Shown piece by piece: positions 1 through 64,000 of a stretch of DNA of 64,000 bases. The stretch comes from Flavobacteriales bacterium. Its GTDB lineage: Bacteria > Bacteroidota > Bacteroidia > Flavobacteriales_F > PHOS-HE28. The stretch spans positions 6,158 to 70,157 of the forward strand of contig JBIIYD010000001.1 of assembly GCA_044347005.1 (NCBI GenBank), given 5' to 3'. The position numbers and the translations under genes were made by a program. Under the pieces are notes generated by a model that worked only from the letters and a program-made list of their open reading frames with translations, searched no databases and had not been told where the DNA came from. Every line of letters starts with the position of its first letter. Positions within the stretch are counted from its first letter, which is position 1.

Positions 1-1
1 C

Positions 2-862
2 GCGCGTCCCTTCGCCACGCACCACAACGCACTGGACGTTCCTTTCTTCCTGCGCATCGCCAACGAGCTCTATCTCAAGCGCCTTATCGTGGGCGGCTTC
101 GATGGCGTGTTCGAATTCAGCCGCAACTTCCGCAACGAGGGCATGGACCGCACCCACAACCCGGAGTTCACGGTGATGGAGCTGTACGTGGCCTACAAGG
201 ATTACCACTGGATGATGGACTTCATCGAGGGCGTGTTCCGTCAGGTTGCCACGGCCGCCAACGGCACTCCCACGGCACAGTTCCAGGGTAAGTCCATCGA
301 CTTCGGCCAGCCCTTCAAGCGCATCACCATGTGCGGCGCCATCGAGGAGAAGATCGGACTGAACGTGCTCGATATGGAGGAAGAGGACGTCCGTGCGCTG
401 TGCATGAAGCACAAGATCGAAGTGGCGCCAAGCATGGGCAAAGGCAAGCTCATCGACGAGCTCTTCAGCGAACTGGTGCAACCCGAATTGATCCAGCCGA
501 CGTTCGTCATGGACTTCCCGCTGGAGATGAGCCCGCTCTGCAAGAAGCACCGCGACGATGATCGACTCACGGAGCGTTTCGAGCTCTACGTGGCAGGCTT
601 CGAGGTGGGCAACGCGTACAGTGAATTGAACGACCCTATCGATCAGCGCGAACGTTTCGAAGAGCAACTGAAGTTGATGGAACGCGGCGATGACGAGGCC
701 ATGTTCATCGACCAGGATTTCCTGCGTGCCCTGGAGTACGGCATGCCGCCTACCTCAGGCATCGGCATAGGCATGGACCGCCTGGTGATGCTGCTTACCG
801 ACAACCCTGCGATCCAGGAGGTGCTGCTGTTCCCGCAGATGAGGCCGGAGAAATTCGAATAA
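2..862 (+). CDS. lysS: Lysine--tRNA ligase (class II), C-terminal portion; the 5' end lies upstream of the window
   Basis: The frame is open from nt 2 (ARPFATHHNALDVPFFLRIANELYLKRLIVGG...). Diagnostic class-II LysRS segments: FEFSRNFRNEG, MELYVAYKDY, GIGIGMDRLVMLLT. Stop at 860-862. Confidence 0.9.
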   Translation, partial: ARPFATHHNALDVPFFLRIANELYLKRLIVGGFDGVFEFSRNFRNEGMDRTHNPEFTVMELYVAYKDYHWMMDFIEGVFRQVATAANGTPTAQFQGKSIDFGQPFKRITMCGAIEEKIGLNVLDMEEEDVRALCMKHKIEVAPSMGKGKLIDELFSELVQPELIQPTFVMDFPLEMSPLCKKHRDDDRLTERFELYVAGFEVGNAYSELNDPIDQRERFEEQLKLMERGDDEAMFIDQDFLRALEYGMPPTSGIGIGMDRLVMLLTDNPAIQEVLLFPQMRPEKFE

Positions 863-863
863 G

Positions 864-1388
864 TCAGAGCGCGACCCGCCAAACCATCGCTGGCGTACCA
901 CGATGCACGGTGTCCTTTTCGAAGGCCATTCCATTGCGCTTTGCCACGGCCTGACTCGCGAAATTCTCGTGGTCGATCAGCGAGATCACGGATGGCACAA
1001 GTTGGTGGTGCTGTGCGAATTCTTTGCACGCGATGGCCGCTTCCGTAGCATAACCCTTTCCCCATGCGGACGGCAGAAGGTGGTAACCGATCTCCAGTTC
1101 ATCCACGCCATCCACGACCTGGGTCAACAGTCCGATCATGCCCACGGGCTTGCCAGTGGCTTGTTCGATGATGGCGTTCAGCCCCGAACCGTCGGTGACA
1201 CGGCGGTCCATGCTGCGTTGGATGAATTCGCGGCAACTTGCTTCGCTGCCTACAACGAGCGACATGAAGCGGATGGCCTCGGCGCTGTTGATGTACTCCA
1301 TCCACCAGGAAAGATCATCCATGCTGGTATGGCGGAAGACGAGCCGCTCGCTGGTGACACCGTGCGTGGAGGGGATGCGCTGGATCAT
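864..1388 (-). CDS. GNAT family N-acetyltransferase (RimJ/RimL-like)
   Basis: 174 aa. Acetyl-CoA binding-like core VGMIGLL...WGKGYATEA. Its stop overlaps the start of the downstream gene by 4 nt. Confidence 0.7.
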   Translation of the reverse strand: MIQRIPSTHGVTSERLVFRHTSMDDLSWWMEYINSAEAIRFMSLVVGSEASCREFIQRSMDRRVTDGSGLNAIIEQATGKPVGMIGLLTQVVDGVDELEIGYHLLPSAWGKGYATEAAIACKEFAQHHQLVPSVISLIDHENFASQAVAKRNGMAFEKDTVHRGTPAMVWRVAL

Positions 1389-2566
1389 TGTTCACGCATA
1401 TACTGTTTCCAATTCAACACACGAATACCGTCGCGGGGTGGGCCATCGGACCCGGAGTAGACCAATGCGCACTCCACCTTGCGGGGGTAGAGTTCGCGGT
1501 ACTTGTGCAGGCTGTTGAACATTGCCGACGTGATGGTGGAACCGCTCTTGATCTCGGTGAGCTTCCGTGTTGGTCCATCTTCGAGAAGATCGATCTCGAC
1601 GCCATGGCTGTCACGCCAGAAGTACAGGTTGGGCCGTCGTCCCTTGTTGAGAGCGGCTTTGTAGCGGTCCACGATGATCGCGTTCTCGAAGAGTGCTCCG
1701 CGCGCCCAGTGGCGTGCAAGGTCATCGGGAGTTTGTAGGCCGAGCAGTGCGCAAGCCAGACCCGTGTCGGAGAAGTAGAGCTTGGGCGACTTCACCAGCC
1801 GCTTGGTGAAATTCTCGAAATGGGGCTGGAGTTTGAAGACGATGTAACTCGTCTCGAGCACACTCATCCAGCTATTGATCGTGTTCGCGTCCACCCCCAC
1901 TTCCGTGGCCACGGATGCTTGGTTCCATAGCTGGCCGATGCGGCCTGCAGCGATCTGGATGAACTTGCTGAACAAGCTCACGTTACGAAGGTCGATCACT
2001 TGTCTGACGTCACGCTCCACATAGGTCTGGATGTAGCTCAGCAGCCAGGGTGCCGGGTCGCGGGGTTGTTCATACAGCCGCGGATAGCCGCCCCGAAAGA
2101 TCCATTGGTCCACATTGTCCGGCAGCAGGCCAGCGGCATCCAACTCAGCGGCACTCAACGGCAACAGCTCCTGTATGTATGTTCTGCCGGCCAGCGATTG
2201 ACTTACCTGTCTCAACAGCATAAGGTTGTGTGATCCGGTAAGCACGTAGTGGCCATTACCACCCAGTTCATCCACCCGCACTTGGATGTAGGAAAGCAGG
2301 TCGGGTGCATGCTGCACCTCATCGATGATCAACTGCGGACCGTAATGGTCCAAGAATCCGACCGGGTCCTCTATGGCCTGGGTTCGATGGTCCAACTGTT
2401 CCAAGTTCACATAGCTCCATTCCGGAAGAACGTCGCGCGCCAATGTGGTCTTACCGGCTTGCCGCGGACCCATCAGGGTTACCACCGGCATTTCGGCCAC
2501 GCCCTTCAATAACAAATGTGCCTGATCGCGAGGAAGTTTGTTCACCGCGTAGTGAGATTTGTTCAA
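1385..2566 (-). CDS. AAA-family ATPase with C-terminal DUF4143-like domain
   Basis: Walker A GPRQAGKTT and Walker B LIIDEVQ. Common Bacteroidota ATP-binding protein architecture. The listed start is a TTG; an internal ATG (MPVVTL...) is an alternative. Confidence 0.7.
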   Translation of the reverse strand: MNKSHYAVNKLPRDQAHLLLKGVAEMPVVTLMGPRQAGKTTLARDVLPEWSYVNLEQLDHRTQAIEDPVGFLDHYGPQLIIDEVQHAPDLLSYIQVRVDELGGNGHYVLTGSHNLMLLRQVSQSLAGRTYIQELLPLSAAELDAAGLLPDNVDQWIFRGGYPRLYEQPRDPAPWLLSYIQTYVERDVRQVIDLRNVSLFSKFIQIAAGRIGQLWNQASVATEVGVDANTINSWMSVLETSYIVFKLQPHFENFTKRLVKSPKLYFSDTGLACALLGLQTPDDLARHWARGALFENAIIVDRYKAALNKGRRPNLYFWRDSHGVEIDLLEDGPTRKLTEIKSGSTITSAMFNSLHKYRELYPRKVECALVYSGSDGPPRDGIRVLNWKQYMREQ

Positions 2567-2598
2567 ATATAGAGTACAACTTCAGAATTACACAAACA
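2564..2598 (-). promoter_or_regulatory. Putative Bacteroidota sigma-A type promoter (-33 TTTG / -7 TAtaTTTG) for the ATPase gene
   Basis: The reverse complement of the AT-rich intergenic region reads ...gtgTTTGtgtaattctgaagttgtactcTAtaTTTGaac, with ~21 nt spacing between the two elements. Confidence 0.3.
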
Positions 2599-2644
2599 CA
2601 TTGTAAGTAATTGATATCCTAACCTTTGCGTTCGTGTAAGGGTA

Positions 2645-4522
2645 TTACTCCACCCGCTCCACCTTCTCCATCACATCCCCCACCTGTAACCGCCACACCA
2701 CGTCCATACCCTCCACCACCTCGCCGAAACGTGTGTAGCGACCATCCAGGTGCGGGGTGGCGCTGTGCGTGATGAAGAACTGGCAGCTCTCGGTATCCCT
2801 TCCGGCGGAAGCAAGGCCGATCGATCCCGCCGTGAACAGCTTGCGGCCGATCTCCGTGCGCAGGGTATAGGGCATGCCGCCATATCCATCGCCGCGCGGG
2901 CAACCACCCTGCACCACGAAGTTGGGCACCAGACGGTGGAAGGCCTTGCCGTTGTAGTAGCCTGCCGTTACGAGCGAATCGAAGGCGAGGCTGCTGCCTG
3001 GGCAGTCGTTGACATCGGTAGCGAGGATGACGGAGCCTTTAGTCGTGGTGATCCGGTAGCGCTGGCCCTGTGGAAGGGCTCGGAGCTTTTCCTTGTCGAT
3101 GGGGTGGTTGAAGGGTGGCGCTTGCTGGGTTGGCGGGGGAAGGCCATCGCGCTTTGCGGCCACGTTGGCCAGCAGGATCCGAGCCTCCAGATCACGAATG
3201 GGCAGAAGCGCGGACAAGGCCCAGGACTCCGTTTCCCGATCGAACAACAGACCGATGGCCTCGGGGTCTTCTTCCAAGAGCAGTTCGGCGGCGGCACAGA
3301 TCAGCCCTTCATCACGGGTGCGGATGGCACTGCGCACCACCTCGCCAAGTTGGCTGTACCGTGCCGCTGGATCGGCATAACGTGAACGCATCATGATCTC
3401 CCGAACGATGCGTACCGCACCTTGGAAGGCGGCCTGTTTCAGCGGAGCCGGTTCGCTGCTGCGCAGCACGAAGAGCAATCCCTGCAGCGTTTCGTCCCGC
3501 GGTGCCCGGGAGTAGGAACCGAGTACTTCGGCACGTTGGTAGGTCGAAAGTTTTCCGGCGACCAATCGCTCCATGGCCACGCCGGCCTTCCCAGCCATGT
3601 CTTCATCGCCGTGCTGCATGGCAAGACCAAGCAACGCGATCCGTGTGTTGGTGTCGGCCACTTGGGTTTCCCACCTCAGGCACCGGTCGGCATCCAGATC
3701 GGATCGTTGTTGAAGGAAGTCCATGGCGACCGTGGACATTGCAGGGTCGGACAGGGCGTGCAACAGCAGTTCCTGGTCGCTCACCGCATCCCAAGCAACA
3801 AGGACGCGCAACGCATTCACCCGCTCCGCGTATGCACCTGTCCCCAAGGCGATCGCACGCAACTCCGGTGTGTTCGCCAGTGGATCAAGGTGCTTCATGA
3901 TGAGCAGGAGCAGTGCACGCACTTCGGCGTCCCCGCTCCGCATCAGTTCTTGTAGTTCGGTGGTCCATCCGGCGAAGGTGGTGTCCGGCAAGCGCCGTAA
4001 CGCATCCGCAGCTCTTGCCCGGTCCTGCCCGCTGCTGCTTTGCAGGAAGTGGATGATGGCCTGCGGGTCCTTCAGCATCCCCTTGCGCTGCATGGCCAGG
4101 AAGGAAGCACTGAGGTAGGCGCGTTGCACAGTGCTGTCGCGTTCATTGATCGCCAATTCGGCCATGCGTTCGATGGTGAGGCTGTCCGCCACAAAGCCCA
4201 GCGCGAAGACAGCGGCTGCGCGCACATTCGCGGAGGTATCTCCCAACGCACCCATCAGACAAGGGATCCCCGAGGTGTCCTGCACACTGGCGAATGCAAG
4301 CGCTGCCGCATCGCGCACTTCTGATGCCTCGTGCTTCAGCAGCGCGCAGAGCGCATCGGTATCGCGGTGTTCCTGGGCCTCAAGTATGGGCCAAAGGCGT
4401 TCATCGGCCCAGCGGTTGGGTGGAGCTTCGGGTGTACCTGGTCCTGGAACCTCGCACGCTGCAAGGAATGCAAAACCCAATACGAGGATGATGTAGCGTA
4501 TCACCCCACGAAGATCATTCAT
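2645..4522 (-). CDS. HEAT/PBS-lyase repeat protein fused to a C-terminal cyclophilin-type peptidyl-prolyl isomerase domain
   Basis: 625 aa. Signal-peptide-like N-terminus and repeated helical HEAT-like units. The C-terminus carries FHRLVPNFVVQGGCP...GSIGLASAGRDTESCQFFITH, a cyclophilin signature. Confidence 0.75.
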   Translation of the reverse strand: MNDLRGVIRYIILVLGFAFLAACEVPGPGTPEAPPNRWADERLWPILEAQEHRDTDALCALLKHEASEVRDAAALAFASVQDTSGIPCLMGALGDTSANVRAAAVFALGFVADSLTIERMAELAINERDSTVQRAYLSASFLAMQRKGMLKDPQAIIHFLQSSSGQDRARAADALRRLPDTTFAGWTTELQELMRSGDAEVRALLLLIMKHLDPLANTPELRAIALGTGAYAERVNALRVLVAWDAVSDQELLLHALSDPAMSTVAMDFLQQRSDLDADRCLRWETQVADTNTRIALLGLAMQHGDEDMAGKAGVAMERLVAGKLSTYQRAEVLGSYSRAPRDETLQGLLFVLRSSEPAPLKQAAFQGAVRIVREIMMRSRYADPAARYSQLGEVVRSAIRTRDEGLICAAAELLLEEDPEAIGLLFDRETESWALSALLPIRDLEARILLANVAAKRDGLPPPTQQAPPFNHPIDKEKLRALPQGQRYRITTTKGSVILATDVNDCPGSSLAFDSLVTAGYYNGKAFHRLVPNFVVQGGCPRGDGYGGMPYTLRTEIGRKLFTAGSIGLASAGRDTESCQFFITHSATPHLDGRYTRFGEVVEGMDVVWRLQVGDVMEKVERVE

Positions 4523-4531
4523 TCATGCACT

Positions 4532-4609
4532 GTACCGTCGACCCATTGGGTCGACTTGCCTGACATTCATTGGTGGAATTCGAAAGTCGACCCAATGGGT
4601 CGACGGTAC
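4532..4609. repeat. REP-like element: perfect 24-nt inverted repeat (gtaccgtcgacccattgggtcgac / gtcgacccaatgggtcgacggtac) with ~30-nt spacer
   Basis: Read directly from the sequence. Intergenic, between the DUF1232 gene end and the HEAT gene start. Related copies at 6759-6824 and 38767-38815. Confidence 0.8.
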
Positions 4610-4635
4610 AGTACCAATGCCAACGATGTGCGTGG

Positions 4636-4860
4636 CTACCGCCCGACCCCGAAATCCACCGCCCGGTAACGCATGAACACCCATGTGAAGTCCCACCCAT
4701 GATAGCGCAGCGCCCCCAGCAATACCATCGTGGCCGTGGCCTCATCGATGTTGCCGAATAGCGGGATGTTGTCCGGGAGGAACTCGAACACACCAAAGGT
4801 GGGATTGAGCAGGTACAAGAGGGCCAGCAGGCCGGCGAGGGTGACGAGAAGGGGCTTCAT
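4636..4860 (-). CDS. Small DUF1232-family (YkvA-like) membrane protein
   Basis: 74 aa from an internal Met of the long ORF (MKPLLVTLAGLLALL...FLPDNIPLFGNIDEATATMVLLGAL). The PDxIP..G..DD-like motif is typical of DUF1232. Confidence 0.5.
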   Translation of the reverse strand: MKPLLVTLAGLLALLYLLNPTFGVFEFLPDNIPLFGNIDEATATMVLLGALRYHGWDFTWVFMRYRAVDFGVGR

Positions 4861-5029
4861 GGTGCAGGTCGTTGTTCGGAGATCGATGGTCGTTGGTCGG
4901 GGCCTGGTGCCACTTACCCAAGTGAGTGAAGCGTTGGTGCCCTGTGGGTTCAAGCGTGGCGTCATTGTCGTGTCATACGCAACGCGACAGAGGTACCCGA
5001 AGGTATGGAGCGGGGTAACTTCGCCGCCC

Positions 5030-6718
5030 ATGACACCGATCGCGTACCGCCTGCCTGCACTGACATTCCTGCTGCTTCCGCTGTTCGTCGCAGCACAAAT
5101 GTTGCCCGACTCCTTGGCCATTGCCCGAATGACCGCCGATGTGCAGTACCTCGCCAGCGACTCGCTCGAAGGACGCGAAGCGGGCACGCCCGGCGAACGC
5201 TTGGCCGCTGAATACATCGCGGCGGAGTTCGCACGGCTGGGCCTGAAGCCGAAGGGCAACATGGGGTCGTACTTGCAGGCTTTCACCTTCCAGGCGCCGC
5301 CGGTAGCGGGACCGAACAGCACCCTGCAGATCGGCCGCAGCACGCTGAAGTCCGAGGACTATTACCCCGTATCGATGTCGGCCAGCGGCGTTGCGCGCGG
5401 CAAAGTGGTGAAGGTGGAATTCGGCATACACGCCCCCGAACTGGACTACAACAACTACGCAGGGCTGAAACTCGAGGGCAACATCGCGGCCATGCTCATC
5501 AGCTCGCCGGACGGCATTCATCCGCATAGCAAGTACCTGGCCTACCACGAACTGAAAGGCCGCATCGAGGAGGCTGTGAAGCGCGGCGCCGTGGGTGTGG
5601 TGCTGTATAACGAGGACGAGAACACCGAAGCACCCAGTGCCGAGTTGCGCGCCAAGGTGCAGCCCCTGAGCGTTCCGGTCGTCTTCCTCAGCAAGGCCGA
5701 TCACCACGACCTGCTGATCGACGGCAATCCCTGCGTGATCACAGCGGACATCAAGCGCGAGGAACGCACGGCCTACAACGTGGTGGGCCTGCTGGACAGC
5801 GGCGCGGGCCGCACCACCGTGGTGGGCGCACACTACGACCACCTGGGCTGGGGCGGCGAAGGCAGCCGTCACCGGGGCGAAAAGGCCATCCACCACGGTG
5901 CCGACGACAACGCCAGCGGTACGGCGGTGTTGATGCAGTTGGCGCGGGATCTGGCCTCCGCTTCGACTCCGCTCAGCGAAGATGCAAGTAGTTCCAACCA
6001 CCTCTTCATCGCCTTCAGCGGCGAGGAGAAAGGGCTGTACGGCTCGAACTACTGGACCAAGAACAGCACTTTCCCTTTGGACAGCATCAATTACATGATC
6101 AACCTGGACATGGTGGGCATGCTGGACAGCGTGGGCAGCATCGGCATCAACGGTGTCGGCACCTCGCCAAGCTGGAGCGTGGTGGATAGCGTGAAAGCCG
6201 GAGAACTCACCATCAAGAGCACCTTGGGCGGCATCGGCAGCAGCGACCACACCAGCTTCTACCTGCAGGACATCCCGGCCATCCACTTCTTCACCGGCAC
6301 CCACGAGCACTACCACAAACCCAGCGACACCTGGGAAAACCTCAACTACCCCGGCATGCTGCGGGTAACGCGCTACATCGAGGATCTGATGGCCCGCCTC
6401 GATGGCCGTGGCGAACTGGAATTCACCAAGACCGAGGAGGAGAACGCGGCCGCCACACCGCGCTTCAAGGTGACCATGGGTGTGGTGCCCGACTACATGT
6501 TCAGCGGCACCGGCATGCGAATCGATGGCGTTACCGAAGGCAAACCCGCCGAAGCCGCCGGGCTGAAGAAGGGCGATGTGGTGCTGCGCATCGGTGCAGT
6601 GGACGTGCCCGACATGATGGGCTACATGAAGGCCCTGGGCCAATTCAACAAGGGCGATACGGCACCGGTGAAGATCCTGCGGGATGGGAAGGAGGTGATG
6701 GTTGAGGTGACGTTCTGA
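5030..6718 (+). CDS. M28-family zinc aminopeptidase with PA and C-terminal PDZ domains (secreted)
   Basis: Signal peptide MTPIAYRLPALTFLLLPLFVAAQ. M28 motifs VGAHYDHLGWG and HHGADDNASG. C-terminal PDZ (AAGLKKGDVVLRIGAVDV). The upstream ORF extension is likely spurious. Confidence 0.8.
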   Translation: MTPIAYRLPALTFLLLPLFVAAQMLPDSLAIARMTADVQYLASDSLEGREAGTPGERLAAEYIAAEFARLGLKPKGNMGSYLQAFTFQAPPVAGPNSTLQIGRSTLKSEDYYPVSMSASGVARGKVVKVEFGIHAPELDYNNYAGLKLEGNIAAMLISSPDGIHPHSKYLAYHELKGRIEEAVKRGAVGVVLYNEDENTEAPSAELRAKVQPLSVPVVFLSKADHHDLLIDGNPCVITADIKREERTAYNVVGLLDSGAGRTTVVGAHYDHLGWGGEGSRHRGEKAIHHGADDNASGTAVLMQLARDLASASTPLSEDASSSNHLFIAFSGEEKGLYGSNYWTKNSTFPLDSINYMINLDMVGMLDSVGSIGINGVGTSPSWSVVDSVKAGELTIKSTLGGIGSSDHTSFYLQDIPAIHFFTGTHEHYHKPSDTWENLNYPGMLRVTRYIEDLMARLDGRGELEFTKTEEENAAATPRFKVTMGVVPDYMFSGTGMRIDGVTEGKPAEAAGLKKGDVVLRIGAVDVPDMMGYMKALGQFNKGDTAPVKILRDGKEVMVEVTF

Positions 6719-6758
6719 TCGGGGGCATCCCGCAAATTCCACCCGTGCCTCCGGCAGC

Positions 6759-6824
6759 GTCGACCCGGAGGGTCGACATTTGGATCCCTTACCAATGCAC
6801 CGTATGTCGACCCAATGGGTCGAC
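6759..6824. repeat. REP-like element pair (gtcgacccggagggtcgac hairpin + gtcgacccaatgggtcgac, with taccaatgc)
   Basis: Same core as 4532-4609. Intergenic, between the M28 peptidase and gpsA. Confidence 0.75.
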
Positions 6825-6877
6825 GCTACAGGTGCATCGCACAAGCCTTGGCGGAACATGAACGATCTTCACGCCCG

Positions 6878-7900
6878 ATGACCACCACCACACAACGCAT
6901 TGCCGTGATCGGCGCCGGTAGCTGGGGCACGGCCCTGGTGAAACTGCTTTCGGCCAACCTGCCTGCCGGACAGGCAGGCGCGCCCCAGGTGGGCTGGTGG
7001 GTGCGTCGACAGGAAACCATCGACCACATCCGCAAATACGGCCACAATCCGGACTACATCAGCGCGGCGCAGTTCGATGTGGAACGGTTGGCCATGAGCA
7101 GCGACATCCACACCGTGGTGAAGAACGCGGACATCCTGGTGATCGCCGTGCCCAGTGCATTCGTGCAAGCCACCATGGACCTGCTGGAACCCGATGCGCT
7201 GAAGGGCAGGACGGTGTTCAGCGCCGTGAAAGGCATCGTGCCCTCCACCAACCAGATCGTGGGCAGCTACCTCTTCGAACACAAGGGTGTGGCCGAGGGC
7301 GATTTCGGGGTGATCTGCGGTCCCTGCCACGCCGAGGAGGTGGCCATGGAACGCCTCAGCTACCTCACCATCGCGAGCCAGAACGCAGCGACCGCCGCCG
7401 CCATGGGCCAGGCCCTCAACGGGCGTTTCATGAAGACCACGTTGAGCGACGACATATACGGCACCGAGTACGCCGCGATCCTCAAGAACGTGATCGCCGT
7501 TTGCGCGGGCATCAGCGTGGGCCTCGGTTACGGCGACAACTTCCGCGCGGTGCTGGTGAGCCGTGCCATCCAGGAGATCGAGCGCTTCGTAACGGCCGTT
7601 CATCCGATCGCCCGCGACATCAACGAACCGGCCTACCTCGGTGACCTATTGGTAACGGCCTACTCCACCTTCAGCCGCAACCGCGAGTTCGGCACCATGG
7701 TGGGCAAGGGCTACAGCGTGCGCGCCGCACAGCTGGAAATGAACATGGTGGCCGAAGGCTACCACGCCGTGAAATGCGTTCACGAGATCAACGCCAAGCT
7801 GGGCGTGGACATGCCGATCACGGAGACCACCTACCGGATCCTATACGAGAAGATGGCGCCGATGATGGAGATGCGCCTGCTGAGCGACCGATTGGCCTGA
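6878..7900 (+). CDS. gpsA: NAD(P)H-dependent glycerol-3-phosphate dehydrogenase
   Basis: N-terminal Rossmann IAVIGAGSWGTAL and the conserved GpsA core. Start taken at MTTTTQRIAVIG. Confidence 0.9.
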   Translation: MTTTTQRIAVIGAGSWGTALVKLLSANLPAGQAGAPQVGWWVRRQETIDHIRKYGHNPDYISAAQFDVERLAMSSDIHTVVKNADILVIAVPSAFVQATMDLLEPDALKGRTVFSAVKGIVPSTNQIVGSYLFEHKGVAEGDFGVICGPCHAEEVAMERLSYLTIASQNAATAAAMGQALNGRFMKTTLSDDIYGTEYAAILKNVIAVCAGISVGLGYGDNFRAVLVSRAIQEIERFVTAVHPIARDINEPAYLGDLLVTAYSTFSRNREFGTMVGKGYSVRAAQLEMNMVAEGYHAVKCVHEINAKLGVDMPITETTYRILYEKMAPMMEMRLLSDRLA

Positions 7901-7901
7901 G

Positions 7902-8519
7902 CTACTCCTCGAGCTCCAGCCCAACGAGCACATTGTGCGGCCGATAAGTGCCCGCAACGGGATCGTACAGTTCGCGTACCTCGTAGCTGAAGGTGCCTTT
8001 CAGCCCGGTGGCATCCGCGCCGGCCAACAGGTCGGCATTGGCGAAATGCTCCAGCCGAAGGAGTTCCACCGTACGGCCCGAAACGTCCTTCACGAGCACG
8101 GTGGAGAACTGGCGATCGCGCAGGCCGGTGACCGAACCGGTCACGGTGGCAATGGTGGCGGACTCCGTGATGGTGGTTTCCTCCGTTCCCTGCATCTCGG
8201 CCACGATCTCCAAAAAGCCGGGGCACACGCCCACCAGACGCATGCCCACCAGTTCGCCGAGCTTTTCCCCGGCCCCGGCGTCCAGGCGGGTCAGGTCCAC
8301 CTTGTACTGTTTGCGCAGTTCCTTTTCGTAGGGCGCCGCCGCCTTCATCATGCACAGGCCCAATTGCATTTGCAAGGCTTCCCCCTTGATCTCGCTGCGG
8401 TCCAGCGCGTTCAGGCATTCGCAGGTCCCTTCGGCAATACGGTCCAGCACATCCTGGGCTTGTGCGGCCACGGTAACGAACAAGGCGAAAACGAGGAGGA
8501 GGGAGCGAACGCTGTGCAT
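7902..8519 (-). CDS. Hypothetical secreted protein
   Basis: Signal peptide MHSVRSLLLVFALFVTVAAQAQ. No recognisable domain. Confidence 0.5.
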   Translation of the reverse strand: MHSVRSLLLVFALFVTVAAQAQDVLDRIAEGTCECLNALDRSEIKGEALQMQLGLCMMKAAAPYEKELRKQYKVDLTRLDAGAGEKLGELVGMRLVGVCPGFLEIVAEMQGTEETTITESATIATVTGSVTGLRDRQFSTVLVKDVSGRTVELLRLEHFANADLLAGADATGLKGTFSYEVRELYDPVAGTYRPHNVLVGLELEE

Positions 8520-8740
8520 GGGAAAACGGGCTTCGGTCCGAAATTACAGCAAGAGCCTGTTCAGGATCTCTTGAATGATGGGCTCCGAGCCTATTTTTTG
8601 CTGAGGCGAAGCCGGAAAATTTTCGCGTAGCGGTGCCTACGGGAACATTTTCCGGGGAAGCATCGGCGGAAAAGAGGCCGGAGAGCGCATTTGAAGAGAT
8701 CCTAAAGAGGCTCTACTGCCCCGAACTTTGGCCCGGCACC

Positions 8741-8980
8741 ATGAGCAGCACGATCCGACTTCACTGGGATTTTTTCGGCCCCGATGCGCCCACGACCGCA
8801 GCGCACTTCCTCCACCACCTGGACCAGTTCTGTGCACGTGAAGGCATCTCGGGCTACCGGCATTGGGTGTCGGACCAGACCATTCGCTCCACGGCCGTCA
8901 TGGAATGCGACGAGCGATACCTGAAGGTGCTGCGCGATGCGCTGCGGCCCGTTCGCGGGGAACGGGTGCTGGAGGAATAG
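8741..8980 (+). CDS. Hypothetical small protein (start uncertain; ORF open from 8633)
   Basis: ORF only. No motif recognised. Confidence 0.3.
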   Translation: MSSTIRLHWDFFGPDAPTTAAHFLHHLDQFCAREGISGYRHWVSDQTIRSTAVMECDERYLKVLRDALRPVRGERVLEE

Positions 8981-8985
8981 GCGGA

Positions 8986-10587
8986 TCAGCGCACGAAACG
9001 GACGGTCCTTCGCAGTTCCCCGGCACGCAACTCCACCAGGTATGCTCCCGGCGCCAGATCGCGCACATCGGCCTGCATGCGCTGCGAACCGGCGATCATG
9101 CGTGCTGCGAAGAGCTGCCGCACCTGCCGGCCGCTGCTGTCCAACAGCAGCACCTCCGCCTGGGCTGCCACCGGAAGGTCGATCGTGATGAAGAGTTCCC
9201 CGCTGCCGGGCACCACGCTCAGCTGCAGTGCTTCGCGCCCCTCGGTCAGCGGGTCCTGCGAACCCGTGGTCGCGTCGCGCACCAGCAACACGCGGAACAC
9301 GCGCGTGCTGGCATCGCTTTGTGTGCCGTTGTTGATGAAGAAGATGTTGCGCGCGGTGCTCTGGATGCCGCCTACGATGTGCCCCACCACTACGGTATCG
9401 CCCACAAGGGCATCAAGGTCCACGATGGCATCGGAGATCATCGGGGTCGCGGGTTCGTGCAGGAACTCGGCCCCGGCACCCAAGAGCGCGGGCATTTCGC
9501 CGATGGCCACCTCTTCCATACTGCCGTCGGCTTCGCGCGCCACCCGGCTGATGGTGTTCACGAAGGGCACGTTCACATCATCGATGAGCTGGTCGTTCGC
9601 ATCGAAGTAGTACCGACCGATGCCACCGAAGAACACGGTGCTCATGCGGTTGTCCGCCTGGGCGTATGCCGGCATATGCGCGCCGTGGTACTGGTTCAAC
9701 AACTGTTCGAAATCCGGCACTACCGTGTGATCGGTGGCCGTGATATCCACCGTGTTCAACCAGGGAATGTTGGAGGCGTACTGGAACACCCCGGAGAATG
9801 CCGTGTAACCGGGTGTGCCATCGGGGAAGATCTGCGCCACCAGGTTGTAGTCGCGGCGGTGCAACTCGACGGTATCGACCACCTCGGTGAAGTCGACGAT
9901 GGACAGCGCGGTGCCATCATCGGCAATGCCGAAGCGACGGATGGCGTTCGTGTACTCCTGCACGAAGCCCGGCCCGAAGTCGGGACCTTGGGGGTTGTAG
10001 CGGCCAATGAACCGCTGGCCACCCACCAACAGGAAGCGGTCGCCCAAGCGGCCCAGATATCCGCCTGTTACCGCCATGCGTTCATCGGCAATGGAACGGA
10101 AATACGGGGTGATCGGCTGGCCGTTCTTGATGGCCGCAATGGCGCCGGGAACGTCGACCGCGGTAAGGCGCGGGTGGGTGATGTGGTCGTTGGCGGTGGC
10201 CGAAAATCCGTAGCCCCCGATGATGTACAAGGTGCCTCCCATCTGTTCGAACTCCATGTTGGTGCATTGCAGTTGCTGGTACACCGCAGCGGGCAGGCTG
10301 CTCATGGAAGCGCTCCACACCTGCTGCGTTGTGGGGTCCACAACATAGGCGCTGGTGTTGTTGTCCGCCGCCAGGAAAGCCGCAAAGGGTTGGCGTTGGT
10401 GCAAGCCATCGGTGCGCCCCCCGATCAGTAACCACTCGCCGTTGTGCTGGCCCCAGGCGAAGGATTGCAGGCCGGGCATGCCGGGAATGGTGAGCTCCTG
10501 CAGTACGATGCGCCGATCGCCCAGGTCCTGGGCGAAGAGGGTGGCCGTAGAAAATCCGAAGGCAACGAACAGGAGACGCATGGACAT
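8986..10587 (-). CDS. Secreted protein with Kelch/beta-propeller-like repeats and a T9SS C-terminal sorting domain
   Basis: Signal peptide MSMRLLFVAFGFSTATLFAQ. The C-terminal ~80 aa (LSVVPGSGELFITIDLP...LLDSSGRQV...LAPGAYLVEL) match the type-A Por secretion-system CTD pattern. Confidence 0.7.
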   Translation of the reverse strand: MSMRLLFVAFGFSTATLFAQDLGDRRIVLQELTIPGMPGLQSFAWGQHNGEWLLIGGRTDGLHQRQPFAAFLAADNNTSAYVVDPTTQQVWSASMSSLPAAVYQQLQCTNMEFEQMGGTLYIIGGYGFSATANDHITHPRLTAVDVPGAIAAIKNGQPITPYFRSIADERMAVTGGYLGRLGDRFLLVGGQRFIGRYNPQGPDFGPGFVQEYTNAIRRFGIADDGTALSIVDFTEVVDTVELHRRDYNLVAQIFPDGTPGYTAFSGVFQYASNIPWLNTVDITATDHTVVPDFEQLLNQYHGAHMPAYAQADNRMSTVFFGGIGRYYFDANDQLIDDVNVPFVNTISRVAREADGSMEEVAIGEMPALLGAGAEFLHEPATPMISDAIVDLDALVGDTVVVGHIVGGIQSTARNIFFINNGTQSDASTRVFRVLLVRDATTGSQDPLTEGREALQLSVVPGSGELFITIDLPVAAQAEVLLLDSSGRQVRQLFAARMIAGSQRMQADVRDLAPGAYLVELRAGELRRTVRFVR

Positions 10588-10647
10588 GGGTTGAAGACCA
10601 AAGGTCCTGCACGGACCGGGACGACTTGGTGAGACAAGTCACATAGG

Positions 10648-11667
10648 CTACGCCGCAAGTACGAAATCCACGCCCTCCACCAACCCGCGCCCCGCCAGGA
10701 AGCCCGCGATCCTATCTCCAGTACCCCGCTGACTGATGAAGCTCACCACGAAGGCCTCGCCAGCAGGCGGCAATTCCAAGTGTGGGATGAAGGAACGGCC
10801 CGGCACCCCGCTTCCCTTCACGTCGGTGTAAGCATGCACCGCGATGCCGTCCGCCTCCAACAGCGCCGCCCGCTGCTGACACAAGGCACTGGTGCCCGCG
10901 ATGATCATGGGACGGCCGTTCAACTTCCGATGCAACCACTTCGCGAGCCACTTCACCTTGGTGCTGAAAAAGGCATCCACGCTGTAGTTGGGGTGTGTGC
11001 GGCTTAGGCGATGCGCATGGTCGTTCCAGGTGAGCAGTTCCTCGGGCAGCTTCGCGAAACGCACTCCGGCTTCCATCCAACGCAACCAGAGTTCGTGGTC
11101 CTCGGGGAGCGGTCCTGTATCGTATCCGCCGTGTTGCTCCACCAGTTCGCGGCGGAACAGCACCGTGGGGTGCGCAAGGGGCGCGTCCACGAAGCGCTTC
11201 ACGTAGTGCTCGTGCGGGGAAAGGAGGTTGTTCTGCCACTGCACGAAGGCCTGCATGCCGCGGCTCTCTGGCACACTGCTGGCGAAGGCGGTGCGTGTGC
11301 CCAGCACGCCGATCTCCGGATGCGCGTCGAGGTAGGCCACTTGTTCCGCCAGGCGCTCCGCGTGACTGATGTCGTCGGCATCCATGCGGGCGATGTAGCG
11401 GCCTTGCGCACGGGCCACTCCCGTGTTCAGTGCGTGTGCGATGCCGATGCGGGGTTCGTGCAGGATGCGTATTCGTGGATCGCGCTCGGCCCAGCGTTGC
11501 GCGATAGTCGGACTTTCATCGGTGCGTGCCTGCACCGGGCTTGCCCCGGTGTTGTCGATCAGCAAGAGCTCCCATTCCGTGTAGGTCTGGGCGAACATGC
11601 TCGCGATGGCCGCATCCAGCGTCGCCGCGGCGTTGCGGAAGGGTAGCAGGATGGAGACCGGGAGCAT
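10648..11667 (-). CDS. Family 2 glycosyltransferase
   Basis: VSILLPFRNAAATLDAAIASMFAQTY...LLIDN...RMDADD (GT-A DxD). Confidence 0.75.
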   Translation of the reverse strand: MLPVSILLPFRNAAATLDAAIASMFAQTYTEWELLLIDNTGASPVQARTDESPTIAQRWAERDPRIRILHEPRIGIAHALNTGVARAQGRYIARMDADDISHAERLAEQVAYLDAHPEIGVLGTRTAFASSVPESRGMQAFVQWQNNLLSPHEHYVKRFVDAPLAHPTVLFRRELVEQHGGYDTGPLPEDHELWLRWMEAGVRFAKLPEELLTWNDHAHRLSRTHPNYSVDAFFSTKVKWLAKWLHRKLNGRPMIIAGTSALCQQRAALLEADGIAVHAYTDVKGSGVPGRSFIPHLELPPAGEAFVVSFISQRGTGDRIAGFLAGRGLVEGVDFVLAA

Positions 11668-11670
11668 GGT

Positions 11671-12189
11671 TCAGCGTTCCTTGAACAGCTTGGCCAATTC
11701 CTTGGCGGCCTCAGCGCGTTCCCGGGCACGACCCACGCGCAGCGCGTCCGACAAGGCGAGCATGGCATACAAGCGCGCGTCCTCCATGGCCGCTTCCGGC
11801 ACGCCGGGATACAGTGGCGCAATGGCCTGACCCTGTGCGTTGCCCTTTGCCGATGGCCAGACATAGGCATCATCGCTCAGGAAGCGTTCGCGCAACGCCG
11901 GTGCCGAGTGGGCCGTTGGCACGCCGCGCACCAGTCCGCCCGGCCGCACCGGGTACACATACGGCAACCCGTTCCGAAGGAAATCGAGCAGGGAAGCGCG
12001 CACCACTTTTCGTTTCGTGCCATCGAGCAGGCCGGCCAACACCGAGCGGGACAATGAATTGCTCACCTCGGCCGGACTCAAGCGAAGCGAGGCCGCCAAG
12101 TCCTTGGCAAGCCAGGGCTCCTTGCCCAAGGCCACGATCTTCAACAGCACCACCACATCCTGTGGCCGCATTTCTCCGGAAGTCTTCAT
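11671..12189 (-). CDS. Hypothetical protein, possibly winged-helix; operonic with the upstream GT2
   Basis: 172-aa ORF. Its start is adjacent to the GT2 stop. Confidence 0.4.
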   Translation of the reverse strand: MKTSGEMRPQDVVVLLKIVALGKEPWLAKDLAASLRLSPAEVSNSLSRSVLAGLLDGTKRKVVRASLLDFLRNGLPYVYPVRPGGLVRGVPTAHSAPALRERFLSDDAYVWPSAKGNAQGQAIAPLYPGVPEAAMEDARLYAMLALSDALRVGRARERAEAAKELAKLFKER

Positions 12190-12282
12190 GATTCACGATT
12201 CATGAATTGCAAATATAGTGCAGCCGCCTGTTTTCACGGAACATGCAATAACCCGACGCATTGCACGCATGATGCAACACCC

Positions 12283-13536
12283 TCACTCCCGCCCATACAC
12301 CACCAAACACTCCTTCGTCAGCGGCCACCACGGCAGTGCACGGTTCTCCTTCTTGAAGCCTTTCACCTGGCCGATGCAGGCCACCCAAGTGACGTCCAGC
12401 TCGGGTACGTGGTACATGTTCACGCCGAAGAAGCCGCTGTGGCCGATCATCGTAAGCGAGTCCAGGCCGGTGACACCCGAGGGTTTTGCATCGAAGCGGT
12501 ACACTTCGACGCCGAGCGCGTACTCGGGTGAATGGCGCGTAAGCATCGCGTCCAAGGTGGCCGGTTCGCGGAACAGTTCGCCCTTGGCCAGGCCGGTGAT
12601 GAAGCGCGCCAGATCCGCCGTGCTGGTGATGATGCCGCCGCCGCCGAACTCCACCGAGGGGTGCAGCTTGTCCGTTACACTGCGGCGACCGTGGTACTGG
12701 TGCATCATGTGGGTGTAGCTGCTGTCCCAACTGTCGGTCCAGGTGTCGCGCAGGCCCAGCGGCGTGCAGATGCGCTCCTGCAACTGCACGTTCAGGGAAG
12801 CGCCCCCCACCTGCTCCACCAACAAGGCCAGCAGCAGGTAACCCGTGTCCGTATAGTGGTAGCGGCTGCCCGGCACGGCTGTTTTGCGCTTGGCCATGCC
12901 ATGTCGCTCGTAAGCCCGCAGGATCTCGGTGGTGGTGTGCGCCTTGCTCGGCCGCAGTTGCGTGCGCAACAGGAAACGCCAGTCGTCGAAGATGTAGTCG
13001 CTGAGCCCGCCGGTATGCGCCAGCAGTTGCCGCACAGTAATGGTGTGGCCCAGGTCCTCGCCCTTCACCCGCACCAAGGGACGCACCAGCGCATCCGGCA
13101 GGTAGCGCACCACCGCACTGTCCAGACCGACGCGGCCTTCCTCCACCAGCTGCATCACCAGCACGGCCACGAAGGTCTTGGCCACGCTCGCCGTTTTGAA
13201 GCGGTATCCGGCAGGGTTGGTCGTATCCCGCCTGCTCACCTGGCCCAGCGCTCCATCGAAGCGGTAGTGCTGGCCGTAGCGGAAGTGGAACTGGAAGTTG
13301 TGCCGCTTGTGCCTGCCGGGTGGTTCCATCCAACTGGCCATTCGCTCCCAGGCCAGGGAGTCGAGGGCAGCGCGGTGGGCATCCTGGCCGTTTGCGGAAG
13401 GCAGCAGGAGGTGGAGCGCCAGCACCAGCAAGCAGCCCGCCCGGACCAGCCGGACACGCGGGCGGATGCACCAAGGTGGTGGGGGGGGCGAAGGGCCGAC
13501 CAGCATGGCAGCAAGATAGCCCAGCGCAGGCACCAT
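12283..13536 (-). CDS. Serine hydrolase of the beta-lactamase / penicillin-binding family
   Basis: SxxK motif ASVAKTF. Signal-peptide-like RVRLVRAGCLLVLALHLLLPSANG. The start could instead be 13506. Confidence 0.7.
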   Translation of the reverse strand: MVPALGYLAAMLVGPSPPPPPWCIRPRVRLVRAGCLLVLALHLLLPSANGQDAHRAALDSLAWERMASWMEPPGRHKRHNFQFHFRYGQHYRFDGALGQVSRRDTTNPAGYRFKTASVAKTFVAVLVMQLVEEGRVGLDSAVVRYLPDALVRPLVRVKGEDLGHTITVRQLLAHTGGLSDYIFDDWRFLLRTQLRPSKAHTTTEILRAYERHGMAKRKTAVPGSRYHYTDTGYLLLALLVEQVGGASLNVQLQERICTPLGLRDTWTDSWDSSYTHMMHQYHGRRSVTDKLHPSVEFGGGGIITSTADLARFITGLAKGELFREPATLDAMLTRHSPEYALGVEVYRFDAKPSGVTGLDSLTMIGHSGFFGVNMYHVPELDVTWVACIGQVKGFKKENRALPWWPLTKECLVVYGRE

Positions 13537-13667
13537 GCCCTGGACCGGGAAATCCTCGCGCACCAGACCGATGCGCCTGTCCCTTGCACGGATGTCGAAG
13601 AGGCAAGGCGACCACCGCCCGTGGGGCATGGAGTGCAGCACCGCATGCCACCCGTACTTTTGCGGCC

Positions 13668-14000
13668 ATGGCAAAAAAGGCTGCTCCTCCCTCCCCGATC
13701 ATTCCGTCCGCGTTGGAGTTGCACGACGAGGCCGAGAACCGCCAGTTCGTTACGCGGGTGGACGGCCTGCGCGCCACCGTGGAATACGACCGCGACGGGG
13801 AGCGGATCTTCCTCACCGGGCTCAACATCCCCAAAAGCCTGCAGCCCTTGGGCCTCGGCGATGCCCTGCTGGAAAGGGTGCTCACCCATGTGGAAGAGCA
13901 GAAGTGGAGGCTCATTCCCACCCACCCGGCCATCAAGGACTACCTGCGCACCCACACGGCTTGGCAGCGGTTGTTGTTGAAGGGGGTGCAGTTGCGGTGA
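13668..14000 (+). CDS. Small GNAT-fold acetyltransferase (YjdJ-like, GNAT_2 type)
   Basis: 110 aa, MAKKAAPPSPIIPSALELHDEAENRQFV...DGERIFLTGLNIPKSLQPLGLGDALLERVLTHV. Confidence 0.6.
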   Translation: MAKKAAPPSPIIPSALELHDEAENRQFVTRVDGLRATVEYDRDGERIFLTGLNIPKSLQPLGLGDALLERVLTHVEEQKWRLIPTHPAIKDYLRTHTAWQRLLLKGVQLR

Positions 14001-14024
14001 GGGGGCGCTGAGGCAGGGACTCGA

Positions 14025-15002
14025 ATGCCTGTCGCCGACCCGCCTGCTATCTTCCGCCTCATGTCAGCGGCTTCGCTTCCCGACTACCTGCGCCTCAAGC
14101 AAGGTGGCGGCAACGCGCCGCATAAGCCGATCATGCTGCTGGCCGTGCTTCGTGCCTTCGACGAAGGACTGATCATCGAGAACCGCATCGAACCTTCCGC
14201 TGAGCTGATCAATCTCTTCAATGGCTACTGGCAAGCGCTGGTGCCAACCGAAAGGCCTCAAGGCCGCTTCCATTATCCCTTCTTCTACCTAAAGAACGAA
14301 CGCTCCGGCCTGTGGACACTGCACACCCTGCCCGGGTTTGAACGTGCGCTTACACGTGGCCGCGACATCAAAAGCCTTGGCGCCCTCACCAATTTCGAGG
14401 CCTATGCCACTCTGCGCGATGATGTGTACCAACGGTGGCTCAACCCTGAATATCGCGTCGCCGCTCGTCTTGCACTAATGGCCCACTATTTCAATGGCCA
14501 GGCTCTGCCGCTCACTCTGACCGACCACCTGCGCGAGATCGAACAGCAGATCGTACACGACAGCCCTGAGACATACAAGGCCCGACAGCACCAGCTGATC
14601 CAGGTCGAAGAGGAGGAAGAACAGATCCTGCGAGGTGCCGCTTTCAAACGCAAGATCCCCGAGCTCTACGAGTACCGCTGCGCCATCACCGGACTACGGG
14701 TCCAGAACCGACGAGCCGTCAACCTCATCGATGCCTGCCACATCGTACCCTGGGCCGATTCCTTCGACGATACCATCAGCAACGGCATCGCGCTCTGCCC
14801 CAACATGCACCGCGCCTTCGACCGTGGGCTCATCAGCATCGCCGCTGACCACTCGGTACTGGTGGCCCCGGACCTCCTGGAAAGCGCGAGCAGCCATGCC
14901 ATCCGCCCCTTCGCAGGCAAGCGCCTGATGTTGCCCAACGAGAAACGCCATTGGCCCGCACCGGAGAATCTGGCTCGGCATCGGGAGCGGTGGGGGTACT
15001 AA
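14025..15002 (+). CDS. HNH_2-family endonuclease with a ~200-aa N-terminal accessory domain (restriction-endonuclease-like)
   Basis: C-terminal HNH module YRCAITGLRV...NLIDACHIVPW...NGIALCPNMHRAFDRGLISI (HNH_2 pattern). The N-terminal domain (HKPIMLLAVL...FHYPFFYLKN...WTLH) is of the kind seen in modification-dependent restriction enzymes. Confidence 0.75.
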   Translation: MPVADPPAIFRLMSAASLPDYLRLKQGGGNAPHKPIMLLAVLRAFDEGLIIENRIEPSAELINLFNGYWQALVPTERPQGRFHYPFFYLKNERSGLWTLHTLPGFERALTRGRDIKSLGALTNFEAYATLRDDVYQRWLNPEYRVAARLALMAHYFNGQALPLTLTDHLREIEQQIVHDSPETYKARQHQLIQVEEEEEQILRGAAFKRKIPELYEYRCAITGLRVQNRRAVNLIDACHIVPWADSFDDTISNGIALCPNMHRAFDRGLISIAADHSVLVAPDLLESASSHAIRPFAGKRLMLPNEKRHWPAPENLARHRERWGY

Positions 15003-15044
15003 CCAACTATTCGCGATCAAACGATCACATTTGCGAGATACAAG

Positions 15045-16976
15045 ATGCGAAGCACCCCAGGAGCAATAGATGGAGAAGGATTTGGCTGGGCAGGTAACTT
15101 CCCTGTATTGAAAGGTGCCACACTTAGCGAAGTTGTAAACGCGCTCATGAGCTTTGTGCGAGACGCTACTCCAGAGCAGATCCGTGCGTGGAACAGTTCC
15201 ATCCCTTTAGTACAGATCGAAGCGGGTAAGGTGCTCGATATTCAACCTTCTTCGAAAGAGTATGGCGCAGTGTTCGAGTACACGATGCCATACAGCCAAA
15301 GGAGGGTTGATGTGATCCTGCTTATCTCAGGGGCAGTTCTTGTTGTGGAACTGAAAGGGGACAGTAATACACGACAAGGTGACATCGAACAGATGGCAGA
15401 CTATGCCCGTGGGCTATATACGAATCATACTCTTTGCGGAGAAGACGGAGTTCGTGTACATGCACTTCTGGTGTCATACGGTATGCCAAGTGCGGAACGC
15501 AAAGAAGAGTGGTACACGCTGACCAACATAGACAAGCTGCATGAAGAGGTCATGCGGTTCGACCAACCAGAGAGAGCTTCGCCAATACCCCTTGATCGTT
15601 TTCTGCACCAAGAAAATCACCAACCTCCTCCTTCGCTGGTCCAAGCTGTTAGGGCGTACTTCTCTAAACAAGAATTGCCTAGGATCAAGCGCATTGATGA
15701 TGTCACTGGCGATGCGTTGAAGTCCGTGATAAGCGAGATACGTGAGACTCATTCAGCCAAACGGCGCAAGCTGATCCTTGTGAGCGGAGTACCCGGGGCT
15801 GGCAAGACCTACGTTGGACTCCAGATCGCACACGAGCATTTCCTCGATGACCTCTCGGAGGTAATGGAGAGCGGGTCGAAGCCATCCGCCCCTGCTGTAT
15901 TCCTCTCCGGTAACAAGCCGCTCGTGGACGTTCTTCAATACGAGATGCGAAGAGCCGGTGGTGATGGAAAAGTTTTCGTGCAGAATGTGAAAGACTTTGT
16001 GAAGCGCTACTCGACCAAGAAGGCGGTTGTCCCACCTCACCACGTTCTGATCTTTGATGAGGCTCAGCGTGCGTGGGATGCCAAGCGTGTTAAGGCGAAG
16101 CATGATGATGTGCATGCCGTTTCCGAACCTGAGTCATTCATCCGATTCGCCAGTCGTATTCCTGCGTGGTCCGCTGTTATCGGATTGATCGGCGAAGGGC
16201 AACAGATCTACACCGGTGAAGAAGGGGGAATGGACCTTTGGGCTGAGGCTATTCAGAACGGGGGTGAACAGTGGGATGTAGTCGGCCCGCCTCAATTCCA
16301 ATCCATATTTCGATCACGGGGTTTAGCGTACACACCTATTGCTCCTTTACACCTTGCGCGTTCCGTTCGTTTCCATTTCGCTCATGGCCTTAGTGAATGG
16401 TCAGGGGGAGTGGTCGATGGTCACCTAAGTACAGGAGAACTATCCCTTATGGTCGACCACCTTTGGCAGCAGGGGTACCAGATCCGCATTACGCGCAACC
16501 TACATAAGGCTAAAGAGTTTCTTTGGGAGAAGTACCGACTACAGCCGGACGCTCGCTACGGGATGCTCACCGGTGGACGCGACAAGGGTCTGCAAGATCT
16601 TGACTTGAACAAAGTGAACACGCGAACATTCCGTGCAGGTCCGTGGTACGCTGACCCCGAAAGTTCTCCCAGTTCATGCAGGCGCCTCACAGATGCGATC
16701 ACGGAATTCTCCGCACAAGGCCTTGAGCTGGATCATGCACTCTTGGTCTGGGGAACCGACTTGATCCGCAAAGCAGGGGTATGGGATGATGCACTCGCAA
16801 TGCGCTATCTCCGCAAAGGCGATGTGGCTGATCCACTCCAGCTTAGATTGAATGCTTATCGGGTCTTGCTAACACGTGGACGTGAAGGTGTGCTGATCTG
16901 TATCCCCCAACAGATAGCCGAATTGGACGAGACATTCGACTTCCTCATGGCAGCCGGATGTCGTCCGTTGGAGTGA
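15045..16976 (+). CDS. NERD/PD-(D/E)xK nuclease fused to a DUF2075 (Schlafen group-3-like SF1) P-loop ATPase/helicase
   Basis: N-terminal RRVDVILLISGAVLVVELKG (D...ExK). Walker A VSGVPGAGKTYVG. DEAQ box VLIFDEAQRAW. Noticeably lower GC than the flanks. Confidence 0.8.
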   Translation: MRSTPGAIDGEGFGWAGNFPVLKGATLSEVVNALMSFVRDATPEQIRAWNSSIPLVQIEAGKVLDIQPSSKEYGAVFEYTMPYSQRRVDVILLISGAVLVVELKGDSNTRQGDIEQMADYARGLYTNHTLCGEDGVRVHALLVSYGMPSAERKEEWYTLTNIDKLHEEVMRFDQPERASPIPLDRFLHQENHQPPPSLVQAVRAYFSKQELPRIKRIDDVTGDALKSVISEIRETHSAKRRKLILVSGVPGAGKTYVGLQIAHEHFLDDLSEVMESGSKPSAPAVFLSGNKPLVDVLQYEMRRAGGDGKVFVQNVKDFVKRYSTKKAVVPPHHVLIFDEAQRAWDAKRVKAKHDDVHAVSEPESFIRFASRIPAWSAVIGLIGEGQQIYTGEEGGMDLWAEAIQNGGEQWDVVGPPQFQSIFRSRGLAYTPIAPLHLARSVRFHFAHGLSEWSGGVVDGHLSTGELSLMVDHLWQQGYQIRITRNLHKAKEFLWEKYRLQPDARYGMLTGGRDKGLQDLDLNKVNTRTFRAGPWYADPESSPSSCRRLTDAITEFSAQGLELDHALLVWGTDLIRKAGVWDDALAMRYLRKGDVADPLQLRLNAYRVLLTRGREGVLICIPQQIAELDETFDFLMAAGCRPLE

Positions 16977-17036
16977 GCCGATCTGGTCAGTCAACATTCC
17001 CTGGCATTTTCGGTCAAGGTTCCGTACCCTGGTCGA

Positions 17037-17285
17037 ATGCTTACCGACAAGGAATACGTCATTCGCCTCAACAGCTTCGATCTGGGGCAACTCATCGATG
17101 GCTTGGAGGTTCGTGCCCGTGCGTGGCGCGATACGGCAACCTACCTGCACACCGGCGAAGTACCAAGCGCGGACTTCGTGATGGAGGAGTGCCGTGATGC
17201 GGAGGAAGCTGAGCGGCTGGCCGAGCACTATGAGCGGATCAGGGATCTCATTCACCTGCAACAGAAGGAGCAGGACCGGGCATGA
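17037..17285 (+). CDS. Hypothetical small acidic protein (orfA), co-directional with the DUF2075 gene
   Basis: 82-aa ORF 60 nt after the upstream stop. Its stop overlaps the next start (ATGA). Confidence 0.4.
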   Translation: MLTDKEYVIRLNSFDLGQLIDGLEVRARAWRDTATYLHTGEVPSADFVMEECRDAEEAERLAEHYERIRDLIHLQQKEQDRA

Positions 17286-17629
17286 ATCCGCGCTATCGGC
17301 GGGAACTGGTCCGGTTGGGCTTTACCATCCCCGAGGAGGCTACCTACGTTGTCCATTGCATGTGGCGGCCACCCAAGGGCCAATGGCCTGCGCTGGGTGC
17401 TCGTCCGCGACCTGTATGGGTGCAGCTCAACGACACCGGAGACCATCGATCGGCTGCGATCGAGGCTTGCTTGTTCTTGATCGCACAGCATCGCGGGAAG
17501 GCGACAGCTTTATCGGTAATGGCCGACAACTGCCATCCCCAGATCATCAACGACGTGTGTTTCGACTGGAACTGGTATGACGGGGTGGTCACGTTCGGGG
17601 CTGAGGTGGTGGAAGTAATATGGTCATGA
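17282..17629 (+). CDS. Hypothetical small protein (orfB), translationally coupled to orfA
   Basis: 115-aa ORF. ATGA overlap with orfA. Confidence 0.4.
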   Translation: MNPRYRRELVRLGFTIPEEATYVVHCMWRPPKGQWPALGARPRPVWVQLNDTGDHRSAAIEACLFLIAQHRGKATALSVMADNCHPQIINDVCFDWNWYDGVVTFGAEVVEVIWS

Positions 17630-17822
17630 CCGCGAGTTCGCGCGAGCGATCGCAGCGGAAAGCCCACAGCCGACTGAGGCACGAGGGCGGCGAGGACTTT
17701 CCTACGGCAAGCAGGCTTGCAGCTAATAGCCTGACCGCCGTCAGGCAGGCACCCAAGCCCCCCTTCACGATCCTTAACGCCCCACCGCACCCACCCGCGC
17801 CCAAAGCCCGCTATGTTCGGGC

Positions 17823-19022
17823 ATGCCAATGCGCTACCTGCTGCCTGCGCTGCTCTTGTGGGCCTGTACCAACGGAGGCGCGGCACGTCCGCAAGAGGCG
17901 GAGGCCACGGCGCCCACGGAGCGCTACCGGCTGGAGGCGGCGGACCTACGCGTTTGGCGCACGGTGGATACCACGGAGGCAGAAGCCCGGGCGGATTTGG
18001 CCTGCCTGCGGCGCTTCTTCGTGAACAAGCTGGACAGCGGCGCAGCGCAGGACTTCTGGTGGCGGCCGGATGTGGAGCTCTACGTGCGGCCCTATGAGGA
18101 CCTGCTGTACACCGAGTACGACAGCGAGGCGCGCCTGCGCTACCTGCCCACGCTGATGGAGCGGCGCCCGTTGCCCGATGGCACCCGGCTGCTGCGCGTG
18201 AAGTGGGCCGCCCCGGACAGCACGGGCAGGGCGGAGGAGGTTCGGCAGGTCTTCGACTTCCTTGCGCGCGACACGCCCGAGGGCACGCGCCTGGCGATGC
18301 CGCTGGCGTGGAACACCGCCACATGGCCGCGGCACCAGGTGGGACCGATCGGCTACATCGTGTCCCCCGAGCGGCGTTTCGACCCTGCCGTGGCCCGTGC
18401 GCAGGAGCAGGACGTGGAGGCGCTGGGGCGCTTCTTCGGCATCTCGCCCTTCCCCCTTACGTACTACAGCTTCAAGGACCCGGCGGACCTGTTCCGGGCG
18501 CGGGGCTTCCTGGTACACCCGGCGATGTACGCGCACGCCACGGGCGGTCGGCTGGACCATGGTGGGCAGGTGTACGCGGGCAACAACAGCGAACGCTACA
18601 CCCACGAGATCGTACACGCCTTCATTTTCCGCAGCCTGGGCCGCAAGGGCATGGACCTGCTGCACGAAGGACTGGCCACCTGGCTGGGTGGCAGCAACGA
18701 GCACCCCTATGCCTGGCACCGCGCACAACTGCAGCGCATGCTGGCCGAGCAACCCGACCGTGACCTGCGACAGGACCTGAACGTGTACAACAGCGACTAT
18801 TACGCGGACGAGACCAACGTGGCCTACACCATTGGCGCCTTGGTGGTGGAGCACATCCTGCGCACGGCGGGTAAGGAGGCCCTCTTCGCGCTCTTCGCCG
18901 AGGAACACACGGACCTGAGCGCCTTGGAACAGCACGGCATCCGCGAGGTGGAGATCAATGGGTGGGTGCGGGCGGCGCTGGCGAAGGAGGCGTTGCGATC
19001 AGATGATCAGAAAATGAGATGA
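17823..19022 (+). CDS. Putative secreted/lipoprotein zinc metallopeptidase-like protein (HExxH)
   Basis: Signal peptide LLPALLLWACTNG. HEIVH motif (YTHEIVHAF). Confidence 0.55.
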   Translation: MPMRYLLPALLLWACTNGGAARPQEAEATAPTERYRLEAADLRVWRTVDTTEAEARADLACLRRFFVNKLDSGAAQDFWWRPDVELYVRPYEDLLYTEYDSEARLRYLPTLMERRPLPDGTRLLRVKWAAPDSTGRAEEVRQVFDFLARDTPEGTRLAMPLAWNTATWPRHQVGPIGYIVSPERRFDPAVARAQEQDVEALGRFFGISPFPLTYYSFKDPADLFRARGFLVHPAMYAHATGGRLDHGGQVYAGNNSERYTHEIVHAFIFRSLGRKGMDLLHEGLATWLGGSNEHPYAWHRAQLQRMLAEQPDRDLRQDLNVYNSDYYADETNVAYTIGALVVEHILRTAGKEALFALFAEEHTDLSALEQHGIREVEINGWVRAALAKEALRSDDQKMR

Positions 19023-19131
19023 TCAGAAAATGGCGCTGGGCGATGCAGTGCCTGTAGGCTACGCACCACCCCCGACCGAAGCGCGCATTCGATCTTCTGA
19101 TCATCTGATCATCTCATTTTCTGATCCTCTC
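18997..19131. repeat. ~130-bp imperfect inverted repeat built from GATCAGATGATCAGAAAATGAGATGATCAG units
   Basis: Left arm gatcagatgatcagaaaatgagatgatcagaaaatg. Right arm cattcgatcttctgatcatctgatcatctcattttctgatc. Directly precedes the PIN toxin gene. Confidence 0.75.
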
Positions 19132-19143
19132 AGGATCGCCCCC

Positions 19144-19587
19144 CTACCGCTTCCTTTTCACCAACCTCAGCGCCTGCTTCGCGCTCAGCCGTTTTACGCC
19201 GATGTGGCCGTCGTAGTCGGGGTCGCGGCTTACGATGGCGTCGAGGGTTCCGGCGGAAACCACGGCCCAGTATTGGGCGCCGTCCTCCAGGTCACCGAAA
19301 GTGCTACCCGCGCTCTGCAGGAAGTGGTTCGCATCCAAGGGCACCAGCTCCACACAGGCCAACAGATCTTCAAGGGTGCGACGGACGTGCTCGCGCAGGA
19401 GGCCCTTCTTAGCTGCATCCTTGCGCTGCAGGTGGTAAAGCACAATGCCGATACTGAGGGAGGTGGTGAGCAACTTCACTTGCCGTTGTTCCCCCAGGGC
19501 CAATAGAAGCAGCGCCTCCTCGGGGTCATGCGGGCGTTCGAGGATGGCATCCAGCAAGATGTTGGCGTCCACGAAGAGCCGCATCAT
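19144..19587 (-). CDS. vapC: PIN-domain toxin (VapC-like)
   Basis: MMRLFVDANILLDAIL. PIN acidic residues. ATGA overlap with the upstream antitoxin. Confidence 0.8.
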   Translation of the reverse strand: MMRLFVDANILLDAILERPHDPEEALLLLALGEQRQVKLLTTSLSIGIVLYHLQRKDAAKKGLLREHVRRTLEDLLACVELVPLDANHFLQSAGSTFGDLEDGAQYWAVVSAGTLDAIVSRDPDYDGHIGVKRLSAKQALRLVKRKR

Positions 19588-19874
19588 GCGCGGTCCTGTT
19601 TTTCGCGCTTACGGCGCTCGTAGGCCTTGGTCTTGCGCAATTCCGCACCGCCGCGGTCATCGGCCTCGAAGTCGGCTTCGGTGACATGCTTGGCCCAGAA
19701 CCCACGCCATTTCAGGATGTTAGCCTCACTTTCTCCTTCTGGGGTGGGTTGTTCGTCGCTCTTGTCGGCAAGGTTCTCCACCAGTTCGCTGATGCTCTTG
19801 CCTTTGCGAGCGCTGGCCTTGCGGAGCATGGCCACCTTGCGCCGGTCGATGCTGAGGGTGAGCTTGGTCTTCAT
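19584..19874 (-). CDS. Type II antitoxin partner of the PIN toxin (copy 1)
   Basis: 96 aa, basic N-terminus MKTKLTLSIDRRKVAMLRKASARKGKSISELV. Overlaps the toxin start. Confidence 0.7.
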   Translation of the reverse strand: MKTKLTLSIDRRKVAMLRKASARKGKSISELVENLADKSDEQPTPEGESEANILKWRGFWAKHVTEADFEADDRGGAELRKTKAYERRKREKQDRA

Positions 19875-19946
19875 GCATTGTCCGCCGAAGCTTTAGCGTA
19901 GGCGGGGGTATTGCGAAGTTACGTGTCCGGTGATACGTATACTGGA

Positions 19947-20279
19947 TCAGATCAGGGATCTGGGATCTTTCCGTTCGCTTGGGAATTGGGCGGGGTGCTT
20001 ACCACTGGCCTTCTGCATTCGCTCGTAGGCCTTGGTCTTCCGCAATTCGGCGCCGGCCCGGTCATCGGCCTCGAAATCGGCTTCGGTGACATGCTTGGCC
20101 CAGAATCCACGCCACTTGAGGATGTTGTGCTCGCCTTCTCCTTCTGGGGTGGGTTGCTCTTCACTCTTGTCGGCGAGGTTCTCCACCACATCGCTGATGC
20201 TCTTGCCTTTACGCGCGCTGGCCTTGCGCAGCATGGCCACCTTGCGCCGGTCGATACTGAGGGCGAGCTTGGTCTTCAT
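19947..20279 (-). CDS. Orphan tandem duplicate of the antitoxin (copy 2); divergent C-terminus, no cognate toxin
   Basis: Near-identical to copy 1 up to ...RKTKAYER. It then reads through into GATC-repeat sequence where copy 1 overlaps the PIN start. Confidence 0.6.
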   Translation of the reverse strand: MKTKLALSIDRRKVAMLRKASARKGKSISDVVENLADKSEEQPTPEGEGEHNILKWRGFWAKHVTEADFEADDRAGAELRKTKAYERMQKASGKHPAQFPSERKDPRSLI

Positions 20280-20432
20280 GCATTGTCCGCCGAAGCTTGT
20301 GCGTAGGCGGGGTATCACGAAGATACGTGTGCGGTGATACGTACGCAGATCTGATCATCCCATTTCTGATCGGAGCATCTATATCGGGTAACGGGTCCGC
20401 TACCGTAGCTTTGGTTTCCATTGCAGTAACCG

Positions 20433-20669
20433 ATGAGCACCGACAGCATGCGCATGGAATTGATCCGCTGGCTGAGCCAGTTGGATGACAAGGGGCTGCT
20501 TGCTTCCCTGCTCCACTTCAAGCAGGCCAACGAGTCCCATGACTGGTACGACAGCCTGACCGCTGAGCAACAAGCTGCCATTGCCGAGGGCGAAGCGGAC
20601 ATCAAGGCTGGTCGCGTGCGTTCTTCCGCGGAAGTGTGGGAAAAGTATGGCCGCACTCCGAAGAGTTGA
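20433..20669 (+). CDS. Type II antitoxin (ParD/RelB-like, addiction-module component)
   Basis: 78 aa. Overlaps the downstream ParE/RelE gene. An alternative start is at 20454. Confidence 0.65.
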   Translation: MSTDSMRMELIRWLSQLDDKGLLASLLHFKQANESHDWYDSLTAEQQAAIAEGEADIKAGRVRSSAEVWEKYGRTPKS

Positions 20670-20940
20670 GTGGTCCGCCCGAGCGGAACGCGACTTGGAC
20701 CGGCTTTACGCCTTCGGGCTGGAGCGCTGGACCAAACGCGAGGCCGACCATTTGCTGGATATGGTGCAGGAGTTCGAAGCACTGATCGCGCGTTGGCCGA
20801 ACGGCTTCAAGCGTTCGCAACGCAACAAGCATCATCGGCTGGGCTTCGTTCACCGCAACACATCGGCGGTGTACCGCGTGTATCGCGACCGGGTGGTGAT
20901 CGTGACCATGTTCGACAATCGCGCCGATACCGCGTGGTGA
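20647..20940 (+). CDS. parE: ParE/RelE-family toxin
   Basis: MAALRRVEWSARAERDLDRLYAFGLERW...VYRVYRDRVVIVTMFDNR, the typical ParE/RelE fold pattern. Confidence 0.75.
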   Translation: MAALRRVEWSARAERDLDRLYAFGLERWTKREADHLLDMVQEFEALIARWPNGFKRSQRNKHHRLGFVHRNTSAVYRVYRDRVVIVTMFDNRADTAW

Positions 20941-20972
20941 AGAGTCCGATCATCTGATCGGCCTCGCGTCGG

Positions 20973-22775
20973 CTACTCCCCGCTCGCAAGCCCCCTCATC
21001 ACCACCTCCGCCTTTTTCGCGCCCACCTCGGCCACCACATCCTCGGGCATGGCTTCGCGGATGCCTTTGATGCTGCCAAAGCGTTTGAGGAGTTTCTGGG
21101 CGGTACCGGGGCCGATGCCGGGGATCTCCTCCAGGCCGGTGCGCACGATGCGTTTGCTGCGTTTGCCACGATGGTGCGTGATGCCGAAGCGGTGCGCCTC
21201 GTTGCGCATGTGTTGGATGACCTTGAGGCTGCTGCTGCGCTTGTCGATGTGCAGCGGGTACGGATCGCCGGGGAAGTAGATCTCCTCCAGCTTCTTGGCG
21301 ATGCCGATGATGGCGATCTTGCCGCGTAGACCGAGCCGGTCCAGCGCTTCGAGGGCGGCACTGAGCTGGCCCTTGCCACCATCGATGACGATGAGCTGGG
21401 GCAATGGTTCGCCTTCGGTGACGAGCCTGCTGTAGCGGCGCTCCACGGCCTCGGTCATGCTGGCGAAATCGTCCGGCCCTTCCACCGTGCGGATGTTGAA
21501 GTGGCGGTAGTCCTTCTTGCTGGGCTTGGCGTCCTTGAACACCACGCAGGCGCTCACGGGGTCCGTGCCCTGGGTGTTGCTGTTGTCGAAGCACTCGATG
21601 TGGCGCGGCAATTCGTTGAGGCGCAGGTCCTGCTTGAGTTGCTCGAGCGTGCGCGTGGTGGCACCCTCGGGGTCGGTGAGCTTCTCCTGCTTCTGCTTGT
21701 CCAGCATGAAGTAGCGCACGTTGCGTTCGCAAAGTTCCAGGAGTTTCAGCTTGTCGCCGCGTTGGGGCACGGTGAAGCTGAGGCCGGGCACCTCGATCTC
21801 GGGGTCGAAGGGCACGATGGCCTCGGGTGCGAGGCTGTGGTAGCGGGTGCGCAGTTCGGCGATGGCGAGTTGCAGCATCTCCACATCGCTTTCCTCCAGG
21901 CGGCGCTTCAGTTCGATGGTGATGCCATGCACCACGGCGCCGTCGATCACGCGCATGTAGTTGACGTAGGTGCTGGCGGGGTCGCTCACCAGGCCGTAGA
22001 TGTCCACGTCGCCGATGTCGGGGTTCACCACGATGCTCTTGCTGTGGTAGCTCTCCAGCCGGTCGATCTTCTGGCGGTATTCCTCGGCGGCCTCGAACTC
22101 GAGCTTTTCCGCGTGGGCGTGCATCAGGGGCTTCATCACCTTCAGCAGGCCGCTCACACGCCCCTTCACGATCTCGCGCACCTGCACCATGTTGGTGGTG
22201 TACTCGGCTTCGTCCTGCAGGCCTTCGCAAGGGCCTTTGCAGTTGCCGATGTGGTACTCCAGGCAGCGTTTGAACTTCTTCTGCTCGATGTTCTTGGGCG
22301 AGAGATCGTAGTTGCAGGTGCGCAGTTTGTAAAGCTTGTGTACCAGGCCCAGCACGGTCTTCATGGTGCGCACGCTGGCGTATGGGCCGAAGTATTCGCT
22401 GCCGTCGTGCTCCGGGTTTCGCATGCCTTCCACGCGGGGAAAACGTTCGTTGCGGATGCGGATGAAGGGGAAGCTCTTGTCGTCGCGCAGCAGGATGTTG
22501 TAGCGCGGCTGGTGCTCCTTGATCAGCGAGTTCTCCAGCAGCAGCGCCTCGAATTCGGTGGGCACATGGATGACGCGCAGGTCCACGATCTTGCGGACGA
22601 GCAGGCGTGTCTTGCCGTCGAAGTGTTCCTTGGCGAAATAGCTGCCCACGCGGTTGCGCAGGTCCTTGGCCTTGCCCACGTAGAGGATGACACCTTCGGC
22701 ATCGAAGAACTGGTACACGCCGGGTGTGTGCGGCAACAGGCGGACCTTTTCGCGGACGTCGAGGGGGGAGGACAC
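20973..22775 (-). CDS. uvrC: Excinuclease ABC subunit C
   Basis: GIY-YIG N-terminus HTPGVYQFFDAEGVILYVGKAKDLRNRV. UvrC homology region. C-terminal HhH. Confidence 0.95.
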   Translation of the reverse strand: MSSPLDVREKVRLLPHTPGVYQFFDAEGVILYVGKAKDLRNRVGSYFAKEHFDGKTRLLVRKIVDLRVIHVPTEFEALLLENSLIKEHQPRYNILLRDDKSFPFIRIRNERFPRVEGMRNPEHDGSEYFGPYASVRTMKTVLGLVHKLYKLRTCNYDLSPKNIEQKKFKRCLEYHIGNCKGPCEGLQDEAEYTTNMVQVREIVKGRVSGLLKVMKPLMHAHAEKLEFEAAEEYRQKIDRLESYHSKSIVVNPDIGDVDIYGLVSDPASTYVNYMRVIDGAVVHGITIELKRRLEESDVEMLQLAIAELRTRYHSLAPEAIVPFDPEIEVPGLSFTVPQRGDKLKLLELCERNVRYFMLDKQKQEKLTDPEGATTRTLEQLKQDLRLNELPRHIECFDNSNTQGTDPVSACVVFKDAKPSKKDYRHFNIRTVEGPDDFASMTEAVERRYSRLVTEGEPLPQLIVIDGGKGQLSAALEALDRLGLRGKIAIIGIAKKLEEIYFPGDPYPLHIDKRSSSLKVIQHMRNEAHRFGITHHRGKRSKRIVRTGLEEIPGIGPGTAQKLLKRFGSIKGIREAMPEDVVAEVGAKKAEVVMRGLASGE

Positions 22776-22835
22776 GGGTCAAAGATCGGGCTTGGGCTGC
22801 GCCCGTGATGATCCGTAATTGATCTAAGCTGGGTA

Positions 22836-22970
22836 GAGTGGCGAGTGGCGAGTGCTCGGCCCGATGGGCCATCGCAGCGAGTGGCGAGTAAATGCCCCTT
22901 ACCGGCGCTTATCGCCTGGGGCATTTACTCGCTACTCGCCCACTCGTCACTCGCCACTCTCTCCCCTACC
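22836..22970. repeat. ~135-nt imperfect palindrome composed of CGAGTGG / CCACTCG heptamer repeats with a central hairpin
   Basis: gagtggcgagtggcgagtg...gcgagtggcgagtaaatgcccc | ttaccggcgcttatcgcct | ggggcatttactcgctactcgcccactcgtcactcgccactc. Lies in the divergent uvrC-lpxD promoter region. Confidence 0.75.
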
Positions 22971-22991
22971 TTGGCGCCATACTTCCCACCC

Positions 22992-24011
22992 ATGCAATTC
23001 ACCGCTACCCAGATCGCGCAACTCCTCCATGGCACCGTGGAAGGCGATCCCAACGCAACCGTAAACAAGCTCTCGAAGATCGAGGAGGGTGGCGAAGGCT
23101 CCCTGTCCTTCCTCGCCAACCCCGCTTACACGCAGTACGTGTACGGGACCACCGCCAGCGTGGTGATCATCGGGCAGGCCTTCGAACTGACGGCCCCGGT
23201 GAAGACCACCTTGGTGCGCGTGGCCGATGCTCAGGGCGCTTTCGCGAAGGTGCTGGCCATGTACAACACCATCAAACTGGACAAGAAGGGCATCTCGCCC
23301 CAAGCGGTCATTGAGGACAGTGCGACCTACGGGAAGGACTGCTACATCGGCGCGTTGGCCTACATCGGTGCGAATGCGAAGCTGGGCAACAATGTGAAGA
23401 TCTACCCACACGCCTATATCGGTGACAACGTGACCATCGGCGACAACACCACCGTGTTCGCCAACGTGACGATCTATTCGGATTGTGTGGTGGGCGCCAA
23501 CTGCATCATCCACAGCGGCACGGTGATCGGCAGCGATGGCTTCCGCTTTGCCACAGGCCCCAATGCAGCGGAGAAGATCCCGCAGATCGGCAACGTGGTG
23601 ATCGAGGACGATGTGGAGATCGGTGCCAACTGCGCCATCGATCGCGCCACGCTCGGCAGCACCATCCTGCGGCGTGGTGTCAAGTTCGATAACCTGATCC
23701 ACATCGCACACAACGTGGAGGTGGGCGAGAACACCTACTACGCGGCAGGCGGCGTGGTGGCCGGCAGCACCAAGATCGGGAAGAACTGCATGTTCAGCGG
23801 GCAGGTGGGCATCATCGGTCACCTGAAGATCGCCGATGGTACCATCATCGCGGCGCAGAGCGGGATCAGCAAGGACACCAAGCCCGGCGAGGCTTACATG
23901 GGTTCGCCAGCATGGGAGGCCAGCAAGTACCGCAAGAGCTACATCCACTTCCGCAACCTGGACCGCATCGTGGATCGGTTGGACAAGCTGGAGAAGAGCG
24001 TGAAGGGCTGA
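22992..24011 (+). CDS. lpxD: UDP-3-O-acylglucosamine N-acyltransferase
   Basis: Left-handed beta-helix hexapeptide repeats and LpxD N-terminal domain (MQFTATQIAQLLHGTVEGD). Confidence 0.9.
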   Translation: MQFTATQIAQLLHGTVEGDPNATVNKLSKIEEGGEGSLSFLANPAYTQYVYGTTASVVIIGQAFELTAPVKTTLVRVADAQGAFAKVLAMYNTIKLDKKGISPQAVIEDSATYGKDCYIGALAYIGANAKLGNNVKIYPHAYIGDNVTIGDNTTVFANVTIYSDCVVGANCIIHSGTVIGSDGFRFATGPNAAEKIPQIGNVVIEDDVEIGANCAIDRATLGSTILRRGVKFDNLIHIAHNVEVGENTYYAAGGVVAGSTKIGKNCMFSGQVGIIGHLKIADGTIIAAQSGISKDTKPGEAYMGSPAWEASKYRKSYIHFRNLDRIVDRLDKLEKSVKG

Positions 24012-24024
24012 GCGGGGGCGGGAC

Positions 24025-24561
24025 TCAATGTCCTCCGTCCTGGTCCAACAGCTGGTCCGTTTCCTCCTTGAGCTGGTCGAGCACGTCCTTCACCCACTTG
24101 GTCTCCCCGAGCGCGGGTAGCACCAAGGGCGCCGCAGCGCGCACCGGGCCGAACAGAGCGGAGCCTTCACGCGCTTCGCGGGAGGGCATCGAACCCGAGC
24201 TCCAGCCCATGAGCAGGTTGCACACGATGCTTACCGTGAACACGGACCGCAACACGCCGAAGGCGATCCCTGCGAGCTTGTTCGGCAGTTCCAACTGCGC
24301 CAGGTCGATCATGGTGGTCAACACGCGCGCCAGGAGATGTACGGCCAGCAGCACCAGCACGAAGGTGGCCAGAAAGGAAAGTGCTTCGTTGTCCGCACCC
24401 AGGCCGATGGCCTCTGCGACCCTTGCGCTGTAGCGCGCCGCCACCCAGATGCCCAATACCATGGCGATCAGCGAGCATACCTCCACGATGAAGCCACGGG
24501 AAAAGCCCTTGAACGCGGCCAAGGCGAACACAGCGAGCAACAACAGGTCCAACCAGTTCAT
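24025..24561 (-). CDS. cvpA: CvpA-family membrane protein
   Basis: MNWLDLLLLAVFALAAFKGFSRGFI... The 4-TM colicin V production protein pattern. Confidence 0.8.
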   Translation of the reverse strand: MNWLDLLLLAVFALAAFKGFSRGFIVEVCSLIAMVLGIWVAARYSARVAEAIGLGADNEALSFLATFVLVLLAVHLLARVLTTMIDLAQLELPNKLAGIAFGVLRSVFTVSIVCNLLMGWSSGSMPSREAREGSALFGPVRAAAPLVLPALGETKWVKDVLDQLKEETDQLLDQDGGH

Positions 24562-24654
24562 GGGTGCAAGATGCGCATCGATCGGCGATCGCAGCGCATC
24601 GGGGTCGCTTGAGAAAGCGGTGAACGGCCGCTATCCTTGCAGGAGCAATGCGCC

Positions 24655-26394
24655 ATGGCCAAGTCCCGTAAGCACACCCCCAGGGCCACGTCCAAGGCGC
24701 GAAGCCGATCGAGCACCCCGCTCGACCCCCGGTGGTACGATGCGCTGATCGCCTTGCTGCTGGCCGCCGCAACGCTGATGGCCTATGCGCCCGCCCTGGA
24801 GAACGGCCTGGTGAACTGGGACGACAACTACTACCTCACCGACAGCCCGTACGTGAAGGACCTGGGCTGGAACGGCATCAAGGCCATCTTCACGGCCTAC
24901 CACATGGGGAACTACCACCCCTTGCCCCTGTTGAGCTACGCCATCGAGTATGCCTTCGTGGGTCTGGACCCGCGCACGATGCACACGACCAATGTGCTGT
25001 TGCATGCCATCAACACGGTGCTCGTCTTCATGCTGGGCACACGCCTGCTCGGTCTGCGCTGGGCGGGCATCATCATGGCCCTGTTGTTCGCACTGCACCC
25101 CATGCACGTGGAGTCCGTGGCCTGGCTTTCCGAACGGAAGGATGTGCTCTACACCGCGTTCTTCCTGCTCGCGCTGCTGAGCTACCTGGGGTATGTACGG
25201 TCCGGTGCCCTCCGCTCCTACCTGCTGACCTTGGTCTTCTTCGCCTTGGCCCTGCTCTCCAAATCGGCCGCGGTGGCCTTTGCGCCCCTGCTCTTCGTGG
25301 TGGACTATTTCGAAAGCCGCAAATGGGACCGGAGGCTGCTGCTGGAAAAGCTGCCGTTCTTCGCCTTGGCCCTGGTGTTCGGCATCGTGGCGCTCGCCTC
25401 GCAAAAGACCGCGATGGAAGCCTCCTTCGCACCACAGTTCCCCTTGTGGCAGCGGCCCCTGATCGTGGGTTATGCCTTGGGCTACTACCTCCTCAGCTTC
25501 GTGTGGCCGTTCCGGCTCAGCGCCATCCACCCTTACCCGGCGCTGCCCGGCGAAGGACTACAGGCATACCTGCTGCCGGCCACGGCGGTATTCGTGCTCG
25601 CGCTCGCATCGGTCGTCCTGTTGCTGCGCTTTCCCGCCCACCGCCGCATCGTCATCACCAGCGTATTGTTCTTCCTGCTCACCATTGCCACGGTATTGCA
25701 GGTCATCCCCGTTGGCCGGGCGATCATGGCCGAACGCTATACCTACGTGCCGTACATCGGTCTTTCTCTGCTGGTGGCGCACGGCATTCTGGCGCGCTGG
25801 AATGCACCCGGTAACGTGTGGGTCCGTCGCGGACCTGCGATGGTTCTGGCGGTACTGCTGATGGCCTATACGGTGCAGACCCGCGAACGCATCCCGGTCT
25901 GGCGAACAAGCTTCACGCTGTTCGACGACGTGTTGCGCACCTACCCCGAGGACGGCCTGATCTACTACAACCGCGGGCTTACCTACTACTACCAAGGCGA
26001 CCACAAGCGTGCGATCCAGGACTACGATGCGTGCATCCGGTACCGGCCGGAACAGGGTTCGGCGTATTTCAACCGCGGGCTGGCCTACAAGGAACTGGGC
26101 GACATGCAGGCGGTGGTGCGCGATATGGACGCCGCCATCGCACACAGCGAACGCAAGGGTGAGGCCTACCAGAACAGGGGCAATGCCAAGGCCATGATGA
26201 AGGACTACGCCGGTTCCATCGCCGACCTCGACAGCGCCTTGGTATTCCTGCCGAACGACACGGCCATCCTGATGAACCGGGGTCTCAGCAAACTGTTTTC
26301 GGGGCAGGCCGACGCAGCCTGTGCGGATTGGCGCCTGTCACAAGCCGCTGGCAGCAGGCAGGCGGCCCGTTTGGTGGCCGAGCGCTGTCCTTGA
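24655..26394 (+). CDS. Polytopic membrane protein with C-terminal TPR repeats (TMTC/PMT-like GT-C architecture)
   Basis: N-terminal loop NWDDNYYLTDSPYV and multiple TM helices. C-terminal TPR units (YYNRGLTYYYQGDHKRAIQDYD...). Confidence 0.7.
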   Translation: MAKSRKHTPRATSKARSRSSTPLDPRWYDALIALLLAAATLMAYAPALENGLVNWDDNYYLTDSPYVKDLGWNGIKAIFTAYHMGNYHPLPLLSYAIEYAFVGLDPRTMHTTNVLLHAINTVLVFMLGTRLLGLRWAGIIMALLFALHPMHVESVAWLSERKDVLYTAFFLLALLSYLGYVRSGALRSYLLTLVFFALALLSKSAAVAFAPLLFVVDYFESRKWDRRLLLEKLPFFALALVFGIVALASQKTAMEASFAPQFPLWQRPLIVGYALGYYLLSFVWPFRLSAIHPYPALPGEGLQAYLLPATAVFVLALASVVLLLRFPAHRRIVITSVLFFLLTIATVLQVIPVGRAIMAERYTYVPYIGLSLLVAHGILARWNAPGNVWVRRGPAMVLAVLLMAYTVQTRERIPVWRTSFTLFDDVLRTYPEDGLIYYNRGLTYYYQGDHKRAIQDYDACIRYRPEQGSAYFNRGLAYKELGDMQAVVRDMDAAIAHSERKGEAYQNRGNAKAMMKDYAGSIADLDSALVFLPNDTAILMNRGLSKLFSGQADAACADWRLSQAAGSRQAARLVAERCP

Positions 26395-26510
26395 ACGCCG
26401 CTGTTCCGTGCGAAAGGAGGAACTTCGCCCCCCGTTCCGTCCTCCCACCTCCAAACAACGCACCTCCCTTGGACCTGGCATTCGAAAAACGCTGGCGCGA
26501 CCTGGTCGCG

Positions 26511-26804
26511 ATGCTCTCCGAACGCTTCGATGCCGGCACGTTGGACCTGAACGCGATCCTGTTCCTGGTGGGTGTTCAGGAATTGGGGCAGCACGCCCGC
26601 GAGTTCAAGAAGGACGAGAAGGTGGCGCTTATGCACATCGCCATCTGCGTGCTGCTGATGCCTTACGGGTACTACCGGGAACTGGGGCGCGATGCCGATG
26701 GCTGGCCGCACTTCGAACGGGTGAAGGACCTGCCGGCCTTGGGGCCCGACGAGCAGGAGCGCTTGATGAAGGAGGCGCTATTGGCCTACTTCGAGCGGGA
26801 TTGA
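26511..26804 (+). CDS. Hypothetical protein (may start upstream with a non-ATG codon)
   Basis: ORF only. Confidence 0.3.
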   Translation: MLSERFDAGTLDLNAILFLVGVQELGQHAREFKKDEKVALMHIAICVLLMPYGYYRELGRDADGWPHFERVKDLPALGPDEQERLMKEALLAYFERD

Positions 26805-26813
26805 GGTGTTCCC

Positions 26814-27203
26814 TTAGATGGGCAGCAGGATCACCTTCTCCTTGTTTTCCTCCTCTTCCAGGATCTTGATGATGCCCGCACCGGCAAGGGTGTCCTTGGT
26901 GGCGAGGATATCCAGCACCGCGAACCCGGCCTGTCCTTGCTTGTAGAAGTCGGTGTAGTCGAACTCCACCTGGCCCGCCGAGTTGGTGACGCCCTCCTTG
27001 TTCAGCCGGGTCGGGTCGCCCAAGGGGAAGGAAGGGTTCGCGTACAGCTTCACCGTAACACCGGGAACCACCTGATCCGCCTGGTTCTTAACGATGATGA
27101 TCGCTGTGGTGGGCTTCTCCTTGTTGCATGCGGCGAACACAACGGCCGATAAGGCAACGACCACGGTGTTGACAAGGATGCGGCGGATCACGGGTAGGGA
27201 CAT
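26814..27203 (-). CDS. Hypothetical lipoprotein
   Basis: Signal peptide plus lipobox VFAAC. Confidence 0.5.
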   Translation of the reverse strand: MSLPVIRRILVNTVVVALSAVVFAACNKEKPTTAIIIVKNQADQVVPGVTVKLYANPSFPLGDPTRLNKEGVTNSAGQVEFDYTDFYKQGQAGFAVLDILATKDTLAGAGIIKILEEEENKEKVILLPI

Positions 27204-27263
27204 TGGGTTACTTTTGAGGCCCTGTTGAAAAGCGGTATTCAGCCCTCCAACAATGGGTTCCGG

Positions 27264-27983
27264 ATGTCAAATGTAATCAAGCGCGGTACTTCCAAGCAAT
27301 GCTGGCCGGCGATGCTGCTGGCCCTTTGCATGTGCGCTTCGTCCACGATGCTACAGGCCCAGGCCCCGGCAGGGGGTAAGCGGCCCTTGGTGGAAGTGCG
27401 TACCGAGGTGGGAACACTGGTGATCGCCCTGCACAACGAAACACCCGTGCACCGCGACAACTTCCTGAAGCTGGTGCGGGAAGGCGCATACGACGGATTG
27501 CTCTTTCACCGTGTGATGCAAGGCTTCATGGTACAAGGCGGCGACCCCGATAGCCGGGAACCCGCCGCAGGGGCCATGCTGGGTACCGGCGATCCCGGCT
27601 ACACCTTGCCGGCCGAGATCGTGCCCGGCCTGGTGCACACCCGTGGAAGCGTGGCCGCTGCCCGGCAGGGCGATAGCGTGAACCCGGACAAGCGGTCCAA
27701 CGGCATGCAGTTCTACATCGTACTGGGACGCACTTACGAAAAGGAGGACCTTGACCGCATGGTACAGCGCGCCCTGCAATACGGCGATACCGTGGTGTAC
27801 ACCGAGGCCAATGTGAACGACTACGCGCGTGAGGGCGGAGCGCCACAACTCGATGGGGCCTATACCGTATTCGGCGAAGTGGTCGACGGTCACGAAGTGA
27901 TCGATGCACTGGCCGCCGTGGCCTGCAACGCGCAGGACCGCCCCTTGAAAGACATACGAATGTTCATGCGCATCTTGGAATGA
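27264..27983 (+). CDS. Cyclophilin-type peptidyl-prolyl cis-trans isomerase (secreted)
   Basis: FHRVMQGFMVQGGDP and signal peptide. Confidence 0.85.
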   Translation: MSNVIKRGTSKQCWPAMLLALCMCASSTMLQAQAPAGGKRPLVEVRTEVGTLVIALHNETPVHRDNFLKLVREGAYDGLLFHRVMQGFMVQGGDPDSREPAAGAMLGTGDPGYTLPAEIVPGLVHTRGSVAAARQGDSVNPDKRSNGMQFYIVLGRTYEKEDLDRMVQRALQYGDTVVYTEANVNDYAREGGAPQLDGAYTVFGEVVDGHEVIDALAAVACNAQDRPLKDIRMFMRILE

Positions 27984-29044
27984 GCTTGTTGGAACGCATC
28001 GAGGCACTGGAAGCGGAAGTCGCTGCCGCAACAGCCGGAAACCCGGAAGAGGTGGAACGCATCAGGTTGGCCCTGCTGGGGCGCAACGGCTCCATCACGG
28101 CCTTGTTCGAGGATTTCAAGCAAGTGCCACCGGAGCAGAAGCGCGCCCTGGGGCAACGCATGAACGTGCTGAAGCAAGCCGCGCAGGGCCGGGTGGACGA
28201 GCTGAAAGCCGCTGCCGACCAAGGTGGTGCCAACGGATCCGGACCGTCCCTGGACGGCAGCATGCCCGGCATAACGAGCCACACCGGCAGCCTGCATCCG
28301 ATCACCATCGTGCGGCAACGCATCGTGGAGATCTTCGCACGCATCGGTTACACGGTGAGCCAGGGTCCCGAGGTGGAGGACGACCACCACAACTTCAGCG
28401 CGCTCAACTTCCCCCCGGACCACCCTGCCCGCGACATGCAGGACACGTTCTTCGTTCGCTCGAACAACGACGAACGAACAACGAACAACGAACAACTCGC
28501 CCTCCGCACCCACACCAGCAGCGTGCAGGTCCGTGTGATGGAAAGCGGCAAGCCACCCTTTCGCACCATCAGCCCGGGGCGCGTGTACCGCAACGAGGCC
28601 ATCAGTGCCCGTGCCCACTGCATGTTCCACCAGGTGGAAGCCCTGTACGTGGACAAGAACGTGAGCTTCGCCGAGTTGAAAGGAACGCTGGACTACTTTA
28701 CCAAGAGCCTCTTCGGACCGGAGGTATCGATCCGCATGCGGCCCAGCTACTTCCCGTTCACCGAACCCAGCGCCGAGGTGGACATGAGCTGCACCATCTG
28801 CGGCGGTCCCGGCTGCAACGTGTGCAAACACAGCGGCTGGGTGGAGATCATGGGCTGCGGCATGGTGGACCCGGCCGTGCTCTCCAACTGCGGCATCGAC
28901 CCCGATGTGTACAGTGGCTTCGCGCTCGGCATGGGCGTGGAACGTATCGCGCAATTGCTCTACCGGGTGCCCGACCTGCGGCTCTATTGGGAGAACGACG
29001 TTCGTTTCCTCGACCAGTTCACGGCCGGTACGTTCAGGAATTGA
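27980..29044 (+). CDS. pheS: Phenylalanine--tRNA ligase alpha subunit
   Basis: Class II motifs. Contains an unusual in-frame insertion SNNDERTTNNEQ encoded by ACGAACA repeats. Confidence 0.95.
   Translation: MSLLERIEALEAEVAAATAGNPEEVERIRLALLGRNGSITALFEDFKQVPPEQKRALGQRMNVLKQAAQGRVDELKAAADQGGANGSGPSLDGSMPGITSHTGSLHPITIVRQRIVEIFARIGYTVSQGPEVEDDHHNFSALNFPPDHPARDMQDTFFVRSNNDERTTNNEQLALRTHTSSVQVRVMESGKPPFRTISPGRVYRNEAISARAHCMFHQVEALYVDKNVSFAELKGTLDYFTKSLFGPEVSIRMRPSYFPFTEPSAEVDMSCTICGGPGCNVCKHSGWVEIMGCGMVDPAVLSNCGIDPDVYSGFALGMGVERIAQLLYRVPDLRLYWENDVRFLDQFTAGTFRN
28461..28496 (+). repeat. Heptanucleotide microsatellite (ACGAACA-like units) inside the pheS coding sequence
   Basis: cgaacaacgacgaacgaacaacgaacaacgaacaa. 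Confidence 0.8.
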
Positions 29045-29119
29045 ACATTTGGGCCATGTTCTGCGCAGCGCTGACCTTGCCCTTCTACCATTTGCCGCTT
29101 GCCGGTCGGTGCACCCAGG

Positions 29120-30403
29120 ATGAGTGCCCTGCATAGCCCCGTCCTGATCATCGGTGGCGGTCCGGGTGGCTGTGCCGCAGCGCTGCAGCTCGCCAAACGC
29201 GGCGTGCCTGCCGTGCTCGTGGAGAAGGCGGTATTCCCACGCGATAAGGTGTGCGGCGATGCCCTCAGCGGCAAGGTGATGCGCACCTTGGAAAGGCTCG
29301 ACCCTGTGCTGGCGGCCCAGGTGAATTCCGATGCCCACCGCATGCCCAGTTGGGGCGTGGTGTTCGTGGCACCCGGCGGCAAGGCCTTGCGCGTTCCATT
29401 CAGCCGCGAGACCGGCATCGGCGAAGCACCCGGAGCCATCCTCCCGCGCCTGGACTTCGACAACATCCTGTTCCAGAAAGCGAAGGTGACACCAGGCATC
29501 ACCGTCCTGGAAGGCATCGTTGCCAAGACCTTCGAGCGCACCAAGGGTGGTTGGCTGGTAACGTTGGAAGGTGGCGATCGAGCATCGAACATCGGTCAAC
29601 GAACGATATCCAGTCCCCTCGTCCTCGATGCCAGCGGTGCCAACTCGCACTTCGCACGCCACGTGGCCGGGCTGGGCTTGGAGCCGCGCCACCATGCGGC
29701 CGGTGTGCGCGCGTACTACACGGGTGTGAAGGAACTGGACCAGCAGGGCTTCATCGAGCTGATCTTCCTGAAGGAACTGCTGCCCGGCTACCTCTGGGTG
29801 TTCCCGCTGCCCGATGGACGCGCCAATGTTGGCCTTGGGCTGCGCAGCGATGTGGTGAAGAAACGGCGCGTGGACCTGAAGGCGGTCCTACTGCAACTGC
29901 TCGCCGAGCACCCGGCGCTGAAGGAGCGCTTCGCCCACGCCACCCTGGATGGTCCTGTGCAAGGCATGGGCTTACCGCTTGCCAGCAAGCGCCGCAAACT
30001 CAGCGGCGATGGCTACCTGCTGATCGGCGATGCCGGGCACCTCATCGACCCCTTCACGGGCGAAGGCATCAGCCATGCGATGATCAGCGGAGTACATGCA
30101 GCGGATGTTGCTTGCGAAGCATTGGAAAGAACATCACAGCAAAGCGTTGTCCCGCACTCCCTTCTCCGCGACTACGACGCCCGGGTCTGGCGCCGCCTTG
30201 GTCAGGAGCTCGCGATAAGCACCCGCCTGCAACAGCTCGCCGACAAGCCCTGGCTTTTCGACTTCGTGGTGGATCGAGCTACGAAGAACCCCGCGCTTGC
30301 GGACACGATCAGTAGCATGTTCACCGACCTGGACCTGCGGGCGAAGCTGAAGAAGCCGGGCTTCTACATGGACCTGGTGTTGGGGCGCAAGCTCAGTGCT
30401 TGA
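29120..30403 (+). CDS. FAD-dependent oxidoreductase of the geranylgeranyl reductase family
   Basis: VLIIGGGPGGCAAA...GDALSG. GGR-family length and motifs. Confidence 0.8.
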   Translation: MSALHSPVLIIGGGPGGCAAALQLAKRGVPAVLVEKAVFPRDKVCGDALSGKVMRTLERLDPVLAAQVNSDAHRMPSWGVVFVAPGGKALRVPFSRETGIGEAPGAILPRLDFDNILFQKAKVTPGITVLEGIVAKTFERTKGGWLVTLEGGDRASNIGQRTISSPLVLDASGANSHFARHVAGLGLEPRHHAAGVRAYYTGVKELDQQGFIELIFLKELLPGYLWVFPLPDGRANVGLGLRSDVVKKRRVDLKAVLLQLLAEHPALKERFAHATLDGPVQGMGLPLASKRRKLSGDGYLLIGDAGHLIDPFTGEGISHAMISGVHAADVACEALERTSQQSVVPHSLLRDYDARVWRRLGQELAISTRLQQLADKPWLFDFVVDRATKNPALADTISSMFTDLDLRAKLKKPGFYMDLVLGRKLSA

Positions 30404-30445
30404 TCGTTCGGGCCGAACGGTTTCCAGCACTTACGTGCAACAGGG

Positions 30446-31390
30446 CTACTGGACCGGAGAATCCACCAAGCGGATCGAGATCGCGTGATGGTCCGATAAG
30501 TGCTCGTGCTTGGGCGACCAGGGCGATGTGATGAAATGGAGCACCCATTCAACGGTGAGCTTCAAGTTGCTGTCGCGGCGCTCGGGCTCACGCACCAAGG
30601 CATGGTCCAGGAGCTTGATGTCGCCCCTGCTGCGCTTGTTCACCAAGGTGTTGAACGGACCGCCCCAGGTCGAAAAAGGCATGCCCGCACGCTCCGACTT
30701 TTCCGAGCGGCACATCACGCCATCCCTTGCCTTCAGCACATCCAGCATGGCCTCGTAGGCCTCCACGTCCTGCTGATCGGTGTTGAGGTCGCCGGCCACC
30801 ACCTGCCGCACACCGGGTCGGGCATGCGCTTCCAGCAGGTCCAGGATCTGCCGGTACTGACGCTCGCGCACCGCTTGCTGCCGGGGGCCTTTTGTGGACT
30901 GCAAATGGGTGTTCACCACCTGGGTGGTTCGTTCGCCTTGGGTAAGTTCAACGAGTACCGCACCCTTGGCCGCACGACGGTCGATGCCCATGCTGGCAAC
31001 GAAGGTGATCGCCTCCACATTGTCGATCGGGATGCGGCTCAGCACCCAAAGCCCGCTGTTGAAGAGGCGTCCGTTCCCGACCGGCAGCACCTCGTAGGGA
31101 TAGGCTCCGTCCAAGGCTTTACGGAGGATCTTCCGGCTCTTCCGACCAAAAGCCTCCTGGAAGAGCAGGACATCGTGGTCCGAGCACTTCAGTATTTCCC
31201 CGATGTGCCTGGCCCGCTTCAGTTGCCCGTTCCAGAAAAGCGCCGCCGGGCGCATGTAGATGTTCCAACAGAGCACGTCCAGGCTTTGCGCGGGTGCATC
31301 ATCCTGGGCCCGCAACGGGGAGCCCCCGATGAGGAGGACGCCCAGGACGACCATTGTCGCGATTTGCCTCGATGCAGCTTTCGTGCCCAT
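30446..31390 (-). CDS. Endonuclease/exonuclease/phosphatase (EEP) family protein, secreted
   Basis: LCWNIYMRP...LLFQEAF...DHHAI (EEP catalytic residues). Confidence 0.7.
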   Translation of the reverse strand: MGTKAASRQIATMVVLGVLLIGGSPLRAQDDAPAQSLDVLCWNIYMRPAALFWNGQLKRARHIGEILKCSDHDVLLFQEAFGRKSRKILRKALDGAYPYEVLPVGNGRLFNSGLWVLSRIPIDNVEAITFVASMGIDRRAAKGAVLVELTQGERTTQVVNTHLQSTKGPRQQAVRERQYRQILDLLEAHARPGVRQVVAGDLNTDQQDVEAYEAMLDVLKARDGVMCRSEKSERAGMPFSTWGGPFNTLVNKRSRGDIKLLDHALVREPERRDSNLKLTVEWVLHFITSPWSPKHEHLSDHHAISIRLVDSPVQ

Positions 31391-31587
31391 GCCTTTCGTG
31401 CGTTCAGCCTCCCGTTCAACGACAGAGTGCCTCGATCGTCCGCGCGATCGGGCCGAAGGGCATCTACCGGTCTGCCCGGATTGAACCACCTGCCGTGCGC
31501 GTCTCCAGAGCCTCCAATATAGGGTGTAACGCGTTCTGTCTGCGGATGTTCCTTAGGAGCGGCCGCACAAGACCCCAGTGAGCCTTT

Positions 31588-33009
31588 TCAAGCCGGGCTC
31601 AACTTCATCATGTTCGCCATGCCCTGCTCGGCGATCGGCATGCTGGCGATGTTCACCACCAGGTCCCCTTTCTGCACATGCTCCTTGCGCCGCAGGATGT
31701 GCTTGATGTCGGCAATGGTGTGGTCCGTGCTCACGGTCTTGTCGTAATACTCGGCACGCACCCCCCAGACCAGATTGAGCATGGTGAGCAAGCGCTTGTT
31801 GCTGGTGAAGGCGAAGATGTGCGCCTTGGGTCGCATGCTGCTGATCTTGAACGCGGTGTAGCCACTGTGCGTCATGGTCACAATAGCCTTGATGTCGATG
31901 GCGGCGGCCATGCGCACACTGGCCATGCAGATCGAATCGGTCACCATGCGTTCGTCCTGCCCCAACTCGGGCTCAGGCACGTTGTACATGGTCTCGCTCT
32001 TCTCCATTTCGCGCAGGATCTTGTTCATGGCCTTCACCACTTCCACGGGGAACTTGCCCACGCTGGTCTCTGCGCTCAACATCACGGCATCGGCATGGTC
32101 GAGCACGGCGTTGGCCACGTCGTTCACCTCTGCCCGTGTGGGGGTGATGTTGGTGATCATGCTCTCCATCATCTGCGTGGCCACGATCACCGGGCGATGC
32201 TGGGCAAGGCAGCGGCGAATGATGTCCTTCTGCACCAAAGGCACCTGCTCCATGGGGATCTCCACGCCAAGGTCGCCCCGCGCGACCATGAGCGCATCGC
32301 TCTCGCGGATGATCTCATCGATCTCCAGCAGCGCTTCGGGCTTCTCGATCTTGGCCACCACACGCGCGTGCTTCTCGCGCTCGTAGATGATGTGCTTCAG
32401 TTCGATGATGTCGCGGGCACTGCGTACAAAGCTCAGTCCCACCCAATCCACATCGTGCTCCAAAGCGAACTCCAGGTCCACCTTGTCCTTCTCGGTCAAG
32501 CAGGGCAGGCTGATCTTGGTATTGGGCAGGTTGAGACCCTTGTTGGAACTGAGCATGCCCCCGTGTACGACCTTGGTGGTCACCGTGGTCTTTCCATCGG
32601 TGGCCGTCACTTGTAGCTTCAGCTTGCCATCGTCCAGCAATACCAGTTCGCCCTTCTTGATGTCCTTGGGGAACTGTTGGTAGGTGGTGCTAACGATGCC
32701 GGGGCGTCCTTTCACGGGATCGGTGGTGATCACCAGTTCGGCACCTTCCACCAGTTCGATGGGGCCGTCCTCCATTTCGCCCACCCGCATCTTGGGTCCC
32801 TGCAGGTCTGCCAGGATGGCCGTGGTCAGGTCGAGCTCCTCGTTCAGCTCGCGAATGGTGCGGATGAGTTCGGCATAGAAAGCGTGGTTGCCATGGCTGA
32901 AGTTCAGGCGGCATACGTCCATGCCTTCGAGCATGAGGGCACGCAGTACTTCCTTGGATGATGAAGCGGGTCCGATGGTGGCGACGATCTTGGTCTTCGG
33001 GTCGGTCAT
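31588..33009 (-). CDS. pyk: Pyruvate kinase
   Basis: MTDPKTKIVATIGPAS...MVARGDLGVEIP. Confidence 0.95.
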   Translation of the reverse strand: MTDPKTKIVATIGPASSSKEVLRALMLEGMDVCRLNFSHGNHAFYAELIRTIRELNEELDLTTAILADLQGPKMRVGEMEDGPIELVEGAELVITTDPVKGRPGIVSTTYQQFPKDIKKGELVLLDDGKLKLQVTATDGKTTVTTKVVHGGMLSSNKGLNLPNTKISLPCLTEKDKVDLEFALEHDVDWVGLSFVRSARDIIELKHIIYEREKHARVVAKIEKPEALLEIDEIIRESDALMVARGDLGVEIPMEQVPLVQKDIIRRCLAQHRPVIVATQMMESMITNITPTRAEVNDVANAVLDHADAVMLSAETSVGKFPVEVVKAMNKILREMEKSETMYNVPEPELGQDERMVTDSICMASVRMAAAIDIKAIVTMTHSGYTAFKISSMRPKAHIFAFTSNKRLLTMLNLVWGVRAEYYDKTVSTDHTIADIKHILRRKEHVQKGDLVVNIASMPIAEQGMANMMKLSPA

Positions 33010-33428
33010 GTGAGGTCTGAAAGGAGTTTGTGCCCGGTGCGGATACGCTCGAAAGGCAGGGGAAAAGCTGTGAGTACGAATTCCGAACGGCGCACCCGAT
33101 CGATCAGGTCGGGGTCACGCTCGGCCAGGGCATTGTCCACCACGAGAAAATAATCGGCCTGGCGTTGGTCGCGGATCAGGACACCATCGCTGCCGTGGTT
33201 GTTCACCAGCAAATAACGGCCCTCCTGCCCGGGCTCCTCGTGGCTGAACACGGTGAAGCGGGTGGTGCGGCCTTGCACCTCTTCGGTGATGTCACCGTTG
33301 CAACGGCTCAATTCCAGACCCATGGACCTGTTGAGCGACCAGCAGAGGCGGTAATCGTTCACGTGGCTGCTGATCCCGATAACGGTCACTTCGGGGTCGG
33401 GGTCCAGATCGAGCTTGAGCTTGGCCAT
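33006..33428 (-). CDS. IPExxxVZ-family protein (Bacteroidota-specific)
   Basis: MAKLKLDLDPD...VIGISSHVNDYRLCWSLN. Overlaps the pyk start. Confidence 0.6.
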   Translation of the reverse strand: MAKLKLDLDPDPEVTVIGISSHVNDYRLCWSLNRSMGLELSRCNGDITEEVQGRTTRFTVFSHEEPGQEGRYLLVNNHGSDGVLIRDQRQADYFLVVDNALAERDPDLIDRVRRSEFVLTAFPLPFERIRTGHKLLSDLT

Positions 33429-33515
33429 GTCGGGTCTTCGCATCCCATTCCGGGATCGCGTGACACGCCTCAAAGGTAGCCACGCCGCATGGCGCTCGGG
33501 AGCGTGACCAAAGGC

Positions 33516-34343
33516 TTAACGTTCGGCGCCCTCCGTTGCGCCGCCACCGCGCTTGGTGCGGTACCGGCGCGACCTCCCTCTCGCGGCGACAGCCTCGGTG
33601 GCCGGAGCAGGCGCTGGTGCGGCCTTGGGCTTGCGGCTGCGCATCCCCATGAACGCGCTTTGTGCGGCATCCTGTTCGGCGGCCTTCTTGCTGATGCCAC
33701 GGCCCGTGCCACGCACTGCGCCGTCGATGTGCACCTCGGCCATGTAGGTCTTTCCGCGGCCGTGGGCGTTCTCCTCGCGCACCACGAATTCCACTTTCCG
33801 CCGCCGTTTCTGGCCCCACTCCAGCAGGCGGCTCTTACCGTCCTTGTCCTCCTTGGCCACTTCTTCCAAGTCCACATGCGCCAGCAGGAGCTTCACCACC
33901 ACCTTGCGCGTGCGATCGAACCCTTTGTCCAGGAACAGCGCCCCGATCAGGGCTTCCAGGGCGTTGCCGGGCACCGACGATTCCTGGGTGCGCGCCACAT
34001 TGCTTTCCATGACCCGCTCGATCGCGATCCGTTTGGCCAGGCTGTTGAGCTGTGTGCGGCTCACCAGCTTGCTGCGCATGCGGGTCAGGAACCCTTCGCC
34101 TTTGTCCGGGTAGCGGTTGAAGAGCATTTCCCCGATGACTGCATCGAGGATGGCATCGCCCAGGAACTCCAGGCGCTCGTTGTCCGGCAGGTCGGGACGG
34201 TCATCGGCCACGGCACTGCTGTGCCGCAGGGCCTGGCGGTACAGGGGCAGATCGCCGGGCGTCAGGTGCAGGGTCTGCCGACACCATGCCCGTACCCGGC
34301 GTTCTTCGGGATCACGGGCGCGGCTGAACAGGCTGCGGAACAA
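33516..34343 (-). CDS. rnc: Ribonuclease III
   Basis: NERLEFLGDAILDAVIGEMLF (catalytic ERLEFLGD) plus C-terminal dsRBD and a basic tail. No in-frame ATG downstream of fabF; a TTG at 34343 is the likely start. Confidence 0.8.
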   Translation of the reverse strand: MFRSLFSRARDPEERRVRAWCRQTLHLTPGDLPLYRQALRHSSAVADDRPDLPDNERLEFLGDAILDAVIGEMLFNRYPDKGEGFLTRMRSKLVSRTQLNSLAKRIAIERVMESNVARTQESSVPGNALEALIGALFLDKGFDRTRKVVVKLLLAHVDLEEVAKEDKDGKSRLLEWGQKRRRKVEFVVREENAHGRGKTYMAEVHIDGAVRGTGRGISKKAAEQDAAQSAFMGMRSRKPKAAPAPAPATEAVAARGRSRRYRTKRGGGATEGAER

Positions 34344-34348
34344 GGGGA

Positions 34349-35599
34349 TCAGCTGTACTTGCGGAAGACCACCGAGGTGTTGTGCCCGCCGAATCCGAAC
34401 GTGTTGCTCAGGGCGGCGTTCACGGTGCGCTTCTGCGCTTGGTTGAACGTGAAGTTCAACTTCGGATCGATCTCGGGATCGTCCGTGAAATGGTTGATCG
34501 TAGGCGGCACCACCCCGGTGTGGATGGCCATGATGGCGGCCACTCCTTCCACAGCGCCCGCGCCGCCGAGCAAGTGCCCGGTCATGCTCTTGGTGGCGCT
34601 GATGTTGAGGTTGTAGGCATGTTCGCCGAAGAGGCGCTGGATGGCCTTCACCTCCTGCGGATCGCCGATGGGCGTGCTGGTGCCGTGGGTGTTGATGTAG
34701 TCGATCTCCGTGGGCGCGATGCCGGCATCCCGCAACGCGAACTTCATGCACAGCTCTGCTCCCAGCCCTTCGGGGTGCGGCGCTGTGATGTGGAAGGCAT
34801 CGCTGCTCATGCCACCGCCGATGACCTCGGCGTAGATCTTGGCACCGCGGGCCAGGGCATGTTCGAGGTCTTCGAGGATGAGGGCCGCACCGCCTTCGCC
34901 CAGCACGAATCCATCGCGGTCCTTGTCGTAGGGGCGCGATGCCGTTGCGGGATCGTCGTTGCGCGTGCTCATGGCGTGCAGGGCATTGAAGCCCCCGACA
35001 CCGGCCTCGTAGATCGCGGCCTCGCTACCTCCCGTTACCACGGCCACACAGGTGCCCAGGCGGATGTAGTTGAAGGCATCGATCATGGCGTTGTTGCTGC
35101 TGGCGCAAGCGCTGGCCGTGACGTAGCTGGGACCGTGCAGCACATGCCGCATGCTGATGAGGCCCGCCGCGCTGTCGGCGATCATCTTGGGGATGAAGAA
35201 GGGGTTGAAACGCGGGGTTCCATCGCCCTTGCCGAAGTTGATGCACTCGTCCTGGAAGGTCTTCAGTCCGCCGATGCCGCTGCCCCAGATAACGCCGATG
35301 CGTTCACGGTCGACCTTCTCCAGGTCGAGCCCCGAATCCTTCATGGCCTCGTCCGCGCACACCACAGCGAACTGGGTGTAGGGGTCCATCTTCCGCGCTT
35401 CCTTGCGGTCCATGAACGCCTCGGGGTCGAAGCCCTTCACCTCGCAGGCGAAACGGGTCTTGAACTTGGAAGCGTCGAAGCGGGTGATGGGCGCAGCGCC
35501 GCTGGTGCCACTTACCAACCCGTCCCAATACGCCTGAAGGGTATTGCCAAGGGGAGTAAGCGCACCCAGACCTGTAACGACGACGCGCCTGAGCTGCAT
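34349..35599 (-). CDS. fabF: Beta-ketoacyl-ACP synthase II
   Basis: Full-length KAS II, Cys-His-His triad context. Confidence 0.95.
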   Translation of the reverse strand: MQLRRVVVTGLGALTPLGNTLQAYWDGLVSGTSGAAPITRFDASKFKTRFACEVKGFDPEAFMDRKEARKMDPYTQFAVVCADEAMKDSGLDLEKVDRERIGVIWGSGIGGLKTFQDECINFGKGDGTPRFNPFFIPKMIADSAAGLISMRHVLHGPSYVTASACASSNNAMIDAFNYIRLGTCVAVVTGGSEAAIYEAGVGGFNALHAMSTRNDDPATASRPYDKDRDGFVLGEGGAALILEDLEHALARGAKIYAEVIGGGMSSDAFHITAPHPEGLGAELCMKFALRDAGIAPTEIDYINTHGTSTPIGDPQEVKAIQRLFGEHAYNLNISATKSMTGHLLGGAGAVEGVAAIMAIHTGVVPPTINHFTDDPEIDPKLNFTFNQAQKRTVNAALSNTFGFGGHNTSVVFRKYS

Positions 35600-35623
35600 C
35601 CGGTAGGTCCTCGCGGACCGGGT

Positions 35624-35860
35624 TTACTTCGCGTTCTTCTCGACGTAGTCCACAGCCTGACCCACGGTCTGGATCTTCTCGGCCTGGTCGTCGGGAATGG
35701 CGATGTTGAATTCCTTCTCGAACTCCATGATGAGTTCGACGGTATCGAGGCTGTCAGCGCCAAGGTCGTTCGTGAAGCTCGCCTCGGGCGTTACCTCGGC
35801 TTGGTCCACTCCGAGCTTGTCCACGATGATGGCGATGACCCTTGACTTGATATCCGACAT
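35624..35860 (-). CDS. acpP: Acyl carrier protein
   Basis: [12 protein letters not shown] (phosphopantetheine Ser). Confidence 0.9.
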
Positions 35861-35924
35861 AGCAGTTCGTTGTTGGTTGAACAGGCTGCAAAGGAAAGAC
35901 ATTTTCCACTTGCACAACCCCGGG

Positions 35925-36596
35925 CTACAGGAACGGCACCAGGACCTGCCCCAGCGACTTGCGCCGCAGCGCGGGAACCGTGCACCCCGGCGCAGGCAAC
36001 CCCATGGGTATCAGCAGGAAAGGCCGCTCATTCTCCGGCCGGCCCAGCACTTGTGACAGAAAGTTCATGGGGCTTGGCGTGTGGGTCAAGGTGGCCAGGC
36101 CTGCGTTGTGGGCGGCCGCCAGCAACATGCCCGTTGCGATGCCCACGCTCTCCTGCACATAGTAGTTGGGATGTTTGCTGGCGTCCGCCTCGTATTCGTA
36201 GGCCCGTTTGAAGACCACCACCAGCCAGGGCGCGGTCTCCAGGAATGGCTTCTGCCAGTCGGTGGCGAAGGGCTTCAGGTCCTCCAGCCACTCTTCGCTC
36301 ATGCGCCCGCCGTAGTTGATGCGCTCCTCCTCCTCGGCCGCTTCGCGGATGCGGCGTTTCAGATCGGCATTGCCTACTACACAGAAGGTCCACGGTTGTT
36401 TGTGGGCGCCGCTGGGGGCCGTGCTGGCCGCGCGCACCACCTCGGCGATCACTTCGTAAGGAACCGGGTCGGCGCTGAAATGGCGCACACTGCGGCGCCG
36501 GTCCAACATGGCGTGGAACGCCTTGGCGCGATCGAGCATCTCCGCCTCCGGATAGCGCATGAAGTCGAAGGCGATGTGCGTGTGTTCTGCGTGCAT
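35925..36596 (-). CDS. Nitroreductase-family protein
   Basis: RRSVRHF...PSGAHKQPW (nitroreductase fold motifs). Confidence 0.75.
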
Positions 36597-36636
36597 GGTT
36601 CCCGTGGATCAGGACGAAAGATCGCACCTTCGCAGC

Positions 36637-37197
36637 ATGAAGCGCATCGCCATCCTTGCAAGCGGCTCCGGCACCAACGCCCAGCGGCTGATGGAGCACT
36701 TCGCCGGAAGCAGCATTGCCGAGGTGGTGTTGATCGGCAGCGACCAGGCCACGGCCGGTGTGCTGCAACGCGCCTGGGATATGGGCGTGCCCAGCTACCT
36801 CTTCAACGGCGCACAACTGAAGGACGGCACCCTGCTCCGCGAGCTACAAGGCCAACGCATTGACCTGTTGGTACTGGCGGGTTTCATGCGCCTGATCCCT
36901 GCCGAGTTGGTGCAGGCCTTTCCGCAACGCATCCTCAACATACACCCCGCGCTGTTGCCCAAGTACGGCGGCAAGGGCATGTACGGCATGCACGTACACC
37001 GCGCGGTGATCGCTGCCGGCGAAAGCGAAAGCGGTATCACCATCCATTACGTGAACGAACGCTACGACGAGGGCGAACACCTCTTCCAAGCCAGCTGCCC
37101 CGTACTACCGGAGGACACGCCGGATAGCCTTGCGGAGCGGATCCATGGCTTGGAGCATGCGCATTATGCGCGGGTGGTGGAGAAGGTGGTGGCATAA
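36637..37197 (+). CDS. purN: Phosphoribosylglycinamide formyltransferase
   Basis: MKRIAILASGSGTN...ILNIHPALLP. Confidence 0.9.
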   Translation: MKRIAILASGSGTNAQRLMEHFAGSSIAEVVLIGSDQATAGVLQRAWDMGVPSYLFNGAQLKDGTLLRELQGQRIDLLVLAGFMRLIPAELVQAFPQRILNIHPALLPKYGGKGMYGMHVHRAVIAAGESESGITIHYVNERYDEGEHLFQASCPVLPEDTPDSLAERIHGLEHAHYARVVEKVVA

Positions 37198-37212
37198 GAT
37201 CCCTGAGCGACC

Positions 37213-37974
37213 CTACCACCCGCTCACCAGCAACCTCCTCGCCCCGTTGATTCCGCATTTCTGGTACTGGTCATAAGCCTTCGCAGCCCGCTCACGAATG
37301 CTTTCGTTGGGTTCGCGGGCCACCCAGCCGTTGAGGGCCGCTTTCAGGGTGTAGGCCTCTGGTGCCATGAGTCCGGTGGTCCAGAGCAGGGGTTTGGCGC
37401 CAGTGCTGCGCAGGGGTTCCGCGAAGTAGCGCTTGCTGATGCAGGCCAGGATGATGGTCTCGCGCGTGCCATGACCGGTGGTGGGGAATTCCTTGTCGAG
37501 GGTGAAGTCCATCAGGCCATCGTGCCCCACGTAGGCGATGAGTTGCGCGGCACCACCGGCCTTGATCACGGTGCCATCCGCCGTGATCTTCAGGGGACCA
37601 GCACCGCTGGCGAAGCGCAGGAGGTCTTCGGTGGCCTCGCGGATGTTGCGGCCATCGTAGGCATCGGCCACCAGGTACACGGCGCTGTCCTTGTGTTTCC
37701 AAACCGCGCGGTCCAGGATGTGGACTTCGGTCGCGGGAGTACTTGCCACCCTGATCCATTCCGCCGAACGATCGAAATGCGTTTTCACGCCATAGCCCGC
37801 ACCCCAGTAGAGGTTGGTGCTGGCCTTCTGCCCATTGCCGATACCCGGCGGCACTTTCACGATGCCTTGGTGTTCGTTGTCGCAGAGTGCGACTAGCACG
37901 TGGATGACACGGGGTTGGGCTTGCAGGCACAAGGCCGAAAGCAGGTAAAGGAGGGTCGGGAGCGTTCTGCGCAT
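37213..37974 (-). CDS. Hypothetical secreted protein
   Basis: Signal peptide MRRTLPTLLYLLSALCLQAQ. An alternative overlapping frame (37292-38131) was judged less likely. Confidence 0.45.
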   Translation of the reverse strand: MRRTLPTLLYLLSALCLQAQPRVIHVLVALCDNEHQGIVKVPPGIGNGQKASTNLYWGAGYGVKTHFDRSAEWIRVASTPATEVHILDRAVWKHKDSAVYLVADAYDGRNIREATEDLLRFASGAGPLKITADGTVIKAGGAAQLIAYVGHDGLMDFTLDKEFPTTGHGTRETIILACISKRYFAEPLRSTGAKPLLWTTGLMAPEAYTLKAALNGWVAREPNESIRERAAKAYDQYQKCGINGARRLLVSGW

Positions 37975-38097
37975 GTGCAGGGAATGCCTGGAGGCTGGTT
38001 CTGTAACGATGGGGGCAGGTCCTTTGGTGTCGACCCGAACCTGAGCGGTTCCACCCATCTCCCCTCCCGCATCGCACCTTTGCACATAAGCTGTAAG

Positions 38098-38140
38098 GAC
38101 ATCTCCACATTTCGGAATTCTTCATCTCCACATCTCCATC
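38098..38140 (+). promoter_or_regulatory. Tandem CATCTCCACAT repeats immediately upstream of the marC start codon
   Basis: ggacatctccacatttcggaattcttcatctccacatctccatcATG. The same motif family occurs at 55747-55778 and 56286-56368. Confidence 0.5.
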
Positions 38141-38749
38141 ATGTTCGACCTCGTCCAGATCGGTAAAGCCTTCCTCGTGCTATTCGCGGTGATCGATATC
38201 GTGGGCGGCATCCCCATCATTCTTGAAGTCCGTAAAAAGGCCGGCAAGATCTACCCGGCGCGCGCCACGCTGGTGAGCTTGGCCATTATGGTCACCTTCC
38301 TCTATGTGGGCGAGACCATCCTCGGGTTCCTGGGCCTCGACGTGAACTCCTTCGCCGTTGCCGGTTCGTTCGTGCTGTTCTTCATCGCCTTGGAAATGAT
38401 CCTGGGGGTGAAGCTTTTCAAGGAGGACACCAGTGCCCCGGGCCTCACCCCGCCGGAGGAGGATAACAAGATCTACAGCATCGTACCCCTTGCCTTTCCG
38501 GTGATCGCCGGTGCGGGCACCATCACCACCATCCTCTCCTTGCGTGCCGAGATCGAACGGCCGAACATCCTGGCGGCCATCGTGCTGAACATGGTGGTGG
38601 TGGTCGTCGTGCTGCTACTCACCAACCGCATCGAACGCCTGCTGGGCCGGGTAGGCCTGATCGTGCTGCGTAAGGCTTTCGGGATCATCCTGCTGGCCAT
38701 AGCAGTGAAGCTGTTCGCGGGGAATATCACGTATTTGTTCCCGCATTAG
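38141..38749 (+). CDS. marC: MarC/UPF0056-family membrane protein
   Basis: MFDLVQIGKAFLVLFAVIDIVGGIPI. Confidence 0.8.
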   Translation: MFDLVQIGKAFLVLFAVIDIVGGIPIILEVRKKAGKIYPARATLVSLAIMVTFLYVGETILGFLGLDVNSFAVAGSFVLFFIALEMILGVKLFKEDTSAPGLTPPEEDNKIYSIVPLAFPVIAGAGTITTILSLRAEIERPNILAAIVLNMVVVVVVLLLTNRIERLLGRVGLIVLRKAFGIILLAIAVKLFAGNITYLFPH

Positions 38750-38766
38750 GGGAAGGATAAGGTGGC

Positions 38767-38815
38767 GTACCGTAAGTCGACCCAGTGGCTCCGATAAATA
38801 TCGGAGGACGGTACA
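38767..38815. repeat. Degenerate REP-like element (gtaccgtaagtcgacccagtgg...ggacggtac) with an internal ctccgata/atcggag hairpin
   Basis: Shares the gtaccgt-gtcgaccc and cggtacag ends with the 4532 and 6759 elements. Confidence 0.6.
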
Positions 38816-38886
38816 GTTACCCTGTGGGACTTTTCATGGAGTAAGGAGATGGTACACCGACGTTCGTGCGATCTACATTCGCGGCG

Positions 38887-39363
38887 ATGCACGTAACGAT
38901 CCATACGGACGGCGCTGCCAGCGGCAATCCGGGCCCCGGGGGCTATGGCGCTGTGCTGGAGGCGGGCAAATACCGCAAGGAATTGTGGGGAGGATTCCGT
39001 CGCACCACCAACAACCGCATGGAACTGCTGGCGGTGATCGTGTCGCTGGAGGCGCTTAAGAACCCCGGCATGGAGGTGACCGTGGTGAGCGACAGCAAGT
39101 ACGTGGTGGATGCGGTGGAGAAGGGCTGGGTGTTCGGCTGGGAGAAAAAGGGCTACGCCAAGAAGGCGAACCCCGACCTCTGGAAACGTTTTCTGGTGGT
39201 GTACCGCAAGCACAAGGTGAAGTTCCAGTGGGTGCGCGGGCACAACGGCCACCCTTTGAACGAACTGTGCGATCGATTGGCCGTGGCGGCCAGCCAGCAA
39301 AAGGAGCTGGAGGTGGACGCGGGCTATGAGGCACAAGCGGCTGGTGGGATCTTCGAGGAATAA
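38887..39363 (+). CDS. rnhA: Ribonuclease HI
   Basis: [17 protein letters not shown]...NNRMEL...[18 protein letters not shown]. Confidence 0.9.
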
Positions 39364-39566
39364 CAAGATCAACGCAAAGGCACAGAGGGGACGCAGAGGG
39401 CGCCGAGCTTAGGACGCAAACCATCCAAAGCAATTGGCATTCCTCCTGCGCCTGTGTCTATGATCCTGGCCTTTGAGTTCTCTGCGCACTCTGCGCCTCT
39501 ACCCTCTGCGTTGCGTCTTTCCTCAAGCACGCACCATTTCCGGTCCGGATACCGAACTTCGCCCCC

Positions 39567-40079
39567 ATGGCCAAGCAACTGTTCGCCACTGTCAACGGCG
39601 CCGAAGGCGAGATCGTCCTGGAGCGCGCCAGCCCGCATGCCCCTTGGACCCTTGCGGGCGAAGGGCCGGCCGACCTGGTGCGCACGGGGCCCTCGCAATT
39701 CAGCCTGGTGCGCAATGGCAAGAGCCACCGTGTGCTGGTGCTGAAGGAGGACCGTGAGAACAACACGGTGCGCATGCGCATCGGAGGAGCGACCTACACG
39801 GTGAAGTTGCAGGATGAACACAGCCGCCTGATGCAGACCCTCGGACTGGAGAAGACCGGTCCGAAACTGCGGGAGATCAAGGCCCCGATGCCCGGCCTGG
39901 TGCTCAAGATCCTGGTGAAGCCCGGGGATGTGGTGAAGAAGAACGACCCGGTGCTGGTGCTGGAGGCCATGAAGATGGAGAACGTGATCAAGTCACCGGG
40001 TGATGCCGTGGTGAGCGCCGTGTCCGCCGAGCAGGGCAAAGCCGTGGAAAAGGGCCACCTGCTGATCAGCTTCGAGTAG
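39567..40079 (+). CDS. Biotin/lipoyl attachment protein (BCCP-like)
   Basis: LVLEAMKMEN (biotinyl-lysine motif). Confidence 0.75.
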   Translation: MAKQLFATVNGAEGEIVLERASPHAPWTLAGEGPADLVRTGPSQFSLVRNGKSHRVLVLKEDRENNTVRMRIGGATYTVKLQDEHSRLMQTLGLEKTGPKLREIKAPMPGLVLKILVKPGDVVKKNDPVLVLEAMKMENVIKSPGDAVVSAVSAEQGKAVEKGHLLISFE

Positions 40080-40235
40080 GCTTAGGTCGACCTGGCGATC
40101 TCGTTCGTTACCTCTCCAAGTTCGTAGAGCACCGCAACTCGCTTGCACCGGCGTCCGCTTCGTACCTCGCGGCGACAAGCCAGTGCGACCGCAGGTGCGA
40201 TCTTTACACCCCCGCCTAACCCGGGTACAAGACAG

Positions 40236-40640
40236 ATGCGAAAGGACATCCATACGCCCAAGGTGGAAGGCGTTGCCATGGCGGTGGTGCGCGAAAAGGA
40301 CGAAGAAGGGGAGGACGCTTGGTACGTCTATGTGGTGAACCAGCAGGACGTGGCCTTGGAAAAAGTGCTTGTCAGCTCGCGGGGTTACGGCGAGCTGGAT
40401 GGCGAAACGCGCAAGACCAGCGAGATGAGGCACTTCCTGGACACCCTGGAACCACGCAGCTGGGCCAAGATCGAGCGTATCGTGGAGGATGTCTTCGGGC
40501 TGAACAACCAGTATTGGCTGAGCTTCTACATCGGCTCAACACTGCACGACAAGAAGTACATCTTTCTCCCGGACAGCATCCAGGAGGACAATTTCACGGA
40601 GATCCCGCTGATGAACATGCGGGGCGTCATGATCGGATAA
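40236..40640 (+). CDS. Hypothetical protein
   Basis: ORF with a plausible Met start. No domain recognised. Confidence 0.4.
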   Translation: MRKDIHTPKVEGVAMAVVREKDEEGEDAWYVYVVNQQDVALEKVLVSSRGYGELDGETRKTSEMRHFLDTLEPRSWAKIERIVEDVFGLNNQYWLSFYIGSTLHDKKYIFLPDSIQEDNFTEIPLMNMRGVMIG

Positions 40641-40734
40641 AAGGCAAGCTTGTCGCTGATCTTGGAACGACCCTTCCTCGTGCGCATATTTGGAACGCGA
40701 GACCTCATCGTGCAACACGAACCAGCGACCCACC

Positions 40735-41463
40735 ATGCGCACCGACACCGCCCGCGACATTACCAAGATCCTGTTCCTGGATATCGAGACCGTGCCGCAG
40801 CACTACCGCTGGGACGACCTGGACGAGCGCAGCGCCAAGCTCTTCAGCGACAAGACCCGTTTCGAGCAGGAGCGCGGCAGCAAGAGCGCCGAGGAGATCT
40901 ACGGCGAGAAGGGCGGCATCCTGGCGGAGTTCGGGAAGATCATCTGCATCGGCGTGGGAAGTCTGCGGAGCGAAGGCGATAGGCATGGCCTGCGCGCAAC
41001 CTCTTTCCACGGCGATGATGAACGCGATGTGTTGCAACGTTTCGTGGACCTGCTGGACAAGCACTACCACAGCGACGAGCACTGGCTCTGCGGCCACAAC
41101 GGCAAGGAATTCGACTTCCCTTACATCGCACGCCGTTGCGTGGTGCATGGCATCAAGCTGCCCAAGCTGTTGAACATCGCAGGGCTGAAGCCCTGGGAGG
41201 TGGGCCATCTGGACACCATGAACCTATGGAGCTTCGGCGATCGTAAGGCATACACTTCGCTGGCCCTGCTCACGCACATCCTGGGTATTCCAACGCCCAA
41301 GGACGACATCAGCGGTGCCGATGTGGCGCGGGTGTACTACGAGGACAAGGACCTGGAACGCATCGCCACCTATTGCAAGAAGGACGTGGTGGCCACCGCC
41401 CAACTCTACCTGCGCCTTACGGGCAAGGGCCTGGTGCCCGATGAACACATCACCCTGGTTTGA
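40735..41463 (+). CDS. Predicted 3'-5' exonuclease of the RNase H-like fold (PolB-exonuclease-related)
   Basis: ILFLDIETVP...HNGKEFDFPYI...YCKKDV (DEDD-like acidic residues). Confidence 0.65.
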   Translation: MRTDTARDITKILFLDIETVPQHYRWDDLDERSAKLFSDKTRFEQERGSKSAEEIYGEKGGILAEFGKIICIGVGSLRSEGDRHGLRATSFHGDDERDVLQRFVDLLDKHYHSDEHWLCGHNGKEFDFPYIARRCVVHGIKLPKLLNIAGLKPWEVGHLDTMNLWSFGDRKAYTSLALLTHILGIPTPKDDISGADVARVYYEDKDLERIATYCKKDVVATAQLYLRLTGKGLVPDEHITLV

Positions 41464-43175
41464 CCTCGTTGGAACAGCCCCTTCTTGATGTCCGCGACCT
41501 GACGGTGCGCTTCGGCGACAGCGTGGTGGTGGACGCCATCTCCTTCGCACTGCGCAGCGGCGAATGCCTGGGGCTGGTAGGCGCCAGCGGAAGCGGCAAA
41601 AGCGTGACCTCCCTCGCCTTGATGGGCCTCTTGGACAAGCGCCACGCCCACTCCACAGGACGAGCCCTGCTGAGCACCGATGCGGGAACGGTGGATCTGA
41701 TCGCCTTGGACGATGAGGCCATGCGCCGCCACCGCGGAAACGACCTCGCCATGGTGTTCCAGGAACCCATGACGGCGTTGGACCCCGTGTACACCGTGGG
41801 CGAACAGGTGGCCGAAGCGATCCGTCTGCACCTGAAGTTGGACAAGGCAAAAGCGCGCCAGCGGGTGGTGGAACTCTTCACCGAAGTGCAACTGCCCGAG
41901 CCTGCTGCGCTGTATGACCGCTATCCGCACCAACTGAGCGGCGGCCAGAAGCAGCGCGTGGTGATCGCCCTGGCGTTGAGCTGCTCACCGAAGGTGTTGA
42001 TCTGCGATGAACCCACGACCGCGCTGGATGTGCTGGTGCAACGCGAGGTGCTCGATCTATTGAAAGCCCTTCGGAAGAAGTTCAACATGGGCATGCTCTT
42101 CATCACCCACGATCTAGGCGTGGTGCGCGAAGTGGCCGACCGTGCCCTGGTGATGCACAAGGGTCGCGTGGTGGAGGATGCCTCCGTGGAGGAACTCTTC
42201 CGCGCACCGAAACACCCCTACACACAAGGTTTGATCGCGTGCAGACCCGACCCTGAGCAGCACCCGAGGCGACTGCTCACCGTGGACGATGTGATGCGCG
42301 CCGCTGCCGAACCCACGGGAACTATCCCTAACGTACCGGTTGTGACACGCGAGGAACGTATCGCCCATGTACAACACCTGATGCAGCAGGAACCTCTGCT
42401 GCGGGTGGAAGGGCTCAACAAATCGTACCCCGGGGCCAAGGGATTGTTCCGCAAGGCGAAGGACGATGCGCACATCCTGCACGACCTGTCCTTCGCGGTA
42501 TACCCCGGCGAAACGCTGGGCCTGGTGGGCGGAAGCGGAAGCGGCAAGACCACGCTTGGGCGCAGCATCCTGCGTTTGATCGAGCCCACTTCCGGCAACG
42601 TGTTCTACAAGGGCCGCGACCTCACCACCTTGAGCGCGGAAGAGATGCGCCGCCTGCGTCGCGAGTTGCAGATCATTTTCCAGGACCCCTACTCCAGCTT
42701 GAATCCCCGGATCACCGTGGGGGGCGCCATTGCCGAAGCGATGCAGGTGCATGGCCTGGGTGGCGACGATCGCGGAAGGCGTTCGAAGATCACCGCTCTG
42801 TTGGAACGTGTAGGTCTGGAAGCCTCGCACTATGACCGTTTCCCGCACCAGTTCAGCGGCGGGCAGCGCCAACGGATCGTGATCGCGCGGGCCATCGCCT
42901 TGGAACCGCGTTTGGTGGTGTGCGATGAAAGTGTCGCGGCGCTGGATGTAAGCGTGCAGGCCCAGGTGCTCAACCTGCTCAACGAGTTGAAGGAGGAGCA
43001 TGGCCTCACCTACCTCTTCATCAGCCACGACCTCAACGTGGTGAAGTATTTCTGCGACCGGATCCTGGTGTTGGAGAAAGGGCGGCAAGCCGAATTGGGG
43101 CTGTCGGATGCGGTGTACGATGATCCAAAAGCGACCTACACGCGTTCGTTGATCGAGGCGATACCGGGGCGGTGA
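41460..43175 (+). CDS. ABC transporter ATP-binding protein with two fused NBDs (Dpp/Opp/GsiA-type)
   Basis: Two Walker A sites (GASGSGKS, GGSGSGKT). Two signatures (LSGGQKQR, FSGGQRQR). TTG start overlapping the exonuclease stop. Confidence 0.85.
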   Translation: MTSLEQPLLDVRDLTVRFGDSVVVDAISFALRSGECLGLVGASGSGKSVTSLALMGLLDKRHAHSTGRALLSTDAGTVDLIALDDEAMRRHRGNDLAMVFQEPMTALDPVYTVGEQVAEAIRLHLKLDKAKARQRVVELFTEVQLPEPAALYDRYPHQLSGGQKQRVVIALALSCSPKVLICDEPTTALDVLVQREVLDLLKALRKKFNMGMLFITHDLGVVREVADRALVMHKGRVVEDASVEELFRAPKHPYTQGLIACRPDPEQHPRRLLTVDDVMRAAAEPTGTIPNVPVVTREERIAHVQHLMQQEPLLRVEGLNKSYPGAKGLFRKAKDDAHILHDLSFAVYPGETLGLVGGSGSGKTTLGRSILRLIEPTSGNVFYKGRDLTTLSAEEMRRLRRELQIIFQDPYSSLNPRITVGGAIAEAMQVHGLGGDDRGRRSKITALLERVGLEASHYDRFPHQFSGGQRQRIVIARAIALEPRLVVCDESVAALDVSVQAQVLNLLNELKEEHGLTYLFISHDLNVVKYFCDRILVLEKGRQAELGLSDAVYDDPKATYTRSLIEAIPGR

Positions 43176-45029
43176 TCAAGGTACTGCGCGGTGCACCGCC
43201 GTTCGCAGCTGGAGGTCGCGCAGTCGGAAACCGGTTCCGGACAAATTCCAGAGGTAGAGTTTGTTCCTGACCGCCCCGTTCCTTGGTGGAATGCGCATCC
43301 GGATGCTGAACGGACCTTCCTCCAAGGTGTTGGACCAGTAGCTCAATTGGCCATGGTCCGCATCCTCGGTGAAGACCAGGTTCGTAGCACCCTTCCGTTC
43401 GCCATCCCAGGCGATGGACCCCGTGATGAGCAGTTCCGCATACAGCATGCCCGGCACATCCACCGGCAGGTCATTGACCTCGAACGGGAACTCGTTCGCC
43501 CCGAAACACCATCCACCTCCAGCACAGGCCAGCGTGTCCTTGCGGTGCGTGAAGGGCAGCGATCCAGAGAGCCCTTGTTGGAAGAGCACCTTCTCTTCCA
43601 CCGTGCGCTGGCCATCGAATCGCTCGAAGAGGAACACCTCGAAGGCATGCCCGCCCAGCACCTCCATGCGCTCATCGGGAACCAACAGTTCGATCAGGCG
43701 CAGCGTGGTGTCCTGCAGCAGCCGCTCCAACGGCACCCCTGCTTCATTGGGGCCGAAATGGGCATCCCAGACCAGCAGGTCCCCGGGCTGCAGGCCATCA
43801 TCCGGCATCGACTTCCAGGCGCGCTGCGTATCGAAGGGGTCCAGGTCCGCGCGGTAGGCCACATACGGATGGAAATAGATCACCCGTTGGTGGTCCACCG
43901 CTAGCTCCTTTACGCGATCGCCAACGCGGTCCAGGAAGCGTTGATAGGCACCGGCCTGCACCGGAAGTGCCTGCGCGGCAAGCAGGGCCTGCGCGGCAAG
44001 CACGACATACGCTCCCGAGAGTACCAGCCCGACGACCACAGCGACCAAGCGCCCTCCGCTGAGCAAATGCCAGGCACGCGCAAGCACCCACAACGCGAAC
44101 AGCACCAGCAAGGGCATCGAAGTGGCCAGAACGCGCAACAGGCCCAGGGAGCCTTTGGCACCCTGCCACCAGAGCAGGGAGTGTACCACAAGGATGCCCA
44201 CTGCCGGCAGCAGGGCAAGGAGCACCAGGACCCTACGTCGCGTGGCCATGCCGGCGTCCATCGGATGCAGCATGGGAAGTACCAACAAGGATGCACCGAG
44301 CAGGACCAGCAGCGGTATACCGTAAACCAGTTCCGGATGTTGAACGAAATGGGTGAGCGTGCCGCTGCCGTAAATGGCTTCGGCCCCGGTGTAAGGATCG
44401 CGGGTGAACGCCCAGAAGGGTTCGCCCCAGACCAGGGCACCGACCACGGCGTAGATCACATGGCCCACGGCCAACAAGGGAAGCGCATTCCATTGCCGTT
44501 GGAGCGCGAGCCAACCCACCAGCAAGGGAACGACCACGATGTACTCGGGCCGTACAAAAGGCATGAGCGATGCCATCAGGGCGGCCGTGCGATAACGAGC
44601 GTGGTAGCAGGCCAGGACGACCAAGGTCGCAAGCAACCCGAAGAGCACCTCGGTCATGCCTTCCAGCACCATGGTGCCGTACACGGGGACCAACAGCAGG
44701 GCCGGTGCGAACAACCACCGCGACCAAGCAGCCGTGTCCTTGAGCATGCGGTCCGCCGCCCAGGCGGTGGCCACGAAACACAAGGCGTTGAACAGCGTCA
44801 TGCCCCAATGCCCGAGTTGGGCGAAGGGCGAGGCGAGGAGCGTGAACAGCGGCTTGCCCCAATGGTCGAGCAACAGTTCGGGGTGCGCCCACGAATAGCG
44901 GGCGATCTGGTAGTGCAGCACACCATCGCCGCTCTCGAGGATCCCCGGCGACAAGAGCCTGAGCACCACTGCCGCGGCCGCCCAGGTCACCCACCAAAAA
45001 GCAATAGATGCGGTACGTGGTCGTTCCAT
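43176..45029 (-). CDS. Polytopic membrane protein with large C-terminal extracytoplasmic domain (GT-C-like; paralogue of the 49467-51539 gene)
   Basis: ~11 predicted TM helices. C-terminal domain ends ...[11 protein letters not shown], as does the paralogue. Confidence 0.55.
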   Translation of the reverse strand: MERPRTASIAFWWVTWAAAAVVLRLLSPGILESGDGVLHYQIARYSWAHPELLLDHWGKPLFTLLASPFAQLGHWGMTLFNALCFVATAWAADRMLKDTAAWSRWLFAPALLLVPVYGTMVLEGMTEVLFGLLATLVVLACYHARYRTAALMASLMPFVRPEYIVVVPLLVGWLALQRQWNALPLLAVGHVIYAVVGALVWGEPFWAFTRDPYTGAEAIYGSGTLTHFVQHPELVYGIPLLVLLGASLLVLPMLHPMDAGMATRRRVLVLLALLPAVGILVVHSLLWWQGAKGSLGLLRVLATSMPLLVLFALWVLARAWHLLSGGRLVAVVVGLVLSGAYVVLAAQALLAAQALPVQAGAYQRFLDRVGDRVKELAVDHQRVIYFHPYVAYRADLDPFDTQRAWKSMPDDGLQPGDLLVWDAHFGPNEAGVPLERLLQDTTLRLIELLVPDERMEVLGGHAFEVFLFERFDGQRTVEEKVLFQQGLSGSLPFTHRKDTLACAGGGWCFGANEFPFEVNDLPVDVPGMLYAELLITGSIAWDGERKGATNLVFTEDADHGQLSYWSNTLEEGPFSIRMRIPPRNGAVRNKLYLWNLSGTGFRLRDLQLRTAVHRAVP

Positions 45030-45076
45030 GGATGCCCAAAGATGGCGTTCTTCGCACTTCGCGCCACGCGCTTTCC

Positions 45077-46366
45077 ATGACAAGCACCGTGATCCCTTCA
45101 CGATCGGCACAACGGACCGGCCGGGCACTGGCGACCGCGCTGTTCCTGATCACCTTCTTCGTGGGCTGGTATGCGAATGCGTACCGCTTGGATGGTATCC
45201 TGACGCACGGCAGCGACCCCTGGGGCTATTACCAGTTCCTTCCGGCCCTGCTGGGCACGCATGAATGGCTGCACCTGCCGTGGGCCCACGTGCTCGAGAA
45301 CGGCAATTCCATCAGCCTGTTCTCCATGGGAACGGCCATCCTCATGCTGCCCTTTTTCCTGCTGGGTGCCTTGGTGGCGAAGGGCTTGGGCATGCCGGTG
45401 GACGGCTACTCGCTGCCATTCGTGTTCGCACAATTCGCGGCAGCGGCGTTCTACGTTGCGGCCGCTTGTCGACTGCTCTACCATGCCCTTCGCAGGCGTT
45501 TCCCGGCGCGGGTCGCCCTGGTCGTGCCGCTGGTGGTGTACGGCGCCACCAACCTGTTCTTCTACTGCACGCACGAGCCGGGGATGTCGCACGTGTACGC
45601 CTTCTTCCTGTTCGCCTGGCTCTACTACCTCACCGTGCGCATGCTCGAACAAGCACGTGCCGATCGCTTGATCGCGTTGTTCGTGTGTGCGGCCTTGATC
45701 GTTCTGGTCCGGCAATTGAATGCCGTCGCCCTCCTGTTCCCATTGCTGTACGGTGCGCCCTGGCGTGAAGCGCTGCGCCTCCGTTGGCAATGGCTCCGCC
45801 GTTTTCCGGTGGCCGGGGTCACCGGTCTTCTGCTGGCCATCGCATTGGTTGGCCCACAACTGTACTACTGGCATCGGGTAACGGGTGAATGGCTCGTCTT
45901 CACCTATGGCAAGAAAGGGGAAGGATTCACCTGGGCGGAACCCCACCTTTGGGAAGTGCTCTTCAGCCACCAGAACGGGTGGTTCGTCTACACCCCCATC
46001 ATGCTGTTCACCATGGCCGTCCTACTGGTGCGCTCGGTGCGGAACACGACGGACATGCGGCTGGTACTCTTCATCTGGGCGGTGACCTGGTACGTGTATT
46101 CCAGCTGGTGGAGCTGGTGGCTGGGCGGATCCTTCGGTCACCGTGGCTTCATCGAGCATTACGCGTTCCTGTCCATTCCACTGGCCTGGGGCTTGGAGCG
46201 GCTCTTCCGGCGGGGTGTCCTGGTGCGCGATATCGGCACCGCGGCACTGGGCCTGTTCGTGTTCTTCAGCATGCGGCTGACCTTCCTCTACCATTGGCCG
46301 TGGGAAGGGCCGGAATGGAACTGGCAGAAACTCATCGCCATATGGGAACTCGCTTTCACGGGCTGA
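45077..46366 (+). CDS. Polytopic membrane protein (GT-C-like)
   Basis: Hydrophobic throughout. SWWSWWLGGSFGHRGF motif. Confidence 0.5.
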   Translation: MTSTVIPSRSAQRTGRALATALFLITFFVGWYANAYRLDGILTHGSDPWGYYQFLPALLGTHEWLHLPWAHVLENGNSISLFSMGTAILMLPFFLLGALVAKGLGMPVDGYSLPFVFAQFAAAAFYVAAACRLLYHALRRRFPARVALVVPLVVYGATNLFFYCTHEPGMSHVYAFFLFAWLYYLTVRMLEQARADRLIALFVCAALIVLVRQLNAVALLFPLLYGAPWREALRLRWQWLRRFPVAGVTGLLLAIALVGPQLYYWHRVTGEWLVFTYGKKGEGFTWAEPHLWEVLFSHQNGWFVYTPIMLFTMAVLLVRSVRNTTDMRLVLFIWAVTWYVYSSWWSWWLGGSFGHRGFIEHYAFLSIPLAWGLERLFRRGVLVRDIGTAALGLFVFFSMRLTFLYHWPWEGPEWNWQKLIAIWELAFTG

Positions 46367-48672
46367 AGGTGGCCCTGGTGGCGTTGGGGGCATTGGGCTT
46401 CCTGGCGCTGTTCCACCCTGCCTTGATACAGGCCCCCGGTGCTACGCTCTTCCGGGGCAGTGGCGATGGGCTGAAGAACTACTTCGTCTTCGGCTACCAC
46501 CTGAAGCACGACAGCAGCTACATGCAGTTCGAGGGGATGAACCACCCCTTCGGCGAACAGATCGGCTATCCGGATGCGCAGCCTGCTCTGGTGAACGCGG
46601 CAAAGCTGGCTTCCGGCCTGTTCCCCGCGTTGCGCAATGAAAGCGTGGCCATTATCAACCTCGCTGTTCTCGTGGGCTGGTTGCTCACGGCGGTTTCCAT
46701 CTACCTGTTGCTCCTGTATTTCGGGGTCTATTGGGCCTATGCGGCGATCGGCGGGATCGCGCTCATGGCTCTTTCGCCCCAAGCGCTACGCATGGTGGCG
46801 GGCCATCACGGCCTGACCTATGGTTGGGCCATCGTGTTGCCGGTGTTGAGCTACCTGCGGGTGCGCACCGGACAATGGCCATGGCGTGCCGCTATTGGTG
46901 GTGCGGTACTGTTGCTGCTGGGCATCCAGCTGCACCAATACACGGGCATGATCGCACTGGCCCTGCTGGGGGTGCTCTTCCTGTTGGACCGCCCTGTGCA
47001 TACCCTGCTCGGCGAGCCGCAGCGGGCAAAGGCACTGCTGCTGCTCTTGTGCGCCCCGGTGTTCGCCTACCTCTTGATACAGGGCCTTAGCGATCACCAC
47101 ACCGGCCGCACGGACAAGCCGCTGGGCTTCTTCGATTACCGCACGGACCGTCATGGCATACTTGCCCCCTATGCCCATTATGGCGACCCCCTGGCCCAGC
47201 GCATAGTTCCCCTTGACGGACCTGCGGACCTTGAGGCGTCCACCTACCTGGGCCTGGCGGTTCTGCTTGCCGCGGCCGTGTTGTTCATGGTGGCCTCGAT
47301 CCTGCTGCTGCGTCCCACCCTACTGCGCGAGCACGGTACGGGTTGGCCCCGCAGGCTCACGCTGCTGGTGCTGGCAGCTATGGTACTGCTGGCTTTCGCC
47401 GTGGGCGTGCCCTTCTCCTCCGCAAGAGGCTGGCTGCCATGGTCGGTGCCCTTCATCGGCCAATTCCGCTCACCGGGGCGGTTCGGTTGGGCGGCCTACT
47501 ACATGTTCGGCATAGCCGCGATCTACAGTGCCTGGTGGCTGTGGCAGCAGGCCCGAGGAATGGCCCGCTGGCCCGCAGCGCTGTATGCCGCGCTGATCCC
47601 GGCGCTCTACCTCTATCAAGGGACTTACTTGCATACGGCCATTGCACAGGAGATCCATGGCGATCGCAATGTGCTCCATCCCGACCTGCTCACTGCGGAA
47701 GAGAAAGCGCTCATCGAGGCGGCGAGCCGGACACCGTACAGGGCCATGGTGGCGGTGCCCCACTTCCTGAACGGATCGGACGAGCTGTTGCTCCTGCCGG
47801 ACGAGCCCACCATGCGTTCCGCGCTCACCCTCGCCTACCACACGGGTATTCCGCTGATGTCATCCAACCTGGCCCGCACCAGCGTTACGGAAACCTTCCA
47901 ACAGCTGGGCGTCTTCAACGCACCGTGGTATCCACGGCCCATTGCTGCGCGCTTCGCGCCGGACGACCGGATCCTGTTGGTCCGGGGGGCCGAGCCAGGC
48001 AGCGCCTTCGAGGCAGCGCATTTCGCAAGGGCGGAGCCGCTGATCACCGCAGGGGGTGTGGAGCTGCGCAGCATCCGGGCATCGGAGCTCTTCCTGGACC
48101 GAAGGGCCGAACTGTTCGCCGAGTTGGAAAGCACGTACAGCGACACGACCCGCGATGGGGGGTGGCAAGTGCTGCCATCCGCAGCTCCCTTCCATTTCCA
48201 GGACCACGAGGACCGGCCTTCACCATTGGCGTATCGCGGAAAGGGCGCCTATCAGGGCGTGCACGGCGAGTTCAATGTGGTGGCCTCGGTACCGCCCGGC
48301 ACCCTGCAGGAGGGCGAGCACATCGCTTCGTTCTGGGTCCATAACAAGGGCCCCTTGCGGCTGCATACGTTGGTCTGCATTACGCAGCAGGCACTGGATG
48401 CGCCCCAGGACGAATGGATCAGTTGTGGCGATACCCGCTTTTCACGCGTGGTGAACGGCGATTGGTCGCTCTTCGAGTTGCGCTTCAGCGTGGACCGATC
48501 GCAGGACCATTTCGGCATCAAGTTGAAGGGCGCCGACCATTACCGCGATACCATCACCGTGGACGAGGTCTTGATCCGCCCGGCGGATGCGCTGGTGTTC
48601 CGCGTGTTGGAACGTGATGCGCAGGGGATCAGGGCTGTGCACTACAATGGGCACTACCTGCAGCGCCCGTGA
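46342..48672 (+). CDS. Polytopic membrane protein with C-terminal soluble domain (YfhO/GT-C-like)
   Basis: Start MGTRFHG overlaps the previous stop. N-terminal TM bundle plus ~350-aa C-terminal domain. Confidence 0.5.
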   Translation: MGTRFHGLKVALVALGALGFLALFHPALIQAPGATLFRGSGDGLKNYFVFGYHLKHDSSYMQFEGMNHPFGEQIGYPDAQPALVNAAKLASGLFPALRNESVAIINLAVLVGWLLTAVSIYLLLLYFGVYWAYAAIGGIALMALSPQALRMVAGHHGLTYGWAIVLPVLSYLRVRTGQWPWRAAIGGAVLLLLGIQLHQYTGMIALALLGVLFLLDRPVHTLLGEPQRAKALLLLLCAPVFAYLLIQGLSDHHTGRTDKPLGFFDYRTDRHGILAPYAHYGDPLAQRIVPLDGPADLEASTYLGLAVLLAAAVLFMVASILLLRPTLLREHGTGWPRRLTLLVLAAMVLLAFAVGVPFSSARGWLPWSVPFIGQFRSPGRFGWAAYYMFGIAAIYSAWWLWQQARGMARWPAALYAALIPALYLYQGTYLHTAIAQEIHGDRNVLHPDLLTAEEKALIEAASRTPYRAMVAVPHFLNGSDELLLLPDEPTMRSALTLAYHTGIPLMSSNLARTSVTETFQQLGVFNAPWYPRPIAARFAPDDRILLVRGAEPGSAFEAAHFARAEPLITAGGVELRSIRASELFLDRRAELFAELESTYSDTTRDGGWQVLPSAAPFHFQDHEDRPSPLAYRGKGAYQGVHGEFNVVASVPPGTLQEGEHIASFWVHNKGPLRLHTLVCITQQALDAPQDEWISCGDTRFSRVVNGDWSLFELRFSVDRSQDHFGIKLKGADHYRDTITVDEVLIRPADALVFRVLERDAQGIRAVHYNGHYLQRP

Positions 48673-48675
48673 CCA

Positions 48676-49386
48676 TCAAAGGCCGTATTTCACAATGCAC
48701 CAGATCGCGCGGAAACCGTCCTTCCAGCCGATCTTCTTGCCTTCGGCATAGGTACGTCCGTAGTAGCTGATGCCTACTTCGTAGATCCGGATGTCCTTGA
48801 TGCGCGCGAGTTTCGCAGTGACCTCGGGCTCGAAGCCGAAACGCTTCTCCTGCAGCTTCAGGCCTTTTGCGATATCGCTTCGGATCAGCTTGTAGCAGGT
48901 CTCCATGTCCGTGAGGTTCAAGTTGTTGAACGCGTTGGACAGGAAGGTGAGGAAAGCGTTACCGATGCTATGCCAGAAGAAGAGGATGCGGTGCGGGTGG
49001 TGGCCCATGAACCGGGATCCGTAGACCACATCGGCGAAGCCCTCGACCACGGGCCGCAACAGGTCATTGTATTCCCGTGGATCGTATTCCAGGTCGGCGT
49101 CCTGCACCAGCAGGTAATCGCCTGTGGCCTCCTGTATACCGCGGTGGATAGCCGCGCCCTTGCCCATGTTCTTCGGCTGCTGATAGAACCGGATGCCCAT
49201 TTCAGGATGGGAGGCCATGTAGTGCTCCACAGCCTGCACGGTGCCATCCTTGGACCCGTCGTTCACGATCACCACCTCCTTCTTGATGCCGTGGTCCAGC
49301 ACCACGTTGCGCACCTTGTCCAGGATCAGGTGTATGGTCCGCTCCTCGTTGTAGGCGGGGATGATGATGGAAAGCGTTTGGACCAT
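48676..49386 (-). CDS. GT2 polyprenyl-phosphate sugar synthase (Dpm1/GtrB/ArnC-like)
   Basis: [11 protein letters not shown]...[11 protein letters not shown]...DADLEYDP (DxD). Confidence 0.8.
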
Positions 49387-49466
49387 GCAACCGATGCGAC
49401 TAAAAGGAAGTGGGCGAAGATAGAGCGATGCGGTGGGTGCGGGATCACGCACTGCAATGCTTCCCA

Positions 49467-51539
49467 CTAGGGTATCGGCCCATTGCCTTCGCCCATCATC
49501 ACCCTTCTCACCTCCACCTTGAGCCCTTCGAAGGAGAACGGTTTCCCACTGCGGTTCCACAAGTAGAGCTTATTGCGCACTTCATAGGGGTGGCGCAACA
49601 GCATCCAACGGAACTCGAACGGGCCTTCGACCAAGCGCTTGCCCTCATTGCTGATCTGGCCGTTCGCATCGTTCTCGGCGAGGATCAACAAACTTTCATC
49701 CGTAGCCAGGGCGCCGTCCATGTGGAACACGCCCCGTACGATGACCTCCGTGCGCAAAACCTGCTTACCATAAGCTGGCAGCTCGTCCATTTCCAGCGGG
49801 TATTCGCCACTGCCGAAACACCATCGGGCGGCACCCGCTCCCTCGCATGGAATGGTATCGACCCGAGCCTTCACCGCAGGGTGCAGCGGACTTCCTGCTG
49901 CGAGCACCAAGTCGTTCTCCTCGGTCTCGGGTCCCTTGTACAGGTCGTAGATGCGGACCCATTTGTGGCGAGTGATGGGACGATCCAAGTAGGGCTTCAC
50001 CACGGGGTCCTCCAGCCAGCGGTCCTCGGCGAACATGAGGTAACGTGCCCCCCGAGCAATGAGCCGTTCGAAGGTGGCGGGGTCGCTCCAGTCATTGCCA
50101 TAGTTGGTATAGCCCTTCCGGCCCATGAGGTACAACGACCCATTGATGGTGATGTCGTCGAGGAAGATGACCAGTTCGTCGCGACCGATGCCCAACGAGT
50201 CCAGCACCGGCCCCATGTCCAGCGTGCTCCGGATGCCATAATAGTCGGTCGCGCTCCAGAAGGGCAGCTCGTGCTCGTGGTAAAGGGGCAGGATCTTCTT
50301 GGTATCCACCGGCTCGAAGACCGTGTACCGCATGGTCATGTTGGTGGCCGCATACGCCACATTGAAGACCAGGAGCGCGCTGAAGGCCACCTTTAGCCAG
50401 CGTGCATGGAACAGGTCCGGATGATCGCGTCGCAACCACCAGAGGTAGGTGGCCCACAGCACCAGCAGTGCGATCATCGGGTTGATGAAGTAGTAGTCGT
50501 GGCTGTCCAGCGAATGGAACCACAGCAGGGTGTACGCCACCACGCCCAATAGAAGCAAGGCATTGAGCAGGGCCACCGGCCAGGGGAGGCGCCTTGCGTT
50601 GACCAGCAAGGCCACGAAGGCCACGCCCAGAGCGACCCACACCGAGGTGTCGAAGATCTGGAACACGAGGATCCGCTTGGCGAAGGTCCATGCGCGCTCC
50701 ACCTCTTCCGCCGTCATTTCCCAGATCGGCCAGATGTTGTTGAAGGTGTAGCGCCCGTTGTGTTCATTGTTGTACGCTTCGGCGTGGACGTACCAGGCCA
50801 GCACGGCCAGCAATGCAACGGCGATGGAGGACCAGCCCAGGCGCGGCGGAGGGAGCAGATCGCGGTACGAGCCAAAAGCCTTGGGCACCACGGTGGCCAG
50901 GGCCAGCATGGCCATGATCGCCACGAGGCTGATGCCGGCGCTGACCTTGAGCAAGGTGGCCAGGGCGAAGAAGGCCATGGCCCACAGCCACCAACGCCGC
51001 TGGTGCTCCTGCCCATAACGCACCAGGAAGTACCAGCCGATCAACACCAGGTCGAATGCGGGAACGTCCGTCAGGAACCCCACGCTGTAGTAAACCAGGA
51101 CCGGCGAAGTGAACAACAGCAGGGCCGTACAAAGCGCCCAGAAATCACTTTGCAGCAAGCGGCGCAGGGTGTGGAAGAAGGCCCAGGTGGCCATGAAGTG
51201 CAGCAGGATGCCGAACAGACGGTAGGCGAATTCGCTCTGCCCGGTGATCTTCCACACCTGGCCCATGGCCCAGTAGATCAAGGGGAATTCGCCTGCACTG
51301 TTGCCGGAGGTGCCGTCATCGCCGATGCGCGCATGGATCTCAGGCTCGAAAAAGCCACGGTCGCCAGTGTGGTAGTTCTCGGTAATGGAGAGGCAATCCG
51401 CCTGGCGCCAGAGGTGGTAGGGATAGGGTCGGGTATTCAGGATGCGGCCGCCTTCGTAGACCGAGAACATCAGGACGAACCCCAGCACGAGCATCCAGCC
51501 CGGGCCGATCCGTTGATGGAACGCGCGCAAGGTCCGCAT
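49467..51539 (-). CDS. Polytopic membrane protein (GT-C-like; paralogue of 43176-45029)
   Basis: N-terminal loop [15 protein letters not shown]-terminus ...[15 protein letters not shown]. Confidence 0.55.
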
Positions 51540-51550
51540 GGTCGCGCAGC

Positions 51551-52207
51551 TCAGAAACTCATTTCGGGAACGACCCCTTCCACCACCAACCTCCCTTCGG
51601 TCTTCGAAACGATCTCTTCAACACTGACCCCCGGTGCGCGTTCCAGCAGCTTGAAGCCCTCGGGGGTGATGTCGAAAACGCCGAGGTCGGTCACCACTTT
51701 CTTCACGCAACCCACACCGGTAAGGGGCAGCGAACAGCGCTTCAGCAGCTTGCTCTCGCCCGCCTTGTTGGCGTGCATCATAACCACGATGATGTTGTCG
51801 GCACTGGCCACCAGGTCCATGGCACCACCCATGCCCTTCACCATTTTGCCCGGGATCTTCCAGTTCGCGATGTCGCCGTTATCGGCCACCTCCATGGCAC
51901 CGAGCACGGTGAGTTGCACATGCTGCCCGCGGATCATGGCGAAGCTGGTGGCACTGTCGAAAATGCTGCTGCCGGGCAACAACGTCACGGTCTGTTTGCC
52001 GGCATTGATCAGGTCGGCATCCTCCTCCCCTTCCCACGGAAAGGGACCCATGCCCAGTATGCCGTTCTCGCTCTGCAGCACCACGTTGATGCCTTCGGGG
52101 ATGTAGTTGGCAACCAGGGTCGGTATGCCGATGCCGAGGTTCACGTAGTAGCCGTCCTTCAACTCGCGCGCAATGCGCCTGGCCATCTGGTCCTTGTCGA
52201 GTGCCAT
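51551..52207 (-). CDS. scoB: 3-oxoacid CoA-transferase subunit B
   Basis: GIGIPT...SENG (catalytic Glu context). Full length. Confidence 0.9.
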
Positions 52208-52210
52208 GAT

Positions 52211-53980
52211 CTATTCCTTCGCTTGGGTTTCCGGGGCGTTCCGTTGCAGGATGTGCAGGCGCGCCTTCTGCAAGGAAAGCGGCACCCGCGCTGGGTTCCA
52301 AATGTAGATCGCCACACGTTGCGCCTCCACCGGTATCGGCGGCAATACGTGGGTAATGCGCAAGGGCAGGCCCTGCCGCCCGCGTGGATACTGCCCGATC
52401 GACCGGGAACCGTAGTAGGCGTGTCCCATGTCCGCGTTGTTCACTTCCACGACCAGGAACGGACCTTCGGCAGGCCTTCGATCCAGCAGCAGCACCCCGC
52501 TGAGGTCGAACGAAAGCGCACGTCCCGTGAGTGTCGCGGTGGCCGGTAGCGGCAGTTCCCGGTATTCGGCATCGGAGGTGGCGAACGAAATGCTGGTATC
52601 CAGGACGGTCGTGGTGCTGTGCGCCGCATTGCGGACCATCAGGGTCAAGCCACCCGGACCTTCCAGCACGGTATGGAATCGTGTGGAAGCGTCATCGGCC
52701 TGCCACCGGGAAACCAGCAGCAGGTCCGCTTCTTCCAAGGCAATGTGGTCGGTCTGAAGGGTCGTCAGCGGCTCTTGGTCGAACAGGCGTCCGTATTCCC
52801 ACGAAGGCATTTGCCGCACTCCGCCTCCAACAACGAGGCCCCGCCCCGCCTGCTGTTGGCGAAGAAGCACCTCCGCTTCGAATTTCGGGGGTATGGCGCC
52901 ATCGCCCGAGGAACGGGTGGTACCCACATGGATCCCGAGCACCATGTGAAGCGCGGGAAGCAACAGCAACAGCGCCAGCCAACGGCGATGAGCGCCAGCA
53001 ACGATGGCCCGGTCCAACGCAAGGCCCCAGCCCAGCAGGAACAAGGGCAACCACGGAAGCGCGTCGTGGACCAGGTCAGTGGGTGCTTGGAAGGCGAAAT
53101 ACAACGAGGGCCACCCAACGAGCAATGCGAGCGTGGACAACAACACCGTGCGTGGCCCACCGCCGGAATACGGCCCCCCAACGAGCCCGAGCCATGCCAT
53201 GCAACCTAAGGACAGCACGAGCGACCATACAAGCCATTGTGCGTGTGTCGCAAAGACCAGGTCCATCCACGTTCGGAGCTTTTCGGCTACGTACCATTCG
53301 GCATCCGTGCCCTTCGCGTCGAAGCCCATGTGGAGCAACAGCCCGGAGAGGACCGCCACCAAGGCCCAGGTCCCCAGTCTTGTCCACCGATCGGCAGCAC
53401 CCGAACGAAGCACCACCACAAGCACCGCCAATTCGCCCACCAGCCACAAAGGCTGCATGGCCGTTGCGGAAAAAGCCACGGCCACGAAGGCGAGCGCGGC
53501 CCGGAGCACGTGACGCGAACCGGGTTCATGGGGTATGCGGCCCAGGTGCCAGAGCGCCATGAAGGTGAACGCCATGGCCAGTGACTGCCCGCCCGCCAGG
53601 GCGAACATTTCCACTGCAAAGGGCATGAGCAGGAGCGCGATCCACAGGCACCAGCGGAGCAGCACATCCTGCACGAGACCGCCCAAGCGGAAGGCATATC
53701 CGGCAAAGAGCACGAAGGCCAACAACGAGAGGACCCGCTGGGGGAACAGGGCCGGACCCACCAGCGCGGTGGAGACCATGGCCCACCAACCGGACAAAGG
53801 ATGGTCAATGGGCTGTACAGCGGGCTGTACCCAGGCGAAAAAGCGCAAGGCCTCCTCGTGGGTGATGGGTACCACGAATGCGCGCACCACCAGGTGAACG
53901 GCCATCAATGCTGCCAGCGCCGCGAAAAGCAGCGCCTGCATGCGTGTGGTCGGCTCCGTGGGCCTGAACGTGTCGGTCAT
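52211..53980 (-). CDS. Polytopic membrane protein (GT-C-like paralogue)
   Basis: Start taken at MTDTFRP, which overlaps the upstream stop by 4 nt. The long ORF extension upstream is likely spurious. Confidence 0.5.
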   Translation of the reverse strand: MTDTFRPTEPTTRMQALLFAALAALMAVHLVVRAFVVPITHEEALRFFAWVQPAVQPIDHPLSGWWAMVSTALVGPALFPQRVLSLLAFVLFAGYAFRLGGLVQDVLLRWCLWIALLLMPFAVEMFALAGGQSLAMAFTFMALWHLGRIPHEPGSRHVLRAALAFVAVAFSATAMQPLWLVGELAVLVVVLRSGAADRWTRLGTWALVAVLSGLLLHMGFDAKGTDAEWYVAEKLRTWMDLVFATHAQWLVWSLVLSLGCMAWLGLVGGPYSGGGPRTVLLSTLALLVGWPSLYFAFQAPTDLVHDALPWLPLFLLGWGLALDRAIVAGAHRRWLALLLLLPALHMVLGIHVGTTRSSGDGAIPPKFEAEVLLRQQQAGRGLVVGGGVRQMPSWEYGRLFDQEPLTTLQTDHIALEEADLLLVSRWQADDASTRFHTVLEGPGGLTLMVRNAAHSTTTVLDTSISFATSDAEYRELPLPATATLTGRALSFDLSGVLLLDRRPAEGPFLVVEVNNADMGHAYYGSRSIGQYPRGRQGLPLRITHVLPPIPVEAQRVAIYIWNPARVPLSLQKARLHILQRNAPETQAKE

Positions 53981-55806
53981 TCGTGGTCCGGGGTCAGGGT
54001 TTGTTTTCCGACACGCCCGTCGACCATGGCGATCGGTCGATGGTCGGGGTTCCAAAAGTAGAGGACGCGGGTGTCGGCATCGGGCACGGCAGGCATCCTC
54101 ACGAGCAAGCGCAGGCGCTCTCCGTTCCAGTGCGGTGAAATGCTCGCTATCCGGGTGGTGTGGTAGTGCAACAGTTCCTCGCCCAGCTTCTGCTCCACCA
54201 CCAGATGCAGATCGAGGAACGACGCACCCGAGGCCAGGGAACACTCCACGGTGAACAAGAAGTCGACGCTGCCATCCGACCCCTCCGAACGCCACAATTC
54301 CAGGAACTCGCGGTCGCTTTGGGCGAACGAGAACGTGGACCATTGCACGGGCCCGAGGACCAGCGGGGAAGCGCGTTCCAGCAGATGCAGGCCAGGACCG
54401 GGTGCAACGTCCACTTCGCGGTAGCCCACGAGCGCCTGCTCCAGAAAACGCTCGTCCACGATCCGGATGTCGGTAGGGGCGTTGGGAAAGCCTTGTGCAT
54501 CGGGTGGGTTCAGCACAACACCCTGCAGGCGTGCCGCGTAAGGCAGCGCCAAGGCGAGCTGGTGGTACGTGCCTATCGTAAGTGGTCGATCGACACCGGC
54601 CTGACGTTCACCGATCCACTGAACGAAGCGGGCGGGTACCGATTGTTCTGGCCATAGGACCGTATGGTCCAGGTTCGCCGTGATCACACTGCGAAAAGGC
54701 AGTACCAGCAGGATGGCCGCAGCCCAACGCCACCGTAGGTCGGTGCTGGCCAACGCATCCGCAGCGAATGCCAGGAGCAGGATGGCCAGAGGAAGCAAAT
54801 GGAGGGCGGCACGGTCCTCCGGGTAATTGACGCCAAGGACCAAGGCCATTCCGATGCGGCTGGCCACATCGGCCCAAAGCAGGAATGCGACCAACAACAA
54901 GGGCGTTCGCCATGTGCGGCCCACCAACAAGGCCATACTGGCCGCGATGACCGCCATGGCCGAAACGATGAGCAAGGCGGGGTGCAGGCCACCGAGCACG
55001 TACTTGGACAACGACGAAAGGGTCACCGCAACGAACCCGTCCAACGAGCCGTGGTACAGCAGCCCCCTACGCTTCATTTCCCACGAAAGCAGGATACCCA
55101 CGAGCAAGGGGAGCAAGCCCAACAGGACCCAAAGGATGAAGGAGCGAACAGGGAAGCGACCCGCGCTACGCCCGCGCCGTACGAGGTCGAAGGCCAGAAG
55201 CGCTACGACCATGGCCCACAGCGGCACCATGGAAAGCACGGCGAAGTCGGCCAGCGCGAGGCCGATCAGGATCCGTGCAAGATGCTTGTCCGATGGAAGA
55301 GCGCGATAGCGCAGCATACCATCCACCGCAAAGGCGAGAAAAGCCATGCCTAAACCATATCCACGGAACAGGGAAAAGAACTCGAGCAGGAAAGGACAAG
55401 CGAGCAAGGCCGACCACATGCACCAGCGCACGAGCCGGTCCTGCAACAGGAGGCCGACCCGGTACACCGACCATGCGTAAATGGGAAAGGCCAATACACT
55501 GCCCACCCTTGAACCAAAGAGCGAAAGCCCCCAGAACTTGTACCCCAGCACCCCGATGGCCGAACTCAGGAAGTGGTTGCCGGCGTCCCAGAGCGCCACG
55601 TAGGGTAGAAAAGTCCCTCGCTCAAGGAACCAATAGAGCGAAGTGCTTTCGTCATGCACCCAAGGGACAAGTGCTGCACGCAGAATGACGTAAGTCCATA
55701 TGACCGAGGCAATGGTTACGAACGCCTTTCGTTCACCGGAACTTCCAATGTGGAAATGAACGGATGTGGAGATGTGGGCTGCCGACACGCGATCTGCGAG
55801 GTTCAC
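53977..55806 (-). CDS. Polytopic membrane protein (GT-C-like paralogue); N-terminal ~20 codons overlap a repeat and may not be coding
   Basis: Hydrophobic multi-TM ORF. C-terminus ...VLYFWNPDHRP resembles the KLYLWN paralogues. Confidence 0.45.
   Translation of the reverse strand: MNLADRVSAAHISTSVHFHIGSSGERKAFVTIASVIWTYVILRAALVPWVHDESTSLYWFLERGTFLPYVALWDAGNHFLSSAIGVLGYKFWGLSLFGSRVGSVLAFPIYAWSVYRVGLLLQDRLVRWCMWSALLACPFLLEFFSLFRGYGLGMAFLAFAVDGMLRYRALPSDKHLARILIGLALADFAVLSMVPLWAMVVALLAFDLVRRGRSAGRFPVRSFILWVLLGLLPLLVGILLSWEMKRRGLLYHGSLDGFVAVTLSSLSKYVLGGLHPALLIVSAMAVIAASMALLVGRTWRTPLLLVAFLLWADVASRIGMALVLGVNYPEDRAALHLLPLAILLLAFAADALASTDLRWRWAAAILLVLPFRSVITANLDHTVLWPEQSVPARFVQWIGERQAGVDRPLTIGTYHQLALALPYAARLQGVVLNPPDAQGFPNAPTDIRIVDERFLEQALVGYREVDVAPGPGLHLLERASPLVLGPVQWSTFSFAQSDREFLELWRSEGSDGSVDFLFTVECSLASGASFLDLHLVVEQKLGEELLHYHTTRIASISPHWNGERLRLLVRMPAVPDADTRVLYFWNPDHRPIAMVDGRVGKQTLTPDHE
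55747..55778. repeat. Inverted copy of the CCACATCTCCACAT motif (left arm flanking the four-helix-bundle gene)
   Basis: aatgtggaaatgaacggatgtggagatgtggg is the reverse complement of cccacatctccacatccgttcatttccacatt. It matches sequence at 56286-56350. Confidence 0.7.
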
Positions 55807-56216
55807 TGGACCTTGTTCATACGCGCCTTGATGATGATGCTTGCAAGGATGTTCCGGATGCTCTGTAGGTCCTCCAGCATTCCTTCCTCATAAGGAAGCT
55901 CATCCGCGTACTTGCATAGTTTTAGCCAGAACCGTGTTTCGCTGGCTTCCTTGGCGGAGACCTTCATCTTGTGGATGAAGTCATCGCGACTCTCCGCATC
56001 CTGGGCCTCATGCACATTGGCTCCGATGGATGTGCCGCATTTGAAGAGTTGCCGCGAAGCATCATACCAGCCCGAATCACGCAAGCCTTTGCTGAAGCGG
56101 ACCACACGTAGTGCGAATTCAAAACTCTTGTCAACGATCAAATTGCCAGTGGTCCGGTCAAAACCATATTCCGCAGGTCCTTCTTGAAATTCCCAAGTAT
56201 CCTGGTTGTTGTCCAT
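55803..56216 (-). CDS. Four-helix-bundle protein (TIGR02436 / '23S rRNA intervening-sequence protein', Avd-like family)
   Basis: FEFALRVVRFSKGL...CGTSIGANVHEAQDAES...SAKEASETRFWL matches the family pattern. Confidence 0.75.
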   Translation of the reverse strand: MDNNQDTWEFQEGPAEYGFDRTTGNLIVDKSFEFALRVVRFSKGLRDSGWYDASRQLFKCGTSIGANVHEAQDAESRDDFIHKMKVSAKEASETRFWLKLCKYADELPYEEGMLEDLQSIRNILASIIIKARMNKVQ

Positions 56217-56285
56217 CGGTCATGGTGTTGGTTGCTCATGGAACAGGACCCTGACCCACCCCGCGATCACCACCCTCTCCGGGAT

Positions 56286-56368
56286 CCCACATTTTCACAT
56301 CTCCACATCCCCCCTCATTTCCACATCCACCTCACATCTCCACATCCTCTCATCTTCACATCTTCTTC
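56286..56368. repeat. Array of ~6-8 pyrimidine-rich CACATCYC repeats (right arm) between scoA and the four-helix-bundle gene
   Basis: cccacattttcacatctccacatcccccctcatttccacatccacctcacatctccacatcctctcatcttcacatcttc. Confidence 0.75.
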
Positions 56369-57054
56369 CGTACCGTACGCTGTTCAATGCGCTTCTCGTA
56401 CTGCTCGCCTTGGAAGATCCGTTGCACGAAGATCCCTGGGGTATGGATCTCGTTCGGGTGCAATTCACCGGGCTCCACCAACTCCTCGACCTCGGCTACC
56501 GTGATGGTACCGGCCATGGCCATCATGGGGTTGAAGTTTCGGGCCGTGTCCTTGAACACGAGGTTGCCGAAGCGGTCCCCTTTCCATGCCTTCACCAAAG
56601 CGAAGTCTGCACGGAGCCATTGTTCCATCACGTACATCTTGCCGTGGAACTCGCGGGTCTCCTTGCCTTCGGCCACTTCGGTGCCATAGCCCGCAGGGGT
56701 GAAGAAGGCGGGAATGCCCGCACCTCCTGCACGGCATCGCTCGGCCAAGGTGCCTTGCGGGATCAGCTCCACTTCCAGCTCGCCGCTCAGCATCTGGCGT
56801 TCGAACTCGGCGTTCTCGCCCACGTAACTGCTGATCATCTTGCGGATCTGCTTCGTCTGCAGCAGCAGGCCCAGGCCGAAATCGTCCACACCCGCGTTGT
56901 TGCTGATGCACGTAAGCCCTTTCACGCCTTTACGCACCAGTGCGGCGATGCTGTTCTCCGGGATGCCGCACAGTCCAAAGCCCCCGACCATCAGCGTCAT
57001 GTTGTCCTGTATCCCTTCGAGCGCCACCTCGGCGTTGGCCACCACCTTGTTCAT
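56356..57054 (-). CDS. scoA: 3-oxoacid CoA-transferase subunit A
   Basis: [33 protein letters not shown]. Full-length subunit A. Confidence 0.9.
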
Positions 57055-57122
57055 TTCGATCGCGTTTTGAAGCGCGGCGAAGATAGGCGGCTGCAACAGG
57101 AGACCACAGGAGACGGCTGGGA

Positions 57123-59534
57123 CTAGTCCCAGTTCGGACTGCCGCTCGGGGCTGCGCCGCCCTTGGCCCGTTGGCGGCAATCGATGCTGGCCGGATCGAA
57201 GTCCTTCGGCTTTTCGAAGTCGCCGGTACTGATCTCGATGGTGGGGTCGGCGTAGACCTTGTTCATGTAGTAGCCGTAGATCGGCAAGGCCATGTTGGCG
57301 CCCTGTCCCTTGTCCGTGGAACTGAAACGCACACTTCGGTCATCGGCACCCGTCCACACCCCGGTGACCAGGTCCGGGGTTATGCCGATGAACCAACCGT
57401 CGGAGTTGTTCTGTGTGGTGCCGGTCTTGCCTGCCGTGGGGAACTTGATGTTGGCGTAGCGTTGCCTGCTACCCCAGCTGGTGCGTAGGCGCAGGCCGGT
57501 GCCCACCACCTTGCCGGTACTGGGGTTGTAGGCGCCATCGGTAACCCCTTTCAGCATCTTGAGCATGGTGTAGGCGGTAACCTCATCGAGCGCCTCGTAG
57601 GTCTTGGGCGACACATCGTAGATGGTGTTGCCGTTCTTGTCCTCGATCCGGGTAAAGACGATGGGTTCGATGAAGACCCCTTGGTTGGCGAACGAGGCGA
57701 AGGCCCCGGTCATCTCCATCAGCGTTAGGTCGGCCACGCCCAGACACAATGATGGAACGGCTTCAAGCGGACTCTTCACGCCCATGTGCCGGGCGAGAAC
57801 GGTGACCGCCTGTGGGCCGTACTGCTTCATGAGCCATGCCGTGATGGTGTTCATGGAATTGGCCAAGGCATACTCCACGGTGACCATGCCACCGTAAACC
57901 GCATCGCTGTTCTGGGGGCACCAGTCGGGCTGGCCCGGCGGCATTTCGAAGCACACCTTCTGGTTGGGCAGTTCGCGGCAGGGGTCCATGCCTTCGCGGA
58001 TGGCCGTGGCGTAGACGAAAGGCTTGAAGGTGGACCCCACTTGGCGACGCGCTTGCTCCACGTGGTCGTACTGGAAGTGCCGGAAGTCGATGCCGCCCAC
58101 CCAGGCTTTCACGAAGCCCGTGCGCGGGTCCATGCTCAACAGTCCGCTCTGCAGGAAGCTCTTGTAGTAGCGGATCGAATCCATCGGGCTCATCACCGTA
58201 TCCACCTCGCCCTTCCAGGTGAACACCCGCATTTTCGCGGGTTTCTCGAACTCCTTCGGGATGTCCTCCTCCTTCACGTAGGGCCAATAGTGGTCGCAGC
58301 CCCCTTTGTCCGGCCGGCAATGGTAGTGTTCCGATCCTTCGTGTTGGACGCGCTCGATATACCGCGCAGGGCGTTCACAGTTGCCGCACTGCTTGCCGGA
58401 AAGGATGCGGAAACGCACGCTTCGTTTCATGGCCGTGTTCAGGATGCCATCTATCTCCTCCTGGCTTACGCGGTGGTCGAAGGGCCTGTTCTTCTTCCGG
58501 GCGATGTCCTTGAAGAAGTCGGGCTGCAACTCCGAGGCCAGGTGCTCCTTCAGGCCCCATTCGCCGTACTGCTGCATGCGCCGGTCCAGCGTGGAATAGA
58601 TGCGCAGGCCATCGGTGTAGATGTCGTAGGGCGAGCCATCGGCCTTGGCGATCTTGTAATTGCCCTTGTCGTCCTTTTCGCTGAGGAGGGCTTGGAGCTT
58701 GGCACGCAGCACTTCGCGGAAGTAGGGTGCCGGTCCTTCGGTATGGTCCACACGCTGAAAACGCAGGCCCAGCGGCAGCACCTTCAAGGAATCGTATTCC
58801 GCCGTGGAAAGGAACCCGTTCTTGCGCATCTGGTCCAGCACCACCATGCGGCGGGTCATGGTGGTATCGGGCCTGCGCAAGGGGTTGAAGAGCGCCGGGT
58901 TCTTGCACATGCCCACCAGCATGGCCGCCTCTTCGATGCGCAACGAGTCGGGCGTGGTGTTGAAGTAGACCCGCGCCGCACTGTTGATACCCACCGCCTG
59001 GTTGATCCAGTCGAAGCGGTTGAGGTACATCGCGATGATCTCGTCCTTGGTGTACTGCCGTTCCAGTTTGGCGCTGATGATCCACTCCTGGAATTTCTGG
59101 AAGGTGCGTTTGATGAAGTTGGACGAGCGGTCCGTGAAAAGCATCTTGGACAGCTGCTGCGTGAGCGTGCTGGCCCCACCTTTCTTGCCTAAGAAGACCG
59201 CAGCACGCAAAGTGCCCCGGAGGTCTATGCCGCTATGTTCCCGGAAGCGCTCATCCTCGGTGGCGATCAAGGCGTTCACCACGTTCGGGCTGATGCGGTC
59301 GTAGGTGACGGGGATCCTGTTCTCGCGGTAGTACTGGCCCATCTGGCTGCCATCGCTGAAGAGCACGGCCGTAGCCAGATCACTGCGCGGATTCTCGAGG
59401 TCCTCGGTACCCGGCAGGTCGCTGTTGGCCGCAATGGTCAGCAGCAGGGCCATGGCCAGCACCGGTGACAACACCAGTCCCCACCACAACACATACCATT
59501 TGCGGGGCTTATTGCTCTGCTTGCGTTCGGCCAT
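57123..59534 (-). CDS. mrcA: Penicillin-binding protein 1A (bifunctional transglycosylase/transpeptidase)
   Basis: GT51 motifs ([20 protein letters not shown]). Transpeptidase SxxK/KTG context. Confidence 0.9.
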
Positions 59535-59650
59535 CGGGCGGTGAAATTACCGGTGCGGGCGGTGTTGCTGGTGTATGGTTCGGGTCTGCCTTATCAACAA
59601 CGGAGGATCCACTCGCTACAGCGATCCACAAGGCCCAGGAGAGTAAGCCC

Positions 59651-60127
59651 CTACTTGGACCTCTCGACGCTGACGCCGACATCGAGCACTCCGGCCAGTT
59701 CCTCCGTGCGCATGGCTTGTTCCAAGCGTACGGTATAACGCCCGGAAGCCGGGAACCTATTGCCCGACCGGTAGAGCACATGGGCTTGGTAACGGTCGGC
59801 GAAGATGAATCCGAGGCCTTTCCCGAACCACTTACCGGTAGGGTCCGCCAGTAGGCATTCGATCGTGTCGCGCATGTGGCGCCCGTCAGGGCCGTGCAGG
59901 TCCACGAACAGGAAGAGGTCGCTGAACGGGTACTCGCCGGTGTGCCGGATGTCGATGAACAGGTCGTGCTTGTTCACCGTATCCGTCATTTCGAAGGCGA
60001 ATTCGGGCTTGAATTCGCGGTTCCAAGCCGCTCCCTGCACCGGAACATCGGCTTGGAAGACCACATTGTCCGCACAGCTGGAGAACAGGCACGCGATCCC
60101 GATCGCACCGACTTGGATCCCTTTCAC
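59651..60127 (-). CDS. gldH: Gliding motility lipoprotein GldH
   Basis: Lipobox LFSSC. Family-typical length. Conserved position downstream of the PSP1 gene and upstream of PBP1A. Confidence 0.75.
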   Translation of the reverse strand: MKGIQVGAIGIACLFSSCADNVVFQADVPVQGAAWNREFKPEFAFEMTDTVNKHDLFIDIRHTGEYPFSDLFLFVDLHGPDGRHMRDTIECLLADPTGKWFGKGLGFIFADRYQAHVLYRSGNRFPASGRYTVRLEQAMRTEELAGVLDVGVSVERSK

Positions 60128-61578
60128 GAAGCTTGGGGATTGGGTGATCCATCGCCCCCGGGGCGATCGCCCTTACCCCGGCCTCGACCGCGGTTGCGGC
60201 GACGTTTTGCCGCATCGCCCCCGGCGCCACCCTCGGCGGGGCGCTGCCCTCCTTCCACGGGTCTTCCTTCGGGGCGTGGTGCACGTGCCTCACGCGGTGC
60301 GCTCCCCTCCGGACGAGGAGGGCGCTGTTCCCGGGGCCGCTCGCCGCCTTCGGGGCGGGGCCCGCCTTGCGGGCGGGGCGCACGGGCCTCGCGCGGAGCA
60401 TCCGGTCCACCGGGCTCAGGACGGCGATCGCGGTCCCTTCCCGGCTTGTTCTTCGAACGTTTCTTCCCGCTCTTCGCCTTGCTATCGAAGCGTGTCAGCT
60501 CATCCTGGCCCACCACGTTCTCGTAATCCGGGCCTTTCACGGCGGGCTTCGGCTCATCGGCCATGTTCAGGTCCACCTCGGGGATGATGCCTTCCTTGTT
60601 CTGGGCAAGGATCTCGCGCACCTTCTCGACCGGGAACCCGGCCATGATGAAGGGAGAACCGGGCATCTTGAAACCGTACCACATGCGGTCCGTGAAGATG
60701 TCGGTCTTCATGTGGGTGCCGGTGCCCTGCATGGTCTTCAGCTTGGCGTTCTGGCTGGGGTAGCTCTTGATCGCCTCGATGTACATGTCCAGCTCGTAGT
60801 TCAGGCAGCACTTCAGTTTGCCGCACTGGCCCGCGAGTTTCTGCGGATTGAGCGCCAACTGCTGGTAGCGCGCCGCGCTGGTGGTAACACTGCGGAAATC
60901 GGTGAGCCAGGTGCTGCAGCACAGCTCGCGGCCGCAACTGCCGATGCCTCCGATGCGGCCCGTCTCCTGCCGCGTACCGATCTGCTTCATCTCCACCCGC
61001 ACCTTGAAACGGTCGGCCATGGTGCGCACGATACCGCGGAAGTCGATGCGGTCTTCGGCCACGTAGTACAGGGTGGCCTTGGTGCCGTCGGCCTGGTACT
61101 CAACGTCGGTCACCTTCATGTCCAGGCGCGCATCGCGCACCATGTTGCGGGCGGCGAACATGGTCTCGTCCTCCTGCTTGCGGGCGGCGTGCCAGCGGTC
61201 TATCTCCTCCTGTGTACTCTTGTGCAGGATCTTCCGCAGGTCATAGGTATCAGGGGCCACCTTGCGGCGCTCCATCTGGGCGCGCACCAGTTCACCGGTC
61301 AGGCTAACCATGCCGATGTCGTGTCCAGGTGCCGCATCCACGGTCACCAGGTCGCCGGGCATCAACTGCAAACCGCTGCTATTGCGGTAGAAGGCCTTGC
61401 GGGTGTTCTTGAAGCGTACCTCCACGCCCTCGAAGGGCTGTTGAGCATTGGGGATGGGCACACCGTCCAGCCAGTCGAACACCCCCAACTTGTTGCAGCC
61501 ACTGCTGCTGCAGTAGCCATTGCTCTTGCACCCGGCCGGTTTTCCGTCCGCTCCACTGCTACATCCTGTACACGCCAT
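60124..61578 (-). CDS. PSP1-domain protein (RicT-like) with Arg/Pro-rich repetitive C-terminal tail
   Basis: PSP1 core (GIGSCGRELCCSTWL, Cys-rich N-terminus). The tail carries repeated APREARAPRPEG units. Confidence 0.85.
   Translation of the reverse strand: MACTGCSSGADGKPAGCKSNGYCSSSGCNKLGVFDWLDGVPIPNAQQPFEGVEVRFKNTRKAFYRNSSGLQLMPGDLVTVDAAPGHDIGMVSLTGELVRAQMERRKVAPDTYDLRKILHKSTQEEIDRWHAARKQEDETMFAARNMVRDARLDMKVTDVEYQADGTKATLYYVAEDRIDFRGIVRTMADRFKVRVEMKQIGTRQETGRIGGIGSCGRELCCSTWLTDFRSVTTSAARYQQLALNPQKLAGQCGKLKCCLNYELDMYIEAIKSYPSQNAKLKTMQGTGTHMKTDIFTDRMWYGFKMPGSPFIMAGFPVEKVREILAQNKEGIIPEVDLNMADEPKPAVKGPDYENVVGQDELTRFDSKAKSGKKRSKNKPGRDRDRRPEPGGPDAPREARAPRPQGGPRPEGGERPREQRPPRPEGSAPREARAPRPEGRPVEGGQRPAEGGAGGDAAKRRRNRGRGRGKGDRPGGDGSPNPQAS
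60180..60430. repeat. GC-rich imperfect tandem repeats encoding the PSP1 RP-rich tail
   Basis: Repeated ccccggggcg/cgcgg units visible in the DNA. Protein-level PRPEG/APREARAPRP repeats. Confidence 0.55.
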
Positions 61579-61672
61579 GTCCTTGTGCCTGTGCCCCTTA
61601 GGTCGCTGGGCAAGGTGCGAAGATAGTCGGGGTTCGTAGGGGTGTGAAATTTCACGCCCCTACGAACCCCAC

Positions 61673-62794
61673 CTACCGTCCCTTCCTCAACAACCCCATC
61701 ATCCTGTAACTCATATCCATGAACAGCAGCTTGGGGTTGGCGTTGCGCTCGATGTGGATGTGGGCCGTCTCCAATTCACTGCGGATGCCGCCCACGTTCT
61801 GCTCGGTGAGCAAGGTGCTGAACTTGGTAACGAACTCCTGCTCCAGCCCGAAGGTGCGCACCAGCTCGGGCACCTGCTGCCACTGGAAGATGCACTGTCG
61901 GATCAGGTACAGGCCGTAGCGCATCAGGGACTTCTGTTTCTCGCGACCCATCTTCTGGAACTGCTCCCCGAACTCGGCCACCGTGGCCACTTGCGCAGCA
62001 TAGCAGGCACGCAGCCAGTCGCGGAAGAAGACGAAAAGCTCCTCCTCCCCTTTCTCGGCGATGTCCACCGCTTCCAGCAGATCGCCTTCGCTGCGCAGGG
62101 CCATGTTCATGGCTTCCTCGCCGGGCAGTTCCGGGAATCGCTGGCGCAGCACCTCGGCCACTTCCGTGGGGCGCAGCGCGGGCACTTTCACCAACTGGGT
62201 GCGGCTGATGATGGTGGCCAGGAGCTGGTCGGCATCGTTGCTTACCATTAGAAAGACCGTGTTCGGCTCGGGCTCTTCCAGCACTTTCAGCAGTTTGTTG
62301 GCAGCTGGAGGGTCCATCAGTTCAGGCAACCAGATCAGCATCACCTTGTAGCCACCGCGGAAGGACTTCAGCGTGAGCTTGCGCTGGATCTCCTGGGCGA
62401 TATCCACCCCCATGCGCAGCTGCTTGTTTTCACTGTCCAGCTGATCGCGCCAGAGGTCGAAGTCGGCGTATGGTTCCTGCCGCACCATGGCCCGCCAGGT
62501 GGGTACGAAGGGTTCGCACACTTTCACTTTATCGGTGAAGAAGACCGGGAACGCGAGGTGCATGTCCGGGTGCTCCAGCTTTGCCATTTGCAGACAGGCC
62601 GGGCAGGTGCTGCAGGCATCCACCACATCGGGGTTCTCGCACAGCAGATACTGCGCGTAAGCCAGGGCCAGCGGCAGATTGCCACAGCCACGAGGCCCCA
62701 TGAAGAGCTGCGCATGGGCCACCCGCCCTTCGCGGATGTTGCCGATGAGCTTGGCCTTCAGGGTGGCGTGACCGATGATCTGGGAAAACCTCAC
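61673..62794 (-). CDS. holB: DNA polymerase III subunit delta'
   Basis: GPRGCGNLPLALAYAQYLLC...CSTCPAC (zinc module). Confidence 0.85.
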   Translation of the reverse strand: MRFSQIIGHATLKAKLIGNIREGRVAHAQLFMGPRGCGNLPLALAYAQYLLCENPDVVDACSTCPACLQMAKLEHPDMHLAFPVFFTDKVKVCEPFVPTWRAMVRQEPYADFDLWRDQLDSENKQLRMGVDIAQEIQRKLTLKSFRGGYKVMLIWLPELMDPPAANKLLKVLEEPEPNTVFLMVSNDADQLLATIISRTQLVKVPALRPTEVAEVLRQRFPELPGEEAMNMALRSEGDLLEAVDIAEKGEEELFVFFRDWLRACYAAQVATVAEFGEQFQKMGREKQKSLMRYGLYLIRQCIFQWQQVPELVRTFGLEQEFVTKFSTLLTEQNVGGIRSELETAHIHIERNANPKLLFMDMSYRMMGLLRKGR

Positions 62795-62848
62795 TGATGT
62801 GGATGTGGACCCCTCGACTTCGGTTGGGGTAATGGGTGTGCTGTTGGA

Positions 62849-64000
62849 TCAGGTGGTCAGTTGTCCGAGGCGGGCTTCGAGGGCTGCGATCTTGGCTTCG
62901 GCGTCAGCTTTTTTCTTGCGTTCAGTTTCAAGCACGGCGGGAGGTGCCCCGGCCACGAAACGTTCGTTGCCCAGCTTTTTCTCCACGCTGGCGAGGAAAC
63001 CGCGCAGGTGGTTCAGTTCGGTTTCGGCCTTCTTCACCTCGGCATCCACATCGATGTTGCCACCGAGGTCGATGGCGTATTCGGTGGTGCCCACCAGGAA
63101 GGTGACCGCTCCTTGCGCTGTGCTTTCACTACGGCTGATGGCGCTGACGTTGGCGAGCTTGTTCACCAGTGCTCCCACCGCATCACGCATAGGCACGGCG
63201 GACTTCACCAACACTTCGAGTGGCTCCTTCGGGCTCATGCCTCGCTCGTTGCGCGTGTTGCGGACAGCGCTCACCAGGTCGAAGGCGTGTTGCACTTCAG
63301 CTTCGAGATTCGCGTCGCCTTCGCCGCCTTTCGGCCATGGCGCGATGATGATGTCCTCCCCTGTTTTCCGCTCGCGGAGCAGGTGCCACACCTCCTCGCT
63401 GAGGAAGGGCATGAAGGGATGCAACAATTTCATCACCTCCTCGAAGATGGCCACCGTGGCTTCGTAGGTCTGGCGGTCGATCGGCTCGGCCACACCTTCG
63501 CCAGCTTCGTTCTTTACGAAGCCGGTCTTAACGCTTTCCAGGTACCAGCTGCAGAGATCGTCCCACACCAGTTTGTAGGTGGCCATGAGCGCTTCGCTGA
63601 TGCGGAACTGCGTGAAGAGTCCGTCGATCTCCGCCGTACCGCGCGCAACACGGCTCTGCATCCACGCGACGGCTGCAGCGGATGATGCCGGTTGCGGGCG
63701 ATCATCAACACTCCAACCCTTCACAAGGCGGAACGCGTTCCAGATCTTGTTGCTGAAGTTGCGGCCCTGTTCGCAGAGCGAATCATCGTAAGGCAGGTCA
63801 TTGCCCGCCGGACTGGTAAGCAGCATGCCCACGCGCACGCCATCGGCTCCGAACTTCTCGATCAGCTCCAGCGGGTCCGGACTATTGCCCAGGCTCTTGC
63901 TCATCTTGCGACCCAGCTTGTCGCGCACGATGCCCGTGAGGTACACGTTCTTGAACGGCACCTCCTGCTTGTACTCCATGCCCGCCATGATCATGCGCGC
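62849..64000 (-). CDS. valS: Valine--tRNA ligase, C-terminal portion (the gene's 5' end lies beyond the window edge)
   Basis: KMSKSLGN motif, anticodon-binding domain and C-terminal coiled coil. The frame is open to nt 64000. Confidence 0.9.
   Translation of the reverse strand, partial: ARMIMAGMEYKQEVPFKNVYLTGIVRDKLGRKMSKSLGNSPDPLELIEKFGADGVRVGMLLTSPAGNDLPYDDSLCEQGRNFSNKIWNAFRLVKGWSVDDRPQPASSAAAVAWMQSRVARGTAEIDGLFTQFRISEALMATYKLVWDDLCSWYLESVKTGFVKNEAGEGVAEPIDRQTYEATVAIFEEVMKLLHPFMPFLSEEVWHLLRERKTGEDIIIAPWPKGGEGDANLEAEVQHAFDLVSAVRNTRNERGMSPKEPLEVLVKSAVPMRDAVGALVNKLANVSAISRSESTAQGAVTFLVGTTEYAIDLGGNIDVDAEVKKAETELNHLRGFLASVEKKLGNERFVAGAPPAVLETERKKKADAEAKIAALEARLGQLTT

Follow-up and report, generated by a model that had tools for sequence, protein, structure and literature searches.

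Genes of the islet beside uvrC

The window, by which is meant the whole stretch of 64,000 nucleotides that was analysed, contains a compact islet of toxin–antitoxin (TA) genes at the 3′ end of uvrC. Three modules occur within 2 kb, as an earlier note on this DNA had claimed, and Pfam domain matches identify them as vapBC, an orphan vapB and parDE (Table 1). In vapBC, a PIN-domain toxin gene follows a small, overlapping antitoxin gene, which is the arrangement of VapBC type II TA systems; here, the vapB stop and the vapC start overlap by 4 nt. Homologues of vapC at 60–96% identity are found in Flavobacteriales metagenomes, and the pair is kept in the related loci L017, L062, L151, L153, L154 and L155. 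The second pair has the arrangement of ParDE type II systems, in that a gene for a ParE/RelE-fold toxin is preceded by a parD-like antitoxin gene in an overlapping reading frame. Thirty parE homologues are named RelE/ParE at NCBI, and the parD–parE pairing is conserved in L140–L156; the loci of 11 relatives keep the pair. PADLOC gave no matches for the TA proteins.

The remaining module is an antitoxin gene, vapB2, with no toxin gene behind it. It arose within a duplication, as 19615–19939 and 20020–20343 are 89–91% identical. The N-terminal DUF6364 part of vapB2 is intact, while its C-terminus has been replaced: the reading frame runs into a repeat site, site A, and ends in the tail ...DPRSLI before the stop codon. 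We consider it probable that vapB2 is the remnant of a decayed second vapBC, of which the antitoxin alone is left. In domain content, antitoxin-first order, overlapping frames and small size the islet matches VapBC and ParDE type II systems, and it is ordinary save for this antitoxin copy that lost its toxin. The vapB promoter region carries two ACGTA-core boxes that are likely the VapB operator.

Table 1. Coordinates of genes and repeat sites at the locus (positions are those of the window)
Feature	Position	Strand	Details
GT2 glycosyltransferase gene	10648-11667		conserved
Rest of variable island, uvrC to conserved GT2 gene	11671-19022	.	
HNH endonuclease	14025-15002		island member
PDC-S41 Schlafen-type helicase	15045-16976		low-GC; island member
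Complete hairpin repeat H	18997-19131/19137	.	left arm 18997-19034, loop ~55 nt, right arm 19088-19131/19137
vapC	19144-19587	-	PIN_3-domain toxin, 147 aa; PF13470, E 7.4e-07
vapB	19584-19874	-	DUF6364 antitoxin, 96 aa; PF19891, E 5.1e-09
vapB promoter region	19905-19939	-	TACGTATC ... CACGTAAC on gene strand; 89% identical to 20309-20343
Site A, degenerate arm relic	19945-19967	-	GATCAGATCAGGGATCTGGGATC; from position and comparison with L017
Orphan vapB2	19947-20279	-	DUF6364, 110 aa; E 1.1e-06
Site B, arm core variant	20346/20347-20373	-	reverse complement GATCAGAAATGGGATGATCAGATC; between vapB2 promoter and parD promoter
parD-like antitoxin	20433-20669	+	78 aa; sub-threshold RelB/ParD match, E 0.0099
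parE, RelE/ParE-family toxin (ParE_toxin)	20647/20653-20940	+	97 aa; PF05016, E 8.2e-06, above Pfam cut-off
Site D, outermost 12-16 nt of arm	20945-20960	-	CCGATCATCTGATCGG; followed by conserved 13-nt spacer and uvrC stop codon
uvrC	20973-22775	-	3′ end is the insertion hotspot

Repeat sites between the modules

A GATCAGA-type motif is present at all four module boundaries, as had been proposed, with one correction: the third copy exists but lies at 20346–20373 and not at 20338–20366. The heptamer itself occurs 13 times in the window and 10 of these lie inside 18997–20960, which is 3% of the sequence and where 0.4 would be expected. The longer sequence GATCAGATGATC, with one mismatch or fewer, has four matches in 64 kb, all at the islet (0.23 expected; none of 100 shuffles reached four). 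A profile of the repeat arm likewise gave five matches in the 64-kb window, all at the islet (18997–19034, 19088–19131, 20349–20373 and 20945–20959).

Only one repeat, called H, is complete. It is an inverted repeat with arms of 27–35 nt that are 80–96% complementary, it folds at -73/-82 kcal/mol (z -7.7/-8.5), and its loop is homologous to that of the H copies in L146, L017 and L152. A 399-aa ORF (17823–19022) terminates within the left arm, from which it gains the tail RSDDQKMR and its stop codon. The other three sites are partial. Site A is below the arm-profile threshold and is recognised by its position, which is that of the right arm preceding the vapB promoter in L017, L154 and L155, and by comparison with the first of these. 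Site B stands where L140 and L155 have H or an H relic before parD, and site D with its spacer matches the uvrC–H junction of L017, L146 and L155. Rfam at gathering thresholds gave nothing in the whole window; plant miRNA-hairpin families matched this region in a permissive search, sub-threshold, and were taken as chance.

As the vapB copies and parD are preceded by sites A and B, and as H forms a very stable hairpin between convergent gene ends, the motifs could be regulatory, that is, operators for TA autoregulation or else terminators or RNA-stabilising hairpins. This is quite improbable. The vapB promoter has its own TACGTATC boxes, which relatives keep in front of vapB whether they have GATCAGA arms or not (L062, L017, L151, L153, L154 and L155), and arms are found beside unrelated genes, at 5′ and 3′ ends alike. 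In addition, no T-run follows the stem, and a scan for promoters and terminators gave nothing at the repeats. H may nevertheless affect transcription or translation in a secondary way.

TA cassettes are common in chromosomal integrons, and the islet was originally likened to a cassette array lacking its integrase (CALIN) with attC-like sites. The likeness lies in a compact array of small, promoter-bearing modules, TA pairs among them, with a recurring imperfect palindrome between; the 135-bp palindrome of H forms a hairpin and is within the attC size range. If the repeats were attC sites served by an integron integrase encoded elsewhere, each should be a 57–141-nt imperfect palindrome with R″ (RYYYAAC) at one end and R′ (GTTRRRY) at the other, but this pair is absent at every repeat. 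A regular-expression scan of both strands of 18900–21100 found GTTRRRY/RYYYAAC solely at 20480 and 20665 (+), both inside parD/parE and unpaired. The arms are 8-mer arrays, unlike attC, and the modules are oriented in different directions. No integrase, recombinase or transposase Pfam family is annotated within ~10 kb on an identical metagenome contig. Finally, the repeat is not specific to cassettes, as it sits between housekeeping genes in many genomes. The integron analogy does not hold, and this reading is scarcely credible.

A dispersed family of hairpin repeats

H is carried several times per genome by many high-GC metagenome-assembled genomes (MAGs) of Flavobacteriales. Its arms are built of 8-mer arrays, GATCAGAN, around a 23-nt core, GATCAGAAAATGAGATGATCAGA, and two inverted arms flank a variable loop. 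The exact core pattern (22–23 nt) was found in 56 stretches, nearly all of them from Flavobacteriales/Bacteroidota MAGs, and a single genome had up to 6 exact cores. Matches in L024 (a cyanobacterium), L040 (37% GC) and L030 (a bin labelled Proteobacteria) were set aside as chance, contamination or unrelated simple repeats. The arm profile located 141 arms in 459 kb, with paired + and − arms at most loci, and the arm consensus, from 61 copies, is conserved over ~40 nt. In repeat-bearing genomes the flanks hold about one further H element per 43 kb. Other uvrC loci from Flavobacteriales, 1.1 Mb in total, contained no arms, and viral contigs gave no match to the arm core.

All but two of 68 H elements are intergenic and abut gene ends; their gene contexts are co-directional (39), convergent (13) or divergent (7). 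The proteins that flank H (n = 87) are mainly housekeeping, TA families being absent from the top 25, and in many genomes H is intergenic beside prfA, pyrF, def, ruvX, enoyl-CoA hydratase or rhodanese-operon genes. Homologues of the window's TA genes do lie near arms in L017, L030, L033, L047 and L051; these cases are too few, and the null model is too uncertain, for an enrichment of arms at TA genes to be claimed. At the prfA–pyrF junction H is present in L004 and L056 and the site is empty in L019, so that H is gained or lost at orthologous sites. It is these filled versus empty sites that suggest that H is mobile, and the enzyme that moves it would act in trans. No arm-bounded transposase was found in the 8-kb stretches examined. 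The prfA–pyrF junctions gave no convincing, consistent target-site duplication, and the element ends are themselves GATC/TGA-rich.

These properties bear out the suggestion in the earlier note of a MITE-type element, with its inverted arms, dispersed copies and presence or absence at orthologous sites. Correia/NEMIS in Neisseria, ERIC in enterobacteria and BOX/RUP in pneumococci are MITEs or intergenic hairpin repeats of this kind. With them H shares a size of ~80–300 bp, the lack of coding sequence, inverted terminal arms, dispersed intergenic copies, filled and empty orthologous sites, and the capacity to overlap gene ends and supply stop codons. It differs in its variable-length 8-mer arrays around the core, in a loop of ~20 nt to >600 nt that sometimes bears an ORF, and in that neither target-site duplication nor cognate transposase was found.

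REP/REPIN elements, which are mobilised by RAYT transposases (PMC3116915, PMC3337134, PMC3733652), are also similar. Like them, H has two inverted units and a spacer that form a hairpin, is extragenic, reaches tens of copies per genome, occupies orthologous sites across species and leaves solo units as apparent decay products. Each REP unit is a 20–40-bp palindrome with a conserved GTAG or CGTC tetranucleotide at one end (PMC3733652), whereas the arm of H is an 8-mer array, is not a palindrome and has no conserved tetranucleotide, GTAG/CGTC or other, flanking it. The literature searched held nothing specific on the motif, on Bacteroidetes REP/REPIN repeats or on uvrC hotspots. On balance, this lineage-specific, non-coding, hairpin-forming dispersed repeat is probably of MITE/REPIN type.

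The uvrC–GT2 hotspot and the proposed history of the islet

The locus has the backbone lpxD-uvrC-[variable]-GT2, and its gene content varies among relatives, in which genes were called with a crude GC3-based caller. In the window, the island includes, besides the genes in Table 1, the 399-aa protein, two small ORFs, an acetyltransferase, a beta-lactamase-family protein and a 172-aa ORF. The gap between uvrC and GT2 is empty in L067 and L075; in L064, L069, L072 and L062 it is filled by MazF, PIN, MNT or ParE modules, all without H. In the close relative L151, this vapBC and this parDE likewise lie beside uvrC; vapB2 is missing there, and no arms separate the modules. Module turnover was thus correctly predicted, and other TA families do take the place in L064, L069 and L072, but the proposal that the repeat is a cassette-specific recombination site is not supported, as TA genes also turn over in relatives without the repeat and the modules of L151 are armless. 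Of the two circumstances that the earlier note had set against its own cassette reading, one is found, in that the repeat is dispersed genome-wide in relatives, and the other is not, in that the locus differs among them.

Where relatives have H at this locus, it lies directly 3′ of uvrC. In L155 the order is uvrC-spacer-H1-parED-[22-nt uvrC 3′ relic-spacer-H2]-vapBC, and H2 is orthologous to the H of L017. Here, parDE is flanked by a duplicated junction that consists of the uvrC 3′ end, the spacer and H. Further TA modules bordered by relics of the uvrC 3′ end occur in L146 (a relic of 27 aa), L153 (54 aa, E 1e-25), L062 and L140; the relic in L153 lies away from an intact uvrC. Within the island of the window, tblastn and blastn-short gave no uvrC 3′ relic above noise, just the arm relic D with its spacer, and the history of serial insertion here therefore rests on relatives. 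A similarity between the 3′ ends of vapC and uvrC (30 nt, 70%) was not taken for such a relic, since VapC homologues conserve that part of the protein.

The locus resembles islands at the 3′ ends of conserved genes, in that a variable set of TA, restriction-type and helicase genes occupies one conserved junction and partial direct duplications of the target's 3′ end flank inserted modules in all five of these relatives. It differs in that the target is uvrC and not a tRNA or tmRNA gene, that no integrase remains and that the units are as small as one TA operon. A tRNA scan found none, so the island is not tRNA-linked.

The arms might instead be active recombination or transposition ends. Arm-cargo-arm units would then be non-autonomous cargo transposons mobilised in trans, in the manner of mobile insertion cassettes and TIME-type mosaic non-autonomous transposons (PMC4133298, PMC5444012), and the islet would be a nest of them. 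In a few relatives inverted arms do bracket passenger genes, namely parDE, small ORFs and 23S_rRNA_IVP. A parDE homologue lies between inverted arms in L047, and L154 has arms on both sides of vapBC. ORF85 fills the loop of L022, whereas the orthologous site of L038 has a loop of 20 nt; ORF160, the ATG of which is the arm's inner AAAATGG, is enclosed by arms in L028, whereas L054 has a solo arm; and the 23S_rRNA_IVP gene is arm-flanked in four species (L011, L032, L037 and L053) versus a single arm in L016. In the window CTGATCGG is present on both sides of parDE, but 8–9-nt direct repeats are expected inside 8-mer arrays.

Other observations make cargo transposition doubtful. Where the cargo begins and ends relative to the arms varies, the neighbours of most arms are housekeeping genes, and L151, L062, L153 and L140 carry the same vapBC and parDE in armless form. 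No cargo unit recurred in identical form at a second, non-orthologous locus, and neither a transposase nor a link between the arms and a known transposase family came to light. In addition, the modules of the window are not each bracketed by an inverted pair. Small genes between arms elsewhere nevertheless mean that the role of the arms in gene capture may go beyond simple hitch-hiking. In a bolder form, which we regard as rather unlikely, the uvrC 3′ end and the octamer-array hairpin would be a reusable docking site at which single TA operons or mini-genes are inserted serially, each insert bringing along or restoring a copy of the junction; in a wider sense, H arms would be a cargo-capturing non-autonomous family in Flavobacteriales, the loops of which accept small genes. 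If true, this would be a mechanism of cassette accretion distinct from integrons.

The explanation we favour as the probable one is that this is an ordinary type II TA islet, which makes up the end nearest uvrC of a variable TA/defence island of 9.3 kb inserted between uvrC and GT2, with copies and relics of H left between the modules by serial insertions and duplications. The clustering of all five arm matches of the window at the islet weighs against it. In this lineage, one copy of H would have been placed directly after the uvrC stop codon, and new DNA would have entered repeatedly at the uvrC 3′ end, either by site-specific integration or by homology-facilitated recombination. Each entry would have duplicated or displaced the junction of uvrC 3′ end, spacer and H. 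Arm–arm recombination could then have duplicated and deleted segments; this putative order of events would leave the full H and the three relics A, B and D between the modules, as they are seen in this genome.

What appeared to be an integron-like cassette array is probably explained away by a MITE/REPIN-like hairpin family in a TA/defence hotspot at the 3′ end of uvrC. For annotators, the recurring intergenic element in wastewater Flavobacteriales MAGs is one that truncates ORFs and adds tails of the kind seen on the 399-aa protein, and uvrC–GT2 can be flagged as a variable locus. Small genes between arms, together with duplicated uvrC-end junctions, offer a concrete and testable clue to the way in which single TA operons build up in tandem.

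Repeats and modules of the islet

The toxin-antitoxin (TA) islet at 18997-20965 adjoins the 3' end of uvrC and holds, as the earlier note had proposed, three modules in about 2 kb: vapBC, an orphan copy of its antitoxin and a ParE pair (see the table). The modules themselves are ordinary. The second antitoxin gene lies within a duplicated stretch of 325 nt, promoter included, whose copies are 89-91% identical. Two TACGTATC-type boxes are probably the VapB (DUF6364) operator; such boxes, paired and about 15 nt apart, are conserved 5' of all vapB homologues examined, with repeat arms present or absent.

The repeats of the islet are far from chance. With up to one mismatch, GATCAGATGATC occurs four times in 64 kb, each time in the islet (0.23 expected; four copies were reached in 0 of 100 shuffles), and 10 of the window's 13 GATCAGA heptamers lie inside these 2 kb. 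The 135-bp inverted repeat has a predicted fold of -73 to -82 kcal/mol (z about -8). Both of its arms share a 23-nt core, GATCAGAAAATGAGATGATCAGA, with a site at 20349-20371, and the 8-mer GATCAGAN occurs in runs around this core. The motif noted earlier between the modules is confirmed, with its third copy now placed at 20346-20373 and the copy at 19945-19967 found to be degenerate.

Coordinates of features in the window and in loci of relatives and repeat-bearing genomes (L numbers)
Feature	Locus	Coordinates	Strand
PIN_3 toxin	window	19144-19587	-
DUF6364 antitoxin, overlaps PIN_3 toxin gene	window	19584-19874	-
Second DUF6364 copy, without toxin	window	19947-20279	-
78-aa antitoxin, upstream of and overlapping ParE-family toxin gene	window	20433-20669	+
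ParE-family toxin	window	20647-20940	+
325-nt duplication	window	19615-19939, 20020-20343	
TACGTATC-like box pairs	window	19905-19939, 20309-20343	
TACGTATC-like box pair	L017	1557-1585	
TACGTATC-like box pair	L062	11838-11862	
GTCACTGCGGCCTTGAGCCGCAGTCGC hairpin	L005, MAG JASGIM01	~2040-2070	
GTCACTGCGGCCTTGAGCCGCAGTCGC hairpin	L014, MAG JASGIM01	~1560-1600	
GTCACTGCGGCCTTGAGCCGCAGTCGC hairpin	L025, MAG JASGIM01	~2330-2360	
23S_rRNA_IVP gene with flanking H arms	L011	366-821	
23S_rRNA_IVP gene with flanking H arms	L053	3287-3748	
23S_rRNA_IVP gene with flanking H arms	L037	1912-2358	
23S_rRNA_IVP gene with flanking H arms	L032	3279-3737	
23S_rRNA_IVP homologue	window	55833-56183	-
399-aa protein	window	17823-19022	
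LpxD-like acyltransferase	L031	1-366	
LpxD-like orthologue	window	22845-24011	
Region of loop-ORF start at arm ATG	L028	4645-4700	
Region of loop-ORF start at arm ATG	L022	109-160	
HNH_2 endonuclease and Schlafen-group-3 helicase	window	14025-16976	
uvrC 3'-end fragments	L153	3484-3645, ~4500-4545	
uvrC 3'-end fragments	L062	12637-12691	
DUF2281 antitoxin and PIN toxin	L155	1-556	
CCCCGATACGTATCGGGG insert in H2	L155	~3437-3455	

A MITE-like hairpin family

The inverted repeat belongs to a lineage-restricted family of dispersed hairpin elements, called H, in which two inverted GATCAGA-type arms enclose a loop. When one genome per bacterial species was scanned for the exact pattern, the core turned up in 56 stretches, almost all from high-GC Flavobacteriales/Bacteroidota MAGs, many of them from activated sludge, with at most six exact cores per genome. 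An arm profile built from 61 arms detected 141 arms in 459 kb of core-bearing stretches, and typically a plus and a minus arm are separated by 20-100 nt. The density of further H elements in repeat-bearing genomes is about one per 43 kb; around uvrC in 80 other Flavobacteriales metagenome contigs (1.1 Mb) there were zero arms. Searches of Rfam, viral contigs and the literature returned nothing for H. At the prfA-pyrF junction, an H of 125-160 nt is present in two species and absent in a third, where the genes overlap by ATGA; gains and losses of H therefore involve the whole element. The repeat is MITE-like, one of the possibilities raised in the earlier note. A second, unrelated short hairpin, GTCACTGCGGCCTTGAGCCGCAGTCGC, lies 3' of the GATCAGA arm at three loci of one MAG and may represent a REP-like family that shares sites with H.

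By a crude GC3-based gene caller, H elements are intergenic in 66 of 68 cases, a few nt from gene ends, in co-directional (39), convergent (13) or divergent (7) contexts. The 87 flanking proteins are mostly housekeeping, including peptide deformylase, release factor, OMP decarboxylase, rhodanese, epimerases, enoyl-CoA hydratase and RuvX, and no TA family is among their 25 commonest families. With H mostly beside housekeeping genes, the idea of a cassette-specific recombination site did not hold; an integron-like attC array was likewise rejected, since a scan of 18900-21100 placed no RYYYAAC/GTTRRRY pair at any repeat and no integrase family was annotated within about 10 kb. The distribution of the arms also does not suit a purely regulatory role.

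One rival reading carries real weight, namely that small genes are captured by the arms, which would serve as active ends or docking sites. In L047, inverted arms enclose a parDE homologue. The loop in L022 is filled by an 85-aa ORF that is missing from the orthologous L038 site, and the arms in L028 enclose a 160-aa ORF, beginning with the ATG of the arm itself, that is missing in L054. Furthermore, the four-helix-bundle 23S_rRNA_IVP gene lies between arms, inside a conserved operon, in four species, and L016 has a single arm and lacks the gene. However, cargo boundaries are not fixed, the same unit is never at unrelated loci and an enzyme for the arms was not found, making capture the less likely reading. 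The window has its own 23S_rRNA_IVP homologue (46% identical), with no arm hit nearby.

Arms also overlap reading frames. The top strand of the arm has TGA in all three frames, and 29 ORFs end inside a neighbouring arm. The tail RSDDQKMR-stop is common to the window's 399-aa protein and the L031 LpxD-like acyltransferase, which are unrelated proteins, and is arm-encoded; the window's LpxD-like orthologue has another ending and is not followed by an element. For the loop ORFs in L028 and L022, the first codon is the ATG within the A-rich motif on the inner side of the arm, GATCAGAAAATGG, and therefore the arm may supply their leader and start codon. In the window H the same ATG (19030) opens an ORF antisense to vapC, which is probably spurious.

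The uvrC-GT2 insertion hotspot

Relatives whose UvrC is 73-88% identical share the backbone lpxD-uvrC-[variable]-GT2 glycosyltransferase. In L067 and L075 the uvrC-GT2 gap spans 24-47 nt, and in L065, L068 and L074 it is occupied by a DUF3667-like gene. It carries other TA toxins in L064 (PemK/MazF), L069 (PIN_3 plus MNT nucleotidyltransferase) and L072 (PIN), and vapBC (63% identity) plus a ParE pair in L062. Module turnover among relatives, anticipated in the earlier note, is thus evident; H arms are absent from all of these loci. In the window the gap is 9.3 kb and holds, beyond the islet, a Schlafen-type helicase with an HNH endonuclease, an acetyltransferase and a beta-lactamase-family gene. 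The first two lie in DNA of 49-55% GC, compared with 61% for the whole window, and the Schlafen-group-3 helicase matches the PADLOC candidate defence family PDC-S41 (E 1.7e-104); they look like a horizontally acquired defence pair. The uvrC-GT2 gap is a long-standing insertion hotspot, and the islet is the uvrC-proximal end of its TA/defence island.

Duplicated uvrC-H junctions and a proposed history

In the relatives L017, L146 and L155, H lies immediately 3' of uvrC, with a conserved spacer of 13-15 nt between it and the stop codon. The order is uvrC-H-vapBC in L017 and, with the gene order of the window, uvrC-spacer-H1-parE-parD-[22-nt uvrC 3' relic-spacer-H2]-vapBC in L155, where the orthology of H2 with the L017 H extends to the loop. 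Here, a junction of about 100 nt, consisting of the end of uvrC, the spacer and the first part of H, is duplicated and lies on either side of the inserted parDE. H2 of L155 also has a small palindromic insert, CCCCGATACGTATCGGGG, whose centre is the vapB operator-like box GATACGTATC. A further TA pair lies 5' of uvrC in L155, so TA modules are on both sides of uvrC there.

Relics of the uvrC 3' end lie beside TA modules in L146 (27 aa), L140, L062 and L153. vapBC is flanked on both sides by such fragments in L062 and L153; the latter has a 54-aa fragment (E 1e-25) and no intact uvrC nearby. The duplication thus concerns uvrC itself and does not need H. These arrangements suggest that homology to the uvrC 3' end accompanies the vapBC module as it moves or is the route by which it integrates.

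In the window, site D (20945-20960) and its spacer are the uvrC-H junction reduced to 12-16 nt. At the position of site B (20347-20373), upstream of parD, L140 and L155 have the H relic or H2; at that of site A (19945-19967), L017, L154 and L155 have the right arm that comes before the vapB promoter. The loop of the full H 3' of vapC is homologous to the H loops in L146, L017 and L152, and in L152 H is likewise 3' of vapC. In the close relative L151 (ParE 95%, VapC 87%) the order is vapC-vapB, 135 nt, parD-parE-uvrC, with no arm hits, orphan vapB or H beyond vapC; therefore the arms are not integral ends of the modules. The orphan antitoxin is polymorphic at the strain or species level.

The window's islet retains no uvrC relic, and the order of events is accordingly reconstructed from relatives. 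The adjacent H would have been carried along or duplicated when DNA was inserted repeatedly at the uvrC 3' end, whether through site-specific integration and later decay of the element or through homology-facilitated recombination with uvrC as its anchor. Arm copies recombining with one another, together with local deletions, may then have produced a second vapBC that later lost its toxin gene, and would have trimmed H copies to sites A, B and D. The H family and the uvrC hotspot are of known kinds.

Follow-up and report, generated by a model that had tools for sequence, protein, structure and literature searches.

The 64,000-nt stretch of DNA analyzed here (the window) comes from a Flavobacteriales bacterium (assembly GCA_044347005.1, contig JBIIYD010000001.1, positions 6,158-70,157, forward strand). 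It carries six genes for polytopic membrane proteins (G1, G2, G3, G5, G6 and G7), together with a gene for a Dpm1-like glycosyltransferase (GT2) and the two subunit genes of a 3-oxoacid CoA-transferase (Table 1). All open reading frames listed in the initial annotation exist, at the same coordinates or at most 27 nt away, but the start of G3 is likelier at 46315 (785 aa) than at 46342. Public gene calls on identical contigs agree (G1 617, G2 429/444, G3 785, GT2 236, G5 690, scoB 218 and G6 589 aa). The assignment of scoA and scoB was borne out, with 281 bits against TIGR02429 (cut-off 128) and 330 bits against TIGR02428 (cut-off 244), respectively. On the minus strand, the genes from PF05635 to G5 are spaced by -4 to 11 nt, and 80 nt separate G5 from GT2. 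G1 (minus strand) and G2-G3 (plus strand) are transcription units apart from this operon. Three membrane protein genes had been placed between scoA and scoB; there are only two (G6 and G7), the third gene being that of the PF05635 family, which is outside the glycosylation set.

Table 1. Genes of the region, with coordinates in the window.
Feature	Coordinates	Strand	Description
G1	43176..45029	-	617-aa polytopic membrane protein; GT-C-like N-terminal domain and C-terminal LYLWN domain
G2	45077..46366	+	429-aa membrane-only protein, predicted GT-C fold; alternative start 45032 gives 444 aa
G3	46315..48672	+	785-aa DUF6311 protein; predicted 11-TM GT-C fold, periplasmic alpha/beta part and C-terminal CBM-like beta-sandwich
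GT2	48676..49386	-	236-aa Dpm1-like glycosyltransferase without TM segments; last gene of the minus-strand operon
G5	49467..51539	-	690-aa putative PMT_2-type GT-C; C-terminal LYLWN domain
scoB	51551..52207	-	3-oxoacid CoA-transferase subunit B; TIGR02428
G6	52211..53980	-	589-aa GT-C-like protein, G6/G7 family, divergent branch; ends in IYIWNP motif
G7	53977..55806	-	609-aa GT-C-like protein, G6/G7 family; ends in LYFWNP motif
PF05635 gene	55803..56216	-	137-aa protein, four-helix-bundle / 23S-rRNA-IVS-protein family
scoA	56356..57054	-	3-oxoacid CoA-transferase subunit A; TIGR02429
PBP1a	57123..59534	-	class A penicillin-binding protein (PBP1a type), same-strand upstream neighbour; Pfam Transgly 3e-52, Transpeptidase 3e-17

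The best reading of the six membrane proteins is that all are GT-C-like, as initially proposed, and not transporters, with evidence of unequal strength. G5 is a putative GT-C protein by direct Pfam matches, to PMT_2 (1.7e-13) and PMT (8.8e-7), both past the cut-offs. For G2 and G3, the predicted GT-C status comes from AlphaFold models and their fold matches. With the AF2 model of G2 (pLDDT 94.2, pTM 0.94), a Foldseek search against PDB returned GT-C enzymes in 34 of the 36 best matches, at a TMq of about 0.5 (STT3, Pmt4, PglB, ALG9, EmbA/B, PimE, ArnT and DPY19). With that of G3 (pLDDT 85, pTM 0.84), 13 of the 23 matches at E <= 1.2e-3 were GT-C enzymes (STT3, AftD, PglB, AglB, AftA, DPY19 and Pmt4, E 4e-7 to 1e-3), and most others fell on its CBM-like C-terminus, which matched CBM22 and a porphyran-binding CBM. 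G3 is 100% identical to a protein (P0001) with a precomputed match to PF19830 (DUF6311), a label shared by all 26 homologues of G3. This Pfam family has no assigned function, and we found no mention of it in the literature searched; the model of G3 suggests a GT-C fold with a CBM-like end.

G1, G6 and G7 are candidate GT-C proteins through profile-profile links only, of about 97%. In hhalign comparisons, the G6/G7 family was linked to the G5 (PMT_2) family at 97.1% (E 6e-11, 504 columns), to G1 at 97.2% (540 columns) and to G2 at 88.5%. G1 also has a weak match to the NCBIfam family of LA_3751/LA_3752 putative glycosyltransferases (8e-7), and members of its family match GT87 and TMEM260-like proteins weakly. 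The homologues of G7 (138 clusters, all from uncultured Flavobacteriales/Bacteroidota) included none with a Pfam match, and 4 of 20 members of the G7 family gave weak PMT_2 matches. No PDB homologues were found with the sequence profiles of any of the membrane protein families. An invariant acidic residue in the loop behind TM1 was present in all four families checked, namely G1 (E32 and D35), G2 (D47), G3 (G50-D51) and G6/G7, where the motif of G7 is H51-D52-E53, with H51 and E53 invariant and D52 conserved in at least 90% of a 53-sequence alignment; none was established for G5.

The six proteins had been described as paralogous, which is too strong. BLASTP linked only G1 with G5 (C-terminal 150 aa, 33%, 1e-20) and G6 with G7 (27% across 586 aa, 2e-22); G2 and G3 had no pairwise similarity to other membrane proteins of the set. 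Profile comparison of the C-terminal domains of G1 and G5 gave 99.7-99.9%, and the domain is homologous in G1, G5, G6 and G7, with the terminal motifs as initially given (LYLWN in G1 and G5, LYFWNPDH in G7, IYIWNPAR in G6). Among 1.84 billion proteins, this YxWN domain was found in only 28 representative clusters. Judged from sequence, G1, G5, G6 and G7 are one divergent superfamily with a rare C-terminal YxWN domain; G2 is weakly linked to this superfamily, and G3 is a separate GT-C family. An extracytoplasmic C-terminal domain had been ascribed to all six proteins, which does not hold for G2: this 429-aa protein is helical up to the final residue in its pLDDT-94 model, and the C-terminal domain is absent.

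The identification of GT2 as Dpm1/GtrB-like was confirmed. It matches PF00535 (1e-32), and its full-length alignments are only with polyprenyl-phosphate glycosyltransferases (AglJ, PpgS, a Dol-P-hexose transferase and Pyrococcus furiosus DPMS). The latter (5mlz) is the best solved homologue (6e-17, residues 5-219), followed by GtrB (5e-13) and ArnC (4e-10). D96-A97-D98 aligns with the DAD motif of DPMS and GtrB, and the C-terminal half aligns to polyprenyl-phosphate glycosyltransferases only. GT2 is thus a probable polyprenyl-phosphate hexose synthase. GtrB, ArnC and archaeal DPMS have TM helices at the C-terminus, which GT2 does not, and its membrane association is assumed; human DPM1 and the catalytic domain of mycobacterial Ppm1 likewise have no TM segment.

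We compared the locus with 18 related Flavobacteriales MAG loci (species-level), of which 16 show both scoA and scoB, and 17 reach the downstream GT2 region. One to three genes of the G6/G7 family separate scoA from scoB in 13 of the 16 loci, and the other three have none. scoB is adjacent to G5 in all 18, and the order scoB-G5-GT2 is kept in 17/17, where other membrane protein genes may intervene between G5 and GT2. In a tree of scoA, scoB and GT2, the three loci without G6/G7 genes all lie on one side of a single split, so that one old gain suffices. The tree of the G6/G7 family has deep subclades with shuffled gene order. As far as these loci tell, the presence of GT-C genes between scoA and scoB is an old arrangement common to related species, and a single early gain of a G6/G7-family gene at the junction is compatible with the tree.

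The proposal of a diversified system was supported, since both copy number and gene content differ among the relatives. Neither G1 nor G3 was detected in every related locus, though some of these loci are incomplete, and the relatives have additional polytopic families. The GT-C genes also diverge far faster than GT2. Relative to the closest relative (L002), identity is 96% for scoA, 94% for scoB, 94% for GT2 and 86% for PBP1a, versus 78% for G2, 71% for G5, 70% for G1, 64% for G3, 58% for G7 and 56% for G6. Across the relatives, scoB identity is 83-94%, and that of the main GT2 orthologue is 78-94% (84-94% in all loci but one); L007 has a second GT2 paralogue (56%). In seven related loci (L002, L003, L004, L008, L010, L012 and L015), scoA is immediately preceded by a PBP1a match. 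Several others, whose sequence continues for more than 4.9 kb past scoA on the upstream side, yielded no such match, so the PBP1a neighbourhood is not shared by all.

Since the membrane proteins are GT-C-like and GT2 is Dpm1/GtrB-like, a lipid-linked sugar donor used by GT-C transferases, the logic initially suggested, is the best reading of the locus; the link between GT2 and the GT-Cs is that of gene neighbourhood only. We consider it reasonably probable that this is an envelope glycosylation cluster, specific to an uncultured high-GC clade of Flavobacteriales, that follows the polyprenyl-phosphate-sugar / GT-C route. GT2, soluble or peripheral, would attach a hexose, taken from a nucleotide sugar, to polyprenyl phosphate at the cytoplasmic face. 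The lipid-linked monosaccharide would be flipped by a protein encoded outside the cluster: no flippase gene of the GtrA, SMR, MATE or Wzx type was found in the window or related loci, and a search for small multi-TM ORFs in the window found nothing GtrA-like, as initially noted. At the periplasmic face, the six GT-Cs, of at least three deeply diverged families, would pass the sugar on, each enzyme serving its own acceptor or its own site on an envelope glycoconjugate or protein, the acceptor probably being held by the YxWN domains of G1, G5, G6 and G7 and by the CBM-like beta-sandwich of G3. In evolution, scoB-G5-...-GT2 is the conserved core order. One early entry of the G6/G7 family at the scoA-scoB junction, followed by duplication, loss and reordering, would have produced zero to three copies, with the remaining GT-C set (G1, G2, G3 and further families) differing by species.

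Read in this way, the cluster is a lineage-specific variant of known polyprenyl-phosphate-sugar/GT-C glycosylation. Gtr-type systems (GtrA/GtrB/GtrC; CsbB-GtcA-YfhO; the GT136 pentofuranose systems, PMC11127046) also have a GtrB-related GT2 beside polytopic GT-Cs, with the same implied flow from nucleotide sugar to polyprenyl-P-sugar to periplasmic transfer. However, they have a flippase gene (GtrA, SMR or MATE), two TM helices in GtrB, one GT-C per synthase instead of six, and an O-antigen or prophage location, whereas our cluster is interleaved with scoA/scoB and its GT-Cs are not YfhO (no PF09586 match) and have a clade-specific C-terminal domain. GT2 is closest to DPMS, and in the Dpm1/Ppm1 systems (eukaryotic Dol-P-Man; mycobacterial Ppm1 with PimE/Mpt enzymes and Pmt) a synthase without TM segments also supplies GT-Cs of several families, including a PMT_2-type, as one donor would here. 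There, the GT-C genes are scattered and the products are established; here, the genes are clustered and variable among species, the system is known from genes alone, and the sugar may or may not be mannose. The ArnC/ArnT (GT83) lipid A modification shares the Pfam PMT/PMT_2 matches of G5, which include ArnT-like proteins, and the GT2-ArnC similarity. Unlike it, the cluster has no ArnA/B/D genes for Ara4N biosynthesis and no ArnE/F, GT2 lacks the TM helices of ArnC, and G5 has an additional C-terminal domain.

The six GT-Cs could instead form one assembly line, in which each enzyme in turn attaches the shared lipid-linked sugar, in a linkage of its own, to a common periplasmic polymer or glycolipid, as do PimE/MptA/MptB/MptC with Ppm1 in mycobacteria or ALG3/9/12 with Dpm1 in the ER. 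A single, highly conserved donor synthase facing many GT-Cs would fit such a pathway, as would the lack of a TM segment that GT2 shares with the Ppm1 catalytic domain and human DPM1, the presence of PimE and ALG9 among the matches of the G2 model, and the CBM-like domain of G3, which suits a glycan acceptor. We nevertheless think this rather unlikely, since GT-C content and copy number (zero to three for G6/G7) vary so widely among close species that a fixed multi-step pathway is hard to reconcile with them, and genes for a priming enzyme or for polymer export are absent from the cluster. Still less likely is protein O-glycosylation, in which G5 and related proteins would act as PMT-like Ser/Thr O-hexosyltransferases, modify periplasmic or surface proteins with the product of GT2, and differ in protein substrate from paralogue to paralogue. 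PMT enzymes have a DE motif in loop 1, which the post-TM1 HDE motif of G6/G7 recalls, and the PMT_2 and PMT matches of G5 and the weak resemblance of G1 relatives to TMEM260-like O-mannosyltransferases point the same way. In addition, mannose is the reducing-end sugar of Bacteroidota O-glycans, whose transferase is yet to be discovered (PMC12871550). However, ArnT-like lipid and glycan modifiers also fall under PMT_2/PMT, Pfam showed neither MIR nor TPR domains, and the families are confined to one Flavobacteriales clade, whereas the O-glycosylation system is phylum-wide.

The GT-Cs might also be oligosaccharyltransferases, ligases or polymerases using undecaprenyl-diphosphate-linked oligosaccharides, with GT2 as an ordinary cytoplasmic glycosyltransferase building the oligosaccharide. 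The oligosaccharyltransferases STT3, PglB and AglB are indeed top fold matches of G3 and G2, but at 10-15% identity the Foldseek order among GT-C classes is not discriminating. GT2 aligns in full length only with polyprenyl-monophosphate enzymes, and neither an initiating phosphoglycosyltransferase nor Wzx is encoded nearby; we regard this as very improbable. Finally, the initial annotation had suggested a recent insertion into the CoA-transferase operon and a possibly phase-variable glycosylation system. scoA and scoB are indeed apart, and the copy number is species-dependent, but the split is shared by the 13 loci described above and explained by one old gain, and in GC content the GT-C genes do not differ from their neighbours. 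Within the GT-C and GT2 genes and at their starts we found no homopolymers of 7 or longer, no short-unit repeat arrays and no invertible-promoter-like repeats. This version is almost certainly incorrect.

The small PF05635 gene is the one gene of the region that appears to have been inserted recently. It matches PF05635 (5.8e-17) and TIGR02436, was found in none of the related loci, and has a GC content of 0.51, compared with about 0.61 for its neighbours. The only notable inverted repeat of the region (34 nt) lies on both sides of this gene, and the sole tandem array lies in the spacer between it and scoA.

All ORFs named in the initial annotation are present. Identical contigs in public data, from a JGI metagenome and from a Logan assembly, have matching gene calls of 617, 429/444, 785, 236, 690, 218 and 589 aa. 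The region encodes six polytopic membrane proteins (G1, G2, G3, G5, G6 and G7), a glycosyltransferase beside them (GT2), and both subunits of a 3-oxoacid CoA-transferase (scoA and scoB), each well above its curated cut-off. Three membrane-protein genes had been placed between scoA and scoB; two of them, G6 and G7, stand as GT-C candidates, and the third drops out because the 137-aa gene belongs to PF05635 and does not encode a membrane protein. The minus-strand genes from the PF05635 gene to G5 are spaced by -4 to 11 nt, with GT2 80 nt further on, which fits a single transcript. Two more units are made up of G2-G3 and of G1. G1 and G2 start divergently, 47 nt apart (45029-45077), or 2 nt apart with the 444-aa start of G2; the end of G2 and the start of G3 share 52 nt (46315-46366). 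The promoter space around the G1/G2 and G2/G3 starts is very small. A scan for sigma-70 promoters and terminators, of a kind ill-suited to Bacteroidota, did not exceed the shuffle expectation, and neither Rfam nor tRNA scans gave a match in the window.

Genes of the scoA-scoB region and the adjoining membrane-protein cluster, in window coordinates
Gene	Position	Strand	Remarks
G1	43176-45029	-	
G2	45077-46366	+	alternative start gives 444 aa
G3	46315-48672	+	public call begins 27 nt ahead of the initially annotated start
GT2	48676-49386	-	236 aa
G5	49467-51539	-	
scoB	51551-52207	-	TIGR02428, 330 bits (cut-off 243.6)
G6	52211-53980	-	
G7	53977-55806	-	
PF05635 gene	55803-56216	-	137 aa; four-helix-bundle / 23S-rRNA-IVS-protein family
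scoA	56356-57054	-	TIGR02429, 281 bits (cut-off 128.5)
class A PBP	57123-59534	-	upstream of scoA

GT2 has no hydrophobic segment by hydropathy and matches PF00535 (1e-32). Its best solved homologue is the Pyrococcus furiosus DPMS (6e-17; GT2 residues 5-219 aligned with DPMS 25-236), followed by GtrB (sll0501; 5e-13) and then ArnC, and in alignment D96-A97-D98 of GT2 coincides with the DAD metal site in both DPMS and GtrB. Both features of DPMS-type enzymes are found, namely a GT-A domain with DxD (DAD) and an alignable C-terminal acceptor half. Of the NCBIfam models, AglJ, PpgS and Dol-P-hexose transferase alone aligned over the whole length, none reaching the equivalog cut-off. By its solved homologues, the DAD site and the full-length alignments with polyprenyl-phosphate glycosyltransferases, GT2 has a Dpm1/GtrB-like catalytic domain, homologous to that of the Gtr-type synthase but without the C-terminal TM helices of GtrB, and also without those of ArnC and archaeal DPMS. 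Human DPM1 and the mycobacterial Ppm1 catalytic domain likewise have no TM helices. One related locus, L007, carries two tandem GT2 genes (12791-13507 and 13589-14317; sharing 56% and 87% identity with GT2 of the window), which suggests that this species may make a second lipid-linked donor.

Hydropathy gives 7-12 segments in each of the six membrane proteins, consistent with the polytopic character of GT-C enzymes. G5 matches Pfam PMT_2 (1.7e-13, 51.6 bits, cut-off 26.1) and PMT (29.2 bits, cut-off 22.7), and thus carries the membrane domain of the PMT/GT39 family; beyond these, Pfam scans found in none of the six proteins a MIR domain (the luminal domain of eukaryotic PMT) nor any other known domain. 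Single-protein Pfam/NCBIfam scans returned nothing for G2, G3, G6 and G7, G3 having a precomputed DUF6311 label. Since G2 and G3 had no family match in the scans run here, structure prediction was applied to these two. The AF2 model of G3 (pLDDT 85, pTM 0.84) has 11 or so TM helices, followed by an alpha/beta domain and a beta-sandwich. A Foldseek search of this model against PDB gave 23 matches with E <= 1.2e-3, of which 13 are GT-C enzymes (STT3, AftD, PglB, AglB, AftA, DPY19 and Pmt4; E 4e-7 to 1e-3) and most others fit the CBM-like end: the last ~170 residues resemble CBM22-type and other carbohydrate-binding jelly rolls. For the G2 model (pLDDT 94, ~12-13 TM helices), GT-C enzymes make up 34 of the 36 best Foldseek matches against PDB, with TM-scores of ~0.5, and also include ALG9, Emb, PimE and ArnT; the other two are GPI-transamidase chains. 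A transporter reading was discarded: for G2, transporters and other non-GT-C folds, the GPI-transamidase chains aside, appear only at E > 0.2 with a probability of ~0.1.

BLASTP identified G6 and G7 as full-length paralogues (27%, 2e-22) and G1 and G5 as alike only in their last ~150 residues (33%, 1e-20); G2 and G3 had no match to the other membrane proteins. Profile-profile comparison (hhalign), using family alignments built from related loci and database homologues, linked G6/G7 to G5 (97.1% probability, E 6e-11, 504 columns), G1 to G6/G7 (97.2%, 540 columns) and, at 88.5%, G2 to G6/G7. These links point to one divergent superfamily comprising G1, G5, G6, G7 and, more distantly, G2, with G3 as a separate family. 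The initial annotation had described six paralogues, which does not hold because the G3 profile showed no link to any other family, either over its whole length or in its C-terminal domain.

Scans of individual family members against Pfam/NCBIfam gave weak but consistent hints of GT-C families: G6/G7 members match PMT_2 at 3e-4 at best, members of the G1 and G6/G7 families show weak, repeated matches to PMT_2, GT87 and TMEM260-like models, and G1 has a weak match to the LA_3751/LA_3752 putative glycosyltransferases. PDB sequences searched with the profiles of every family gave chance matches only. Just after TM1, in what would be the first extracytoplasmic loop, we found the conserved acidic residues typical of GT-C enzymes in G6/G7 (H51-D52-E53, with H51 and E53 invariant and D52 at >= 90%), G1 (conserved E32 and D35), G2 (invariant D47) and G3 (invariant D51). 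G1, G6 and G7 would thus be GT-C enzymes by an indirect route, through profile links (~97%) to the G5 family with its PMT_2 domain, the weak matches and these loop residues. Taken with the G2 and G3 models and the Pfam matches of G5, the evidence favours a GT-C fold over other folds, as initially proposed. The six window proteins have no match to YfhO (PF09586) at E <= 0.1, and YfhO is also unlisted in scans of related family members with E up to 1 or 10. The G6/G7 family comprises 138 clusters and the G2 family 128. Neither these nor the G1 family have a Pfam model, and their named homologues are all annotated as hypothetical, bar two evidently automatic JGI labels; the G3 family corresponds to DUF6311.

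The C-terminal motifs are as first noted, RNKLYLWN in G1 and G5, FWNP in G7 and IWNP in G6, and they mark a real shared domain (here, the YxWN domain): compared on their own, the C-terminal domains of G1, G5 and G6/G7 are homologous (96.8-99.9% in profile-profile comparison), and the domain recurs in the long proteins of the G2 family. G2 itself does not have the extracytoplasmic C-terminal domain initially ascribed to all six proteins; its model is helical to its end. The YxWN domain is very rare: across 1.84 billion proteins, it occurs in 28 representative clusters. In full-length matches it forms the C-terminus of proteins of ~500-690 aa, and the shorter matches are probably fragments; a weak and doubtful match (E 7e-4) to a phage tape-measure protein of 3006 aa was regarded as uninformative. 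In L004, L013, L016 and L019, several G5-family genes of ~520-550 aa match only residues 1 to ~550 of G5, and tandem G5 copies occur in L013 and L019. As these short homologues appear to lack the YxWN domain, it seems to have been gained and lost as a module.

Scanning G5 against one genome per GTDB species yielded 18 related loci, all from MAGs of uncultured Flavobacteriales/Bacteroidota; several of these presumably come from wastewater-treatment plants, going by their isolate names. By tblastn mapping, the order scoB-G5 is found in 18/18 loci, and GT2 lies downstream in all 17 long enough, in some with other membrane-protein genes between G5 and GT2. Among the 16 loci showing both scoA and scoB, the two are adjacent in three (L003, L004 and L010), and are separated by one G6/G7-family gene in five, two in seven (the class of the window) and three in one. 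A neighbour-joining tree of scoA, scoB and GT2 places the three genomes without an intervening copy on one side of a single split, so that one old gain, or one loss, would suffice to explain the history of the junction. The initial annotation had suggested a recent insertion, and had itself named a scoA-X-X-X-scoB order conserved in related genomes as evidence against it; an order of this kind is what we observe (split in 13/16 loci), and the single old event in the tree and the GC content of the GT-C genes, equal to that of their neighbours (0.61-0.64), also argue against recency, so that the suggestion is rejected. In the G6/G7 family tree, members of deep subclades occupy different positions in different genomes, which points to old duplications with differential loss and reordering. 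In L013, scoB (3680-4330) is preceded not by scoA, but by a 1169-aa repeat-rich surface protein (50-3559), and the order scoB-G5-G5'-GT2 is retained. With scoB-G5 present in all loci, scoB-G5-GT2 is a tighter unit than scoA-scoB.

G1 and G3 were each detected in part of the loci, some loci being too short to tell, while some loci have duplicates of G2 and G5. Clade-wide, the GT-C repertoire goes beyond the six families or copies of the window. In comparison with L002, the closest relative, identity is 96% for scoA, 94% for scoB, 94% for GT2 and 86% for PBP1a, versus 78% for G2, 71% for G5, 70% for G1, 64% for G3, 58% for G7 and 56% for G6. The transferases, most of all those in the scoA-scoB interval, evolve far faster than the donor synthase. 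This fast divergence, and the differences in GT-C copy number and content between species, support the earlier suggestion that the system is diversified. Many genes in the long-read MAG loci L009, L012, L014 and L017 are split into consecutive frames, probably reflecting sequencing frameshifts rather than pseudogenes; these were left out of alignments. Further large polytopic genes lie between G5 and GT2 in relatives, at L012 12434-13840, L015 13128-14534, L016 11669-13072, L005 12080-13651, L010 12978-14798 and L005 14518-16281 (minus strand). Among them are a family with a conserved 'YPLVYSDSGAY' loop after TM1 and no Pfam match, and another family matching PMT_2 (2e-6).

The cluster would follow the same working logic as the Gtr, ArnC-ArnT, CsbB-YfhO and wider three-component systems (PMC11127046). 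As in Gtr-type systems, a GT-C transferase adjoins the synthase, with G5 80 nt upstream of GT2 and G3 convergent with it, 3 nt apart. Gtr-type systems, however, have an adjacent flippase gene. A search of every 85-220-aa ORF that has three or more hydrophobic segments found no GtrA-like gene in the window, in agreement with the initial annotation, nor small multi-TM flippase candidates (GtrA-like; SMR/MATE) in the related loci. The only small membrane-protein genes in the window are CvpA (24025-24561) and MarC (38141-38749), both distant from the cluster; two more ORFs in the list were judged spurious by eye, their sequences not being membrane-like. None of the GT-C candidates is YfhO, the partner in CsbB-YfhO, and in combining one synthase with several GT-Cs the cluster comes nearer to Dpm1/Ppm1 biology. 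The suggestion of phase variation can be dismissed: the GT-C and GT2 genes contain no homopolymers of 7 or more, short-unit repeat arrays or invertible-promoter-like repeats.

Starting from the observed folds and families, operon structure and comparative pattern, we infer a donor-acceptor relationship, together with sugar, acceptor and, for G1, G5, G6 and G7, topology. In the best-supported scheme, GT2 would load a hexose onto polyprenyl phosphate at the cytoplasmic face, a flippase encoded elsewhere than in the cluster would move the lipid-linked sugar across the membrane, and the GT-C enzymes would hand it on, on the periplasmic side, to a range of acceptors or positions, the acceptor being bound by the YxWN domain (G1, G5, G6 and G7) or the CBM-like domain (G3).

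Rival readings differ chiefly in the acceptor. The enzymes could act as a sequential assembly line comparable to that of mycobacterial lipomannan, but the GT-C set varies from species to species. Transfer of Und-PP-linked oligosaccharides would make GT2 an ordinary glycosyltransferase; ordinary GT2s in NCBIfam align with it over its first ~110 residues only. PMT-like protein O-glycosylation is attractive because the protein O-glycan of Bacteroidota has mannose at its reducing end, and the enzyme installing it is listed as undiscovered (PMC12871550); these families, however, are confined to one clade. A joint reading, which we regard as quite improbable, would have G5 and GT2 form a stepwise Ser/Thr O-hexosyl (mannosyl) system installing this mannose, with G1, G2, G3, G6 and G7 extending or diversifying the glycan in the periplasm. 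A more modest form of it would see the scoA/scoB junction as a hot spot for gain, duplication and loss of fast-evolving GT-C genes, through which the cell surface would vary in response to pressure from phages or predators.

Leaving the acceptor aside, the cluster represents a known kind of system in a lineage-specific variant, made up of uncharacterised families. That a GT2 makes a polyprenyl-phosphate sugar consumed by a GT-C outside the cytoplasm is already known, and no new principle is involved. What is new are at least three GT-C families without a Pfam model or with a DUF label only (G6/G7, G1 and G2; G3 as DUF6311), a rare C-terminal domain almost confined to these enzymes, the pairing of a single synthase with many GT-Cs and no local flippase, and CoA-transferase subunit genes stably parted, clade-wide, by up to ~5.5 kb of membrane-protein genes. 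Literature searches turned up no paper on DUF6311 and none on a GT-C/Dpm1 system in Bacteroidota. The cluster supplies concrete candidates for missing periplasmic steps of Bacteroidota glycan biosynthesis. In wastewater-treatment communities, surface glycans influence flocculation and phage susceptibility.

None of the related loci contains the PF05635 gene, whose GC content is 0.51, versus ~0.61 in its neighbours. The gene is bracketed by a 34-nt inverted repeat (55748-56366) made of GGATGTGGAGATGTG units, with four copies, all here, against 0.1 expected; the sole tandem array of the region lies in the scoA-PF05635 spacer. In predicted RNA the arms pair into a long stem enclosing the ORF, the same stem-plus-ORF architecture as in 23S rRNA intervening sequences, here inside an mRNA operon instead. 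The downstream arm codes for residues 10-20 of G7, whose GTG start overlaps the stop codon of the PF05635 gene. Elsewhere in the window, a low-GC island (14025-16976, plus strand; GC dip to 0.52) holds genes for an HNH_2 endonuclease (PF13391, 1e-13) and, after it, a helicase of the Schlafen-group-3/DUF2075 type (PF09848, 2e-53), possibly a defence island or mobile insertion.

Follow-up and report, generated by a model that had tools for sequence, protein, structure and literature searches.

A four-helix-bundle gene, bracketed by inverted repeats and placed directly downstream of scoA, raises the question of what kind of unit occupies this junction: a miniature mobile element, a regulatory module, or a cassette of another type. 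It was found in the window, by which we mean the whole 64-kb stretch of a Flavobacteriales genome that was analysed, and all coordinates refer to this stretch. Freshwater metagenomes such as 3300044970 and 3300033816 contain the species. In our reading, to which we assign a probability of roughly 0.55, the segment 55747-56363 is an IVS-type cassette, i.e. a four-helix-bundle gene packaged as in rRNA intervening sequences (IVS), residing between two genes of a protein-coding operon.

The scoA junction and the enclosed gene

All genes of the locus lie on the minus strand, in the order scoA, four-helix-bundle gene, two membrane-protein ORFs and scoB. The upstream host gene scoA (3-oxoacid CoA-transferase subunit A; 56356-57054) was identified by PF01144 (E 1.4e-79) and TIGR02429 (E 5.3e-84), and scoB (subunit B; 51551-52207; TIGR02428, E 3.4e-99) is the far member of the scoA-scoB pair, which is interrupted here. 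A 232-aa form of scoA is called in L003. The preliminary description placed the cassette between scoA and scoB, which is accurate for the scoA side; before scoB, however, there are two further ORFs of about 600 aa, namely a 609-aa membrane-protein ORF (53977-55806; no Pfam or NCBIfam match) and a second, paralogous one (52211-53980; 589 aa as called in L001). The sole in-frame start of the 609-aa ORF is a GTG overlapping the stop codon of the four-helix-bundle gene (GTGA), so that its frame continues across the 3' arm described below, and where it truly starts is uncertain. An ATGA/GTGA overlap of this kind is also present in L171 and L173, and homologues of the 609-aa ORF come directly after scoA in relatives with an empty site.

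In the direction of transcription, the unit begins within scoA, whose last codon and stop (ATG TGA, 56356-56361) form the first repeat unit of the 5' array; at filled sites scoA ends in ATG TGA, compared to GGC/GGG TGA in empty relatives. The 5' array (56286-56363, minus strand) consists of about nine tandem 8-nt units with the sense-strand consensus RRATGWGR, for example AGATGTGA AGATGAGA GGATGTGG AGATGTGA, and is followed by a 69-nt leader (56217-56285), the four-helix-bundle gene itself (55803-56216, 137 aa, S23p / TIGR02436 / PF05635), a 24-nt spacer (55779-55802; conserved in L171) and the 3' arm (55747-55778, sense strand CCCACATCTCCACATCCGTTCATTTCCACATT), all likewise on the minus strand. 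In sequence, the 3' arm corresponds to the reverse complement of the four outermost units of the 5' array; the gene is thus confirmed to lie between inverted arrays made of tandem 8-nt units. Together, the arrays take up the entire spacer from the scoA stop codon to the next gene, with their outer edges coinciding with this stop codon and the start region of that gene. The repeat search returned four direct 16-nt copies at 56295-56363, a perfect 15-nt inverted pair (55762-55776 with 56296-56310, and also with 56333-56347), and a 34-nt inverted pair of 82% identity linking 55747-55781 with the 5' array.

The 137-aa protein was matched to PF05635 (E 5.8e-17, 62.3 bits, cutoff 33.8) and to TIGR02436 'four helix bundle protein' (E 3.6e-21, 75.4 bits, cutoff 24), in agreement with its earlier assignment to the 23S-IVS protein family. 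Its AF2 model (pLDDT 87.1) contains four helices in residues 26-133; residues 1-25 lack secondary structure, with a pLDDT below 50 for residues 1-17, and this N-terminal extension, common only to the closest orthologues, is predicted to be disordered. Foldseek with this model retrieved PDB 2RLD (TM 0.90, rmsd 1.5), the non-DGR protein BT_0352, as the closest structure, which is also 42% identical by sequence (E 1.7e-20) and has five chains in the PDB entry; further matches were 2GSC, Avd (4DWL, TM 0.77) and 8UB7. PADLOC and PHROGs searches gave no match. PF05635/TIGR02436 is a very large family, with 753 relatives in one search and at least 600 in a GTDB family-alignment scan (39-60% identity among the matches listed), and we know of no function for it apart from that of Avd in diversity-generating retroelements (DGRs).

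Inverted-array packaging is a family-wide signature

Flanks of diverse relatives were compared with shifted controls, i.e. the flanks of pseudo-genes displaced from the real gene, using the 99th percentile of these controls as threshold. The flank inverted-repeat alignment of the present locus scored 39 against a threshold of 24, and 53 of 74 relatives likewise exceeded theirs (Mann-Whitney p = 1.6e-29). Exact inverted repeats between two flanks reach up to 32 nt, compared to 6-8 nt in shuffles. In the relatives sampled, the arms consist of tandem units of 7-8 nt, typically about four (median 32 nt); the median distance is 2 nt from the upstream stop codon to the first arm, and 10 nt from the end of the second arm to the downstream start codon. 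Arrays of 7/8-nt units are about 18 times denser at four-helix-bundle flanks (111 in 29.6 kb) than elsewhere (148 in 694.5 kb). Paired arms were found from Bacteroidota to Cyanobacteria and Clostridia, with heptamer units in the cassettes of Nostoc, Richelia and Oscillospiraceae; a Nostoc plasmid copy, for instance, is flanked by (TTCAAAA)4 and (TTTTGAA)4. The occupied junctions are recurrent and include scoA|scoB (12 times), thiolase|acyl-CoA dehydrogenase (four), sdhA|sdhB (three), hmgA|hppD (three) and others such as accB|accC, and the gene is co-directional with both neighbours at 61 of 74 loci, with both neighbours on the opposite strand at only two. Cultivable organisms with the order scoA, four-helix-bundle gene, scoB include Flavobacterium cheonanense JCM 17069 (L017), Salegentibacter holothuriorum DSM 23405 (L026) and Ulvibacterium marinum (L042).

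Arms of one locus score a median of 34 with each other, compared to 17 for non-cognate arms, and in 25 of 76 loci the cognate arm is the best partner. Most loci have units of their own, even where the proteins are about 50% identical, and L045 carries two cassettes 1.3 kb apart with different units. Inverted repeats do bracket the gene, as the preliminary description states, but they do not form a family of shared terminal repeats, the units being mostly locus-specific. The inverted-repeat-bounded unit is a real, recurrent package carried by most sampled family members. It suggests that dispensable gene cassettes of this class are widespread and, as it seems, undescribed: our search of the literature on TIGR02436, PF05635, STRR and heptamer repeats, from which subscription journals were mostly absent so that a prior description is possible, gave no link between this family and flanking inverted arrays outside rRNA.

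Within the window, GGATGTGGAGATGTG occurs 16 times at up to three mismatches, compared to 2.2 occurrences expected and none of 100 shuffles reaching 16; six of these occurrences lie in the cassette locus. A solo site (38098-38135, plus strand; site D) with two CATCTCCACAT copies shares the unit of the cassette, stops 6 nt short of the start codon (ATG) of a MarC-family gene (PF01914, E 4.5e-35) and contains no four-helix-bundle gene. Since ORF-less inverted arrays with units different from those of the cassette were also found elsewhere in the window (18992-19135 and 22836-22970; sites A and B), inverted arrays are not exclusive to the four-helix-bundle gene and may have a role independent of it. 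ORF-less arrays are located in other spacers, and one inside a pheS-like ORF. A G-quadruplex was considered as a general explanation of the G-rich 5' array and rejected, as the units of most relatives are A/T-rich.

The shared packaging ties PF05635/TIGR02436 members to the long-known, unexplained ORF-bearing intervening sequences of rRNA, and gives the family a testable biology: processing by RNase III, an influence on how flanking genes are coupled, and gain and loss. A defined gene is thereby connected with the tandem heptamers and octamers of intergenic regions; a survey of 7006 genomes ranked such repeats first in abundance among intergenic repeats and saw 'no clear clue' as to what they do (PMC6344855). 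In practical terms, arrays around four-helix-bundle genes may pass for CRISPR-like arrays, and they cause the start codons of neighbouring genes to be mis-set.

Gain, loss and probable transcript pairing

Relatives were found in several states at the same junction. Empty-site alleles are present in L092-L096, L098 and L101; the closest relative, L091, retains a scar consisting of the 3' arm only, with the 24-nt spacer kept; L108 contains a decayed remnant of the cassette; and L129 and L132 carry ORF-less hairpins. In L171, with a 94% identical protein, the 5' array is shorter by about 44 nt and the 3' arm is unchanged. With the cassette present, absent, scarred or decayed at one junction, its dispensability is evident. 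It is kept at the scoA site across orthologues of 68-94% protein identity, and we conclude that it is old at this site and was lost in several relatives. In a neighbour-joining tree of the four-helix-bundle proteins, which is weakly resolved and does not separate one ancient scoA|scoB insertion from several, the occupants of this junction do not form one clade. The preliminary description would have been contradicted by a plain operator array with neither copies nor empty sites; what we found is a recurrent package with empty sites, a scar and a remnant.

The duplex energy of the two arms is -55.9 kcal/mol, compared to -32.8 +/- 4.0 kcal/mol for shuffled arms (z = -5.7). For a 651-nt RNA, the minimum-free-energy and centroid structures both close a long-range stem, in which the 3' arm pairs with 56333-56363, and the fold of the whole region is barely better than that of shuffles (z = -1.64). 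Most likely, the arms pair with each other in the transcript, leaving the gene in a loop. In sense RNA, a G-U wobble test over 53 loci yielded 58 G-U-compatible against 82 A-C arm mismatches, a difference in the opposite direction (p = 0.05) in a test weakened by unit heterogeneity and register ambiguity, which leaves selection on pairing at the RNA rather than the DNA level without support. The arms of different orthologues are interchangeable in this clade, and for this reason there is no fine-scale compensatory signal. On the minus strand, a scan of 55600-57200 with the sigma-70 consensus, uninformative for Bacteroidota-type promoters, gave no sigma-70-like promoter and no intrinsic terminator.

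These features suggest the following course of events. The cassette gene would be co-transcribed with scoA, and the arrays in the transcript would pair into a long imperfect stem, looping out the four-helix-bundle ORF and bringing the scoA stop codon near the downstream start. By analogy to the IVS of Coxiella and Leptospira, this stem may be a substrate of RNase III, the processing of which could let the host RNA tolerate the insertion and could govern the expression of the enclosed gene. Being built of tandem repeats, the arms would be able to grow and shrink by slippage and to pair in several registers. Tentatively, and with clearly less confidence than we place in the cassette reading of this single locus, the model may be extended to S23p cassettes in general, as widespread, unrecognised selfish 'intervening sequences' of operons and rRNA, which would settle where the stop codon of one co-translated subunit gene meets the start of the next, neutralise themselves by a stem allowing RNase III, or ribosomes at termination, to bypass them, pass from genome to genome when conserved flanking genes recombine, and decay into STRR-like intergenic heptamer/octamer hairpins. 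To our knowledge, the origin and function of such STRR-like hairpins have been unexplained since 1990.

Rather unlikely, but the best of the alternatives, is a DNA-level mobile element, with the arrays as terminal or subterminal repeats for a transposase or recombinase encoded elsewhere, or for the four-helix-bundle protein itself; the unit would cut-and-paste or copy itself into operon spacers, and the ORF-less hairpins would be MITE-like derivatives. Inverted subterminal arrays of short repeats are typical of transposase-binding architectures, e.g. Ac/Ds and En/Spm. The presence or absence of the unit as a whole among close relatives, the many different junctions occupied, the ORF-less and decayed versions, and the scattered scoA|scoB occupants in the weak tree all fit this explanation, and mobility was proposed for the IVS ORF by Ralph and McClelland, as cited in PMC4990558. 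Of the miniature mobile element suggested in the preliminary description, the recurrent, inverted-repeat-bounded unit and the empty sites hold up. No transposase, integrase or recombinase was detected within about 14 kb (Pfam scan of the neighbours, 41-64 kb, and gene tables of L001 and L007), and further copies of the gene were not returned by tblastn of the 64-kb window, which yielded the gene itself only. The check for a target-site duplication gave nothing convincing, only a 5-nt GGAAG near both outer edges, the empty sites being too diverged to define the target. A single sequence-specific enzyme is unlikely, as the units differ between most array sites of one genome (sites A and B; L045), though site D shares the unit of the cassette. 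Moreover, a DNA transposon does not need the strict co-orientation with the host operon. As the cassette stays at its site across orthologues of 68-94% identity, the sequences do not support recent transposition at scoA. Three plasmids of Nostoc flagelliforme carry identical four-helix-bundle genes, but these were rejected as a case of recent transposition, as they share a plasmid backbone with the same neighbours.

It is possible, although unlikely in our estimate, that the arrays are putative binding sites, either of the four-helix-bundle protein as a pentameric ring or of a host post-transcriptional regulator, constituting an autoregulatory or operon-regulatory module. TRAP and HutP bind phased short RNA repeats in this manner. 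Such a ring is suggested by the five chains of 2RLD and by the homopentameric toroid formed by S23p of Xanthomonas campestris (Xcc0516), as cited in PMC4990558; the homologue Avd (Foldseek matches 4DWL and 8UB7) acts in a nucleoprotein complex, the arms are typically about four units long, and tandem heptamers upstream of start codons, the geometry of the solo site at 38098-38135, have been proposed as regulator sites (PMC4679880). Against this, the units vary widely between loci with about 50% identical proteins, and most sites within a genome differ as well. At the RNA level, moreover, the 3' arm carries the complement of the 5' array, so one RNA-binding specificity cannot serve both.

Very unlikely is a neutral origin, whereby replication slippage makes the units, template switching at quasi-palindromes keeps their symmetry, and the gene is simply located where such functionless hairpins accumulate. 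The rapid change in copy number between L171 and the window, the lack of a wobble signature, the ORF-less arrays in other spacers and the one inside the pheS-like ORF are compatible with this, as is the status of tandem heptamers as the commonest prokaryotic intergenic repeats without known role (PMC6344855). The role of the equivalent stem in an rRNA IVS, however, was shown by experiment (PMC4990558). Nor does a neutral process account for the 18-fold array enrichment at four-helix-bundle flanks, the precision with which arm edges fall on flanking stop and start codons, or the persistence of paired arms across phyla.

An inverton, in which the inverted repeats serve as recombination sites flipping the gene, is hardly tenable: invertons are common in Bacteroidota and the repeats do bracket a whole small gene, but the family's genes are co-directional with both neighbours at 61 of 74 loci, the present gene has one orientation in all seven contigs of the species, and no recombinase lies nearby. 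The link to DGRs drawn in the preliminary description, with the gene as an Avd-type remnant or accessory gene, is refuted for the window despite the resemblance of PF05635 to Avd (PMC10053308), there being no reverse transcriptase among the neighbours and no template/variable repeat pair within about 14 kb (the sole direct repeat of at least 40 nt in 40000-64000 represents the two halves of an ABC ATPase), no PADLOC or PHROGs match, and a non-DGR protein as the closest structure.

Comparison with known systems

With TIR transposons and MITEs, the cassette shares terminal inverted repeats and empty sites in relatives, and with REP/BIME hairpins and MITEs the inverted repeats in operon spacers, the ORF-less versions and the presence/absence between relatives; unlike REP/BIME and MITEs, it has no consensus shared within the genome, its arms are tandem arrays, and its full form carries a non-transposase gene. 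DGR Avd has a homologous four-helix-bundle fold (PMC10053308), whereas reverse transcriptase, template repeat and variable repeat are absent from the vicinity of the cassette. Cyanobacterial STRR and TAACTGA heptamers are similar in being 7-8-nt tandem intergenic units that often end just before a start codon (PMC4679880, PMC6344855); the TAACTGA heptamers of Beggiatoaceae, Cyanobacteria and Bacteroidetes, located just upstream of start codons, were proposed to be regulator sites (PMC4679880). In the descriptions of both, the arrays are direct, use a single unit throughout a genome and enclose no gene, whereas here inverted array pairs with mostly locus-specific units surround a four-helix-bundle gene. 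The protein itself resembles those of free-standing TIGR02436/PF05635 genes (BT_0352, PDB 2RLD; Xcc0516, PDB 2GSC), from which it differs by the 25-residue N-terminal extension.

Among known systems, the 23S rRNA intervening sequences of Coxiella burnetii and Leptospira come closest. In Coxiella, the IVS contains an S23p ORF, a 28-bp terminal stem and, before the ATG, tandem GACAGAT heptamers of variable copy number, and RNase III cuts within the stem in vitro, as mapped by RACE (PMC4990558); for the present cassette, such cleavage is proposed by analogy. The host RNA differs, being a protein-coding operon (scoA ... scoB) with scoA and a membrane-protein gene as flanks; a search of 50000-60000 against Rfam (E <= 1) gave no match at gathering score, the sole match being a sub-threshold ribosomal-protein leader. 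The arms of the cassette also differ in consisting almost wholly of 8-nt units and in that their edges fall on the stop and start codons of the flanking genes. The two share several features: an S23p-family protein is encoded in the loop, its ORF having the direction of the host transcript; the inverted repeats at the ends are able to form a long stem around the ORF; short tandem repeats beside the ORF vary in copy number, among Coxiella strains as in L171; and both are about 430-620 nt in total size, dispensable and patchily distributed (PMC4990558).

The cassette and its inverted arrays

All genes around the cassette are carried on the minus strand of the window (G+C content 61.4%): PBP1A (57123-59534), scoA (56356-57054), a 137-aa ORF (55803-56216), two paralogous membrane-protein ORFs of ~600 aa without Pfam match (53977-55806 and 52211-53980) and scoB (51551-52207). 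The cassette, placed between scoA and scoB in the preliminary description, does stand directly 3' of scoA, but the two membrane-protein genes precede scoB. This pair is an insertion between scoA and scoB in the window's clade; proteins related to it, further along at 49467-51539, match PMT_2. ORF 53977-55806 has no ATG start, and its sole in-frame start is a GTG overlapping the stop codon of the 137-aa ORF, so the 3' repeat arm would become its N-terminus.

The 137-aa protein matched PF05635 (E 5.8e-17), TIGR02436 ('four helix bundle protein', 4HB; E 3.6e-21) and, in a sequence search, PDB 2RLD (E 1.7e-20). Its AlphaFold model (pLDDT 87.1) has four helices within residues 26-133, with residues 1-25 devoid of secondary structure and pLDDT below 50 at residues 1-17. 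Foldseek ranked 2RLD first (TM 0.90), followed by 2GSC and the protein Avd of diversity-generating retroelements (DGRs; 4DWL, TM 0.77).

On the sense strand, the 5' array runs from 56363 down to 56286 in about nine 8-nt units (AGATGTGA AGATGAGA GGATGTGG AGATGTGA ...), the first of which is formed by the final codon and stop of scoA (ATG TGA). The 3' arm, CCCACATCTCCACATCCGTTCATTTCCACATT (55778 down to 55747), starts 24 nt past the 4HB-gene stop and is the reverse complement of the four outermost 5'-array units. The unit motif matched 16 times in the window (2.2 expected), the cassette flanks reached an inverted-repeat score of 39 (99th percentile of controls, 24), the arm duplex energy was -55.9 kcal/mol versus -32.8 +/- 4.0 in shuffled arms, and the long-range stem appeared in the minimum-free-energy fold of the 651-nt RNA and again in its centroid fold, although the RNA as a whole folded only marginally better than shuffles (z = -1.64). 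Motif count, flank score, duplex energy and folds thus confirm the bracketing of the gene by inverted repeats.

The suspected DGR link was refuted: no reverse transcriptase, transposase or recombinase was present among the neighbours within ~14 kb, and near the cassette, long direct repeats occur only between the halves of one ABC ATPase. Further copies were not encountered either, as tblastn of the window returned no second 4HB gene. Rfam, PADLOC and PHROGs searches found nothing.

Filled, empty and scarred scoA junctions

Seven metagenome contigs carry the identical protein, context and arrays. Orthologues at 94, 77, 76, 69 and 68% identity (loci L171, L007, L172, L009 and L173) all lie 3' of scoA with ATGTG/CACAT-type arms; L171 has lost ~44 nt of the 5' array with the 3' arm unchanged, and in L172 scoB follows directly, without a membrane-protein gene.

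Both the intact scoA-scoB junctions and the empty sites raised in the preliminary description occur in relatives. A metagenome scan with scoA yielded 80 loci at 77-94% identity, with scoA and scoB directly adjacent in 39 (gap mostly 0-10 nt), scoA-4HB(-scoB) in nine, and scoA followed by membrane gene(s) and scoB without cassette in ten; 18 junctions were unresolved and four loci were contig ends. Within the window's own clade, seven loci (L092-L096, L098, L101) are array-free, with the membrane gene 5-20 nt 3' of scoA, and represent empty sites. The closest relative, L091 (scoA 94%, PBP1A 86%), lacks the 4HB ORF and the 5' array and retains the 3' spacer and 3' arm, which is the scar of cassette loss. 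Where its cassette gene would stand, L091 has ~265 nt of different repeat-rich sequence (4697-4960) with an inverted repeat of its own (CCCTTCGACTCCGCTCAGGG / CCCTGAGCGGAGTCGAAGGG); a 24-nt piece of this ~265-nt sequence is also inserted in the retained 3' arm. L108 holds a 293-nt remnant with broken frame and arrays present, and L129 and L132 carry hairpins of 89-111 nt, free of an ORF, between scoA and scoB. In the scoA tree, filled junctions are mixed with empty ones. Judging from empty sites, scar, remnant, hairpins and mixed junctions, the cassette is an old unit, dispensable and repeatedly lost; the 4HB protein tree is weak, and repeated gain may also have taken place. A DNA transposon mobilised in trans would account for the presence/absence pattern, but we consider it unlikely, as no enzyme was found within ~14 kb, no recent copy in the window, and neither shared ends nor convincing duplications.

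Arrays and operon placement of related genes

For comparison, 80 loci were taken from GTDB genomes encoding 4HB relatives of 39-60% identity among the matches listed, mostly from Bacteroidota, with Cyanobacteria, Clostridia, Ignavibacteria and others. Between the 120-nt flanks on either side of these ORFs, perfectly matching inverted repeats reach 32 nt (6-8 nt in shuffles), and in 53/74 loci the gapped flank score exceeded the 99th percentile of shifted pseudo-genes from the same loci (p = 1.6e-29). Arms consist of tandemly repeated units of 8 nt, including AATTTGAA, GATGTGGA, AATGTGCA, AGTGTGGT and TTAGCTGA, or of 7 nt (GACAGTT, TTGACAA, AATTGTG), and arrays of period 7, 8, 14 or 16 are ~18x denser in 4HB flanks than in the remainder of the loci. 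Units are for the most part specific to one locus: the score is 34 between cognate and 17 between non-cognate arms, 25/76 loci have the cognate arm as sole best partner, and the two cassettes of L045, 1.3 kb apart, differ in unit. The second of these (3320-3762) holds a divergent 4HB gene (120 aa) with its own inverted array pair.

Arrays serving as protein-binding sites would be attractive because the 4HB family forms pentameric rings; mostly locus-specific units and complementary arms fit this poorly and make it distinctly improbable. Purely neutral slippage leaves the enrichment at 4HB flanks and the precision of the array edges unexplained and is very doubtful. An inverton is contradicted by the uniform orientation and scarcely credible.

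Most 4HB genes (61/74) are co-directional with both neighbours, with spacers of ~50 nt, and these neighbours are functionally linked gene pairs, named by reading the sequences except for scoA and scoB: scoA|scoB (12 loci), thiolase|acyl-CoA dehydrogenase (4), sdhA|sdhB (3), hmgA|hppD (3) and enoyl-CoA hydratase|hydroxyacyl-CoA dehydrogenase (2), with two further genes each after pyrB and after accB. The median distance from the upstream stop codon to the outer edge of the 5' arm is 2 nt, and that from the end of the 3' arm to the downstream start is 10 nt; the cassette is therefore the entire spacer, and pairing of the arms into a stem would return the two host genes to adjacency.

Further arrays were observed in the window and at other loci. 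In the window, an ORF-less inverted pair of 8-nt arrays with another unit (GATGATCA GAAAATGA ... / ... TCATTTTC TGATCATC; 18992-19135, arms ~57 nt apart) begins where ORF 17823-19022 ends, at its stop codon, and an ORF-less hairpin of 7-nt units ((GAGTGGC)n ... GCGAGTAAATGCCCC / GGGGCATTTACTCGC ... CACTCGC; 22836-22970, loop 18 nt) is placed between a minus-strand ORF end near 22775 and a plus-strand ORF start near 22992. The pheS-like ORF 27980-29044 includes about five tandem CGAACAA heptamers (28461-28496), which are read in frame as ...SNNDERTTNNEQ...; the tandem repeat is apparently an insertion into this housekeeping gene. The cassette-arm unit CATCTCCACAT occurs as two direct copies (38098-38135) that end 6 nt 5' of the ATG of a MarC-family gene, fitting the published geometry of heptamers just 5' of start codons in Beggiatoaceae and Bacteroidetes (PMC4679880). 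In Chryseobacterium pennipullorum (L054, 1058-2535), a PaaB-like ORF that comes after a PaaA-like ORF (names from reading the sequences) has arrays of AATTTGAA type and a hairpin lacking an ORF on its two sides; such hairpins thus mark several operon junctions of one genome. L013 (5331-5500) has an extra direct 5'-array copy right past the stop codon, then an ORF-less spacer and an inverted arm, and L088 (3554-3736) an AATAATG array of 26 copies. Given the ORF-less arrays here and at other loci and the unit copies at MarC, the hairpins form a broader class, and could be cassette decay products or independent elements. On three Nostoc flagelliforme CCNUN1 plasmids (L176-L178), identical 4HB genes in a common backbone module are flanked by (TTCAAAA)4 and (TTTTGAA)4, with an arm polarity (C/A-rich upstream) reverse to that of Bacteroidota.

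Proposed mechanism and relation to rRNA intervening sequences

Since neither a sigma-70-type promoter nor a terminator was found between scoA and the cassette, the two would be co-transcribed. The arms would then pair in the transcript, looping out the 4HB ORF and offering a double-stranded substrate for RNase III. As the arm edges coincide with stop and start codons, we infer that the stem may also re-create the close stop-to-start spacing of the host genes, which suggests a further benefit. An excess of G-U-compatible arm mismatches, sought as an RNA-level signal, was absent (58 versus 82), which counts against RNA-level constraint.

The 4HB family, intervening sequences (IVSs) of 23S rRNA and intergenic tandem heptamers are already known (PMC4679880; PMC6344855). 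In the literature searched, coverage of which was partial so that an earlier account is possible, we found no general association of the 4HB family with inverted tandem-repeat arms, and no description of 4HB genes at operon junctions or of a series of empty, scarred and decayed cassettes. A figure legend of the FLSHclust paper (PMC10910872) has '23S rRNA IVP' among domains tied to CRISPR arrays or adaptation modules; the link named in this legend may reflect 4HB-flanking tandem arrays picked up by CRISPR finders.

Among elements already described, the ORF-bearing 23S rRNA IVS comes closest to the cassette. That of Coxiella burnetii, to which the Leptospira IVS is similar, carries an S23p ORF in rRNA sense, is closed by a 28-bp stem of its terminal inverted repeats and has, ahead of the ATG, tandem GACAGAT heptamers that vary in number between strains; it is cleaved in vitro by RNase III within the stem, with ends mapped by RACE (PMC4990558). 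Every sequence feature is common to this IVS and the window's cassette, whereas the host RNA differs; by this analogy, the cassette would work as the rRNA IVS does.
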